Origin: Antedon mediterranea
Lineage: Eukaryota > Animalia > Echinodermata
Assembly: GCF_964355755.1 (NCBI RefSeq)
Contig: NC_092672.1
Location: forward strand, 2,356,001 to 2,420,000
Length of the DNA: 64,000 bases
Direction of reading: 5' to 3'
Shown here: positions 1 through 64,000 of the stretch, in pieces
How positions within the stretch are numbered: position 1 is the stretch's first letter
Layout of the letters: every line of letters starts with the position of its first letter
Position numbers and translations under genes: made by a program
The notes under the pieces: generated by a model
Told to the model about the DNA's origin: nothing
Seen by the model: only the letters and a program-made list of their open reading frames with translations
Database searches by the model: none

Positions 1-118
1 AAAGCGATAAAACGCATAGTGATACCGGACCGACAGACAGACCGACAGACAGACAGACAGACAGACCGACCAACCGACCGACATAGTGAACTATAGAGTC
101 GCTTCCACGCGACTAAAA
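1..118. mobile_element. 3' end of a Helentron-associated (HINE/DINE-1-like) element
   Basis: (GACA/GACC)n microsatellite followed by the hairpin AGTCGC-TTCCAC-GCGACT and an A-run, the usual HINE end layout. Confidence 0.55.
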
Positions 119-239
119 ATGGGTTAAATTTCTTATTAAAACTTGTATAAGTTAAATAAAATTAGATTGAAATATACAAAATGATATGCTTATGACAACA
201 ACATGGTGATTAACACAAAATGTTGACCATCAGGAGGTC

Positions 240-1500
240 TACAGTACTGACTGTACACTTCTTCATATTAAAACATCTCATAAACTTCTTCAGTTAAATG
301 ACAACTAACTCTGCCAAAGTCCTTCAATGAAATATTTCTAATCTTGAATGCGATACAGTAACCTTCCTTCGTTCTCTACTAGTGTCTCCATCGAACTTCC
401 ACAGACTGATCTGCGTTCCCAGCAACCTTGTTCAGAAACAAATTGGCAAAATAACTGAAATACCTCATTTCACCGGCAATAATCTCTATAGGATTCTTCT
501 TTTACTTTGATAAGTTTGTCACCTGTATTCACCGTCATATATATTTTTGGCCAATATTCGTCTTTTTCTTAGGATCCCATATAGACAGTTTTCCTTCTAT
601 AAGATTTTTACCAATGCCTCAAACATTTTCTGTCCAATTTCATCATGCCATGGCCAACAAACACCTTTGTGCGAATTGCAGCATTCTTCATTAATCGGAA
701 TATCATCTCTCTTTAAATGTTAACTAGGTTTGCCAGCTCTGATGAAATCATTAATTTGTGTTATTCCAATGATACCACGCTCAATGACCCTGATCAATTG
801 ATGTAAATCCAGCAAGTCCCACACATACATGTCCTCTCATATACATATATAGGGATATAGTTTAACCACATCATTTAGATTTCGTCGACTCTCTGTATTC
901 AAGTTAATATCTTTATGATCAGCCTCTTTCAAACAATATGATACTTAACTTAGAATCTCTTTCTCTGTCTGCATTTGTAGAAGAAAGTCGTAGAGAGAAA
1001 GCGGAATTAGTGTGCTTTTGTCCTTTAGAGATGTTTTCCATTTAAGATATTTGTGTCACTGGTTGTATAAGTAATACAAGTTCACAAAAGCACTTGCCTC
1101 AACACTATTTTCACAATGCTACATGTCCAAAAGCCATATAGTTCACCGGGTCGACATAATAATTGCTTTTTGATGTCATCTCTGTCCACCTCCACTCATC
1201 TCGGGCAAGAGTCATCACCAGGCATTCTCTTCTTTCCCTAGTACATGAGTTTTTATACCACAACCATGTGCACTCATCAATTGACCAGTGTATAATGCTG
1301 GTCTGTCTGTAGGGGGTACATATCTAATGAAATTGGTTGAGATTGTAGAAGATGAGAAATAGGAGTTCATTCATTTACAAGGTTATTTATAGGCAGAGCT
1401 GTATCTGTATTTCCTTCAAGCTTCTGCCAAAAGTTGACAGGTTGAAAACTTACCAACCATACTGGTGACTATAGCCCTGAAGGTTCAGACATTGAATTAC
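240..1500 (-). pseudogene. Decayed coding-like sequence of unknown family (possibly a transposase relic)
   Basis: Higher GC than the flanks; minus-strand frames give protein-like stretches (e.g. YLKWKTSLKDKSTLIPLSLYDFLLQ, VSYCLK...ESRRNLNDVVK) broken by many stops and frameshifts. Family not identified. Confidence 0.3.
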
Positions 1501-3268
1501 ATTTTATTATTTACCATTATACAGGATTTCACAATAAGGTATAAATGCATATTATATTGTGGTCCTGTCTCCTGTCAAGTTTCAGTTTCATGAAAAGAAA
1601 TTAGATCTGTAATTTAGAATCTATATATAAATTATGGTTAATTGTGACATAGGCGAGCACAATGGAAAAACTTTGGAACAAATTTCTGCCTTGGATACCT
1701 ACCTGAACTATCTCAGGTGTAGGCCTACCGCAAAATGTAAAACAGTTCTCACTATTACGATATTGTTCCATATTTCTACCTTAGGAATATATTATAAAGA
1801 GTTTTAAAACAAAATTTCTGATTCATCGGTAGATTTTCAACTCAATTTCAATTGTACGCGGTCAAAGTAATTTCCGGGTTCACGATGAGTTCACAGGTTC
1901 ACCTTGCAACTACCTTGTTTCAGTTAAGTTGGTCGTTATAGTGGCTATAGCTATTTTAGTTTTTTGTTTATTTTAGGATCGGACCGCGCGTGTGAAGGTA
2001 CAGTAGTTAAAAAATAAATCCCGATAGCCGAGTTTTATTGAGTAAGCTGGCAGGAATAACTGTTAGGGCCCATATTGCAAGCCGTCTAAAACACCTTCCT
2101 TCTTGGGCCGAAACGGCAAAAGATGTTTAAATTAAATAATGTATTATGATGGTATTTATTTGAATAAACGCCTCCGCAATAAAACATCACTTTGAATAAT
2201 AATCGCCTACACCCACCTACCCAACTATCTAATGAACGCCCATCCACATTAATTATACACACAATATTATATATACTATTTATAATAGAATTCATTACAC
2301 TGTTAACTATAATTTACCAAGCATTTGTTATAATTTTTTACCACTTTTCATATCTATTAGAGGATTTTATTTGATTATAAATGTTACGATATTATTAAAA
2401 CTAAAAAATCCCTCGAATAAGCATCTCCCTCAAATGAACTCTGCCTCCCCACCTCCGCCCTATAAAACAATAAACACTATACTTTAAAATGTTATTAATC
2501 ATCTAAGACACTGTGAAACAGAGTAGGTTTAGTTTTTCGAATGTCAAGCATTTTCAATAATGGTAACCGACAGAAAACGTACAAGGAGAACGTCCTTCTA
2601 AAACCTTTTTACCCGAGTCATTATCATTCCGAGAACCTTCGTTTACACTTCCTAGAGGGGAGCGAGCAAACTAGAGGTCTAACCCTCTAGTTAGACGTAA
2701 TTGTTGTTGAATATTTGATATAAATTGTTAAGTTGTTCCATATTTTTGCAACTCCAACTTTGAACGATTATTTAATTTAATAGTCATAGTGGGGTATTAT
2801 ATATCTGTTATATAGAGGACATTGACAACTTTAGCCTTATATTTACAATTTACAATCCTGTGAGAAGTGACAATTTTAGAACATTGTGTACAAACAACAA
2901 TTTATGCACACATATTAAAAAAAAATTAGTTAAAGAATTTAATTTTTAGTGGCGGCCATTTTGAAATCCAAGATGGCCGACAGATTATCGCTTTACATAG
3001 TTAGGATTGTATAATGGGTACAGTAATACCATCAAAACGGACTTGTTCCACATTCATAATTTGTATTATTGGTGATATTCTGATTTTTAATAGGGTTATT
3101 TGAATGTTGGCGGCCATCTTGAATTTGGTCCTTTAAATGTCTTTTGAAAAAATGGCAACATATTTTTTTTCATTCCTTATATTATCAAGATATGAAATAA
3201 AGTCAAAGTTTGCTTTTAACAAAAAATATACACGACATTCATATAAACGACTTACCAGCCTACACTAT

Positions 3269-5038
3269 TAAACAAATTGATTCAATCTATTCAAAGTCGC
3301 AACTCTTTATGGCTCTGGGTTTGTTGATGTACTACGCATGCGCATGTACGTGTGAACGGATTGTATAATTAGGGCGTTATAACGCCGTATTATTATAAAA
3401 TAATTTTTTCTTTGGTGGAAATCAGCCACGGTAGAATACCCACCTAATTCTAAAAATACAATGATTATTTTTGGCGATCTTTTTCCAGAGCCTCTGAGCA
3501 CTTTAAAGTTTGGATACAGATGATTTAAGCGTTGATGGACTGAATTGTATCTAATCCACACCTTAATTATATAAACAATGGATCTGATTGATCAAATTTT
3601 AGCACTTGATTATTTTTGTTAACTAGTATAATATTTCAATAGTAAAATTTGATTATATAAGATGACAACTACGTCATTCAATTTTTATGATTTTTTAAAA
3701 ACATTATTCTTTTAAAATACAACTCAATTACAGTGAATTTTACAGAGCAACGTAAACGTTAACCTTAAAACTGCCCTGATCTCGGTAAATGGCGACTAAC
3801 ATTTTTTACAAATGTTTTCCTCTTGGCTGGATAACTTAGCATAGGCTTAAAGTTTTATGTATTATATAGGCCTATAGGTTTCCTTCCACACATACTTTGT
3901 TATAATTAATTGTTATCTTACGTGTTTATATAATTATTATTTTATGTATTTTTAATATAATAATGTGTGGAGAATATTTACTGAATATTTATTGAATAAA
4001 CGAATTGAATTGAATTGAACGTGTATACACGTTCAATATTCAATTCGTTTATTCGTAAATTTAGATTTGAACCTATAGGTTCAAATCTAAATTAAATTGG
4101 GTTCGTGTTTTTAAATGCGTCGACCTAAAAAATACACACACATATTCACTATATACACTCAATGAGTATGATAGGATATTATAGCAAACAAATGCAGAAT
4201 GGAATAATTACAGATTTTACAGAAATTATCAAAGAATTTTAAGATTATCATCCTAAGCAGAAGCCCTTTCCACGCATCAATGAAGATTAGTTTTTCAATT
4301 CAATTCACATTTATTTAGTCATTATTATTATTATTATTATTAAATAAATATTATTATTTATAATTCCAATTTCAGTATATAATTGATGGCAAGGGTCCTG
4401 CATAAAGGTTACAATTCTGTTTTTGCAGGACCATTTTACATAAAGATACCAAATAAGGAAATCTTCACATAATAGTACATTTTATATAAACACGAGGCGG
4501 ACGATCAGATTAAAATAAATATCACCTTGAATTCGTGCGAAATAGAATACCAAGTTCGGTAATAACAACTTCCGACTAATACTTATCTGTAAGTCAATTG
4601 TCTTCCTGTTTATGAAATATGTTGTTTTGGAATTGTATTCTTTTCAATTAACTATATAGAAAATTATTATAGAAAAATTGTTATTAGAAAAAATTGTTAT
4701 TAAAAAAATTGTTATTAGAAAAATTGTTTATACCTGGTTTAGATAAGAATTTACACTTAGCCAAAAGTAAACAAGAGATCAAGGTTCAATAACATTTTCT
4801 GTTAAAATCTAATAGACCAGCTAGTTCTAACATGTATGACTACTGAAACGTAACGGTGCTTCCTCAACGTTTAGGTTCGAATCTCCAGTTGCTGTTTTGA
4901 TGGCCTTAACCATTACATTTTTCAATGAGTCAACCTAATGTGAAACGTTCTTTAAAACCAATAGACAATAGTACATTATTACCAAACGTTAGTCTAGGTT
5001 CTAGACCGAACTTATTAAAAAGATAAATATTTTGGTAT
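3269..5038 (+). repeat. Segmental duplication block, paralogous to ~58993-60780
   Basis: Colinear high-identity sequence, including the duplicated spurious ORFs 3307-3561 and 59032-59298. Confidence 0.9.
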
Positions 5039-6060
5039 AATAATAATTTATTTGGAGTTTACACTTTTACAACAGTGGCACTCAACCAAGTGAAAGGTGC
5101 ATCCATAAGAAATATACACAAAAAAATTATGATATAGTAAATAACAAAAGTCGACGTAGGTCAACATGTCAAAACAATTCAACTACAGTAACTACAATAC
5201 CATTGATATTAATCACTACAGCAGCAGGAAAGCCACTGACACCTAAGAATACAAAACTACAAGAACTAAACAATAATAGAATAGGTAAGGAACTGTACAA
5301 TATAAAATGAATTGGGCAACAACAATGTAGACCTAACACTATAATGAGATAGATATCAATCATTTAGTTTGATTGATATGAACATTACTCACCTAGAACA
5401 ATACATCTGTGTGCCCATGCTCTTTTAACATAGTGCTTAAAGTAACGATCAAAGACATTTGATATGGAATCGACGTCAAACATGTTATAATAGTAGTTAT
5501 CAGTTCCACCTAATACAAGATTTAACTTGCTTTTCAGGTCACCAAAGATCAAATCTTCCAAAACATCTAAATGACATCGATTAACATATATTCTAATTTG
5601 GTATTATTCGTCAATCCTTATGTCATTGAGTTGGTTACATGTGAATAGAAAATGTTGAATGTCTTCTAAACCATTCTTACACATTGTACAGATACCATCA
5701 TAATCAGGAAGCCACTTACAACTCCTGTGACCTAAAGGAAGGGTGTTAGAACGTAGCTTGAATTTGAGGCTAGATCCTAGAAAATCTGTACAATCCAATG
5801 GATAATTTTCAAGGCACGGATTAGACGTAATAAGAGAGTATGTCTGGAGTGACGACTTTCTTTGCATTTCACTTTTCCAAAATGCAATGTTTGTGTCATG
5901 CATCACCTCTTTAAATCTCTTAACCCAATGACTATCAGGGTCATTGTCAAGGTAGGAAGTTTCGAAAATCAAATCGATGTCCATATTAATAGACGTACAC
6001 GTCTTAGCAAAACTGGGGATCAGTTTATAGCGTTTGTAGTTGAACTTAGACACGTATTAA

Positions 6061-9000
6061 TAGTCCGGTGGCAGGAGGGGGGAATCACCACCCGAAAGGG
6101 GACAAATTGCCATCCAACTTTTCTAGACTAGTATTTTCCGTAGATTACGAATATGTAAGGTAATCGATCAGGATAGGAAGCGTTTTCGAGATATAAGGGG
6201 TAAAAGTTCAAAATTGACCAATTACAACAATGTATTATGTATATGTATTATAACAAATTTATTGAAGCACAATTTGGTCTTTTATTACATTTTTATGATT
6301 ATAAGTGTCTATTCAATCACCTTATGAAAAAAAATCCTTTGTGATTAAGGGTCAAATGTCAATATTGACCAATCATAGAACGTACCTATAAAACCAAATA
6401 AAAACTAATATTTAATAAAAATTGGATGTTTTCTCATCCTGTTAATCAATCATACGCAATGTAAAAGAGCGAATACATCATTTCATCAGTTGACATAAGG
6501 TCAATTTCATCAGTTGACATAAGGTCAAAGGTCAAAATTTTAATACGCGTATTAGTTAACAAATAAATGCAACGTTGTCCAAACTATGATATTGATGGTT
6601 TTACAAGTAATCAAATTATTTGATTAGTAAACTTATGTTATTTCATTATAATACTGTATTTAATCAAATCAGACTTCGATCAGGATAGGAAGCGAATAGG
6701 AAGAAATAAGGGGTCAAAGTTCAAAATTGACCAATTATAACAATGTATTATATACATATGTATTAAAACCAATTTATTAAAGTTCAATTTGGTCTTTTAA
6801 TACATTTGTATGGTTATAGGTATTGTATGGTGTTATTCAGTCACCTTATAAAACAAATACTTTGCAATTAAAGTTCAAATGTCAATATTGACCAATCACA
6901 CAATTTGCATTTAAAACCAAATAAAAACTAACATTTAAGACAAAATGTTATGTTTTATCATTCTGTTAAGACATCTATCAATCATACACAATCAAAAGAG
7001 CACATTTATCATTACACAAGTTGACATTGGTCAAAGGTCAACATGTGAATAAATGATATACAAAATAATGCAAAGTTATTCAAACTATGAGATCGATGTT
7101 CATAAATGTAATCACGTTATTTGATCAGTGAAGTTATGGTATTTTTATATTTTTTCTAGTGCGCATTATTTTAAATGTATTAATATAATACTGTAAAATA
7201 AATAATAAAATTAATATTATGACGATTAAAATGTTATGATGTTAAAATGTTGCGCTGACCTTCAATGATTTGCCACTATAAAGTTGCATTTATTAGGGCT
7301 ACAATATTCGTTTTTGGAAAATAAACTACTATTCATCAGAACCAGAGAATACCAATTCGTACAGGATAGGGCATAGGCAGATCCAGGTGGCCAAACTCAA
7401 TCCACAACTCACTACACAGACAGACCACAATTTTTATATAGTTTGGCCCATACAGGAAAGGATTCTAAAATAACCTATATGGATTTGCCCGAATGAACCC
7501 TCTAAGGACCATTTTGGGATCTCTATGTGGTGTGCTACATAAGGCCCTGTATTAGAAATTAGTATGGGGTAAATAGTTCATAGATGAACTATGGAATAAA
7601 ACTAAATGTGCACCCTCAATCTTTAAATAACATTTATGGATTTGCCCAAATGAACCCAAGGGCCGGTCATTCTCCATGGATGGACATTAAGCCCCATAAT
7701 GGAAATATAAGGGGTGACACTGTGAGTTCATACAGACAGGCGCGGCCCATGAATTAAGCTGCCTGTGCGCTCTCGATCCTTAAGAAAAATTTATGGATTT
7801 GCCCAAATTAACCCAAGGGCCGGTCCTCCGTGGACATTAAGCCCCATAATGGAAATATAATGGGTGAAACTGTGGGTTTATATAGACAGGCAGAACCATG
7901 GAATAAAGCTGCCTGTGCACTCTCGATCCTTAAGAACACTTTATGGATTTGCCTCTAATTAACCCAAGGGCTGGTCCTCCATGGACATTAAAGCCCCATA
8001 ATAGAAATATAATGGGTGACACTGTGGGTTTATATAGACAGGCACATGGAATAAAGCTGCCTGTGCACTCTCGATCCATCCTTAAGGAACACTTATGGAT
8101 TTACCCAAATTAACCCCCAAAGGCCGGTCCTCCTCCATGGATGGACATTAAGCCCCATAATGGACATATAAGGGGTGACACTGTGGGTTAATAATAGACA
8201 GGCGGGGCCCATGGAATAAAGCTGCCTTGCACTCTCGATCCTTAAGGAACACTTATGGATTTGCCCAAATTAACCCAAGGGCCGGTCATCCATGGACATT
8301 AAGCCTCATAATGGAAATATAAGGGGTGACAATGTGGGTTTATATAGACAGGCACATGGAATAAAGCTGCCTGTGCACTCTCGATCCTTAAGGAACCGAT
8401 TTGGATTTTGCCTAAAATGAAACAACAGCAGGTCATCTATTTAGACCCTTCTGTGGTTCTCTACTGTATGTTCAGTTCTACATTTGGCTCCTGTATCGGA
8501 TCAATGCATTTGGCTACATAAGTTACTGTGTTAGAAATATATCGGGTAACTAAAACTGTAGGTTCCAATATTAAGCCATGGGAAAAGCCTGTCTGTGCAC
8601 CTTCAATCCTTTTAAAAGGAACCCATATGGATTTGCCACAATGAACCAAGGGTAACTTCTGAATTCTCTATGAGCCGTACATTCCGTTTATTGGAGATAC
8701 ATGGATACCTGATTGAAATTGCTCAAAAGAAAGACATTGTACTGTATAGTAATAGTATTATTCGCCTTCCACACCTCTTTGAATTAAATCCGCCCTGATA
8801 GGCTCTTATGTACAGGATTTCAAGGCAATAATCACACTTGCATTTTTCAAACAGTATAATCTATTAGATTGAATAAAAATATCTATTATAAACAATTTGC
8901 CGTTAGAAATCTCTATGCAATGTCGTTATTTAGATGAGAAAAACAGGTCAAAGGTTAAAATTACAGAAAAATAGGTGTTTCAGTCTCTTTTTGAAAAAAA

Positions 9001-9558
9001 TGTTGCATTATGGCAAGTATAAACATATATATTGTGAACAATTTGACACCAAAATTGGCTCCTTACGACAAATATCTATTAATTTATGTTTTTATAACCT
9101 TATTCAATTATGTCAAAGGTTAATAACCACACTTCCGGTCATTTTCAAGCAATATCTTCTGTTATACTGAATATAAATGTATATCTTTGGAACAATTTGC
9201 TCCTATTTTTAATTCTCTCCGACCTACCGTTACTTAGATATAGCAAAAAGAGGTCAAAGGTCAAAATTGCTAACAGTGGGGTTTCCGGTCAATTTTTCAA
9301 AGAAAGTTCTGTTAGAGCTAATATAAACATATACAATTTTACACCCAAATTATCTCACTACGTCCAGAATTTCCAGAGATATAGCATGTTTTTATATTGG
9401 TCAATTTTGAACTTTGACCCCTTATATCTCGAAAACGCTTCCTATCCTGATCGATTACCTTCCATATTCGTAATCTACGGAAAATTCTGGTCTAGAAAAG
9501 TTGGATGGCAATTTGTCCCCTTTCGGGTGGTGATATCCCCCTTCCTGCCACCGGACTA
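6061..9558. mobile_element. Non-autonomous DNA transposon, Academ-like (TAGT...ACTA, long TIRs, TAA TSD)
   Basis: About 160-bp TIRs (6061-6225 vs ~9395-9558, TAGTCCGGTGGCAGGA...); TAA at 6058-6060 and 9559-9561; no transposase ORF. Confidence 0.75.
7470..8660 (+). repeat. Tandem array of ~150-160 bp units (about 6-7 copies) inside the Academ-like element
   Basis: Recurring ttatggatttgcccaaat...ggacattaagccccataat...gctgcctgtgcactctcgatcc at ~7633, 7790, 7940, 8093, 8253. Confidence 0.85.
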
Positions 9559-10349
9559 TAAGCATAAAATTAGGCGTTTACCATGTTCATTACATAATTA
9601 ATAAATTTGGCTCTAGATCTTGAATAACTTTAATTGAAACCCACCCTAAATCCTCATGTGACATATGGGGTACATATGGCGTTTCATACGTATTATACAG
9701 GCTTGTATTTTCAAACAAAAATATTGCAAGAGACAAACATAAAAAAGACAATAAATACAGACTTGGGGAGGCAAGTCTACCAAAACGTACTTATCTCATT
9801 ATACGATGGCCAAAAAGAAAGGCAGAATGGAATTAATTACAGAATTTCAATAAAGATTAGTTCGATTGATTCAAAGTAGCCTAAAGGTCGTTTGAAATAT
9901 AACGAGTCAGAAAAATCAAACAAGTATAGAATCCGACAACAGGAATATTATTAACTTGGAATCATGCCAAGCCGTACACCAAGTTTCATTTTATGAAAGG
10001 TTTTTAAATTGTTTTAGGATTGTATGTTTCTCTTTCTTTAATTAACTAATGTTGCCAGCAATAGCAAAAAATGTAATACAAGCATTGAAACATATTAATG
10101 ATTCAATAGAATTTGTTTAAATATTATTACATCTCTAAGTTGGATCACGACCACATTGACGTGCAGTTCCACGGACTTGTTTGAGAAATTCAACGTAGAA
10201 TAGTAGAATTAGTTATTTACTACTACATTATACTGATATATAAAAATGATAACAATTAGTTCAAAGGATTCTGTATATTAGTTCTAAGAATAATTTCTGT
10301 GAAATTTATATGGAATATGATAGACTTCCGTGATCGTGTAGACATTGTG

Positions 10350-10490
10350 CAATAAGGAAGTGCGAGACGGTCATGTTATAAGCACAGATGAATAATGTTG
10401 ATCTCAAACGGGAGTGGTGCAGTAGCTGCTGCGACATCATCAACAATTCCCGACATTAAATATACAATCCAGTTTTAAGCCAATAATTAT
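10350..10490 (+). promoter_or_regulatory. Putative promoter and non-coding first exon of NLR copy A
   Basis: ETS-type AGGAAGT (10355), TATAA (10377), strong donor AT|GTAAGT at 10491; same arrangement at 61470-61610 and, diverged, at ~58080-58220. Confidence 0.4.
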
Positions 10491-11704
10491 GTAAGTAGAC
10501 ATTTTTTTAATAATATAAACATCAATCCGGCGACAGCAATCCCAAAACTATTTTATTTTAGCGGGCCTCTGACTAGCTAATTTAATTTTAAGAAACTGAG
10601 TGTGATATGGCCTGTTCCTCAGTTCCCCGTACTTGTATGCAATGACATGTAATCATAAGAAAGAGCCAGAATTGTCACTCTAGGCCTACTAAAACAAGAC
10701 ACTAAATAATTAATGTTTCAAATTATATAGTAATGAATTTCATGATTAAAATTTAGCTAACAATGAATTTTCGGGTTTCTTTCTCTTTTGCTACTTAATT
10801 ACATTCTTGTTAACATAAGTTTATAATCTTATCAAAAATTAAATAAAATTCATCACGAGCTGAGATAAGTTTATAATCTTATCAAAAATTAAATAAAATT
10901 CATCACGAGCTAAGATAATACATTAGCTGGGTGTATACATGTAGAGGTCTAAATCAAATGAGAATTCCCATTTTTACAAACAACATATCGAAATAAAATT
11001 CTCATCGTGACAGTCTTAACACCGAGGTATAAAAATAGATGGTGTAAAGAAACAATATCTAACACTACAAAATGTTTATTAATACTCTAATATGAGTGGA
11101 TATATGGATGGCACTCGTGACACAGTCTTAGTTACTACCTAAAAGTCGGTAGGAATATTTTAAGTCAAAAGTCTCACCATAAGTGGCACGTTTCATAATC
11201 AATTCGTTTTCATCAGACATTCCACATAATGGTAGTTGCTTATGGTATCACTGTGTAGGCCTAAGATTCAACATTTAGTCCCGCGAAAGATAGTCAATGC
11301 ATAAAGTCATATGTTCACAAACAGCACCAAAACTTCAAATAAACATCATCGGATCAAACACACCTCCGTTAAGCGCGCAGACACTTTACATCGTATGCCC
11401 CTTTATCAATAATACCCAGAGAGGGTTATAGAGTTTGGTATCAGAATCATGTAATTTGATGTTCTGTAAAAGTTTTTCTCGATCCATAATCCCGATATCA
11501 TACGGTTACCATGATGATTGTGCATCAATGTCAAAAACATGAAATATTTTTATAAAAAAACTGTATTTATGTAGTGATAGACATCAGGCCATTCATCTTG
11601 AATGTTACATTATTCAGCATATCGTTGTTTTCTAAAGTACAGGAATTGTCCTAAATTCAAAAATTCTATTTTTCAGAAAGGAAGATAGAAACTGAATTGA
11701 CAAT

Positions 11705-14700
11705 ATGGCGACAGGTAATAAACATAAATGGTGTTTTTGTATTGCATTGAGAAGAACAATTTTAAAATGTTTTTTCTAATCTTCTCTTTTTCCCACTTTT
11801 TAATTTTTTTAGAAATAGATTTTAATGTGGACTTAGTGAACTTTTCAGAATGGTATGATAAAAACAACCTCGTAAGACAGCTAAAGGTTTTATACCACGA
11901 TTTAATTTCAGTAGCAGACATAGACAAAGCCAACACAACGATAGATCTACTGGATGCATTGAGGAAAACAGGACGTTTAAGCCGAGGCAATCTGGAGTTA
12001 CTTTATGAAACGATAAAAATAACACAAACGTTTGGAGCTATCAAAGTTTTTCAACAATCTTTCTTCGAAGTTCAAGAAATACAAATTATTAATTTCACCC
12101 CATATCGACACTGGATTGCAGATTTTGGAAACGAACTACGAAAGGCTGCTGTTAAGAAAATTGATGCACTCTTCAACAATCCTTTAAAGAATTATGAAGA
12201 CTCGTGGAGTATGATTATAGACTTGGAACAAAGACAAATACTTTGTGAAGAAAGAAAAGAAGGGTTTATTAACATTCTTAACAGAATTGGACTGGCATCA
12301 ACGATGAAATGCCTGGCACAAGGTATGTAACAGGAACGTGTTAGCAAACAAATAATTAATTGGAGAAGATTATAAAAATAGCCTATAATATGTGTAAAAC
12401 ATTCACTACGTAACAATTATTGTATATTTGTATTTTTTCTTGTTTGTTATTTAACAGAGGAAGTGCCGAGAAGTAGTAGTAGTGACACAAGAATGCAAAC
12501 AGAGGAAGGTAACTATAGTTATACTGTTATGTAGGACATTAGAGTCAAAATGATTTTATTGGTGAAATCAAACTAGAGAAATTAGTAATAGATTGATAAA
12601 TTAAATGAAATAAAATTAGTGATTTGAAATGTAATTATGGAAAGCGAAATAAACCCAAAATAATTCAATTTACCAATTCATTTTTTAAACTCAAACCATA
12701 ATGTTGTGCAGTTCAACAAAATCTCAATTCACTTTTAACATCCGGTGACGTCCTAGGCAACAAAAGGTAAATTAAATGTTAAGAAGGCAAACTACGCATA
12801 CAATAACCCTTCTTCTATTCCTTATGTTATAATAATGTTTTATCATCAGTATTCTTTAAAGTTAAAACAATATGCATACCTGTAAGGAAATACAGGTATC
12901 TCACTTATGTGATTGGTGAATACGGCCACTGGGGCTTATTTCATCCTATTTCGGATTTGTGATAAATTTATTTTTCGATTTGCTGCCCTCTGTTGGTCAT
13001 GTTTTTAAAAATTATGCTTCTCTTCTTATCTGATTTATCCGTGGATTTATCAAAATTTGTGTTTGTCAACCTAAATTTACAAATACGTTACGGTACAAGA
13101 TAAGGAGTGAGCCTCCGTATATCAGAAAATAGTCTGGTATAACTAATAATAATTACTTGACTTACTTTAACTGAGTACAGTAATAGCAAATTATTATTAC
13201 ATTCTAATTCCCATACAATTATCTAGGCCTGCAAAAAGAACAAACAACTAATTAATAACATTTTTAAAACTGCTTTATATAAAAGATAAATTAAGATCAA
13301 CAGTTTAATAATTTAAAAATACATGTATTATAAAATATTATTATGTATACATTTCTGAACCTCTTTTTTTACATTTAGAAAAGATTGAAGAATATCTGCT
13401 GCTAACACAAAAGGAAAACTGCAGGCAGGCCAGGATATTTACACCAGAAACAATGCGTGGTAGATACACAGTTGACATTTCACAGATGTTTACCGATATG
13501 GAACTACTGAAAGAACGTGAAAACAATAAAGGAAGCAAACCAACAACATTGGAAGAAGTGGTAGATGTTATACAATCCACACCTGGATGTAAAGCCCTCA
13601 TAGAAGGGGAGGGAGGTATTGGAAAAACTACCATATTAAGGCATTTATCGTACAACTGGTCTGATCAATCAATTGAATTATTTGAAGGTAAAATTGTGTT
13701 TCTTTTAAGTTTAAGAGATTTAAAAAAAGATGACGACATATCTGATCTGATTGTACAGCAACTGACAGATTTCAATTTAGACACAGATCTCCCAGAAGAT
13801 CCACAGTTAATTAAGGAATTTATAAATAAACATGACAATAACTTTGTGTTACTACTAGATGGATTAGATGAATTAAGAATTGATAATCAAAGCGTAATTA
13901 GTCTTTTCAGAAAAAAAAGGTTTAAACAAAGTACTGTAATACTTACTTCAAGACCGGAAAACATAGATGAATTTATAAAAGAGTGTAACGTACACATAAG
14001 AGTTAGTGGATTCAACAAAGAGAGCATTGGAAAGTATATTGAAAAATACTTTAAGCATTTTGAAAATCAACAATTGGGAGAATCCCTTAAAGAAGAGTTG
14101 GATATTGACACTCTTTTGCCTGGGGAAAAACATCCAGAAGCATATTCAATGTGCAAAAATCCAATGCTACTTCTTTCGATCTGTATGCTATGGGAAGATA
14201 ATCAAAGTCTTCCTAGTGATAATACTGATCTTTTCAAAGAATTATTTCGTAGTATTTTAAATCAATTTAACAAACAAAAACAATGTGACAAAATTTTAAA
14301 ATTTGAAGACACCCCATCAAAATATGTACACGCTATGATTTTGTTAGGCAAATGTATGTATATAAACTTAAAACGAAATCAACTTTCAATAAAAATAACA
14401 GATTTGAATGATACACATTCCACAAGAGATATGATTGACATGGCCCTAAAACTTGGATTTGTTTACGAAGAAGCACCACTTTCAAAATCTAATTGTGAAA
14501 GAATATTTATGCCTCCTCACAAATTGATTGTAGAATCATTGGTGGGATTTTACATGTCTAAATTATTTGAAAGTGAAAATATAAAGGATGACTCAGACGT
14601 GAGACAATTACTTATACCATTGGGTTATAATGAATTGGATGTAATAAAAAGCGAGTATTTCAAAGTTGCGAGAAAGTTTGCACTTGGTTTCCTTGATGCT

Positions 14701-15477
14701 GCAACAGCTGGTTATTATTTAAAGCAATGGCTCACAAAACATTTCCCATTAAGAATGAGTAGTAGAATTCGGAAGTTTTTTTTCGGCATTAAGATTACAT
14801 ATAAGGAAAGATTTATTGCGAACATTTTAGACATTCAACATGACTCTTATGGACGTGTTGGTGTTAGGATTTGCAATCTATCAGCTGACGTCATCAATCA
14901 CTTGGGTACAGAATGTTCTCTCAAACAAGTTCAATTAGCATTACGTACTATCGATATCTTTGGTAATAACTTTCACAACATTGATGTTAATTCATTGTCT
15001 TCATTACTCATTATGTGTCCTAAGCTGACGACGCTTTACATGATGAATTGCAATCTATCAGCTGATGTCATCAATCACTTGGGTACAGACTGTTCTCTCA
15101 AACAAGTTCAATTAGCATTAGAACATCTCGATATCTCTTTTAATAACCTTCACAACATTGATGTTAATTCATTGTCTTCATTACTCATTATGTGTCCTAA
15201 GCTGAGGTACCTTGACATGAGGGATTGCAATCTATCAGGTGACGTCATCAATCACTTTGTTACAGAATGTTCTCTCAAACAAGTTCAATTAGCATTACGT
15301 CATCTCATTATCTCTGATAATAACCTTCACAACCTTGATGTTAATTCATTGTCTTCATTACTCATTATGTGTCCTAAGCTGACGTTGCTTGGCATGAGAG
15401 ATTGCAATCTATCAGGTGAAGTAATCAATAACTTGACCGAAGAGTGTTCAAACAGAGGCATCATGTTTTTAAAATAA
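11705..15477 (+). CDS. NLR copy A: tandem DED-NACHT-LRR protein (~887 aa); exons 11705-11714, 11819-12322, 12458-12508, 13379-15477
   Basis: All introns GT-AG, phase 1, frame open. NACHT motifs: Walker A GEGGIGKTT, Walker B LLLDGLDE, ILTSRP, CKNPMLL, FMPPHKLIVE. C-terminal ribonuclease-inhibitor-like LRRs. Exon 2 resembles two death-effector domains. An alternative acceptor exists at 11813. Confidence 0.9.
14872..15420 (+). repeat. 177-bp (59 aa, two LRRs) coding tandem repeat, 3 full units plus a partial
   Basis: TGCAATCTATCAG recurs at 14872, 15049, 15226 and 15403. Confidence 0.95.
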
Positions 15478-18159
15478 TTTTACAATCCTATTATACTGTA
15501 TACAATTTATATATAAATATATATAAACATCACCTTTATAAACTCGCAGAACGTAAGTGTCAATTTGGAAATTCCCGTTAGAATTGCGTCTGTAATCTAA
15601 AAATGTCATGCAATCTATAATAAATTTTTAATCAAATCCGGAATAGATTATTTTAAAATTTATAATTTTGTCTTTTTAAGGAATAATTTCAAAGCAACAT
15701 TTTATTTTCTCAAAAGTGTGTTCCTCTCTCCTCCTCTCCCTTCTTGCGTCGAATACGCGTACTTCATCCATATTCATCATCTTCTTCCTAGACGCGCGCG
15801 TACAATCAAAGAGAGCTAGCTAGCTCTCTGCATATCTCTGCATGCTACATACGCGTGTACAGGATATTATACGTAAAATACTGTATAAGTTAGGCAACAA
15901 TTGTTGCTAAGTGATACTATTTGTATTTAATTACAACATGATACTGTGTGGTAGGAATTGACAATTTATATTCTGTGTGTTTATATTGGTATAATTCAGT
16001 TTTTCTTGGTTTTTCTTTATTTTGTATTTTCTACACATCTTTTTTAACAAATACAGCTCAAATACCAGTTCTTTTCCGATATTCTTGAGATAATATTTGA
16101 TTTGTGGTGAATGTGCAATGTATAAAGTCAGCTTAACTGCAGTCTGCCATAGTCATTCATATGTTTTAGTGATATTGTTTTTACTTAGTTTAACATTTTA
16201 CGTAGTATATTTATTTATAATCTATTTTAAATTTGTTCATATTTTGGGGGAAATACATGTTTAATAACGATGGTGGTATATGGTATTGGCAATTTGATAT
16301 AATTTATGTCTGATATAATAGACGAACATTTTTTATATTTCTTGTTTGTACAATTCTTTTGAAATTGGGCAATTTGTACGATGTATGTATATATATTTAT
16401 GATAATTTAATTAATGTAAGCATGTTGATAATATTAATTAGACTCTAAGTTAATAAATGTGCCAAACTGTGCATGGCAAATTTCATATTGCGTTAACTTT
16501 TACTTGATGATGACAAATAAAAGTAATAATGTTGTAATTATACGTTGTTTATCTTTTCTCAGCTTTTTTATGATTGAAAATAATTCATGTGATCAGAGGC
16601 AGATCCAGGGTCACATGATCTACCCTCTCGACACCCTTTATTTTCACCGTCTAAACACACCTTAATAATTATGGTCGCCCAGTCAAGATCTTGGACCCCC
16701 CCCCCCCCCCCCAAAGGGATATGCTCTCCTCAGGCTCTCAAATCTATTATTAGCGTAATTGTTCATAAATTCTGGATCTGCGCCTGGTGATACAGTATGT
16801 ATGTAGCCTAGGCCTACAGTATTTATCTGCGCCTGGTGATACAGTATGTTGGAATACAGTATTTATCACAAATAAATCTGAGACAATCATTTGCAGTGGC
16901 GGATCCAGGATTTTGAAAAAGGGGCCCAGGGCCTAAAGATAAAGTTTTCAATGGATCTAGTTAAAAAAATCGTTGTCGTTTTAACATCAAATTACCCTAT
17001 CACAAATTAAATACGGTCGGTACATTTTCACAGAACACTTATTTTTATTGACGTTATATCACGATTCGCCAATTTGATGATGGACAATAACCAATGAATG
17101 TTTGATACTGAGAGCAAATCGATTTTATAAATTAATAAAATAATAAATATTTCCAAACAATATTCAAAACAGCATTACTGTACTGGTACTAAGATTACCA
17201 TAAAGACGCCAACAGAAAAACAATATACATATTAAAGCTAGCTACCTTCATTTTGTTTACACATCGAATTTGAATATTACAAGAATAAAACATGATTATA
17301 TAAATATGAAGACAATAGTGATAGTGATGAAGAAGCTGTTTAGATTATACAGGTCACGACGAGATACTGATAGTGGTGATCACAACCACGTATATTGTGT
17401 ACAATGCCAGCTACCTACTTGAATATTACAAGATTAAAACATGATTATAATTAAATAATGAATACGATAGTTATGAAGACTGTTGAAGTTACTGAACGAT
17501 GATCAACGACGTATATTTTGTACAGCAATGATGATGCAATGCTACTAGATACATTTGATAACACTGTAAGTATTTTAAACAAATAAAAGGAAAAAATGCA
17601 AAAATATAAACATTATTATCCTGTTTGTATTTACAAATTATTAAACAACAGTATAAACTTAATAAACCGTACGCTAAGTCTTCTAAATCAGCATTGAAAT
17701 TATAAATAATTACAAAGTTTGTTTGCTCATGCAGGTATCAACAAAGCAATACCATGCAGGGGAAAATTTCATTTTTAAATTTTGTTTAGCAATATTGCTA
17801 ATCAAACTGATTTTTTGAGTCGAGAAACATAGTTTTGTATTGTATTTTTTGCTACACAAATTTAAAAATCTGTAGCAAAAAGATTGTTTTGTATAGCTTT
17901 TTGCTATGCTACACTGGCGAAATTATTCCCTGCCATGTATTTCCAATACCACCTTCATAATACCATGTTGTAATATACGTTTACCACGAAGTGCTAATTA
18001 TAATATTAGAAAAACTCTAAAAGACTCAAAATCTATCCACCACCTAATCAAACTGGAAGTTAAAAAAGAAATTTTATTTTTTAATAATTGCACAAATAAA
18101 GGAATGCGTTGCACTGAATGTTTCTTAATGAATAAATTGTATGTAACGCAATAAGTTAT

Positions 18160-18480
18160 CCGTGTGCTTGCCATGAATGGTTGCAATCTATCAGGTGACA
18201 TATAATCTATCACACGCGCAAAGAGTGTTCAAAGAGAAATGATTTTACAATAATATTGCATGTATATATAATTCTATATAAACAGCATATTTTTTTAACT
18301 CGCAGCACGTAAGTGTAAATTTGAAAATTCTTGTTAGAATTGCATCTGTAATCTATAAACTGCATGCTTTAAATAATAGATATTCAAACAAATTGGGTAG
18401 ACCTACAGTATAATTAATAGTAATATAATTAATATCATAATTTTTTAAGCAAAATGTTACTTTCTCAAAAGTGTGTTCCT
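18160..18480 (+). pseudogene. Remnant 3' end (last LRR plus 3' UTR) of another NLR copy
   Basis: cttgccatgaatggttgcaatctatcaggtgac...gagtgttcaaa...aactcgcagcacgtaagtgt...ctcaaaagtgtgttcct aligns with 15387-15725, with stops. Confidence 0.75.
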
Positions 18481-19732
18481 ACCTATAGCCTACAACTGAT
18501 ATTGTTGCTGAACATTCTGCAGAGGCTCAGAGCACTCACAGTTTGAATACAGATAGTGTTTGTTGTATTTAGGTTGCAAAAAGTTGGTGGACCTAAAAAC
18601 TGATTCTTCTAATCCATACTCTTTAATATTAAACAGATACAATTATGATTGCCTGTACAAAACATCTTTAGCACTTTATTATTAGTTTGGTTAAATAGTA
18701 TAATATTTTAATATAGTAAAATTTGATTATTTCAATACATACATAATTTATTTTTTATGATTTTGTCTTTACATTATTCTTTTAACATTTAAACATTAAT
18801 TACAGGGAATTGTACAAAGCAGCAAGGATATTTCTCCATTTAACAACCACATTGGATTCGATGACATGACTGTGTAATGCATCACATTAAAGTCACATGA
18901 TCAAGTTTGTTAGTAATGTCGTAGCAAGGTCATTGACCTTACAAGCGGTAAACTTGGAAACATGAGATTTAGTAAATATGCACACACAGCGCATGGACTT
19001 ACTTTTCATTACTAGCCAATTGGGCAAGTTACATGTTTGGCCATATACCATTTTACTTGCAGAAACCAAACACAATTCATTACACTCTTTAATACAAATG
19101 TTGTCTAAGTGCAGATCTTGTGTTTTAAATGAGAAGAACAATAAATATTTCATATCACAATTTGCACAGATATTTGAATAATATTAGCAAGACAATTGAT
19201 TTCATTTTAGAAGCTAACTCCTCCACGTTCACGGGAAAATCCAATTCGGCTTTGGTTGAACACCGTCGAACTAAGGCCAATATGAATAGTGAAGCGTAAC
19301 GGTGCTTCCTGAACGTTTAGGTTCGAATCTCCAGTTGCTGTTTTGATTGCCTGAACAATTGCATTTTGGAATGCATCAACCTTAAAAGAAAATGAAGAAA
19401 GACAGGCATTACTTATAAAGATCTCGGCTGCAGTAGTACCATGGTAGTACATAAGACACTTAGTGAAGTTTCTATGTATTGTTTTTATTGGATTTCAAGG
19501 GTGGAAGGTGAGCCTAGCTGATAATAAAAATGAAGAAAGACAGGTATTAGTTAAAGACCTCGGCTGCAGTAGTACATATAGACACTTAGTGAAGTTTCTA
19601 TGTAATATCTTTGATGCTGTAATTCATAGTAATTCATTATTGGCACCACCTGCAGCTGAAATAGTTTCCCAATCTCTTACAGTTAGTCACATTCAGTCTA
19701 GTGAATTAGTTCTTGTCAAAAAACATTCATCT

Positions 19733-19884
19733 AAAGCTCTGTCTACACTATCAAAATAGTTTGACAAAAAAAAGGTATGGTAGTGATATGCCCAAATATG
19801 GTAGTGATATGACATCATCATGTCCATATATGGGCGCATCACGTTTTTTTGTCACATAAAGTTTGATAGTGTAGACAATGCTTT
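19733..19884. mobile_element. Short MITE (AAAGCTCTGTCTACACTATCAAA TIR family)
   Basis: TIR aaagctctgtctacactatcaaa / tttgatagtgtagac; internal ccaaatatggtagtgat repeats; further copies at 20322-20497 and 27069-27195. Confidence 0.7.
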
Positions 19885-20321
19885 GCTAAGGCTAATAAAA
19901 CAATATAATATATAAAATAATGTGATTTTATTGTAAATTTCAGACAATAAAATAATATTAATTATGTATAGAGAAACAGAGAAAACAAATATAAAAAAAA
20001 GGAAATGAAAATATATTAAATTGTACTGTTATTCATAAAATGAAATTGATGAGATTCAACAAAAGTGGCGTTTTTTTTTTCAAGCCACAACAAGAAAAAC
20101 CCCTTTTTTCTAGGCCTTACCTGGTATGTCTTGGCATCTCTTGCTGTGTGTTGCAGGGGTGCGAAGTGAATAACGCCCATTCCATCTCTTGGCCTGTAAT
20201 CATATATTTATATTTATTTAAAAAATACTCCTGAAGAAGCAGTATGTACGTTGATTTAAAAGGTACATAATATTATAATAATGTTAACAAGGTAATAATC
20301 TACACATATGAAATACTCTCT

Positions 20322-20497
20322 AAAGCTCTGTCTACACTATCAAACTAGTGTGATGTGCCCAAATATGGTAGTGATGTGCCCAAATATGGTAGTGATGTGG
20401 CCAAATATGGTAGTGATATGACATCATCATTAGTATCCATATTTTATATGGGCACATCACATTATTTTGTCACATTAAGTTTGATAGATAGAGCTTT
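20322..20497. mobile_element. Second copy of the same MITE
   Basis: aaagctctgtctacactatcaaact ... agtttgatagatagagcttt, with 21-bp internal repeats. Confidence 0.7.
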
Positions 20498-20813
20498 AAT
20501 CATTATAATAAAACTAAGGGAACAAATAGTCATATTTTATTTACAGTAGCATCCTTTCTTTGGGACACTCCTTCAGGGGACATGAAAAAGGATGAAGACA
20601 CTTTGTTGGCTCCTTAAGGTGTCGACTGTACTATGAACGTTTCCTTTATTTTTATTCAATAACCAGTTAAGCTTGGTTCCCACAAGTGACAGTTTGGATT
20701 ATTCACTGCATCATCAAATATCTTGTGGTGTGCTAACGTCCTTGCATTGCTTCCATGTGGGATTAAGCTATAAACAAAATGTTTTTGTAATTTTTCTTGT
20801 ATGGCCTTCTTAC

Positions 20814-23800
20814 CTTCTCATGTAGCACCATCATGTCTGTGACAGGTGAGGCACAAGTGTTAGGGCTGCCACTAAGATTTGTCTGCTGCGATGTGAGAAC
20901 GGTCCGATGAACTCACCCAACCAGTGGTCACTGGTTTTAAATAGGAAAAAAAAATGTATTAAAAAAAGTTATCTAATAAGTTAGGATATATTATGGTACT
21001 GTAGTTTGGTGCTTTCCATACATAGCTTGACAGTCAGGTTCAATTCCAACATTACTCAATAAGTTTAATGAGTGTAACCTTAATAAAAATATAAAACTAA
21101 TCTTTTGCAGTTCAATTTCAAGGTTTCCTTAAAAGCTAGGGGTAGAACTACTGTAGCAAATATTTAGTTAACAATTTCAACAAACCAATACTTACCTCTT
21201 CTAGGTGGAAGGGGACTATTTGTAGGGCTAGCCTGTGTCACTGAGCTAACACTCCCTGCACTACCGCGTCGACTGCCTTCACTCGAAGGTCTAGGCCTTG
21301 GTGGACGTGGGGTCATGTTAACAGTAATAGGTTTACTAGATGGCTGCCATGGTGTGGACGACCAAGCCGATGATGTCACAGAAGGCGCGGCTGGTACGGA
21401 ATACGGAACAGTGATCGCAGGTAATTGAGAAGTCGTCCTCGGGTCAACACTGTTGTATGAACTTAAATGCGGGAAGGACTCTTGCGCTGATATTGGTATC
21501 TCATGGTTTATTGTCGTCAACGGTGAATTCCAAGCAGCACGCTGCTGAACGGGAGGGTACGTCACCTGTGGAGCGTTCTCGACGTCAAGTTGGTAAAGGT
21601 ATACCACAATATCCAAACCGAATAACGTCTCCCGGGGGGTGAACGTACAGCAGCATTCTGGACGCGGCATTCGTTGACGTACGTACCATGTGCGGTATTG
21701 AGATCTTGAAGGACGTAGCACATCTCTTGTTCACTGTACTCGATGAGCGCATGCTGAGCTTCTATTGCAGGTGACTAGAAAAAAACATTGGTAAATTGTT
21801 TCAAATACAATTTGAAAAGGGAAAGCATTTATAACATCCAGGAAACAAAATAGGATGTTAGAATTGCATAGGTGAACTCCTAACAGAAAATAAACTAATT
21901 TTTCACTTTTTAAAAATAAATCGGCCTTACTCGAAGGCATCTCGTTTTATAATCTGTGCAGTAGTATGTGAAATATACCCCTGGCCTATCTAAAAATATA
22001 CTTTATTAGTTCTCAATACAGTACTTTAATTTTAAAAATACTTATCAATAAAATATACTTATCAATAAACGTCAACATTTATTCAGAAGTTTTGAATAAA
22101 GACTTGAAAACACTTCAATATAATATTTCAATGTCTTTAAATTATTTGTATAGTACCGGTAATAATTCTACTATGGTTATATTATATTGTCAATTTTACT
22201 ACTATAAATGTTTATTTCAGATTTTTTTTTACTTTGTTAATAATATTACTGTACTGAATGACAAAACACAAAAACATTTGTGTGGTTAGTGTGTGTGGCA
22301 AATTAAAATTTAAGAATCAAATTCCTAATGCGTACAATTATTTTGTCTGCATCAAGTCAAATGAATATTTGAGGTAATACAGACAGTATTACTGTTTGCT
22401 GCTATGGTAACCATATGCAACAAATCCCTGGTAAATGAAGCAAATAAAATGATGTCATATTTAATATTAGATAACACTTGAATGGTTGAATACAATGGAG
22501 CAGAGAGATAAAGGTTAGACTTAATGGGTGACCTTCAACCAACCAAAGAAGAAGCATCATGAAAAATCAATATTTACTGTCTGTCATTCTGTCAAAGGAT
22601 TTACGGTAAATTCAAATATTTGTTTTGTAACTGTTTAGTGAAAGTCTGCTTTTCAAAAATCAAAATGTTTGTTTTGTTTAATTATATCCAATCATAATGC
22701 AGGATGAACATGCTCAATGTCAGGGGTCAGCATTCTGTGTCTATTGGCTACTAGTACTAGAGTCACAGCTCCTTTCAATTTAACTGGTATTAAACTGATT
22801 CATCAAAACAATAAATGTAAAACATATGTATTGTCCCCCAAAAACATAAAAATTTAAGATTAATTAAATCAAACTTTGATGTTATTTTGTAATTTTAATC
22901 AAGTTAATCACTTCCATAGAAAAAAAAAACGGAAAAAAATAATGTTTTCACTTATAAAATGACAAAATAAATGGTTCAATTCAACCAAAAACCCATTGGC
23001 TGGCACTGGCAGCCAATTTGACCATTTTTTGCTTTATAAATTCCAGGTAAATACCATTTTTTTTAATCCAATTTTTGGTCAAAGTGGATAACTATTATGT
23101 TACATTAAAATGGCTTATTCAGCAAAAATTTAGTTAAGAATTATTCTTTTCAGGGGGACAATAATACAATACAATACATCTTTAATAAATTAGAAGTATT
23201 ACAAACAAAGTGAATTTTTTTCATGAAACCCAATAAATATTAATATCAATTTAATAAACTGTTTCATAATGCAGTATTAATCCCACCTCTATACGTGTTT
23301 TAATAGAAAACGGAAAATGGTGATTTTGAAAACAATTTTAAAAATACTACAATTTTTTTTTACATTTTTGTGGGAAAGAGGTTGGTTTAGGGTGAAACAA
23401 AAAACAATTGGCAAATTGCGCAACATTAAAAAAAAAAATCATGCTTTTTATTGTACAGTAGCAAACTAGTTGTTTGCTATTTAATAGCAATGTAGTTGAG
23501 TTAGGTAATTCACCGGTGCTAACAGATTACTGTAGATGTTACAATGCAATACTTTCTTACAATGTCATAATAAAAGGTATTTTTGCTAGAAATCTCGAAA
23601 AGTTATATTTTAATGGTTTGTTTACAACATTGTATTATGAAGTGAGTGCAAAAGCTTTTTCTCACTCCAGGTTATTATTTTTTGGTGACCAAATAAATAT
23701 TTTAATAATAAGTTTTTTTTTCTCCAAAAATTAATTTCTATTGAAATGATTTGTGACCTACAGGAATGACAATGTCACACTTTTCTCGTCCGATCACAGT

Positions 23801-23857
23801 AACTGTTGGTGACAATGGTAGTCCACCCTCAGTGCTCTTCAAGAACCCCTTGACCAT
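20814..23857 (-). pseudogene. FHAD1: FHAD1-like 5' fragment (FHA domain) with frameshifts; exons 23857-23762, 21774-21196, 20930-20814
   Basis: Spliced translation MVKGFLKSTEGGLPLSPTVTVIGREKCDIVIP|SPAIEAQHALIEYSEQEMCYVLQDLNTAHGTYVNECRVQNAAVR..PGDVIRFGY..YQLDVEN matches the FHAD1 N-terminus as recalled. Two +1 shifts near 21635 (G6 run) and 21596, probably one more in the third exon; the long coiled-coil part is not seen. Confidence 0.75.
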
Positions 23858-24057
23858 TGTTTATAATGTTCCCTGGAAATAAAGAAAATACTAAATATAT
23901 AACAATTCACTAGTAAAATGTTTTTATACAGTATATTAAATAGGCTTTATTTTCTAAAAAGAAGACATATTTTATGTGTGCAATAATAAGAATAGATGTA
24001 TGACACTATTCCATGAATCTGTAATTTTATCTGTTCTTAATTTGGGCCTTTTTTAAA

Positions 24058-25139
24058 GGGTGTCACGAAACCTCAGACCACGAAAGCTCAGACCCCCTAA
24101 GACCTAAGATCACGAAAGCTAAGACCCAAACACCTAAGATTACAAATACTAAGATATACTACAGCTTAAAAACAATACTTGTTTATCCATACATAATTTT
24201 AAACACAGTAGGTTTCATTTATTACCATAAATATAATTTAATACTACCGCAAAACATAGATAAACTCACATTATTTTCGCCCGTTGTGAGTAAATGTATA
24301 TTTTTTCTTTACAACAAACAAACTTGACGGGTTGTTTGTTGGTATATATTTACTCCATTGTGTTGGTTCAGAGGATGTTTTTCTTACGCACCTGCCTTTC
24401 TTGTATTTTGACTCCAAATTTGTTGACTAACTTTATCCTGAACACCACACTTTAAAATTAGGACTTATAAGTACTTTCAGAAGGAGAAACACATAATAAC
24501 AAATAAATAAATCCTTTAAATTGATGATTTTACAGATGTGTTTCTTTGTATACTGTAATGTAACTCCTCGAGCTCCCATGCTCAATGTTTTTGTTTCTAT
24601 GGAGCGCCAAAAGAGCAACAATAATAGTACAAGTATAAAAACAGAAAGAAAACGAAACAAAAAAACTTATCAAGATTTTTTAATTAAAATTTATTTGCCA
24701 GTATTTATTTCTTTGTACTTGCATGATTATACTATTATCATTACAATTTTAATTTTACATTGTTCCATCCACACTGTAGATGGACTCCACAGAGTTTTCA
24801 GCCCTCTATATAATTTTTGCTCTTTTTACGTTCCATAGAAACAAAAACATTGAACATGGCCCATGGGGTAGGCCTACTGTACTGTAGGCTAGTCATTTTG
24901 TGTGCGAGAAAAACGTCTGTAAAATCATCAATTTAAAAATGTATTTGTTACTTTTTATGTGATTCTTTTTCATGAAAGTGCCAATTCTAAGGTGTGGTAT
25001 TCAGAATAAATGTTAGGAGTTAAAATACAAGGCAGGTGCGAAAGATAAATATTTGTAATCTTAGGTGTTGGGTCTTAGCTTTCGTGATCTTAGGTCTTAG
25101 GGGGTCTGAGCTTTCGTGGTCTGAGGTTTCGTGACACCC
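24058..25139. mobile_element. Non-autonomous Mutator-like element
   Basis: About 85-bp TIRs GGGTGTCACGAAACCTCAGACCACGAAAGCT...; 9-10 bp TSD (C)TTTTTTAAA at 24048-24057 and 25140-25149. Confidence 0.8.
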
Positions 25140-25612
25140 CTTTTTTAAAAGTATTGATTGAGCTCTAGCTAGTAAATAAAGGCCTAACTAAAAAGGCTTT
25201 AAATGTCAGGTTCCCGGAAATTGCAATGTAATTAATTTTTTATAATTTTAAAAATTACTCTAGGAAGGACTACTACAGTACTTTAACTAATCCATGTCAC
25301 CAGCTAATATCACTTGTCAGGATGAAGAAAAATCAGCGGCAGCTTTATCAAATTATTTACTTTTTATTGTAGTAAGTATAGGCCTAGGCTAGGTCCTAGC
25401 CTAGCTGGGCGAGCAGCATATCAATTTCTAAAAAATAAAGGCTGTCATTTGTCGATTTCTCAAGCTATCCCCAACCCTCGACTCAAGAATCTTATTGTTT
25501 TGTGGCCCATTTGCGGAACGTCACTCTAGGCTAGGCCTAGGCTAGGTCTAGCCTAGTCCCGTACGTAGGCAATTACTTTTATTTTTAGGCCTATATAGGG
25601 CCCGGGTAGGCC

Positions 25613-28260
25613 TGTCACGCCAAAATTGATCCGGCCAAAATCGGTCCGGCCGGATCAGTTTTGGCCACCAAAACTGATCCGGTCGGATCGATTTTGGCGC
25701 TGAACAGCCGCTAAAACAAGTCCGGCTAGGCCAAAACTGGTCCGGCCTTTAAAATCGCTTATTTATTCTTTAAAATGTGTTAAGAAGCCTGCAAACAGTT
25801 CAAATGGTTAAAGTAAACTAAGCTTAAAGTAAATATACTAAATATTACCGTACAAACGAAAAGAAATTATCGAAACACTAATTAAAGAAACTCTAATCGG
25901 ATTTTGGGATATTCTATTGTTCAGTTCGTTTAAAACTAATAGCGCCCTCTAGTAACGCAACGAATCCTTCCATAACACAATCTTTTACTTTTCGCTCAAA
26001 TGTATTGAATGTATTTTTATAACCTAGTGTTTATATACTTTTTAATGTAATAATATTTTATAAATGGTTGCATTTGATTGTGTATTAAGATAAGTTCATA
26101 TTTATTTTATTTTGTTGCACATCTCTTGAGAATTGTGCCTCTGTTATATAAAGAGAAACAATAAAATTATTATTAGTATTAGTAATTTTATATTATGTCT
26201 AAGAAGATCTTAGATATTATGTACAAACTGAATACGTCTTGGGCGCATTTAATAATGATTAATAATAAAATATAAAACGTTAATTATTATTAGTATAATT
26301 ATTTTAGGTTGTTGTCATTACTGCTATCAGTATTTTTTTTTTCCTTTGTAAGAAATTACACCTGCCTTATTTTTTTCCAGTCCACATTTTGGGACGCAAG
26401 TGGCCACCAAGGGCCTCTTATTATTAATAGTATAAAACAACAACGATAATAACAATCGATATGGGTAGCAATACTAAGATCAAAAATCGACAAACGACAC
26501 CACAGTGGAACGACCGGTTCCCACATTCACGAATTTGGCTATACGACGAATGATGAACACGAGTTTCGTAATAGTCTTAGCGAAAAAAAGAGGGTAAAAC
26601 AATTATAGTACAGATATTTTTTTTATCACCCCAAATTAGACATTTTACACAAATTCTTATTTGAGTCCATTCAGACTTTAAATCTATACGAGCATGTTAA
26701 AAATGAGAGAATGCGCAAATTAATTATTAATTTAAATTTAAAATGGTAAGCTTTTTAAAAATTAAAATAAATCTTCGGAAATTTCGTCGACCCAATAGAT
26801 ATAATAAATTATTATTAGGCCCTACTTTTTAACCAATTCAGTACGCATTTCTAGCTATTTTGAAATGCTAAACAAATTAATAGATAAGGAAAATAATTTA
26901 TCTGTTTTTATTGTTAAATGTGTCTAATACTGTATCCTGACTTTACTATACACAAGAAATTGTAATTTTATATATTTTATTCAAACTGTCTTGTTTGTTT
27001 TACTTTTGAAATTAGTTAACTCAATTGTTTGGGACACAGCACCATTATTCCGTTTAAGATACATTTGTAAAGCTCTGTCTATACTATCAAACTTATGTGA
27101 CAAAAAATGTGATGTGCCCATATTATATATGGACACGATGATATCATGTCACTATCATATTTGGGCATAGCACTACCATATTTGGACACATCACATATAC
27201 GCGCGCGTACCGATTATAAAGACTGGATCTGCTGCTTGTGTAAAGGGTCTTTCACACCTGTTCCGGTGCCGGAAAATCCAATCACGTTGTTGGGAGATAC
27301 ATTTATACTATTATATCTTTATTATCACTTTACTATACTATATTATGTATAATATATTATGTTGGTTGTAGTTCAGTAACCAGGTTGTTAGTAATTGTAC
27401 CTAGGAGACTGCTCATAACTCAAGTTGTCAGAGACACTTCTGATATTCCATATAAGGAAATTGTTACAAAAACTTCATACTAAGATGATGATGTCATTTG
27501 AATTTCATCTTAAAAAATAATACTGTATTCAAATTATGATTTGACAAAAGGCTAATACTGTAGAACGAACGATAGACATCACACTCTGAAAATTTTTCTT
27601 GATTGTTAACCCGTTATAATAGTATAATTCTGTTAGATTTGGTTGTATTAGTGTCAATTCTATATTTAAATGGTCAACAACCGGTAACCTGTTTCTTAAT
27701 TAAAATTTTATGTTTTCTTTTGTTAACAGAATTAACATTAACAAGAGTGTTTAAATTTTTGTGAGAAAAGAAAATATTGCTGTCATCTGCAAATAAGATA
27801 AATTGGAAAATGAGGAAATATGTGAGAATATATAATCAAACCTTATTTAATCAATTCAAAATATATAAATACAACAATGAATGAAAAGTCCTTTTTTTAC
27901 TACGCTAAACACCCCCCCCCCCCCTTCCCCCAAAGAAAAAAATCAGAGGGCGCTATTACTTTATCCTACGATTTTTACAATGGAATAATGGAAGATTCCG
28001 AACCGAAACGCCGATTTATCCTTGCACATTTTAAATCACTCAGTTTCGATAATTTCTTTTCGATTTTACGGTAATATTTAGTATATTTACATCAACCATT
28101 TGGACTTTTTCCAGGCTTCTTATGACATTTTTAAGGATAAATAAGCGATTTTGAAGGCCGGACCCGTTTTGGCCTAGCCGGACCTGTTTTAGCGGTTGTT
28201 TCAACGCCAAAATCGATCCGGCCGGATCAGTTTTGGCCCCGGACCAATTTTCGCGTTACA
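25613..28260. mobile_element. Non-autonomous Ginger-like element (TGT...ACA, 4-bp TSD GGCC)
   Basis: Termini TGTCACGCCAAAATTGATCCGG / CCGGACCAATTTTCGCGTTACA, ~250-bp imperfect TIRs with internal repeats; GGCC at 25609-25612 and 28261-28264. Confidence 0.75.
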
Positions 28261-28310
28261 GGCCTAGTAGTAGAGGGGTATGCTTAGCTAGGTAGGTTCC
28301 CCCACACAGC

Positions 28311-30384
28311 GGGTAGTAACAAAGTGCGAGGCAGCGAGGCACGCGAGGCAGGGAAGGCATGCGAGGCAAGTCAGAAATTTATGCGAGGCATCGTTTTACC
28401 ATCATCAAAAAATGCGAGGCATCATTTTATCATTTCTCAAAATTGCAAGGCAGGAAATCACCGAAATTGAAGTAGCCTAGGCCTAGGCCCGCTAGGCTAG
28501 TTTCCTTTTGCACCTGCCTTGTAATTTAACCAAGGCTTTATCCTGAATACCACAGCTTAGAATTAGTAGGCCTACTTTAATGAAGAAAAATCACATAAAA
28601 GTAACAATAAATCCATTAAATTGGTGATTTTACAGACGTTGTTTTTCTCGCATTTCGCACACTCAATGTTCAATATTTTGGTTTCTATGGAACGCCAAAA
28701 GAGCAAAATTAATTAGAGGGCTAAAAACTCTGTGGAATCCATTTATATTTAACGCATTATTTGGTGAAAATCAAGTACAATTTCAATAGATTTTGTCACT
28801 GTCAGTAAGGAAAAATGATACTGTTGATAATGTACACGGTTTCGTTAACCTTTTAAAGAATAAAATAGAAAAATTCATCATAATATCCTTAGTAGGATGT
28901 CCTAGGTCTAGACTAGGTAGTGATGTTGATTTAGGATCGATTATTATTCTTTGAAAACAGAACAGTATCAGCAGTAACATATTACAACATTTTTATTGAC
29001 AAATTAACAAATATTTTGAAATAAAACGTGTTTTTCACCAATAAATGCATGAGAAATTGACGCATTCCACTGAGTTTTAGTCCTCTATTATCGTTGCTCT
29101 TTTGGCGCTCCATAGAAACAAAAATATTGAACATTGAATAAGTGAAATTCGCGAACAGTGTGCGAGAAACACGCCTGTAAAATCATTAATTTAAGGATTT
29201 ATTTGTTACTTTTTATGTGATTCTTTCATTAAAGTACTCATGAGGTATACTTCTAAGGTGTGGTATTCACACGATAAAGTTAGTTATCAAATTTGGAGTA
29301 AAAATATAAGCGAAGGAAACTAGCGCCAGGTTTATTAGTACGTACGTACATGGACAACAATAAATAAAAATCGTTCGTAATATACCTAGCTTACTAAAAC
29401 AGGAATAGTGTATCATTATTAAATATTACACCAATTATTATTTTATCAAAATTGATTAAACTATTTTCTACATAGGCCTTTATCTAGGTTGGGGCTAAGC
29501 ATATTAGCTAAAGTTTAATTTTAGGCCTAGTATTACAATTGTCGGACGTAAGTCTTTTTTCACACGCGCTCCAGAATTCTGTCGCAATTTTTTTCTTTGC
29601 GGCATGTTATTGGATCGGCATATCAGTTACCTTTTATTCACCGCCAGTTATTGAACTTGTCCTGGCAATCGCTGTTCACCTTATTTGCGAGAGAGGTACA
29701 CGTGTTGTTCCTAGAGAATGGAATGTCAAAAATGTCTTTGGCACGCCGCTCAGAGAGAAGTCTGTGCGTTGCTGCTGAAACCACGTGCTATAGGAGGGGA
29801 ATGCACCACAATCCTCTGAGCTGAGGGCTGAATCATTCCGCTACCTGCTAAATAGTAAAGAGGGATTTTCCATCTCTCGGGTCTACCGGATCTAGGCGCA
29901 GGGGTGTGACAAAATATTATTTTCACTCTGCTATGTTCGAGAGACATGTGAGTGAACACGCTCGAAATGCCAACAAACATTGCAGTCATTTGATGAGTGT
30001 GTCGCTATAACAATTATTGTTTATCGAAAGTTGAAGACTGTCGTTCAGATTTTTGAACCGTAGTTTGGGCACTTTTGTAAAAGTAAAATTTGACACGATA
30101 TGACTTGAATGAAAAAACAATCGTTATATAAAAATAAACAACATGATGAGTGTATACACGAATCTATTTAGATACGCTTGTATCGATTGATTATTAGGCC
30201 TATAATATAGCATAATAGCACGTTAAGATATGCCTCGCACCTTTTTGAAATTGTAAACTATATGCCTCGCATGCCTCGCACTTTTGGAAATGATAAAATG
30301 ATGCCTCGCACAAATATTATTTGGCATGCCGCGCATGCCTCGCTTGCCTCGCGTGCCTCGCTGCCTCGCACTTTGTCAACACTC
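28311..30384. mobile_element. Non-autonomous Mutator-like element with (GCGAGGCA)n subterminal repeats
   Basis: TIR ...ACAAAGTGCGAGGCAGCGAGGCACGCGAGGCA; TSD CACACAGC at 28303-28310 and 30385-30392. Confidence 0.8.
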
Positions 30385-31261
30385 CACACAGCTAGCCTAC
30401 ACTAACTGCACTGGGAGGGCCCAGCCTACTACTAGGCCTAGCTAGTAATAGGCCTTCCATAGGCCTAGGCTAGGCATAGTAGTAGGCTAGGGTGCTGGTC
30501 AACCCGTACCCAAACCAACCCGTACCCATGCCAACTCGTACCCAACTTGGCTAACCCGTACCCAAATAATTGGTCAACTCGTACCCACTTTGGCTAACCC
30601 GTACCCAAACCAACTCGTACCCATGCCAACTCGTACCTAAATATTTGGCTTACTCGTACCCAAGTATTTGGCTTACTCGTACCCATTATTTGGCTTACTC
30701 GTACCCATTTTTGGCTTACTCGTACCCACTATTTGGACTACTCGTACCCAATTTGAATAATTAGGCCTACTTGTAATGATTTGATCGGCGCAAAACTAGT
30801 GGTATGCTTTTGACGTATGAATATTTTTATATTTAAATTGTTTTTTTTATTTTACAGGTCTCGGTGAAATGTGTGCTAATAAAAATGACCATTGAATTGA
30901 TTGTAAACTTCGTTTAATTAGGCATATATTTATTAACATTTATTTAAATGTAGTATTATAGTTTTATAAACGTATGTTTGATGTGTCTTTTTATTTATTT
31001 ACGTAAGAACATTAATTAATAAAAAAATATTTTTACTGTTGTATAGTATTACAATTCAATTAAAAAGCCCAGGTAAAGTACCAACAACGTATCATTTTTA
31101 TACTTACCAATTTTTATTCTTATCACCTAATTATCTTCCCTGATTACATTCGATAATGGAGGTATACCTCCATGATTCGATCAAGTAATTATTGTTTCTA
31201 TTGTATTGGTATATTTAAAATTGATTGAATTAACAACGCCCTATTTTAATCAAAAAGCCCA

Positions 31262-31960
31262 CAGGGCTATGGGGTCGAATTACTCGTAGATTTCGTGTTA
31301 CGTGTTTTTGCTGACCGGGATTAACCTTTTATTATAAAAAAAAATGACGTATGATCGTTTTCCATATTTTATTTATTAATAATTCAGTGAAATGATCATG
31401 TACACGTACTGTAAAGTCTGCAGGGCTATGGGCGTAGATTTCGTGTTTTTGCTGACCGGGATTAACCTTTTATTATAAAAAAACACGCATTTATAGGGCG
31501 TTAAAGAGATGACTCATTAATGACGTATATGATCGTTTTCCATATATTTTATTTATTAATAATTCAGTGAAATGATCATATACACGTACTGTAAGGCCTG
31601 CAGGGCTATGGGGCGTAGATTTCGTGTTACGTGTTTTTGCTGACCGGGATTAACCTTTTATTACAAAAAAACACGCATTTATAGGGCGTCAAAGAGACGA
31701 CTCAGTAATGGCGTATGATCGTTTTCCATATATTTTATTTATTAATAATTCAGTGAAATGATCATATACACGTACTGTAAGGCCTGCAGGGCTATGGGGC
31801 GTGTGTTACGTGTTTTTGCTGACCGGGATTAACCTTTTATTACAAAAAAACACGCATTTATAGGGAGTCAAAGAGACGACTCAGTAATGACGTATGATCG
31901 TTTTCCATATATTTTATTTATTAATAATTCAGTGAAATGATCATATACACGTACTTTAAG
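31262..31960 (+). repeat. About 180-bp tandem repeat, ~4 copies
   Basis: cagggctatggg...gctgaccgggattaaccttttatta...aattcagtgaaatgatca at 31262, 31421, 31601 and 31787. Confidence 0.9.
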
Positions 31961-33614
31961 GCAATTAAACATTTTTGGCAGATTTTCTTCTATAACAGCT
32001 ACAGTGTGTAAAAAAAATAGACAACGCAATGTGGCGTACGATCGTTTTCTATTTTTTTTTCTTAAATAATTCAGTAAAATTATCTGTTTGTTTACAGCAA
32101 TTAAACATTTTTGGTAGATGTTTCCTCAATAACAGCTACGTGTTTTTGCTGACGAGGGATTCCCTTTTAAAAAAATACGCATTCTATAATATTCTACAAA
32201 TAAATGACCCACACTCGTTTTTCCATGGCAACGGATGTCGTCTTATTTACTAAAATAATATAAACGTTCTGAAGGCCTACCTACACGTGTCTGTGTACAT
32301 ACGTATCTGTCAGCGATAAGATGATTTTTTTTTAGTTTTATTTAGTAGTATTTTATTTCGGTTTTTAGTCATAATAATACAGTAATAATCATTATAAAAT
32401 GAAAACGTAATAACAGCAAATGTCGTCGTTTGTAATTAAATGTTAAATTATTGGAGGTTACCTTTTATTATTATTCTCACATCCATCATGTCCTAGGGAA
32501 TTTGTTTTAAAAACGGCAATAATCTACTTAGATTCATTATTCTAAAATGGTCCTTAGCAGCAAAAATGAGGCTGGTATCCACTTAAATAGTTTCGTGATT
32601 TTAAAATACGAGTGACTACTTAAAAATGTATTAAATATTTTCGAAATGTTAAAACAAAACTTGCAAAACAAAACAACAAAAACCATCTTTAAAACGACTT
32701 TCAAAAAGCACATTACTTCATTATCTGTAAAATAAAATGAAAAGTGTGTACAGGCTATTCGTAGTAAATAATAGATCAATAACTATTCATAAATGAAAAA
32801 AAATAGAATGCAGCACAGCCGACCACTGACATATCTTCCATGTAAAACAGCGCCCTCAAGTATTAATTTAACTACGACCCAAATACGATGAAATAGAGCT
32901 GTGCTTTTTTCGTACGAGTCTGTACATAAATTATACTTAGGTAAATAGTTTTTGCCATTATAATATCGAACATATGATCTAAAAATGTAATAAAACTGGG
33001 TTTAACTGTAATAGGCCTAGGGCCTATATAAATAGGCCTACGCCGTGGTTAGGATTCCGGCACCGGAACTCAACTGCCCACCGTTAGGGAATCCGACACG
33101 CTATTGCGCATGCTCAGAGCTCTGGGAAGTGAATAAGGCCAAAAAAAAAAAATAGTTTGTTTGCTGTCATCCGCCGCCCCTAATTTCGCCAAAAATTTGG
33201 GGCGGAAATAGAAAAAGTTTTTTTTTACGTTGAGGGCACTTTTGAAAAAAAAGTTTTTTTTAATGATTTTTTTTGGCCGAAAAGGTGTAAAAATCGAGTG
33301 TGCGAGAATGAAACAATAAAAATAATAACGTAGCGTATATTTCGGTGTATAATCGCACTTTTGACACGCAAATTTAACCTCTAAATTAAGGGTGCGTCTT
33401 ATACACCGAACATAAATGCCTCAACACACAGATATCGCCACCTCGTTGGCTAGGCCTGGGCTTTTTAAAGGTAAGGCCTAGGCCTATTAGTATACTAAGT
33501 CTAAAGAGTAGGCCTAGCCTAGCTACAGTGTACTAGCGTAACAGCAAACTGCTAGTTTTCAAGGCATTTTAGCGTGATTTTGTACTAAATATGATGAAAA
33601 GATTTGTTCATTAT

Positions 33615-33735
33615 TGTAGTGTATTGACCACATACATCATACTGTAAATAGTGTTGCCGCCCTCTGTTGTTCATTAAAGCAATCTCTCTCTATAAAATGG
33701 ATACCGAGCCTGAGTCATGTGTATGATACATCACA
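33615..33735 (+). repeat. 5' LTR (121 bp)
   Basis: Identical to 44853-44973. Confidence 0.95.
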
Positions 33736-35683
33736 ATTGGCGACGAGAATATAACGGAAAGCGCGTCAATAAGAAGATTAATCTGTGAGTAAGAATATTC
33801 AATAGTTAATATTCTACAATCTGCTAAGATGAGTACTATAATTGGTAGACTCGATCCGTATGACGGCGAGGCAGAGGACTGGGCCTCCTATGTGGAAAGG
33901 TTAGAGGCATATTTCATGGCAAACGGCGTGGATGACGACAAGCGTGTACCTACGTTACTCAGCTTGATAGGGCCTAAGACTTACGGTCTTCTGAAGAACT
34001 TAGTAGCACCTGATTTACCATCAACCAAAACATTTCCGGAACTTGTGGATTCGTTGGAAAGGCATCTGAGTCCTAAACCTCTAGTTATAGCTGAAAGATT
34101 CAGGTTTCACAAACGTGAGCAGCATGAAGGTGAAACAATCCAGGCCTATTTAGCGGATTTACGACGCCTCACCAAACACTGTGAATTTGGAGCACAGCTA
34201 AATGACGCCCTGCGGGATCGTCTTGTTTGCGGAATTAGGTCAGGCAGTATACAAAAAAGACTGTTGGCTGAGGCAAAGCTTACATTAGCGAAAGCGCTAC
34301 AAATGGCAGTTGCTATGGAAACTGCAACGAAGGATGCTTCGCTACTACAACAACAGTTTAAAGAAGAACCACAGAGTACTGTGAACAAGATAAACGTGAA
34401 ACACTATAATAAGCAGCAATTATGTTATCGCTGCAACAAGGGTGGTCATAAGGCAAACGACTGCCGGTACAAAGAAGTTGAGTGCCATAACTGTAAAAAG
34501 AAGGGACATATCAAGGCTGCATGCCGGAGTAAATCAAAACAAACACCACACCAAACTAAGAAGGGTAAGCGAGTGAATGTTGTTGATGAAGAAGAAGACA
34601 ACCTTCTAGCTATGGTGTATGTTAATAATGTAGACGTTGGGAAATCAGTGAAGATAAAACCAACGATAGATAATATCCCATTGGACATGATAGTGGATAC
34701 TGGCAGTGCACTCTCGTTGATTTCGATAGAAGATTTTGAGAAATATTTTAGGAATACAGACTTGTTGCCGACCAAAGTTCAACTTAGAACTTATACTGGA
34801 GAAGAAGTAAAGACAAAAGGGTATTTGAAGGCCAAAGTAGAATACAACGGACAGAAACACGATGGAAAACTATATGTAGTAGAAAGAGGTGGACCCCCGT
34901 TGTTTGGTCGTCAGTGGTTGACACATATCAAGTTAGACTGGGCCAGCATCTTCACAGTGAAGGCTGACCACAACAAAGCTGATGTACCAGCAATACTGAA
35001 TAAATTTCCAAAACTCTTTAACAAAATTGGAAAGGTGAATGGGGTAAAAGGTAAACTTACCTTACAGGATGGAGCACAACCAGTTTTTATTAAGGCAAGG
35101 AATGTACCATATGCACTTCGACCTGCAGTTGAAGCCGAATTAAGGAACCTCGAGAGTCAGGGAATCACCACCCCGATTCAAACTAGTGATTGGGCAACCC
35201 CAATAGTGCCTGTACCAAAAAGTAATGGAGATGTCAGGTTGTGTGGAGACTACAAAGTTACAGTAAATCCAAAGTTAAAAGTGGACTGCTACCCTCTTCC
35301 AAGAATCGAGGATGTTTTCGCAACCTTAGCGGGTGGACAGAAGTTCACAAAACTAGATTTGAAACAAGCATATTTACATTTAGAGATGGAAGAAGAATCC
35401 AGAAACATGCTGACCATAAATACACACAAAGGGCTATTCCAGTTTAATCGACTAGCGTATGGCATTGCATCTGCTCCTGCCATATGGCAGCGGACCATGG
35501 AACAAATCCTGAATGGTATTCCGGGAGTCCAGTGTCTACTTGACGACATGATTATTACTGGCACTACTCATGAAGAACATTTAAGGAATCTAGAAAAAGT
35601 ATTAAAGGTTCTCAGTGATAGAGGACTGTGCCTCAATGACAAGAAGTGTGAATTCTTCAAAGAAAAGGTCGTTTTTTGTGGTC

Positions 35684-35713
35684 CACGGCAGTTTCCAGCG
35701 AGACAAAAAGTGG
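35684..35713 (+). repeat. Left end: RSS-like CACGGCA-12 bp-ACAAAAAGT
   Basis: Read directly: CACGGCA GTTTCCAGCGAG ACAAAAAGT GG. Confidence 0.85.
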
Positions 35714-36914
35714 TGAGCCCTCTATAGTTTCGATGCTCGCTTTTTCTTATTTTATGTTATAGAGGGCGCTAGTTTAAATACCCGGAAGACTATTTTTAAT
35801 ACCCTGGTAAAAGAGAGGGATTAACCTGCCAATAGACAGTGTTATAATTGAAAATTTAATGAATATTCATGTTATATTCGAAGAAGAAGGCGTGTAATTG
35901 ATATTCGAAGCCAGCGGTCACTCCGTTTCTCAAGACTTCACGAGATATGAGTATTGAAATCTTACGTCTATTTTGCGACAAAAAACAGTAAAAAATAGCA
36001 GTTTAATTACAGGGTAATGGTGAGGTTATATATTTTTTTTGCAATTTACATAAACATCGGCGCCTAGTCGATGTGAAAATTCAAAAACTTGATAAACAAT
36101 ATTTAAAAAATCTCGCTGACGTCTAATCCAGTTTAATAATTATATACACAGAAAGTCGGGGCCCATTTGCCTGTTTTGCACACGTGGGTGTGCTGCTAAA
36201 GGCCTAGGCCTAACAAAGGTTTGTCACCTAGTACTAGGTTTAAGCCACGAAAAATAAATACTGTATAGGCCTAGGCCTAGAATAATATACTCTTAGTAGG
36301 CCTAGCCCAAGTATATGTCGTTAAGAGGGGAAATCAGCAGGGCCAGGCTTAGTAACAGCTCTATCTAGCTAGGCTAGGCCTAATTTTTTAATATGGTACC
36401 ATCAAGACATAGGTAGGCCTAGGAGGATAGGTATACTTACTAACTAGCTTTCATGAGGGCCTAAGTTATTCTACAGTAGAAAATGTGAAAATATCATAGT
36501 CTATCTTCCTATGGCTTGAATATTACTAAACTATGGCAGCAACAGCATTGCATTTGTAGAATAAAAAATAAAATTTTGATTTTAATTTTGACAGTATAGT
36601 CCTAATAATAATATAATATTTCATCATGTACTTCAATCGCTAGTCCACCATTTTTTTAAATAATGATGATAAATATTTATAATTCAAAAATTGTACTACA
36701 GGTTCCAAAAATACCACCAACACAAACAAGTACGACTACTTTATTGATGCAAGTGTGGTTCATAAGAGAATCCATAATAAAGAAGAAGATGGCACTCCGT
36801 CAGATTTATCAGTAAGCCTATATTTTCTTTTATTTCGTATTCATTGTCGTGTACTTTATTCTTCTTTTTCTGAAAAATATAAACAGGTTTATTTAATTTT
36901 TGGTGAGCAGGGAG

Positions 36915-39900
36915 CTAAAAAGCACAAATAGTGTAATCAATAAAGTGTAAATTGTTACCAATTTTTCTTCTTTTGGGTTCAACTATTTCTTCTATTATGC
37001 ATGGCTGAGTGGTAATTGCATGTGACCGCATCATGGATGTTAACTGTCCAAGTCTGTCATGCATCCCAGCAACTGTTCTTTTCCTTTTATTAAGCGCGGC
37101 GTGAATAGACTCCCCACCTTGCTCGCTAACCAGTCCCAGACCAAATCTCCAAGCCTTTAATTGGGGAATGACATGTTCCTCGAGCATATGTAATTTTGGA
37201 GATATACTTTTGTTGGTTTTTCGATATTCCTCCATAAAGTCTTTTATGGCTTCATCTGAATTTTTTTTGTAGAAGAGAAAAGAAACAGTTGCAGTGTATT
37301 GTAGGAAAAAAAAACAATGGCATGTCTAAGGAATACCTTGAAAGGTAAGCATAATTACATTACCATTTCCTTGAATATCAACATCTGTGACAGGTTTTGA
37401 ATGATTCAAGTTGTTGTGAACCCTAGAAAATTTTGAAAGGAGTGCATCGTACTTGGTGACCAATTCTTTTACTCTTTTGTCAATTAGCTGAATTTTTCCG
37501 ATAGGAATCTCAGCTTCTTGAATTTTCATTTCATGTAGTGGAGCATTCACTAGTTCATTCCTAACATGGTCCTATTAAAAACAAATATACATTTTAAAAA
37601 CTACAATTTTAATAATTAACAGTTGAAACAATATCAATTAAAAGAATAGTTAATTTACCTGGCAACATTTATGAACATGGTTACCAATAAATGATTTACC
37701 ATGATAGGCTTGCCGTTGGATGCGATTTTTTTGTAGCACACGCTCCAGTGATGTGACAATTGGACCCGTTCCAAATGGAAGCCCATTTTCCATGCATTTT
37801 GTCTGTAAAATAAAATATAATACAAGTTTTGGCTTTAGAGTATGTGTCTGGCAAGACGCATCTATGTCATTTATTGTTTGAGTAACTTACCAGTGACTCA
37901 ATCTCTTCTCTCAATTTGACTATCTTTCCCACATTGGTAATGATGCTACCATCAACACTTCCTTTAAGATAGATTAATGGCATTGCATCCTCCATCTCAG
38001 TCAACTTTAATTTCTTTTCTTCAATCTTTTCTTTGATATCAATTTGTGTTTGGATCTGATGTTGAATTATTTTATCAAACTTTGATTCAGAAGTGTCATC
38101 AAGTTCTCCATTTTTCCTTAGGGAATATATGAGGCAATCTATGCTGTGCGCCTCCGTCTCAAGCATATCAAAGAGCTTCTTGAATATGCCCAATGACAAG
38201 TGCAGGCTAGGAACAGACACCTAAAAGATATAAATTTTAATACCAACAGTGCCATATAATGAAGTAAGTACATTTGTTTCTCTAATATAAAGATAATTAA
38301 AAACAAAACTGATGTACTTACATGATCTACCTCAATTGATACTAAGGGATTATTAACAACGCTCATGGAAACATCCTTAGATCGGCTTTCAATTCCGCCA
38401 TCTTCCATAAACATTCTATAGTTGGCTCTGATTGAAGCCAATGATCGCTGTTTGGCGGGTGGTGCCTTTAATTGCATTTCTGCTTTTGGTTTTTCACAAA
38501 AGAGACAGCAGTATCGAGCTAAAAGTATTCAAATTTTTTCACAATGTTTAAAAATGCTAAAATATGCAGTAATACAGTATAAATAAAATTGGCTTAGAAA
38601 GATTTTGTATAAATTAAATGATGATAAAATAATTTAATAGTTTACCATTTGGTCCATTTAATCCATAGAGTTTTGTTAGATACTCATAGTCCCCAAAACA
38701 GAAAACTCTCAGTGTGTAATTGCTGAAAGAAATTATACATATATTTTTATTTTATTACTTCTATACGCATCCACATAATTGTTAAGTTGATATACTAGTT
38801 GTATTCTTACCGCCATTTTTCCCCGTTCAAAGCAACAACTTGGTGGGCCACTTCCGGAAGAGTCCGGTTAATATTAAACATCATGTCAGGGGCATCAAAT
38901 ATTAGTACGACGATGATGTTGTTAATTGAATTTGGTTTGGCGAGGCTACATATCTGTACCTCAAATTTGGTACTTCCACCTCCCTTATCCCCGCCAAACT
39001 TTATCCAAACCTCGTTATTATTGGGAGATAGGTTGTTCAGTCTGTAAAAAAATTTAGTAAATATTAATTCAGTTTTTAATTAATTTCTTTTAACTTTTAT
39101 TTCCATAGCAAATCCATAGGAACAAAAGTAAAGTCCTAAAAAGTAAGTTCTACACTTTGTAAGCACATATTAAAATTTAACTTCAGCGTACCTTGAGTGT
39201 TCATCAAGATATGAAAATACAACTTTTTTAATGTTTTTCAGTTTGACAGTAGGCGTTGATCTTAATTCTATCCCGTCTGGGGACGTCTCAGACCTAAAAC
39301 ATAGCATTTCCATTGTGGATTCAAAATAATCCCCAATGAGATCATTTTGCCGCTGCCGCATCCTTTTCTCTGATGGTATTGTCCCCTTCTCCACATATCT
39401 AGTACATAAAAAGGATTAATAATGTAGTCTCGCTTTATTACTAGACATACTTGACTGTGTCTAAAATGCCTGTATTCATGCATGGTTTTATTTAATCACA
39501 TAATTGTTTGTTTACCTTCTTAGCTTTCGTAGCTGGTTCCATGCCAGATGGCAGTCTGACACCATTGCCAGAGCCTTATCTGTATCTATAGACGAAGTTG
39601 ATGCTATGTTGGCTGCTTTTAAGACCGCTTGACTCGTATGTTTGGCTGAGTACACTTTTTGATGGAAATCACCAGCCTCACTATTGCCAACTGATTTTAT
39701 GATGCTGCTGATGCTATTTGCTCGTCTTGAAACAGTTCGAGAACTGGCCTTATCACTTGAGACTTTGGTGTTTGGTATGATAGCAATCTTTGCTGGCTGT
39801 AGATAAGAATTGTATTTGTATGTTTTATGCTAACAATTCTGTTATAATAATATTAATCTACTTTTTATAACATGCAATATGATAATTACAGAATTTGTTT

Positions 39901-40740
39901 TAAAGCACTCACCCGACCATTTGTTGCAATCAGCATTTCCTTACTTTTCTTTAGTTGATTGTAAACAACTTTTTCTGCAAACGTTTGTATTGTTTGGGAG
40001 ACATGACTATCTTCTAGTGATTTCTCTAACACTGATACAGCTTTTGAAACATTATGATAAACCACTTCTTTAGTTGTCTGGTGTTCACAAATATGTCTCT
40101 GATGTTGAGAGTATTTTATGAACTTATTGCACGAGCATTGTAATTCTAGTGATTTTAGAGACTCTATTACAATTTGGGAGGCGGGTTTAAATTCCAGCAT
40201 GTGCATTGGCTTTGCGCACACAAGACATGAACATACGTTAACATGGAGGGTACTAAACAAATTATACATACAACTAGAACAATAGTGATGTGAACAGTTT
40301 GACTCAAGACTGTTGAAAGACAAAATCGAGTTGCATATTTGGCAAATGAAAGGTTCAGAATTGATTTTGTCATTGACTGTAAATTTTGATGGAATAACGT
40401 CACATTCTGTTTCAGAAAATAATGTGTTGAGTTTTACTTGTTTTAGTCTCTTACCTGGTTTTGACTGTTCTGATAATAAATAACATGTGAAACATGATTG
40501 TTGTGTGTGTTGTCTCCAGATGTACCTTTGAGTTGTGCTAACCTTGTTATAGCTTGAAAATTGACAGTTCTTGCAAATGAATGGTGGATGTACATCTTTG
40601 TTTTCATGGGTTAAATCGATATTTAAAAATGTCAGGACGCTATCTTTTACTTTAGTTAGGTCAAATTTTCGCTGATTTCGTGTTAACTTGACACCACATA
40701 CACGACATAAATTACTCAATGCATATGTATGGTACTCCAT
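36915..40740 (-). CDS. RAG1-like (Chapaev-type) DDE transposase, ~947 aa; exons 40740-39913, 39796-39516, 39398-39192, 39041-38811, 38722-38646, 38518-38322, 38220-37891, 37802-37659, 37571-37364, 37255-36915
   Basis: Nine GT-AG introns with compatible phases and no internal stop. N-terminal H..LCRVCG..HP..C..C..W..H..C..C domain, C3HC4 RING, C2H2-like finger, NGR|P motif; core WIKFGGDKGGG, FGDYEYL..GL..YCCLFC, SLHLSLG, FIGNH, KLHMLEEHV..GLVSEQGGES, colinear with RAG1 core motifs. A short alternative last exon at 36869-36856 is possible. Confidence 0.9.
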
Positions 40741-41362
40741 TTCACAAGACAATAAATAACAGTAACATACCACATACAGTCAATGCAAAACCAATACACA
40801 ATTCTTTAAAAAATATATAATTAACTTTGCCCTAGGCCTATTTTTACCTATAAAATCACTGGAATTTTGAACAGAAATAAGTCAATTTCAAATTTAGCTC
40901 AAATCAATTTGAAAGTAGACGTCAGCCTGAATTTTGAGCTAAATAAAGAATAAAGTCTCCGCTTTCACTTGGAATTAACGGTGTTGCTCGAAAAAATTGC
41001 AGAGATTTGCTATCAGACGATCAAAAGCTTGAACTTACCGCGACGATAAACTTTCGCCGTGAGGGCGCTATTTATGTATATTTTCAGCTTTTGAAACTAT
41101 CGCAAACATCGTTAAAATTTCGCTTTTTTAATAATATTTTTTAATCCTAGACAATTTTCCCTAATACAAAATACAATAATAAAGCAAACACTGTAAGATT
41201 CGAGGAAAACTTTATTAATTTGTCATTGTAAGACTGTATTTACTTCGTATGATACACTCTCTGTTTATAGCTAGCTAATGTAAACATTTCGCTCGATGTT
41301 GGTGGGCTATAAATAGCTGCTCAAGGCTCGCGCCAGGCGTATCAATCAAAAGCGCGTTGTAA

Positions 41363-41401
41363 ACACTTTGTGTCTCGGATATCGCGTTTGAAACTGCCGT
41401 G
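41363..41401 (-). repeat. Right end: RSS-like CACGGCA-21 bp-ACACAAAGT
   Basis: Reverse complement reads CACGGCA GTTTCAAACGCGATATCCGAG ACACAAAGT GT. Confidence 0.85.
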
Positions 41402-42071
41402 GGTCATGTGATAGATAAAAATGGATTACATAAAACTGAGGACAAGATTGAAGCTGTTAGAAATGCTCCCAAACCTACAACCGTAAGTGAACTCAGATCA
41501 TTCTTGGGATTGATCAACTATTACCATCGATTCCTGAAAGACTTAGCTACAGAAATTCATCCGTTGAATAAACTGTTAGAGAAAAAGGAAAAATGGACAT
41601 GGACAAAGGATTGCGAGATGGCGTTTAATAAAGCCAAACAACTTGTGACTGCAAATAATGTGTTAACACATTATGACCCAACATTGCCTGTTAAGCTAGC
41701 TACAGATGCTTCTCCATATTGTCACACAACATTGATGGAGTCGAACGACCAATCGCCTATGCATCGAGGACCTTGAGCGCAGCGGAGAAGAATTACTCTC
41801 ACATTGATAAGGAAGCTCTTGGCATAGTATGGGGAGTAAAGAAATTTACCAGTTACTTGATTGGTCGAAAGTTCACCTTAGTTACAGACAATAAACCACT
41901 TACGTACATCTTCAATACATCGAGGGCTATTCCTGCCACAGCAGCTGCAAGATTAACTCGCCAGGCAATTTACTTGTCAGGATTCAATTACGAGATTGAA
42001 TACAAGAAAGGTGAAAACCACAAAAATGTAGATGGACTTTCATGACTACCATTAGCAAATACTGAAGCTAA

Positions 42072-43322
42072 GGCCAAATAAAAAAATATACTTGTTAAGC
42101 GTCACACCCTCATAAATTTTCAGGGGCGGGGGGACGGTTTTTTTTTTTTTTTTACTTTTTATAGAGGTATATTTTTGCGCGGTGGACGTTTTGCCCCACT
42201 TTTTTAGGACGAAACGTCAAACTTTTAAAATGCGAAACAGAACAAAATTGACTATGTATGAAATATTATTGCTTATGACAAAATTGAGTTTTGTATTGTT
42301 TATATCCAGACGTAATTAAAACATTAAATTTAATTGCCACCAAGCGAAATTGTAGGCCCTAGGCTAACTAATCCGTCCAAGGTGCTACCCCAACCTCACT
42401 CATCGGCCATCTGCCGTCTCTCGCTCGACTCATCTATCCAGGAAATTCCCTATCGCGAGAAGCATGATTTGGTGGTCTCAATAATACTAAATAGTGGGCT
42501 GATTTATAGTTTGAAAACAGCTTACGGCATTTCTTAAGTGAATTTTTATTCAACGTATTCATTCTTCTTTGATGAATCCTTTGCCAATTGCTGTGTAAAT
42601 CAGTATTTAAAGTTGTGATGCAAAAAGTGTATGCAATTATTCCAGGCAGGTAAACCAGGCATAAGGAAACCCATCGCCCAACAGGACCTCGTGGTGTGCC
42701 GATCTCGAGATCATCGTAAACAAAATTGGTAGAGTCCATTATGTATGGGGTGTTTCCTATTTACGAACCTATAAAAAAACGCGCTTCGACCACTGTGTAG
42801 GCAAAATATTTATTTCGTTAAATCCCTAAATTGATAATCGCGTATTCTGTAATCACGTGACTGATGATGTAATCCTCAGCGACGTACTAAATGCACATGA
42901 TTTAATGTGTTGGGGAAAAAGCTTGCTGTTTACCACATTACATGATTCACGGTGCTATTCGCGTTTCCTTTACGTAAATCGGCGGCGTGTAAATGAAACA
43001 ATTGTTTTCACCAATTTGCCGTTGTCGACATAGAGCGATCGGCGGCTAGCGTTGTCTAAGCTAAAAAGTATGTATTTTTTCAAAAATTACACTAGCCTAA
43101 CAAACATTTGCTAGTTTTGAAATTTTCAAATAGCAATTATGAAGAATCTACTAGCAAAATGCTAGTTTGCTAGCGTGAATTTCGAGCCCTACTCTGGAGC
43201 TGGGTCGGGCCGCTGAACTTTCCGTTGTATATCGGTAAAAAAAAAATAAAAATAAAAAGAGAGGCGGCTGGATAATCAGGAGCGGGCGGTGACGCTTAAC
43301 AAGTATGTTTTTTTATTTGGCC
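42072..43322. mobile_element. GGCC-terminal MITE with TAA TSD (Zator or PIF/Harbinger type) inserted in Gypsy pol
   Basis: 34-bp TIR GGCCAAATAAAAAAA..TACTTGTTAAGCGTCAC; TAA at 42069-42071 and 43323-43325; removal restores the pol frame. Confidence 0.9.
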
Positions 43323-44852
43323 TAATGCTGAGGATCCGGTTGAGGTGTTTCACACTATGCAGTTTCAACCACTTCCTGTAACAAGTGCCCAGGTCAAGAT
43401 TGAGACATTACACAACCCAACAATGTCAAAGGTGTATGATTACACAATGAAGGGTTGGCCTAAGAGCTGTGATCCGGAATTTGAACCATTCCATAGACGA
43501 CGTGATGAACTGTCAATTTTTGATGGATGTTTGCTATGGGGTACGCGAATCATTGTTCCACCAAAATTCAGAGCAAGAGTACTTGACGAGTTACATGAAG
43601 GACATTTGGGCATTGTAAAAATGAAGTCCTTGGCAAGGAGCTATGTTTGGTGGCCGAGAGTGGATGCTGACATAGAGAAATTAGCAAAAACCTGTAGTGG
43701 ATGCCAAAAGACACTGCATGAACCTCAGAAAGCACCCCTACATCCATGGCAGTGGCCGAGCAGTCCGTGGGAACGTATCCACATCGACTATGCGGGACCA
43801 ATAAACAACATAATGTATCTGGTAGTTGTGGATGCACAATCCAAGTGGCCTGAGGTATTGCCTACGACCACAGCGACATCAAGCAAATCAATAACTCTGT
43901 TGCGCGATTTATTTGCGAGGTATGGACTACCAAAGCAGTTGGTATCGGACAATGGTCCGCAATTTGTGTCAGAAGAATTTGAAATGTTTCTCAAGAATAA
44001 TGGTATTAGACACATCAAATCAGCACCATACCACCCAGCAACCAATGGGTTAGCAGAACGTTTTGTGCAATCATTTAAAGGAGCACTCAAATCGGCAAAA
44101 GAAGGAAACGACACAAAACAAAAACTTGCAAACTTTCTATTAGCATATAGAAATGGCCAACACAACACAACTGGAATATCTCCAGCAATGATGTTTATTG
44201 GAAGACAACTACGCACCAGACTAGATTGCATTATACCTGACTTACGTCAAAAAGTTGAAAATAACCAGGAAAGCCAGAGAAAACCAACTAGCGAAAAGAA
44301 GCTTAGAGAATTCAAAGAAGGAGACAAAGTGTGTGTTCGTGACTATAGATCAAAGAGTCAGAAGTGGATAGTCGGAATTATTCATAGGAAAACTGGAAAG
44401 TTGTCATATGAAGTCAAAGTTGGACCAGACATGATTTGGAAAAGACACATTGATCAAATCTTAAGCAGTGGCTTAACACTAGATCTAGAGACACCTCCAG
44501 ATATAGATCCTGTTGATTTAGAACCAGCTATCTCAGCAACACCAACACCACCACCGGAAATACAACAACCAGTTGAGATTCCACAACAACCACCACCAAG
44601 GAGATACCCACAGAGGAACAGGAAACCACCTAACAGACTTGATTTATAATGGACCTTTAGACATAACTCAATACAGTTAACAATAATCATAATGATAACA
44701 ATATAAATAATGAGACTACGGACACTTGAGATTGAAACACTTTATTATCAGAACAGTTTTAAAAAAATAAATAAATAAATCTTATAACGAGCAATATACC
44801 TTAAAGCTTGCTATTTAAAATGTTATTGCCATTGAATCTAAAGGGGAAGAAT

Positions 44853-44973
44853 TGTAGTGTATTGACCACATACATCATACTGTAAATAGTGTTGCCGCCC
44901 TCTGTTGTTCATTAAAGCAATCTCTCTCTATAAAATGGATACCGAGCCTGAGTCATGTGTATGATACATCACA
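44853..44973 (+). repeat. 3' LTR (121 bp)
   Basis: Identical to 33615-33735. Confidence 0.95.
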
Positions 44974-45301
44974 ATTATGGAGCTGTTTTAGGCGCTCCGA
45001 TAAAATTTCATTTGAAAACGTTTACGATTGCAATAGTATTATAGTTTTTATACGCACGACCGTCGTACCCCCAGCGCGAGCGAGCCCTTCTTGGCAACCA
45101 CATTGTGTACACAGTATTCGATTAGTATATTCTCCAGTTGATTATAGCATAGACCTAGCGTACACACTTCTAGGAAACATAGATACTAATCGAATACGAT
45201 TGTCCGTGAAAACGTGCGCCTCTCGATAAAAGGATCGAGCGAGGCTAGCCCACACACACGTGCGGTTATGCACTCGATGTTGCGGGTGCGAAACTCATTC
45301 A

Positions 45302-46138
45302 TAAAGAATATATATCACAAGAATGAGTAATCCGCGATTTTCCCTGTAACAGTAATATTGTCCATGTGGTAGGGCGCCGCCATAAGTGTGGATGTATCTG
45401 GGATGTATACAACTTTTTGTGACGGTTTCACTAATCAAAGGCTGGACCACCGGTAGTATTTTCATGATAAAAAATGTTATCAACTACATGCCAACATCAT
45501 GTTAAATACTTTTTGGATATTTAATTGTTCGTTTTATGCAATTTATTTAGTAAAAACTGCCGTATAAACAGTTTGCTTTATCAACCGGGCGCTACGATAG
45601 CGTGACCGGGCGTGTTGTTGTTTACGCGTTTTCACGTAGGATAGTTTAATAATATTCCTATATTTAACCTGTTTCTGGTAAAACAAATAAATGTTAATGA
45701 CATTTAAACTTTTGTCCTATTAATAACATGTATTTTATACTAATTTATATCATAAAAACAATACTTAATTTACCGGGCGTAGAGTAGTACAAGGCAATGG
45801 TAAAGAATAGGCCGTGCTGAGTAACGATTTGTTGATTTTTGGTGTTGCTGTGTTAGGCCTTTTTTGTGAACTAACTTAGCATGTTAGTAAATAATTGTCT
45901 GTAAAAGTGAATGTACACTAGTTTGTTAATAAATATGTATTATAAAATAGTTTACAATTGCAAAATATATTATCATAATTCTATTTAATGTGACATGTAT
46001 AATATCTATTAAATCAAGTCTTATTTAGTATGTATACATCCGCCCTTATGAGGGCGGGCATCACTCTCTTGAGCTCTCTGTTACAAATTTCTCATGCAAA
46101 AATTGCGGAATACTCATTCTTGTGATATATATTCTTTG
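45302..46138. mobile_element. MITE with ~38-bp TIR (possibly P-superfamily)
   Basis: AAAGAATATATATCACAAGAATGAGTA.TCCGC inverted at 46101-46138; no TSD resolved. Confidence 0.65.
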
Positions 46139-46802
46139 ATCGAACTTAAATTTGATATGACGATGCAGCATAACAGTGGTGGCGATTAGGGGATCGATGA
46201 TTCTAGCCTAAATGACGGTCATGACGTGCTATAAAATACTAGTGTATAGTGTTTCGGCCTCCTTAAAATTCAAGCCCATTGAAGACTTTGTTCATAACAA
46301 GTTAGAAAGAACTGACGGAATGGGGGACTTCCCTTCTTGTTGAGGCTGGGCGCGGCCGTCTTATACATCGACGATATACAAAATACCGATATTTTACTCT
46401 CAGTTAGGGGTCGGGTGCGTCTTATTATACACCGGTGCGACTTATACACCGAAATATATCGTACACTAACTTCTAAAAATTAAAATATTTAATTAGGCCT
46501 GCTAACAACGACCTACACAGTAGGCCCTAGTAGGCCTAGCCTAGGCTAGTTTAGACACGGGGCCTAACGCGCCCAAAACAGAATTAAAGTGTGAAACAAA
46601 TTATGAATAGATGTTTGAGCTTGTTGTTTTATTCAGTGTGTTTTGTTACTCTCAAATTCGCGAGCAATTAACAGAGAAATTAACATTAAAAAAAAAACAA
46701 AACAAAAAAAAAAAAACTTTTTTCCACCCGCCCCCCTCTACCAAAAAAAAAACTTGACAGCAAACAATTTTTTTTTTTAGGCCTAATTATAGCTTGTGCC
46801 AC

Positions 46803-47256
46803 CAAAGATTGTATAGCGCCGCTACGCGGCGCAAGATAGGTAACTGGGTGAGACCTTTGTAATCCATGGACGCCATTCCGGCGGACAAGTTTGAACCGGA
46901 ATAAAGTCGTTGTCAAGGCAATATCCACGATGTTTCGGTTAAAGAACGAAGTTGTCTAACCAAACATATCAATGTAAACACACAGAATTAATCGGAAAGT
47001 GTCCAGATCCCAAAGAAACTTTTATTTTACTTTGTTTACATAATTTCTTCCCTTTTCCATGAATCAATCATAAAGATGGTTAACCACAGATACTTCGAGG
47101 CGGACCGCAAAATTTAAATCATTTACATTTAAATCACAATAATAACCTGTCCGCCCGAATGGCGTCCACGGATTTACTGGGCGCGTAGTGTTATAAGATA
47201 GGAGCTTGGCAACAGTTACCTATCTTGCGCCGCGTAGCGGCGCTATATAATCTTTG
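46803..47256. mobile_element. P-superfamily-like MITE (CAAAG...CTTTG, 7-bp TSD)
   Basis: About 44-bp TIR CAAAGATT.TATAGCGCCGCTACGCGGCGCAAGATAGGTAACTG; GTGCCAC at 46796-46802 and 47257-47263. Confidence 0.8.
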
Positions 47257-48273
47257 GTGCCACACTGCACACCACACTACCACTGCTGAGAGTCGGAGTG
47301 TTAGGATTTACTGTAGCCTAGTTAGTCGTTGCACGAGCGAGAGAGCGATGGATTAAACTTGGCCTAGGCCATACATGAATTAATAATTAAAATACGAATA
47401 TGCCAGGTGCCACGCGTTAAAATAATTATTATGATATTAAATAATCGGTATATCTATCTACCGTAAGAATCGTAATGCTGTAACTAGCGTTGCGACCCCG
47501 ACTTCCCGAACAGTTTTTTCACATCCACGCGGTGGCTGCCGTCAATAAATTAACTTGTGATTGCATGTTATGTACAGTTATAATGCGTTATATGAAATCT
47601 TTTATTTTGTACTTGAAAAATCATAAAACTAGTCAACTCATGTAAATTTTATATAATTCATAATTAGGCCATATATGAAGTTTATATATGAATGAAGCAA
47701 CCACTTTTTAATTACAAAATAAATAGGCCCACTGGTCACGTCTAGCTGGTAGGCCTAGCCTAGTATTTACTATTAATTAGTGGATCCCGTTATTAGTAGG
47801 CATCTACGCTAGTTCGCCTTGGGCCGCGGAGCTATGAAATGATCCATCGCGCGCTGTTGATAAAGTATAGAGTCACCGATTACCGGCGCTCTGCTGGGCA
47901 TGCGCAATAGCGTGTCGGATTCCCTAACGGTTGGCAGTTGAGTTCCGGTGCTGGAATCCTAAACCACGGCGATATAAATACACTTTAATAGCATTAAACT
48001 TGGGTACTGGCCAGCCAATGATGGGTACGGGTGAGCCAAAATTTTTGGTACGAGTAAGCCAAAATTTGGGTACCAGTTGGTGGGTACGAGTTGGCATGGG
48101 TACGGGTTGACCTGTATTCGTAGTCTACACCCTAGCTAGTAGGCCTAGCTAACTACTAGCTAGAGGCCTAGCTAGGCCTAGGCCTAGGCTATATTTTAAT
48201 TTTAAGCCAGAAGAAGTGGATGCGGATTAACAAGCAACCCGATATGGCTTTGCTGGCAGACAAAAATACTTAC

Positions 48274-48415
48274 TCTCAGCTTCGCGTATATTATTTTCCA
48301 GAAACCTTGATAAAATCTACAAAATAATGTTTGATTTAAAACTGTTTATATATTTTTTCGGCATTTCACGTTTTTTTAGCAGAGCGTAGAAACGTCGATA
48401 GCGCATGCGTAGTTC
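48274..48415 (-). promoter_or_regulatory. Putative promoter and non-coding exon 1 of the FHAD1-like gene
   Basis: NRF1-type GCGCATGCGT at 48401, minus-strand donor GA|GTAAGT at 48273; first non-TE sequence upstream of the acceptor at 23873. Confidence 0.4.
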
Positions 48416-48523
48416 CAAGGGAACCAAACAACTCCCCAGATATGGAACGCTATGAGTGCAATCAAGTGCAATTTATTTTTTAAATTTAATTTATATACTT
48501 TATTTAATTTTTTGAAAATTTGG

Positions 48524-49810
48524 GGTGCCGTTTTCGGCCACCTCGACGTATATGGACTATACCATTATAAAAAGATGGGAAAATAGGGGTGTCCCATTTA
48601 TTAATTGAGTGTGTTAATGTGTCAAAATACTGCTGCTTTTGTTCTTTTGTTTAGTGCATTATGTTTCAGCAACAAAGGGAAAACAACTACGCCCTGCATG
48701 CTGTTACAAATAAACAAGAAATATTTCTTACAAAAAACGCTGCTCGCTTATTGAAAAATATTTTTTATTTCAAATGTTTTTGAATGTGTCATTTTATTGT
48801 CACATAATATAGTTATTTTACCTGAAAAAAATGTAATTTAAAGCAACAAATACTTAAATTGTCTGTCAGACAATGGTTTTTGGGTTTCTTTTCATTTTTT
48901 ATATGTGAATAAATATTACTTTTTTGTTACAGAAGTGAATACTCAATTTCTGTCACTTTAGTTAATTTTATTGCTAAGGTCAAATCTGGGGGTCACTTCA
49001 TGACCCTAGATATTTCAATTGTGAAGTATCCTATTACAAACACAAACTTTAATGGACTGTTTCGATAATAATTCAATGAATATCTGACAGTGAATATACC
49101 AGAAATGCTTAGGGATTTGTAATTTTAGCATGACATGTCCTAATAGACTCTTTCCCAGCCGTTTTTTGGGTCTACTGTAGCAGCTGGAATCAATAAATCA
49201 TAGTGGAGTTTCCATTTTCACAAAACTGTCTGTCCTTAGAACTATAACTGCTGCTTGCTTTAGCTTCTGATTGAGTAGTCCTAATGGGACGTAGCGGGCT
49301 AGAGCAGCAGCGTGAAAATATAATTTACCTAACGATAACACAGTAGTACATTTAATAAAGATGACAGTAGTACTAGTACATTTAATAAGATCTATAACAT
49401 ACTGATTATTAGGTAATCAGTAAAACAAATAAACATTATAATTTTGTCAATGAATCTGTACCATTTTGTTCCCAGAAAACACAGCGTTTGACATTGCGTG
49501 TTTTTAGGTTTGGTTCTATAAAATTTGTTTTATTTAAAATATCTTTATTTAATATAGTAATATTGTTTCAAAATCTTACCATTCCCTAACACAGTACCTA
49601 ATAATAACATGCCTTATAAAAAGTACATGCATTGCTAGTTTTTTATGTTTTATATTGTTACTTGTAGTTTGTACTGTAGGTTACGTAACAGAACAATTGT
49701 ATTGTCTTCCCATTCAATAGACACCCTTCTCTACATAAAACATAATACAGCACACCCCTATCATAATAATGGTATAGTCCATATAAGTCGAGGTGGCCGA
49801 AAACGGCACC
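48524..49810. mobile_element. Non-autonomous TIR element (~45-bp TIR)
   Basis: GGTGCCGTTTTCGGCCACCTCGAC.TATATGGACTATACCATTAT inverted at 49766-49810; TSD not resolved. Confidence 0.7.
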
Positions 49811-50672
49811 TGATCCTTAAGTCTTCAATGGGCTTGAATTTTAAGGAGGCCGAAATTTTATAGCACGTCATGACCGTCATTTAGGCTAGAATCATCGATC
49901 CCCTAATCGCCACCACTGTTATGATCGTCCGATGTTAACTTAATCGTAAAAAATATTAAAGCATTTTAGAAAACATATTCGATGACGAATCAACGTTCAG
50001 GCCAAGGGAAGGTTGTGTGAGCTGTGATAGAGTGGAAGAAACGTATATTTTTATTTATTTCTGTAGTTTTATGTGAATTTTTAACTTTGAACAAACGAGA
50101 ATAATTTCATGTAGGCCTATAGTATTATATGTTACTGTGTTTGACATTGGTATAAATGTCGTATTGTAATTTTGTACCACAGCACAGATACTGTATGACC
50201 ATAAAAGTTAAATATATTTGTTTAATGATTAGAAATCACGCCATGCCATAACAACGACCTTTGGTAAAAAACCTTGCTAATCAGCCCAACGCCCTATTTT
50301 ATGAGATATACATTGAATATAACACCTCGTGATTTAGGACTTGAGTATACTTGATAGCTCTTTGTTCTATAAGATACAACGACTGAGACGAAATAAAAAC
50401 TGTTCACAAGAAAGAACATTAATTTTGACAATTCTAGAGGGAAACATCGATGCTTTAAGATAGATCACCGTTGAGTATATTTATATTTTTTATGTTAGAG
50501 AAGCAGTGGAATTTAAATTGTTGTGCGACATAAAACAAACCAAGGTAGGGCCTATATAACAAAAGGTTACGATAACTATTAGCCGATCTTCTCACAAGAT
50601 TATCCATAACAGTGAACAGACTACATTCTACAGCGTTTTTTAGAAATGAAGAAAGAAAACTGAATTGACAAC

Positions 50673-50744
50673 ATGGCAACAGGTAATGTAACAATTGTTA
50701 TTCATATTTCATTAAGTTTTGAAAATAATAATAAGAATAATAAC

Positions 50745-50780
<36 letters not shown>

Positions 50781-53700
50781 TTGTAATAATTTCTTTCTTT
50801 TTAAAATAAAATATAGATTTTGATGTGGACTTAGTGAACTTTTCAGAATGGTATGATAAAAACAACCTCGTCAGACAGCTGAAGGTTTTATACCACGATT
50901 TAATTTCAGTAGCAGACATAGACAAAGCCAACACAACGATAGATCTTCTGAATGCATTGAGGAAAACAGGACGTTTAAGCCCAGGCAATCTGGAGTTACT
51001 TTATGAAACGATAAAAGTAACCCAAACGTTTGGAGCTATCAAAGTTTTCCAACAATCTATCTTTGAAGTTCAAGAAATACAAATTATAAATTTCACCCCA
51101 TATCGACACTGGATTGCAGATTTTGGAAACGAACTACGAAAGGCTGCTGTTAAGAAAATTGATGCACTCTTCAACAATCCTTTAAAGAATTATGAAGACT
51201 CTTGGAGTATGATTATAGACTTGGAACAAAGACAAATACTTTGTGGAGAAAGAAAAGAAGAGTTTATTAACAAGCTTAACAAAATTGGACTGGCATCAAC
51301 GATGAAATGCCTGACACAAGGTATGTAACAGGAACGAATTAGCAAACAAATCATTAGTTGGAGAAGATGTGAAAACTCGCAGGGCATACTACAAATAATT
51401 ACGAGGAAAACCCAATCTAAAAAAATAATTACAACAATCAATCAATTGTTTGTTCGCCACTTATCATTGGCTGAATATGTAGCAAAACTTGTTTGGGCAT
51501 TATTTGAATTTGGACTCCAATAAAATGGTTTAGGTTTTTTTCATTTCAGTACAGAAATTTAAGTTTTCTTCTTCAGTGATAAGTGATAGATTTGAAATTG
51601 TGTTTGTCGCCCTCTATATGCAAGTGCGTTGCTAAAAGGGAATTTTGTGAAAACGTCCTTAATTGCAGTATAAACTTGACTACTTAAATGGGAATATTTC
51701 TACAATGAAAACTGTATTTCTTTATATTCGAATTGTAGTTTTATACTATGAAATTTATAATTATTCTGAACTATTATTCTAAACTATTTATCTATTCTTA
51801 TTTATCATTAAACAGTAAATGTACCTAACACAAGTAAAACAGAACAAGGAACGCAAAAAGAGTTTAAATCAGAAACAGGTTCGTTATTAAAATGTAATGT
51901 ATACATTTTCACCCAAAAGAAGTTTATTATGCGGTAGAATAATTGTTGTAAATTCAGTTTAATTCTAATTACAATAATTATAAGGTCGGTTTGATAACAA
52001 TATTATGACACTTATTATTTATTTCTTTATAAAACAGGAGATGTGTCGACTAATAGTAACAAAGAACAAGAAACGCAGAATAAGGTTGAGTCAGAAACAG
52101 GTTAGTTATTAGAATGTATCTATAATTTTTCTCCCATAAAGACGCTTTTAGGTAGAATATTTATCGTTGTAAATTCTGATTTATTAAGTAAAGTCATAAA
52201 CAAGCATGAAACATGTAATTATAATTAGGATTAGTATGATATATAATTAGAATATAGAATATATATTCCAACAATCATATTCCAACAATTTAATTGTCCT
52301 CAGTACAGTCCGGTATGAACAATTAATTCTTTTATTACAGCAAAATTAAGAAATTTGCAACTAAAAATGAAACTTACATTGTTATCGTTTTCTTGACTGA
52401 GTTAGTTTGATTTCTACATCTACAATATTTGATTTGTGATAAATTCATTTTTCGGTTTGCTGCCCTCTCTTGAGCATATTTCCATTTTTTTGTTTCTGAC
52501 GATAGAAAGAAAATGTGTTGGTCGCCCTCTATAAACCCAATAATTTACAAAAAAAATACGATACAAATATTTATACGACAGAGTTTGGTATAACTGATAA
52601 CAATCTTTAATAACTTTAGAATTTTATTTTTTACTTACTTAAATTTATATGTTAGAATATTATTATGTGTTATGATATGGATTCTGAAATAAAAGTGAAT
52701 TGAATTGAATTTAGGTAAATCATTTCAAATTGCTATAGCCTAATAACAAATTTCAATTTCATTTACCTATAATGACATTATCTAGGCCTGTAAAATAAAC
52801 AACCAAATCACTATAATTGTTAACAACTTAGGCCTTACTAAAATAAACTAAATATAAATAGATAAAATTAATATCAACAACAATAATAATATATATAATG
52901 CTTAATAGAATATGATTAATTATAAGATTCATTCTATTAAATAACTTTCTTTCTTTTTAGAAAAGATAGAAACATATCTGATTCAAATACAAAAGGACAA
53001 GTGCAGCCAGGCCAGTACATTTACACCTGCAATAATGAATGATAGATACAAAGTTGACATTTCACAGATGTTTACCGATATGGAATTACTAACGGAAAGT
53101 GAAAACAATAAAGAAACCAGCAAACCAACAACATTGGAAGAAGTGATTGATGTTATCAGTTCTAAACCTGGATGTAGAGCTCTCATAGAAGGGGAAGGGG
53201 GTATTGGAAAAACTACTATATTAAGACATTTATCATACACATGGGCTACTAATGGGCCTAATCAATATACTAATGGGCCTAATCAATCTAATAATGTCTT
53301 TAAAGGTAAAATTGTATTTCTTTTATATCTAAGAGATTTGGAAAAAGATGCCGATATCTTCGATTTAATTATAAAGCAACTGGACATGACAGATTTCAAT
53401 GTAAAGACAGATCTCCCAAACGATTCACGGTTGATTAGAAAATTTATAAAGAAACATGACACTAAAGTTGTGTTGCTACTAGACGGATTAGATGAATTAA
53501 GAGTTAATAATCAAATCGTTATTAGTCTTTTCAGAAAAGACAACTTTAAAAACAGTACTGTGATACTTACATCACGACCAGAAAACATAGATAAATGTAT
53601 AAAAGAGTGTAATGTACATGTAAGAGTTAAGGGATTTAATAAGAAGAGCATAGGTAAGTATATTGACAAACATTTTACGTATTTTGGAAGACCAGCATTG

Positions 53701-54939
53701 GGAGAATCCCTTAGAATCGAATTGGATATTGACACTTATCCTGTTGGGCGAAAACATCCTGAAGCATATTCAATGTGCAAAAACCCAATGCTACTTCTTA
53801 CAATCTGTATGCTATGGGAGGATAATCAAAATCTTCCTAGTGATAATACAGCTCTTTTCAAACAACTATTTCGTAGTATTTTAAATCAGTTTAACAAAAT
53901 AGAAAATTGTCAAAAGATTACTAAATTTGAAAACATTCCAGCGGAATATGTAAATTCTATGATTTTGTTAGGAAAATGTATGTATGCTAACTTGAAAGTA
54001 AATAAACTTTCAATAACTAAACAAGATTTGACTGATAAACATTCGAACACAAATATAGTTGACCTAGCCCTAAAACTTGGATTTGTTTACAAAGAAGCAC
54101 CACTTTCAAAATTTAATTGTGAAAGAATATTTATGCCTCTTCACAAATTGATCGTAGAATCATTGGTGGGATTTTACTTGTCTAAATTATTTGAAAGTGA
54201 AAATATAAAGGATGAATGCTCAGATGTAAGACAATTACTAATACCATTGGGTGATGATGAATTGGATGAAATAAAAAGCGAGTATTTCAATGTTGCCAGA
54301 CATTTTGCACTTGGTTTTCTTGATGCTGCAACTGTTGGTTATTATTTAAAGCAATATATCACAAAACATTTCCCATTAAGAATGAGAAGTAGAATTCGGA
54401 AGTTTTTTTTTGGCATTAAGATTACAGACAAGGAACGATTTATTGCGAACATTTTAGACATTAAACCTTTTGAACCTTATCGATATGTTGGTGTTAGTAT
54501 TCGGAATGTATCACGTGATGTATTTAATAACTTTCTTACAGAATTTTCTCACGAACAAGTTCAATTAGCATTAGAATATCTCGATATCTCTGGCAATAAC
54601 CTTCACAACATTGATGTTAATTCAATGTCTTCATTACTCATTATGTGTCCTAAGCTGAGGTTGCTTGACATGAGTCATTGCAATCTATCAGGTGACGTCA
54701 TCAATCACTTGGGTACAGAATGTTCTCTCAAACAAGTTCAATTGGCATTACGTTCTCTCCGTATCTCTGGTAATAACTTTCACAACATTGATGTTAATTC
54801 ATTGTCTTCATTACTCATTATGTGTCCTAAGCTGGATTGGCTTGACATGAGGCATTGCAGTCTATTAGGTGAAGTAATCAATTACTTGACCGAAGAGTGT
54901 TCAAACAGAGGCATCAATTTTTATACAGTTTATATATAA
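50673..54939 (+). CDS. NLR copy B: tandem DED-NACHT-LRR protein (~872 aa); exons 50673-50682, 50817-51320, 51816-51878, 52038-52100, 52961-54939
   Basis: Phase-1 GT-AG introns, open frame, same NACHT motifs as copy A, one fewer 59-aa LRR unit, two 63-bp linker exons. Confidence 0.9.
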
Positions 54940-57204
54940 TTATATATAAACATCACCTTTATAAAACTCGCAGAACGTAAGTGTCATTTTGGAAATTCTA
55001 AAAATGTCATGCAATCTAAAATAAATCTTCAAAAAAATCCGGAATAGATTATTTCCAAATTTATAATATTGTCTTTTTAAGGAATAATTTCAAAAGCAAA
55101 ATTTTATTTTCTCAAAAGTGTGTTCCTCTTCTCATTGCGTCGAATACGCGTACTTCATCCATATTCATCATCTTCTTCCTAGACGCGCGCGTACAATCAA
55201 AGAGAGCTAGCTAGCTCTCTGCATATCTCTGCATGCTACATACGCGTGTACAGGATATTATATTATATATATAAATACTGTATAAGTTAGGCAACAATTG
55301 TTGCTAAGTGATATTATTTTTATTTAATTACAACATGATACTGTATGGTAGGAATTGACAATTTATATTCTGTGTGTTTATATTGGTATAATTCAGTTTT
55401 TCTTAGTTTTTCTTTATTTCTTTTTTAACAAATACAGCTCAAATGACCAGTTCTTTTCCGATATTCTTGAGATAATATTTGATTTGTGGTGAATGTGCAA
55501 TGTATAAAGTCTGCATAACTGCACTGTCAGTCATTCATATGTTTTAGTGATATTGTTTTTACTTAGTTTAACATTTTACGTAGTAGATTTATTTATAATC
55601 TATTTTAAATTTGTTCATATTTTGGGGGAAATACATGTTTAATAACGATGGTGGTATATGGTATTGGCAATTTGATTTAATTCATGTCTGATAATAGACG
55701 AACATTTTTTATATTTCTTGTTTGTACAATTCATTTGAATTTGGGCAATTTGTACGATGGATGTATATATATTTTATGATAATTTAATTAATTAATGTAA
55801 GTATGTTGATAATATTAATTAGACTCTAAGTAATAAATGTGCCAAACTCTGCATGGCAAATTTCATATTGCGCTAACTTTTACTTGATGATGACAAATAA
55901 AAGTAATAATGTTGTAATACGTTGTTTATCTTTTCTTTTCTTTTGTGTGATTGAAAATAATTCATGTGATCAGAGGCAGATCCAGGGTCACATGATCTAC
56001 CCTCTCGACACTCTTTATTTTCACCGTCTAAACACGCCTTAATATGGTCGAACCAGTCAAGATCTTGGACCCCCCCCCCCACTCCCCCAAGGGATATGCT
56101 CTCCTCTCAAATCTATTATTAGCGTAATTGTTCATAAATTCTGGATCTGCGCCTGGTGATACAGTATGTATGTAGCCTAGGCCTACAGTATTTATCTGCG
56201 CCTGGTGATACAGTATGTTGGAATACAGTATTTATCACAAATAAATCTGAGACAATCATTTGCAGTGGCGGATCCAGGATTTTGAAAAAGGGGCCCAGGG
56301 CCTAAAGATAAAGTTTTCAATGGATCTATTTAAAAAAATCGTTGTCGTTTTAACATCAAATTACCCTATCACAAATTAAATACGGTCGGTACATTTTCAC
56401 AGAACACTTATTTTTATTGACGTTATACTTGTAGGCTACTGGTACTAAGATTACCATAAAGACGCCAACAGAAAAACAATATACATATTAAAGCTAGCTA
56501 CCTTCATTTTGTTTACACATCGAATTTGAATATTACAAGAATAAAACATGATTATATAAATATGAAGACAATAGTGATAGTGATGAAGAAGCTGTTTAGA
56601 TTATACATGTCACGACGAGATACTGATAGTGGTGATCACAACCACGTATATTGTGTACAATGCCAGCTACCTACTTGAATATTACAAGATTAAAACATGA
56701 ATATAATTAAATAATGAATACGATAGTTATGAAGACTGTTGAAGTTACTGAACGATGATCAACGACGTATATTTTGTACAGCAATGATGATGCAATGGTA
56801 CTAGATACATTTGATAACACTGTAAGTATTTTAAACAAATAAAAGGAAAAAATGGAAAAATATAAACATTATTATCCTGTTTGTATTTACAAATTATTAA
56901 ACAAAAGTATAAAAACTTAATAAACCGTACGCTAAGTCTTCTAAATCAGCATAATTATAAATAATTACAAAGTTTGTTTGCTCATGCAGGTATCAACAAA
57001 GCAATACCATGTATTTTCATGTGTTTACCACAAAGTGCTAATTATAATATTAAAAAACTCTAAAAGACTCAACATCTATCCACCACCTAATCAAACTGGA
57101 AGTTAAAAAAGAAATGTTATTTTTTAATAATTGCACAAATAAAGGAATGCGTTGCACTGAATGTTTCTTAATGAATAAATTGTATGTAACGCAATAAGTT
57201 ATCG
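54920..57204 (+). repeat. Duplicated 3' flank, paralogous to ~15495-18158
   Basis: Colinear and near-identical, with a few indels. Confidence 0.9.
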
Positions 57205-60200
57205 AACTAAGGCCAATGTGAATAGTGAAGCGTAACGGTGCTTCCTGAACGTTTAGGTTCGAATCTCCAGTTGCTGTTTTGATTGCTTAACAGTTGCATT
57301 TGTTAATGCATCAACCTATAAAGAAAATTTTCTTTAAAACCCAAGAACAGCAATACATACCAATCTCAAAATACGATGGCCAAAAAGAAAGGCAGAATAA
57401 CAATAATAATAATAATAATAATAAGCTTTATTTAATAACGAATACTTAACTCAACTGAAAGTTGTTTTTCAATAAATTTATCTTTATCTTATCAGTAAGA
57501 CCGTGTTTAAAGGAAAACACCAAAAAAAAAATAAATGTAAAAAGAACTTAATTACTATCAAAACAGGTAATAAAACAATTACAATGAAATAAAATGAAAC
57601 AAGGATACACTTACTAACTATAAAATTAAATAATACACTACATTTAAATAAAGCTACATGAAATTAGCAGTTAACAGTTTCTTAAAAAGAGAGACAGAGT
57701 TCACATTTTTAATATCTTCATGTAATATGGAAGTTCAATGAAGATTAGTTCAAAAATGAATTGATATATCTTCGTTTACCTTTTTTTAAAAATCTGTTTC
57801 ATTTTTAATTTACAAAAAAGGTATTATATGCATTCACATATGAATGGTTCAGTAGAATTTGTTTAAATCCTGTTCATTATTATTTGCGTACATTGCAGTG
57901 CGAACCAACATTTCAAGGACTGGATTAAGAAATGTGCAAGAGTGTCATCTACTACTGTAACTGAATGATGTTGCAGATGTCAAGACATTATAGTATTATG
58001 TTCAAATGATTCCGTGTATTTTCTGTGTAATAATTACTGTACTGTTAAATCAAGAATTCCGTATAGTGTTTCATTTATAAGGAAGTGCTAAACAAGATGT
58101 TATAATCACACGTGATATGAATACTGTTGACCTAATCGAGGGGTGCAGAAGCTGCTACGAAATCGTCAACGATTAACTATATCCAGTTTTAAACCAATAA
58201 TAAATACAAAATATGTATGTAGACATTTTATTTAATATAAACATCAATCCGGTATCTGAAATTAAGTAATTCCAAAAAATACATGTATAGCTGGCTTTTG
58301 GCTAATACTTTTATATCAATTTTAAGAATTGGCAATTTTGTTCCTGTTCATCGAGGAATAAGGCCGCCGCCTAAACATAAAACGGAAAAGAGCCAGCATT
58401 ATCTATGCAAAAACAAAACACAATACTACTAATATTACTCTTTCCAAATGTCAGTAATGCATTTCATCATTTAACTTCGGCTAACAACAATTTTAATTTT
58501 CTGCATACTTTTTTTTCTCTTCTGACTTATTGTTGTCAACATAAGTTTATATTATATCCTAAGTAAATAAAATAATTATTCAATGAAATTCATCAATGAT
58601 TTAAGATACTACATTTGCAGGGTGAAAATGTAAGCGTGTGCCTAAATCAAATGAAAGTTCCCAAATTTACCAAACCCACCACATATCGACGTGCACAGAC
58701 TGGGAATTAGGCTTACAAGTATAAGTGATTACACATCACGCCCTCATCGTAAATGTTAAATTTACACGTCACACACAGTGTTGCTATTCAGTGCATTGCC
58801 CTATTGACCATACATTTACCTCATTTACGATTTGAAAATCTGCTCATGATTTTTTGAATGATTGAACACGTCAACTTTGACAATATTTAACGTTCGTTTC
58901 CAGAAGAATGCGCCAGAGCTGTTGAATTAAATGGATTAAAGCTATTTTTTTGTTTAAAATCATCAAAATAATATTATTATTTTAACAAACCTTTAAACAA
59001 ATTGATTCAATCCATTCAAAGTCGCAACTCTTTATGGCTCTGGGTTTGTTGATGTACTACGCATGCGCATGTACGTGTGAACGGATTGTATAATTAGGGC
59101 GTTATAACGCCGTATTATTATAAAATAATTTTTTCTTTGGTGGAAATCAGCCACGGTAGAATACCCACCTAATTCAAAAAATACAATGATTATTTTTGGT
59201 GATCTTTTTCCAGAGCCTCTGAGCACTTTAAAGTTTGGATACAGATGATGTAAGAGTTGATGGACGTATCTAAAAACTGAATTGTATCTAATCCACACCT
59301 TAATTATATAAACAATGGATCTGATTGATCAAATTTTAGCACTTGATTATTTTTGTTAACTAGTATAATATTTCAATAGTAAAATTTGATTATTTAAGAT
59401 GACACCTACATCATTTAATTTTTATGATTTTTTAAAAGCATTATTCTTTTAAAATACAACTCAATTACAGTGAATTTTACAGAGCAACGAACGAACGTTA
59501 ACCTTAAAAATGCCCTGATCTCGGTAAATGGCCACTAACATTTTACAGAGCAACGTGAACGTTAACCTTAAAAATGCCCTGATCTCGGTATATGGCGACT
59601 AAATTTTTTTACAAATGTTTTCCTCTTGGCTGGATAACTTAGCATAGGCTTAAAGTTTTATGTATTATATAGGCCTATAGGTTTCCTTCCACACCTACTT
59701 TGTTTTTATTAATTGTTATCGTACGTGTTTATATAATTATTATTTTATGTATTTTTAATATAATGTGTGGAGAATATTTACTGAATATTTATTGAATATT
59801 GAATAAACGAATTGAATTGAATGTGTAGGTTCAAGTCTCAATTAAATTGGGTTGACCTAAAAAATACACACACAAATATATACACTATATACACTATATA
59901 CACTATATACACTCAATGAGATGATAGGATATCATAGCAAACAAATGCAGAATGGAATAATTACAGATTTCGAAAATTATCAAAGAATTCTTAAATTATT
60001 ATCATCCTAAGCAGAAGCCCTTTCCACGCATCAATGAAGATTAGTTTTTAAATTCAATTCACATGTATTTAGTCATTATTATTATTATTATTATTATTAA
60101 ATAAATATTATTATTTTTAATTACAATTTCAGTAGCCTATATAATTGATGGCAAAGGTCCTTCATAAAGAAGTTAACAATTCTGTTTTTGCAGGACACTT

Positions 60201-60780
60201 TTACATAAAAAGACCAAACAGGGTAATCTTCACATAATAGTAGGCCTACATTTAATATAAACGCGAAGCGGACGAACAATAGTCAATAGATTCAAATAAA
60301 TATTACCTTGAATTCGTGCGTAATAGAATACCAAGTTCAGTAATAACAACTTCCAACAAATACTTATATCGCTAAGTCAATTGTCTTCCTGTTTATGAAA
60401 TATATGGTGTTTTGGAATTGTATTGTTTTCAATTAACTATGTACCAGAAAATTATTACTAGAAAAATTGTTTATAGGCCTACCTTTTGTAGATAAGAAAT
60501 TACACTTAGCCGAAAGTGAACAAGAGATCAAGGTTCAATAACATTTTCTGTGTAATAGACCTAATTCTAACATGTATGATAGTGAAGTGTAATGGTGCTT
60601 TCTCAACGTTTAAGTTCGAATCTCTGCAGTTGCTGTTTGATGGCCTGAACAATTGCATTTTTTAATGAGTCAAACTAAAGTGAAACGTTCTTTAAAACCA
60701 AAGAAACAATAATACATTATTACCAAAAGGTTAGTCTAGGTTCTAGACTGAACTTATTAAAAAAATAAATATTTTGGTAT

Positions 60781-63700
60781 ATATGGCGTTTCATACGTAA
60801 AATACATAGGCTTGTATTTTCAGACAAAAATAAGGCAAGAGACAAACATAAAAAAGACAATAAATACAGACTTGGGACAAGTCTACCAAAACGTACTTAT
60901 CTCATTATACGATGGCCAAAAAGAAGGGCAGAATGGAATTAATTACAGAATTTCAATGAAGATTAGTTCGTTTGATTCAAAGTAGCCTACAGGTCATTAA
61001 ATATTACGAAAATCAAACAAGTATAGAATCCGACAACAGCAATGTTAACTTGGAATCATGCCAAGCCGTACATCAAATTACTCCGCTTCCCTAATACTTC
61101 TTAGTTTCATTTCATGAAAGGTTTTTAAATTGTTTTAAGATTGTATGTTTCTCTTTCTTTAATTAATAATGTTGCCAGCAATAGCCAAAAATGTAATACA
61201 AGCATTGAAACATATTAATGATTCAATAGAATTTGTTTAAATATTATTACATCTCTAAGTTGGATCACGACCACATTGACGTGCAGTTCCACGGACTTGT
61301 TTGAGAAATTCAACGTAGAATAGTAGAATTATTCATTTACTACTACATTATACTGATATATAGAAATGATAACAATTAGTTCAAAGGATTCTGTATATTA
61401 GTTCTAAGAATAATTTCTGTGAAATTTTTATGGAATATGATAGACTTCCGTGATCGTGTAGACATTGTGCAATAAGGAAGTGCGAGACGGTCATGTTATA
61501 AGCACAGATGAATAATGTTGATCTCAAACGGGAGTGGTGCAGTAGCTGCTGCGACATCATCAACAATTCCCGACATTAAATATACAATCCAGTTTTAAGC
61601 CAATAATTATGTAAGTAGACATTTTTTTAATAATATAAACATCAATCCGGCGACAGCAATCCCAAAACTATTTTATTTTAGCGGGCCTCTGACTAGCTAA
61701 TTTAATTTTAAGAAACTGAGTGTGATATGGCCTGTTCCTCAGTTCCCCGTACTTGTATGCAATGACATGTAATCATAAGAAAGAGCCAGAATTGTCACTC
61801 TAGGCCTACTAAAACAAGACACTAAATAATTAATGTTTCAAATTATATAGTAATGAATTTCATGATTAAAATTTAGCTAACAATGAATTTTCGGGTTTCT
61901 TTCTCTTTTGCTACTTAATTACATTCTTGTTAACATAAGTTTATAATCTTATCAAAAATTAAATAAAATTCATCACGAGCTGAGATAAGTTTATAATCTT
62001 ATCAAAAATTAAATAAAATTCATCACGAGCTAAGATAATACATTAGCTGGGTGTATACATGTAGAGGTCTAAATCAAATGAGAATTCCCATTTTTACAAA
62101 CAACATATCGAAATAAAATTCTCATCGTGACAGTCTTAACACCGAGGTATAAAAATAGATGGTGTAAAGAAACAATATCTAACACTACAAAATGTTTATT
62201 AATACTCTAATATGAGTGGATATATGGATGGCACTCGTGACACAGTCTTAGTTACTACCTAAAAGTCGGTAGGAATATTTTAAGTCAAAAGTCTCACCAT
62301 AAGTGGCACGTTTCATAATCAATTCGTTTTCATCAGACATTCCACATAATGGTAGTTGCTTATGGTATCACTGTGTAGGCCTAAGATTCAACATTTAGTC
62401 CCGCGAAAGATAGTCAATGCATAAAGTCATATGTTCACAAACAGCACCAAAACTTCAAATAAACATCATCGGATCAAACACACCTCCGTTAAGCGCGCAG
62501 ACACTTTACATCGTATGCCCCTTTATCAATAATACCCAGAGAGGGTTATAGAGTTTGGTATCAGAATCATGTAATTTGATGTTCTGTAAAAGTTTTTCTC
62601 GATCCATAATCCCGATATCATACGGTTACCATGATGATTGTGCATCAATGTCAAAAACATGAAATATTTTTATAAAAAAACTGTATTTATGTAGTGATAG
62701 ACATCAGGCCATTCATCTTGAATGTTACATTATTCAGCATATCGTTGTTTTCTAAAGTACAGGAATTGTCCTAAATTCAAAAATTCTATTTTTCAGAAAG
62801 GAAGATAAAAACTGAATTGACAATATGGCGACAGGTAATAAACATAAATGGTGTTTTTGTATTGCATTGAGAAGAACAATTTTAAAATGTTTTTTCTAAT
62901 CTTCTCTTTTTCCCACTTTTTAATTTTTTTAGAAATAGATTTTAATGTGGACTTAGTGAACTTTTCAGAATGGTATGATAAAAACAACCTCGTAAGACAG
63001 CTAAAGGTTTTATACCACGATTTAATTTCAGTAGCAGACATAGACAAAGCCAACACAACGATAGATCTACTGGATGCATTGAGGAAAACAGGACGTTTAA
63101 GCCGAGGCAATCTGGAGTTACTTTATGAAACGATAAAAATAACACAAACGTTTGGAGCTATCAAAGTTTTTCAACAATCTTTCTTCGAAGTTCAAGAAAT
63201 ACAAATTATTAATTTCACCCCATATCGACACTGGATTGCAGATTTTGGAAACGAACTACGAAAGGCTGCTGTTAAGAAAATTGATGCACTCTTCAACAAT
63301 CCTTTAAAGAATTATGAAGACTCGTGGAGTATGATTATAGACTTGGAACAAAGACAAATACTTTGTGAAGAAAGAAAAGAAGGGTTTATTAACATTCTTA
63401 ACAGAATTGGACTGGCATCAACGATGAAATGCCTGGCACAAGGTATGTAACAGGAACGTGTTAGCAAACAAATAATTAATTGGAGAAGATTATAAAAATA
63501 GCCTATAATATGTGTAAAACATTCACTACGTAACAATTATTGTATATTTGTATTTTTTCTTGTTTGTTATTTAACAGAGGAAGTGCCGAGAAGTAGTAGT
63601 AGTGACACAAGAATGCAAACAGAGGAAGGTAACTATAGTTATACTGTTATGTAGGACATTAGAGTCAAAATGATTTTATTGGTGAAATCAAACTAGAGAA

Positions 63701-64000
63701 ATTAGTAATAGATTGATAAATTAAATGAAATAAAATTAGTGATTTGAAATGTAATTATGGAAAGCGAAATAAACCCAAAATAATTCAATTTACCAATTCA
63801 TTTTTTAAACTCAAACCATAATGTTGTGCAGTTCAACAAAATCTCAATTCACTTTTAACATCCGGTGACGTCCTAGGCAACAAAAGGTAAATTAAATGTT
63901 AAGAAGGCAAACTACGCATACAATAACCCTTCTTCTATTCCTTATGTTATAATAATGTTTTATCATCAGTATTCTTTAAAGTTAAAACAATATGCATACC
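60781..64000 (+). repeat. Duplication of 9673-12880 (offset 51120 over most of its length)
   Basis: Almost base-identical from ~61200 onward, introns included. Confidence 0.95.
62825..64000 (+). CDS. NLR copy C, 5' part (exons 62825-62834, 62939-63442, 63578-63628); NACHT exon lies beyond the window
   Basis: Coding exons identical to copy A. Confidence 0.85.

Follow-up and report, generated by a model that had tools for sequence, protein, structure and literature searches.

A Chapaev transposon of the feather star Antedon mediterranea with two-part ends of unequal length

Transposon ends of unequal length are already known from Transib, ProtoRAG and RAGL-A. RAG2-free Transibs with asymmetric ends have been on record since 2005, from a survey in which most Transib families carried symmetric RSS23-like ends and only some had a 12/23 pair (PMC1131882). 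For example, Transib5, Transib2_AG and N1-N3_AG lack RAG2, have CAC termini followed by a heptamer-spacer-A-rich block layout, and have one end about one helical turn longer. RAGL-A of Ptychodera flava has ends built from a heptamer, TR2, an asymmetric spacer and a nonamer. The origin of RSS asymmetry (a Transib seed or RAGL-A) and its need for RAG2 are both debated. According to a review (PMC8355894), a 12/23 preference is not seen with RAG1 in the absence of RAG2, which counts against the RAG2-free pairing discussed below.

Chapaev elements have CAC...GTG termini and target-site duplications (TSDs) of 3-4 bp, according to PMC4079192. PMC4411706 treats Chapaev as a clade within a broad Transib superfamily and lists a RING-bearing subgroup of Chapaev-1/2_BF, -1/2_NV and -4/6/7_HM. 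The RING joins the Chapa domain in two Chapaev subgroups. In the part of the literature covered, which lies outside the key Repbase and N-RAG-TP papers, we found no report of uneven ends for Chapaev and no description of a two-part end with a fixed distal block and a one-turn offset. Here, we describe such ends in a Chapaev element within a 64,000-nucleotide stretch of the A. mediterranea genome (the window).

A Chapaev transposon with one transposase gene

The element occupies positions 35684..41401 on the minus strand (5,718 bp) and ends in CAC...GTG. It is flanked by a 4-bp TSD, GGTC, read on the plus strand at 35680..35683 (left copy) and 41402..41405 (right copy), and its empty-site joint connects 35679 to 41402. 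Contigs skipping exactly 5722 bases, the element plus 4, occur in X1, X5 and X8 (three of the four runs examined), and element termini are joined to other flanks in 3/4 runs. This is an intact, multi-copy cut-and-paste Chapaev transposon with several insertion sites. Rfam returned no match within 33000-46000.

The transposase gene (36856..40740, minus strand) has an open frame of 937 aa in 11 exons joined by GT-AG introns: exons 1-4 at 40740-39913, 39796-39516, 39398-39192 and 39041-38811; exons 5-8 at 38722-38646, 38518-38322, 38220-37891 and 37802-37659; and exons 9-11 at 37571-37364, 37255-36959 and 36869-36856. Reading through the last intron would give 947 aa. A RefSeq feather star protein, XP_071945125.1, is 100% identical to the transposase over aa 383-933, and two of the gene's introns appear as joints in X5, a run that we can only guess to be RNA. 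Spliced forms of both strands occur in X5, and the plus-strand spliced form carries a 95-aa ORF.

Exon 1 (39913..40740, minus strand) encodes a Chapa/NZD zinc finger, a RING and a C2H2 finger, resembling the RAG1 N-terminus. The family profile matches RAG1 101-382, the N-terminal NZD-RING-C2H2 region, at E 6e-26; a search with exon 1 for longer homologues found none. The DDE core (Pfam DUF1280; 36959..39398, minus strand) has putative catalytic residues D457, D527 and E883, together with C546/C549, H614 and H857/H862. By phmmer, the core had no match to Transib or RAG1 structures, and its profile matched BbRAG1L only at E 0.07, short of the clear RAG1 similarity that marks a RAGL. The original prediction of a RAG2-free element with a 4-bp TSD was borne out by the GGTC/GGTC pair, the empty sites and the lack of a RAG2 partner gene: a search for a convergent RAG2L gene found none, the longest plus-strand stop-free frame being 82 aa.

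By the published features of termini, TSD, domains and motifs, the element is a Chapaev and neither a RAGL nor a Transib. It has CAC...GTG inverted-repeat termini, a TSD within 3-4 bp, an N-terminal Chapa domain plus RING, and a DDE core with C(2)C and H(3-4)H that is distant in sequence from Transib/RAG1. In these respects it is like the RING-bearing Chapaev and N-RAG-TP of Aplysia, which share Chapa then RING, CAC termini, a 4-bp TSD and a single DDE transposase bearing those two motifs. Transib, in contrast, has CACAATG, a 5-bp TSD and no Chapa or RING, whereas this element has CACGGC, an offset of 9 and a 4-bp TSD. Its terminus matches CACAATG at 3/7 positions, and the canonical Transib set of heptamer, 5-bp TSD and core-only transposase is not found. 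The label 'RAG1-related transposon', under which the element was first described, holds for its RAG1-type N-terminus and RAG1-like core fold; its placement is with Chapaev, not with RAGL or Transib.

Two shared blocks at unequal distances

Each end carries two shared blocks, with the gaps of 3 and 12 bp and the coordinates originally described. At the short end, a terminal 12-bp block, CACGGCAGTTTC (35684..35695, plus strand), precedes a distal block (35699..35712, plus strand) whose conserved core, GAnAnnnAGT, begins at base 19 of the end. At the long end, the terminal 12-bp block lies at 41390..41401 and the distal block at 41364..41377 (both minus strand), with the core starting at base 28. 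Because the transposase gene runs along the minus strand, the element has its long (21) end at 5′ and its short end at 3′. The two distal blocks agree at 13/14 positions, a level reached by 1/5000 end shuffles and 10/5000 random window pairs.

Recomputed as RSSs, the ends again give nonamer scores of 7/9 with the 12-bp spacer and 6/9 with the 21-bp one, and a heptamer of 4/7. Among background sites, a 7/9 nonamer match falls within 3 positions in 0.8% and a 6/9 match in 5%; the long-end nonamer match is therefore unremarkable by itself. Like vertebrate RAG1/2, the element combines an N-terminal NZD-RING-C2H2, a core fold and a distal block at the RSS12 position. It differs from a vertebrate 12/23 RSS in its 4/7 heptamer, its long spacer of 21, its lack of RAG2 and a largely conserved spacer. 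Unlike a vertebrate RSS spacer, the short-end 12-base 'spacer' consists mostly of bases that recur at the other end (9/12, five beside the heptamer and four before the nonamer). The 12/23-like reading is not supported in the form first given: the spacers are 12 and 21, the latter outside 23+/-1 (the former within 12+/-1), and the nonamer scores only 3/9 in the L011 lineage. RAGL-A is also alike in its conserved bases beside the heptamer, its ~10-bp asymmetry and its AT-rich distal block; RAGL-A, in turn, encodes RAG2L, carries a CCGHC tail along with GRPR/K in the nonamer-binding domain (NBD), and has 5-bp TSDs; none of these features was found in the window element, including the CCGHC tail looked for in its transposase.

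The end design recurs in metagenome relatives with ~30% protein identity. In the window element and these relatives, GAnAnnnAGT begins at base 19 of a short end and at base 28 or 29 of a long one; it sits at base 19 in 5/6 non-redundant short ends, against a background of 3e-4 per position. A matrix built without the lineage being tested selects the expected position in 7/8 ends. The second complete element, L011, is 12/22 in RSS register where the window element is 12/21, an offset of 10. The two share ~31% protein identity and almost no DNA similarity, and lie on different deep branches of a tree made up of unnamed relatives. L011's distal block agrees at 20/21 positions, with 0/2000 shuffles above 17. 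It shows a TSD of 5 bp in one insertion, compared with 3-4 bp for Chapaev. Only two complete end pairs are available; each is asymmetric (offsets of 9 and 10 bp), and in each the 5′ end is the long one. Of the checks originally proposed, the comparison across related families gave a positive answer: a distant lineage again has the distal block and an offset of 9-10 bp, and the gap keeps its length while its sequence changes (among four 3′ ends of the L011 clade, the 4-bp gap is different in each).

Judged by sequence, the RSS nonamer itself does not appear to be conserved across the relatives. Against the vertebrate ACAAAAACC-like motif, it scores 7/9 in the window element, L026 and L027 and 3/9 in L011, L021 and L022. 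Two observations count against the pairing favoured below. In the L026/L027 lineage, it is the 5′ end that carries the short form, the 3′ end being off-contig, and therefore either the polarity is reversed there or the family has symmetric ends. Moreover, such an end was absent downstream of the gene in 10/15 loci with >500 bp there. Candidate ends in L010 (within the gene), L018 and L025 were dropped, as their scores fell far under those of true ends. Metagenome contigs contained no match to the exact end pattern, and viral contigs none to a looser version. With a degenerate pattern there were 49 single matches in prokaryote contigs and 3 in viral ones, which were rejected as chance because they lacked a transposase and paired ends and were even across gap lengths 4-14. 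No relative turned up when viral and prokaryote contigs were scanned at the protein level.

A candidate nonamer-binding arm

The model of a paralogue (pLDDT 84.8) predicts a RAG1-like core fold, aligning with the RAG1 core at Z 24.0 and rmsd 3.7 over 453 residues. The alignment reaches the NBD start in 4/19 longer RAG1 chains (rmsd 10-13), and Foldseek alignments are ~70 columns longer against those chains. The paralogue may have a helical arm where RAG1 carries its NBD, and this model places a putative NBD-like arm at aa ~284-341 of the window protein (39602..39775, minus strand), a region in which the two proteins are only 16% identical. Profile and single-sequence searches with the arm region return no RAG1. 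A GRPR/K hook is not present in the window element's arm, and RPRK occurs in L011, L016 and L025. In L011 the hook goes with a nonamer of only 3/9, and in L026 a 7/9 nonamer goes with no hook, which counts against the reading favoured below. GRP at aa 275-277 was rejected as a hook because the fold alignment sets the NBD start near aa 284.

Readings of the uneven ends

We give about even odds (roughly 0.5) to a transposon with two-part ends, each gripped twice, in which the pairing of a short with a one-turn-longer end is favoured. The catalytic core would sit on the terminal CACGGC block and the predicted arm on the distal block; the 9-10 bp step would hold the distal block on one helix face, and short-long pairing would be selected without RAG2. 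A 9-bp step falls ~51 degrees short of a helical turn, which counts against the one-turn reading. A bolder version, offered tentatively, is that Chapaev transposases have a nonamer-binding arm of the RAG1 type and, without RAG2, impose a short+long (12/21-22) rule, that the 12/23 geometry is older than the divergence of Chapaev and Transib/RAG, and that Chapaev is a single-subunit sister of RAG1 with the full architecture (NZD-RING-C2H2-arm-core). Were both arm and rule real, the rule could be dissected in that sister.

Because a distant relative has the same layout (10 bases versus 9), the short/long asymmetry that underlies the 12/23 rule probably has an earlier origin and a wider distribution than so far described. 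The presence of such two-part ends in a third, more distant lineage, where the short end falls exactly at the RSS12 position, would move this geometry back to a common ancestor. An intact, spliced, multi-copy, single-gene element makes the need for RAG2 in asymmetry selection directly testable.

A substantial minority of our belief goes to a distal block that is a real transposase site in helical phase, with short and long ends interchangeable and the asymmetry tolerated and inherited under no pairing rule. Transib families fit this account, being mostly symmetric and only sometimes 12/23 (PMC1131882), as do the L026 lineage with its short form at the 5′ end, the unequal offsets (9 versus 10), and end differences of only 2 bp in TransibSU and 4 in ProtoRAG. 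Favoured pairing is better served by the two complete pairs, asymmetric by about one turn with no symmetric pair seen, and by ProtoRAG, whose activity depends on its asymmetric ends according to the abstract of PMC8289069. Should no rule be found, the element would still show one-turn offsets persisting without one.

It is unlikely that the distal block is instead a host transcription-factor or promoter site at both ends, driving sense and antisense transcription. A GCGCATGCGC-type palindrome follows it in two lineages and both strands are spliced in X5 (if that run is RNA, a guess), but the palindrome is absent from the window element, and the distance to the terminus is fixed to the base in three lineages while sequence drifts. 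That one decayed copy carries the 9-bp difference as a private indel, or by chance, is very improbable and largely refuted: minority end variants are conceivable, the copies being compared by the differences listed, but X1 contigs contain both ends with no difference in the terminal blocks among those listed, the main contigs of X5 and X8 extend to base 41401 with no gap there among those listed, X9 has the short end on a different flank, and L011 repeats the end design.

The ends of the window element and their copies

The Chapaev DNA transposon at 35684..41401 (minus strand, 5,718 bp) has two ends of unequal length. In each, a terminal block of 12 bp is separated from a distal block of 14 bp by 3 bp (left) or 12 bp (right), an arrangement that was borne out on re-reading the sequence as originally predicted. 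The two distal blocks match at 13/14 positions, a score reached in 1/5000 trials with shuffled ends and 10/5000 with random window pairs. Copies of GGTC flank the element on both sides. Empty-site contigs that skip exactly 5722 bases occur in sequencing runs X1, X5 and X8, three of the four runs compared, and so fix the element boundaries and the predicted 4-bp duplication of the target site (TSD). The element has inserted into a Gypsy-type LTR retrotransposon (33793-44649), within its reverse-transcriptase region; the zinc knuckle, protease, RT and RNase H of this retrotransposon were assigned by Pfam and its integrase by eye. A 10-bp inverted repeat, GCCCTCTATA/TATAGAGGGC, sits just internal to the short end (35717-35768).

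All or part of the window stretch is present in 11 runs (5 studies, 4 organism labels), four of which (X1, X5, X8 and X9) were covered by the copy comparison. A 9-bp offset private to the window copy, an objection anticipated in the original prediction, is very improbable. In X1, maybe the source sample, contigs run across both ends and their terminal blocks do not differ; in X5 and X8 the main contigs extend to 41401 with no gap inside the end among the differences listed; and X9 carries the short end beside a different flank. Minority variants may exist among the 174 and 44 further rows of differences beyond those listed. Position 35684 has alternative listed flanks in X5, X9 and X8 (3 contigs); for position 41401 they come from X8 (2 contigs). 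One X8 contig matches only the final 45 bp of the long end (41357-41401) before diverging; it may belong to a sibling or a non-autonomous element that has only the two blocks in common with the window element.

Uneven ends among Chapaev relatives

Two-part ends of unequal length are genuine and hold at the level of the family, within a superfamily already known. A metagenome scan identified 30 Chapaev loci. Among them, L011 is a complete element (35-6200). At its ends, CACGGCTGTTTC is followed after 14 (5′) or 4 (3′) bases by a block matching at 20/21 positions; shuffles never exceeded 17/21 (0/2000). Additional short 3′ ends at L013, L021, L022 and the decayed L020 share gap length and differ in gap sequence. 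A short 5′ end, with ACAAAAAGT placed as in the window element, is found in L026 and in L027, a derivative of L026 that carries a deletion. The GAnAnnnAGT core starts at base 19 in 5/6 non-redundant short ends, and at base 28 or 29 in the two long ends. A leave-lineage-out matrix chose the expected place in 7/8 ends. The distal block is kept, the gap sequence varies among the short 3′ ends, and the offset at L011 is 10. The three end-bearing lineages share ∼30% protein identity. On a quick tree whose backbone is weakly supported (43 rows, with loci limited to those having at least 95 aligned residues), they fall in deep branches apart from one another.

Read as recombination signals (RSSs), the end pairs are 12/21 (window element) and 12/22 (L011). 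Three observations count against this reading. Two lineages match the nonamer at 7/9 positions, but the third does so at only 3/9. The partner of the short 5′ end of L026 is missing, so that either polarity flips or this family is symmetric. Finally, such ends were found in only 5/15 loci with >500 bp downstream and 2/3 with >500 bp upstream.

L011 is flanked by a 5-bp AGTTG duplication (30-34 and 6201-6205; a single insertion), typical of RAG and Transib but not of Chapaev. In L011, L021, L026 and L027, representing two lineages, the distal block is followed (∼bases 30-41) by a palindrome of the GCGCATGCGC type, which the window element lacks.

In the sections consulted, Transib ends resemble RSS12/RSS23 (PMC1131882) and RAGL-A has a 10-bp end asymmetry (bioRxiv 2023.08.20.553239), the consulted main text of the latter making no mention of Chapaev. 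Uneven RSS-like ends without RAG2 are already known from Transib. For Chapaev, literature searches turned up no account of asymmetric ends in two parts, the basis being that preprint and portions of PMC1131882, bioRxiv 2023.08.20.553239, PMC4411706 (with supplement, file 5 part 1), PMC8355894, PMC7204232, PMC4079192, PMC3014272, PMC12730594, PMC8289069, bioRxiv 2026.08.26.747230 and bioRxiv 2026.01.24.700457; Panchin and Moroz 2008, Yuan and Wessler 2011 and Repbase Reports may already note the layout. What appears to be new, and is testable, is that such ends recur in different Chapaev lineages, the short one falling at the RSS12 position.

The transposase and proposed end pairing

The transposase gene is an intron-rich open frame on the minus strand, making the long end the 5′ end. 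XP_071945125.1 (named as from the feather star Antedon mediterranea) matches the window transposase with full identity over residues 383-933 and supplies a further small exon at the end; two introns are visible as joints in X5. The same run (RNA, by guess) contains five plus-strand GT-AG joints with canonical splice sites within 36019-39524 (36019/36702, 36811/37273, 37344/38122, 38263/39110 and 39142/39524), likely reflecting spliced antisense RNA over the whole gene (longest ORF 95 aa).

By the criteria in the consulted parts of PMC4411706, PMC12730594 and PMC4079192, this is a Chapaev element. The family profile matches RAG1 residues 101-382 (E 6e-26), covering Chapa/NZD, RING and C2H2, and the core carries DUF1280 with C(2)C and H(3-4)H motifs. 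Phmmer gave no match between the core and RAG1 or Transib structures, and the core profile reached only E 0.07 against BbRAG1L. Neither a RAG2-like frame nor a CCGHC tail was found in the window element, consistent with its prediction as RAG2-free.

Structures were modelled for two full-length homologues rather than for the window's own spliced protein. P0155, from the same named host, is 32% identical to the window transposase in the core and 16% in the middle region. Its model (pLDDT 84.8) aligns over residues 366-950 with RAG1 459-1007 (Z 24.0, rmsd 3.7, 453 residues), and scores Z 22.6 against BbRAG1L and Z 21.4 against HzTransib. In 4/19 RAG1 chains deemed by length to include the nonamer-binding domain (NBD), the alignment continues as far as the start of the NBD, which pairs with residues 311-314 of the model, at rmsd 10-13; Foldseek alignments were ∼70 columns longer against NBD-length chains. 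The second model left the ranking unchanged at lower confidence. Sequence searches with the putative arm region did not recover RAG1, and the GRPR/K hook is absent from the window element (RPRK is present in L011, L016 and L025). On balance, an NBD-like arm is plausible.

Most likely, a transposase dimer would hold both ends, gripping the terminal block with its core and the distal block with the putative arm. The one-turn offset would suit a tilted arm pair, such as that described for RAG in the part consulted of bioRxiv 2023.08.20.553239. A preference for pairing a short with a long end is given a probability of roughly 0.5. A serious though lesser contender is that distal-block ends are phase-constrained but interchangeable; that the distal block is instead a host-factor site is doubtful.

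Beyond the element, duplicated host genes (11728-15477, 50810-54939 and 62848-63450) lie in segmental duplications of 81-98% identity and, by eye, look like NACHT-type NTPases with leucine-rich repeats.

Follow-up and report, generated by a model that had tools for sequence, protein, structure and literature searches.

The window (the whole stretch of 64,000 nucleotides that was analysed, from Antedon mediterranea) contains a DNA transposon of 5,718 bp with an intron-rich transposase gene on its minus strand (Table 1). Both ends of the element consist of the perfect 12-bp inverted repeat CACGGCAGTTTC, giving CAC...GTG termini. The element interrupts the reverse-transcriptase frame, recognised through Pfam, of a Gypsy-type element; the LTRs of this host element are identical, and since they are short (only about 120 bp) their identity is a weak clock. 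Within the transposon, non-coding sequence of 1,231 bp and 661 bp flanks the gene. A sequence-only reading of this DNA had put these flanks at ~1.2 and ~0.65 kb and had seen no kelch-like ORF in them, and both points were confirmed: the longest stop-free frame in the flanks is 82 aa, no RAG2L gene was found there, and none of the short flank frames scanned (9/9) gave a Pfam match at E<=0.01.

Table 1. Positions of the transposon, its transposase exons and the opposing transcript in the window.
Feature	Position	Strand	Content or evidence
Complete Chapaev-type DNA transposon, 5,718 bp	35684..41401	-	Ends, flanks, empty-site joint, contigs stopping at both ends
4-bp target-site duplication GGTC, left	35680..35683	.	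Flanks; empty-site joint
4-bp target-site duplication GGTC, right	41402..41405	.	Flanks; empty-site joint
Terminal inverted repeat, 3' end of gene, 12 bp perfect, then subterminal shared motif	35684..35695	+	
Terminal inverted repeat, 5' end of gene	41390..41401	-	
Exon 1	39913..40740	-	aa 1-276: Chapa/NZD zinc domain, C3HC4 RING, zinc finger, start of G-x-P motif
Exon 2	39516..39796	-	NBD/DDBD-like region, inferred from family profile against RAG1; intron positions common to L020
Exon 3	39192..39398	-	RefSeq models begin here at M383; intron 3 junction in X1
Exon 4	38811..39041	-	Putative first catalytic Asp D457 (GGDKG); Pfam DUF1280
Exon 5	38646..38722	-	Putative second catalytic Asp D527; aligns with RAG1 D708
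Exon 6	38322..38518	-	C546/C549 (ZnC2), align with RAG1 C727/C730; introns 5 and 6 junctions in X1
Exon 7	37891..38220	-	LH motif (H614); predicted long helical hairpin insertion
Exon 8	37659..37802	-	Spliced model; intron 8 junction in X1
Exon 9	37364..37571	-	Spliced model; introns 8 and 9 junctions in X1
Exon 10	36959..37255	-	H857/H862 (ZnH2), putative catalytic E883; 947-aa isoform continues to stop at 36915
Exon 11, coding part	36856..36869	-	937-aa isoform; junction 36869-36959 in X1
Spliced antisense RNA, probably non-coding	within 35684..41401	+	Introns 36020-36701, 36812-37272, 37345-38121, 38264-39108, 39143-39523; GT..AG joints in run X1

Ten minus-strand exons (40740-36915) join through nine GT-AG introns into a stop-free frame of 947 aa, in agreement with the frame of ~947 aa proposed earlier. 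The nine introns of this model are 87–150 nt long with 15–31% GC, and the exons have 34–44% GC. Reads of four runs (X1–X4, from two samples) were mapped to the region; X1 is regarded as RNA by guess only, as no run is on record as RNA. CT..AC joints in X1 were present for five of these introns (3, 5, 6, 8 and 9) and also for a tenth one (36958-36870), six of ten in all, and splicing of the tenth yields a second, 11-exon form of 937 aa. The proposed junction check of the nine introns was thus borne out in likely RNA for five of them, whereas introns 1, 2, 4 and 7 have no junction among the joints listed for the four runs; the same holds for an alternative acceptor at 36914 that is possible by sequence. 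Furthermore, a RefSeq protein of Antedon mediterranea found with the exon 10 query (P0001) equals model residues 383–937 letter for letter, and its isoform P0002 has the 947-aa C-terminus, although both may originate from this very locus and cannot count as evidence independent of the genome sequence.

Run X1 also contains joints of an RNA running in the opposite direction across the transposase gene. These joints, with 26–36 nt on their sides, occur in X1 only and in none of X2–X4, and their acceptors are pyrimidine-rich. The five-intron transcript is probably non-coding; apart from the two exons considered below, its exons overlap sense exons 7, 2 and 1. Contig depth was 24–101 at the antisense joints against 5–13 at the sense joints, depth being a poor measure of expression. 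An antisense protein was considered and judged unlikely: an ATG frame of 95 aa is reached in 3% of 500 shuffles, and a 1-nt deletion present in all four runs shortens it to 64 aa.

We see about an even chance that this RNA is made by transcription reading in from a promoter of the host or from a piRNA cluster beside one copy, is spliced at chance sites in AT-rich sequence and is not built into the element. X1 contigs on the antisense exons have variants of their own (11 differences in 1.9 kb) and an unspliced left-end contig runs on into foreign flank, both consistent with read-through, which together with internal promoters belongs to the routes to transposon double-stranded RNA given in PMC3878927; on the other hand, all five antisense donors are GTRAG though the plus strand has just 11 such sites, two complete antisense exons lie wholly inside sense introns 9 and 3, and an inverted 20-nt motif (I21) is common to both element ends. 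A broader proposal, that RING-bearing Chapaevs have at the 3' end, at the place RAG2L holds in RAG transposons, a further transcription unit that faces inward, and that this unit yields a multi-exon antisense RNA with exons in the transposase introns that checks the element, appears rather unlikely to us. Were it true, the intact copy would serve as a present-day model for a transposase before RAG2, with the full N-terminus of RAG1 and a convergent unit, and that built-in unit would be a place open to later occupation by a RAG2-like gene; an antisense RNA built into the element would likewise give the Chapaev family a self-limiting mechanism. That DNA transposons in general can be under antisense control is already in the literature (PMC3878927), and none of the papers listed by a literature search describes antisense RNA in Chapaev, which is weak evidence of absence.

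A complete relative of 6,166 bp, 33% identical, was found at a metagenome locus (L020). One of its ends is identical to the 12-bp end described here at 11/12 positions. Eight of the nine introns, introns 1 and 2 included, have the same position and phase in both genes, in a comparison that was not blind, the L020 donors having been placed by hand at homologous spots; intron 5 is the non-matching case, and exon 5 of L020 looks frameshifted. Despite its nearly identical ends L020 is flanked by a duplication of 5 bp, seen at one site on one contig, and of 50 metagenome loci searched for paired ends it alone was convincing and bore a duplication. The length of the duplication is consequently not a clean family marker, and the 5 bp of L020 fit the lability of duplication length reported within the RAG1/Transib fold group, including Transib, in 10.64898/2026.08.26.747230.

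All of the zinc motifs claimed for the protein, namely the CND/Chapa domain, RING, zinc finger and ZnC2/ZnH2-like ligands, proved to be present. In the Chapa/NZD domain the zinc ligands are H4, C12, C15, C56, C59, H78, C83 and C86, and the motifs H-x-L-x3-CRxCG, HP-x2-F-CxxC and W-x2-H-CxxC match, by eye, the alignment published in PMC4411706. Exon 1 alone matched only RAG1_imp_bd in Pfam (E 0.082), and a word-based homologue search with it gave no match; its best PDB sequence match was the RAG1 RING region (E 6e-4). A family profile of 122 members, moreover, matches the RAG1 NZD structure 21wb with an E of 1.4e-8 and also aligns with RAG1 100–491. The RING, for which the sequence-only reading had suggested a possible E3 activity, is of the C3HC4 type (aa 133–175) with all eight ligands present and is followed by a C2H2-type finger; in the exon-1 model (pLDDT 83), RING and finger match RAG1 (1rmd), TRAF6 and LNX. 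Active RINGs commonly have a proline and a basic residue at the end of the RING. Here the RING ends in C-L-V-C-A, without either. By a relaxed pattern, a RING was found in 15/39 long homologues and absent in 24/39, indicating that the family is often without one. The GRP motif, seen earlier as split by intron 1, does lie at aa 275 with the intron right after R; however, that R is kept in just 6 of the 39 long homologues, against 33 for G and 25 for P.

It is likely, judging from sequence comparison, that the head is joined to the core in a full-length protein. In the query's own family set, 25 of 152 proteins match the Chapa domain and 38 of 152 match aa 236–382, at each of two metagenome loci a single unbroken match spans the joined protein (L001 over aa 1–936 and L009 over aa 2–933), and L020 has introns 1 and 2 at the same places. 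Expression of only the annotated core of 555/565 aa, with exon 1 a separate or silent relic and the copy moving poorly or only in trans, would account for both RefSeq isoforms beginning at M383, without exons 1–2, and for an X1 contig over exon 1 that is unspliced where introns 1 and 2 lack a listed RNA junction. That contig also bears the last antisense joint, however, exons 1 and 2 are open with canonical splice sites, and with the family matches and shared introns just given we regard expression of the core alone as improbable.

The core motifs lie at residues 455 (GGDKG), 525 (FGDYE), 546 (CLFC), 857 (HMLEEH) and 879 (EQGGES). A HMMER search with the core returned 2,012 cluster representatives at E<=0.001, 159 of them at E<=1e-30, and the long homologues are mostly 28–37% identical. 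D457, D527, C546, C549 and H614 are kept in 39/39 homologues of at least 830 aa, H857 in 36/39, H862 in 35/39, and E879 and E883 in 34/39 each. The D/D/E triad put forward from GGDKG, FGDYE and EQGGES thus corresponds to the near-invariant D457, D527 and E883, the catalytic glutamate being most likely the second of EQGGES. The 122-member profile aligns D527, C546/C549, H857/H862 and E883 with mouse RAG1 D708, C727/C730, H937/H942 and E962, although the HMM segments covering D708 and E962 have low scores when taken alone (6.4 and 1.7 bits). D457 is the putative first catalytic aspartate, as suggested by the fact that it is invariant and lies on the first strand of the core. The second D and the E are 356 aa apart here, versus 253 in RAG1 and 206–214 in Transib, and the longer gap is attributed to a predicted long helical hairpin.

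Comparison by HMM and structure with RAG1, BbRAG1L and HzTransib, which the sequence-only reading had proposed, gave matches to all three in predicted core structure. The AlphaFold2 model of the core (pLDDT 94, pTM 0.90) retrieved RAG1 in Foldseek with an E of 4e-13 and a TM of 0.60, with TM values of 0.60 for BbRAG1L and 0.48 for HzTransib. Superposition gave Z 22.6 and rmsd 3.3 over 405 aligned residues for RAG1, Z 21.4 and rmsd 3.6 over 417 for BbRAG1L, and Z 20.2 and rmsd 3.7 over 364 for HzTransib, with 13–15% identity in these structural alignments; the P element reached Z 11.4. The predicted RNase H core with its ZnB insertion superposes on RAG1 and Transib, consistent with a RAG1/Transib-type fold. 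ESM Atlas neighbours include RAG1 clusters. By sequence alone, phmmer found no match of the core to RAG1 chains, the RAG1 core Pfam domain was not matched in the Pfam copy searched, PDB sequence matches of exon 10 and of the core alone were at chance level, and the viral contigs searched held no relative. The earlier view of an intact single-protein relative of RAG1, possibly active and without a RAG2 partner, is upheld: the transposase is probably active and has a predicted RAG1-type fold.

Chapaev hallmarks comprise 3–4-bp duplications, CAC/GTG ends and the motifs C(2)C, LH and H(4)H in the description of Zhang et al. (2014, PMC4079192), and Chapaev, Transib and RAG1 are grouped by these motifs in that of Kojima (2025, PMC12730594). 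The present element has CAC...GTG ends, a 4-bp duplication, a Chapa domain and a DDE core with C(2)C, LH (L613-H614) and H(4)H. As all Chapaev hallmarks tested were found, and the identity, RAG2L and 5-bp duplication of RAG1L were not, the copy is, on its hallmarks, a new intact member of the known Chapaev group. The sequence-only reading had likewise preferred Chapaev/N-RAG-TP to true RAG1L. Its implied surprise at a RAG1-like layout is not sustained: the fusion of Chapa, RING and C2H2 finger to the core is on record for two Chapaev subgroups (Kapitonov and Koonin, 2015, PMC4411706, in the passages drawn on here), and the family is large, with its 2,012 relatives. Overall, we consider it very likely that the locus is a RING-bearing member of the Chapaev group, likely autonomous and recently moved, with an enzyme of predicted RAG1/Transib fold and no RAG2 partner.

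The domain order of RAG1, top structural matches that are RAG1 chains, the RAG1 RING region as best match of exon 1, the RAG1 clusters in ESM Atlas and the 5-bp duplication of L020 are all compatible with a true RAG1L (TransibVDJ-type) transposase whose RAG2L was lost or never present, a missing link with a vertebrate RING. We judge this highly improbable, given a structural identity of 14–15% to RAG1 and BbRAG1L against >30% over ~600 aa for TransibSU in the account of PMC4411706, the negative phmmer and Pfam searches, the D-to-E spacing, the 4-bp duplication and the lack of a CACAGTG-like end or a RAG2L: the longest antisense ATG frame is 64–95 aa versus 366–535 aa for RAG2L, and no tail-to-tail RAG2L gene was found in the flanks.

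The assignment to Chapaev is accompanied by signs of recent movement. An empty-site joint (35679-41402), found in 4/4 runs from the two samples, skips 5,722 nucleotides, that is, the 5,718 of the element plus 4. A left flank other than that of the window appears in X1 and another in X4, and contigs break off at the element ends; the empty site, other flanks and stopping contigs together point to several insertion places for the family. Contigs of X2–X4 show only 6–9 differences from the window along the element. Of 40 listed substitutions 26 were tested (those left out being 13 rows from a single, diverged minor contig and one row outside the element), and the nine exonic ones comprised five silent and four missense changes and no stop. 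It is therefore likely that the locus is an intact transposon copy that has recently moved and is autonomous. A domesticated host gene, no longer mobile, for which one could cite an intact, intron-rich, transcribed gene annotated by RefSeq, is highly improbable: the ends and duplication are intact, the copy sits within a young retrotransposon, L020 combines the same intron richness with transposon ends, and the several insertion sites, seen as empty site and other flanks in the reads, largely refute it.

RAG and Transib enzymes act as dimers on the element ends, using D/D/E metal chemistry and producing hairpins on the flanks. By analogy, a single transposase would cut and paste the present element without a RAG2 partner, a dimer binding both ends by means of the region that follows the G-x-P motif and D457, D527 and E883 holding metals for nicking and strand transfer. 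Cleavage would probably proceed via flank hairpins with chemistry of the same type, and a 4-nt stagger would leave the 4-bp duplication. A regulatory role is likely for the head with its Chapa, RING and zinc-finger parts, whether through dimerisation, chromatin contact or ubiquitin-linked turnover, and catalysis can likely do without it. The antisense spliced RNA, in turn, would likely damp the transposase through double-stranded or small RNA.

What is already known is the architecture; what is new is an intact young copy, of moderate value for testing RING and NZD function in a transposase without RAG2. An intact RING-bearing copy with defined ends is a reagent for the roles of NZD and RING before V(D)J recombination. 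With it one can also ask by what means a RAG-fold enzyme functions when RAG2 is lacking, and what fixes its stagger at 4 or 5 bp. Activity assays or structures of Chapaev were not found among the top 25 of 15,179 matches of a literature search, which is weak evidence of absence.

Among known systems, the element most resembles the RING-bearing Chapaevs (Chapaev-1/2_BF, -1/2_NV and -4/6/7_HM), which combine Chapa, RING, C2H2-type finger and DDE core in one protein as presented in PMC4411706; the copy described here differs in being intact and young, with 10 introns and a spliced antisense RNA. Aplysia Chapaevs, by comparison, appear without a RING in supplement 5 of that paper. Chapa domains have been modelled as NZD-like and a type I defined in a 2026 preprint (10.64898/2026.01.24.700457), and the ligand pattern here fits type I as given there. 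Chapaev3 elements have CAC ends, a Chapa-type domain and CMC motifs, but 3-bp TWA duplications, a length of ~1.8–1.9 kb and no RING in the examples seen. The N-RAG-TP of Aplysia is likewise a mobile element with a RAG1-like N-terminus, described in PMC8355894 as N-terminal-like sequence alone, whereas here this part is fused to a full core. Transib (HzTransib) shares a single-protein DDE transposase with a similar predicted fold, CAC ends and no RAG2; it differs, in the sources used, by the absence of Chapa/NZD and RING, which is a trait of Transib, by an identity of 13%, and by duplications that are typically 5 bp (10.64898/2026.08.26.747230). With RAG1 and RAG1L (ProtoRAG, TransibSU), finally, the element shares the domain order, a predicted core fold at Z 21–23, a G-x-P motif starting an NBD-like region and, for RAG1, equivalents of D708, C727/C730, H937/H942 and E962.

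The Gypsy-type LTR retrotransposon that hosts the Chapaev element is flanked by an apparent 5-bp duplication, and two insertions, one of them the Chapaev element, break up its pol region. A long frame was absent from the ~1.25-kb inverted-end element. Because the 69-nt inverted-repeat pair encloses the whole Gypsy, the arrangement suggests nested insertions. Further out, Pfam confirmed NACHT and LRR domains for window 13312-15474, and the surroundings of the Chapaev element look like a cluster of NLR genes.

Features of the Chapaev element's surroundings and of a metagenomic relative
Feature	Coordinates	Details
NACHT-LRR (NLR-type) gene pieces	window 11728-15477, 50810-54939, 62848-63450	repeated
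Tandem arrays	window 30262-32200	units ~22 bp and ~180 bp
Gypsy-type LTR retrotransposon	window 33615-44976	short identical LTRs
Inverted 20-nt motif containing TGACGTC	window 36106-36125 and 40916-40935	420-470 bp inward of each Chapaev end
~1.25-kb element	window 42071-43323	within same Gypsy as Chapaev; inverted ends 35 nt, 97% complementary
Inverted-repeat pair	window 33049-33117 / 47894-47962	69 nt
Inverted-repeat pair	window 45303-46137	39 nt
Inverted-repeat pair	window 46795-47264	52 nt
L020 relative	L020 35-6200	complete, intron-rich, with Chapa and RING

The motif GAGGGCGCTA also lies close to each of the two Chapaev element ends; together with the 20-nt TGACGTC motif, it possibly represents shared promoter or transposase-binding sites. 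Within the transposase gene, the part of exon 4 (window 38811-39041) around the first catalytic Asp matched Pfam DUF1280 (PF06918) with E-values of 1e-13 to 1e-15, which suggests that DUF1280 is a portion of the Chapaev-type transposase core.

The metagenomic relative at locus L020 has the terminal sequence CACGGCTGTTTC and a 5-bp flank duplication; its exon 5 appears frameshifted, and its 3' end is common to two further metagenome loci, L022 and L035. The annotation of the species named for the window transposase also contains a second Chapa-RING-core protein, the 951-aa P0007, whose core is 33% identical to that of the window transposase; at least two families are therefore present in this species.
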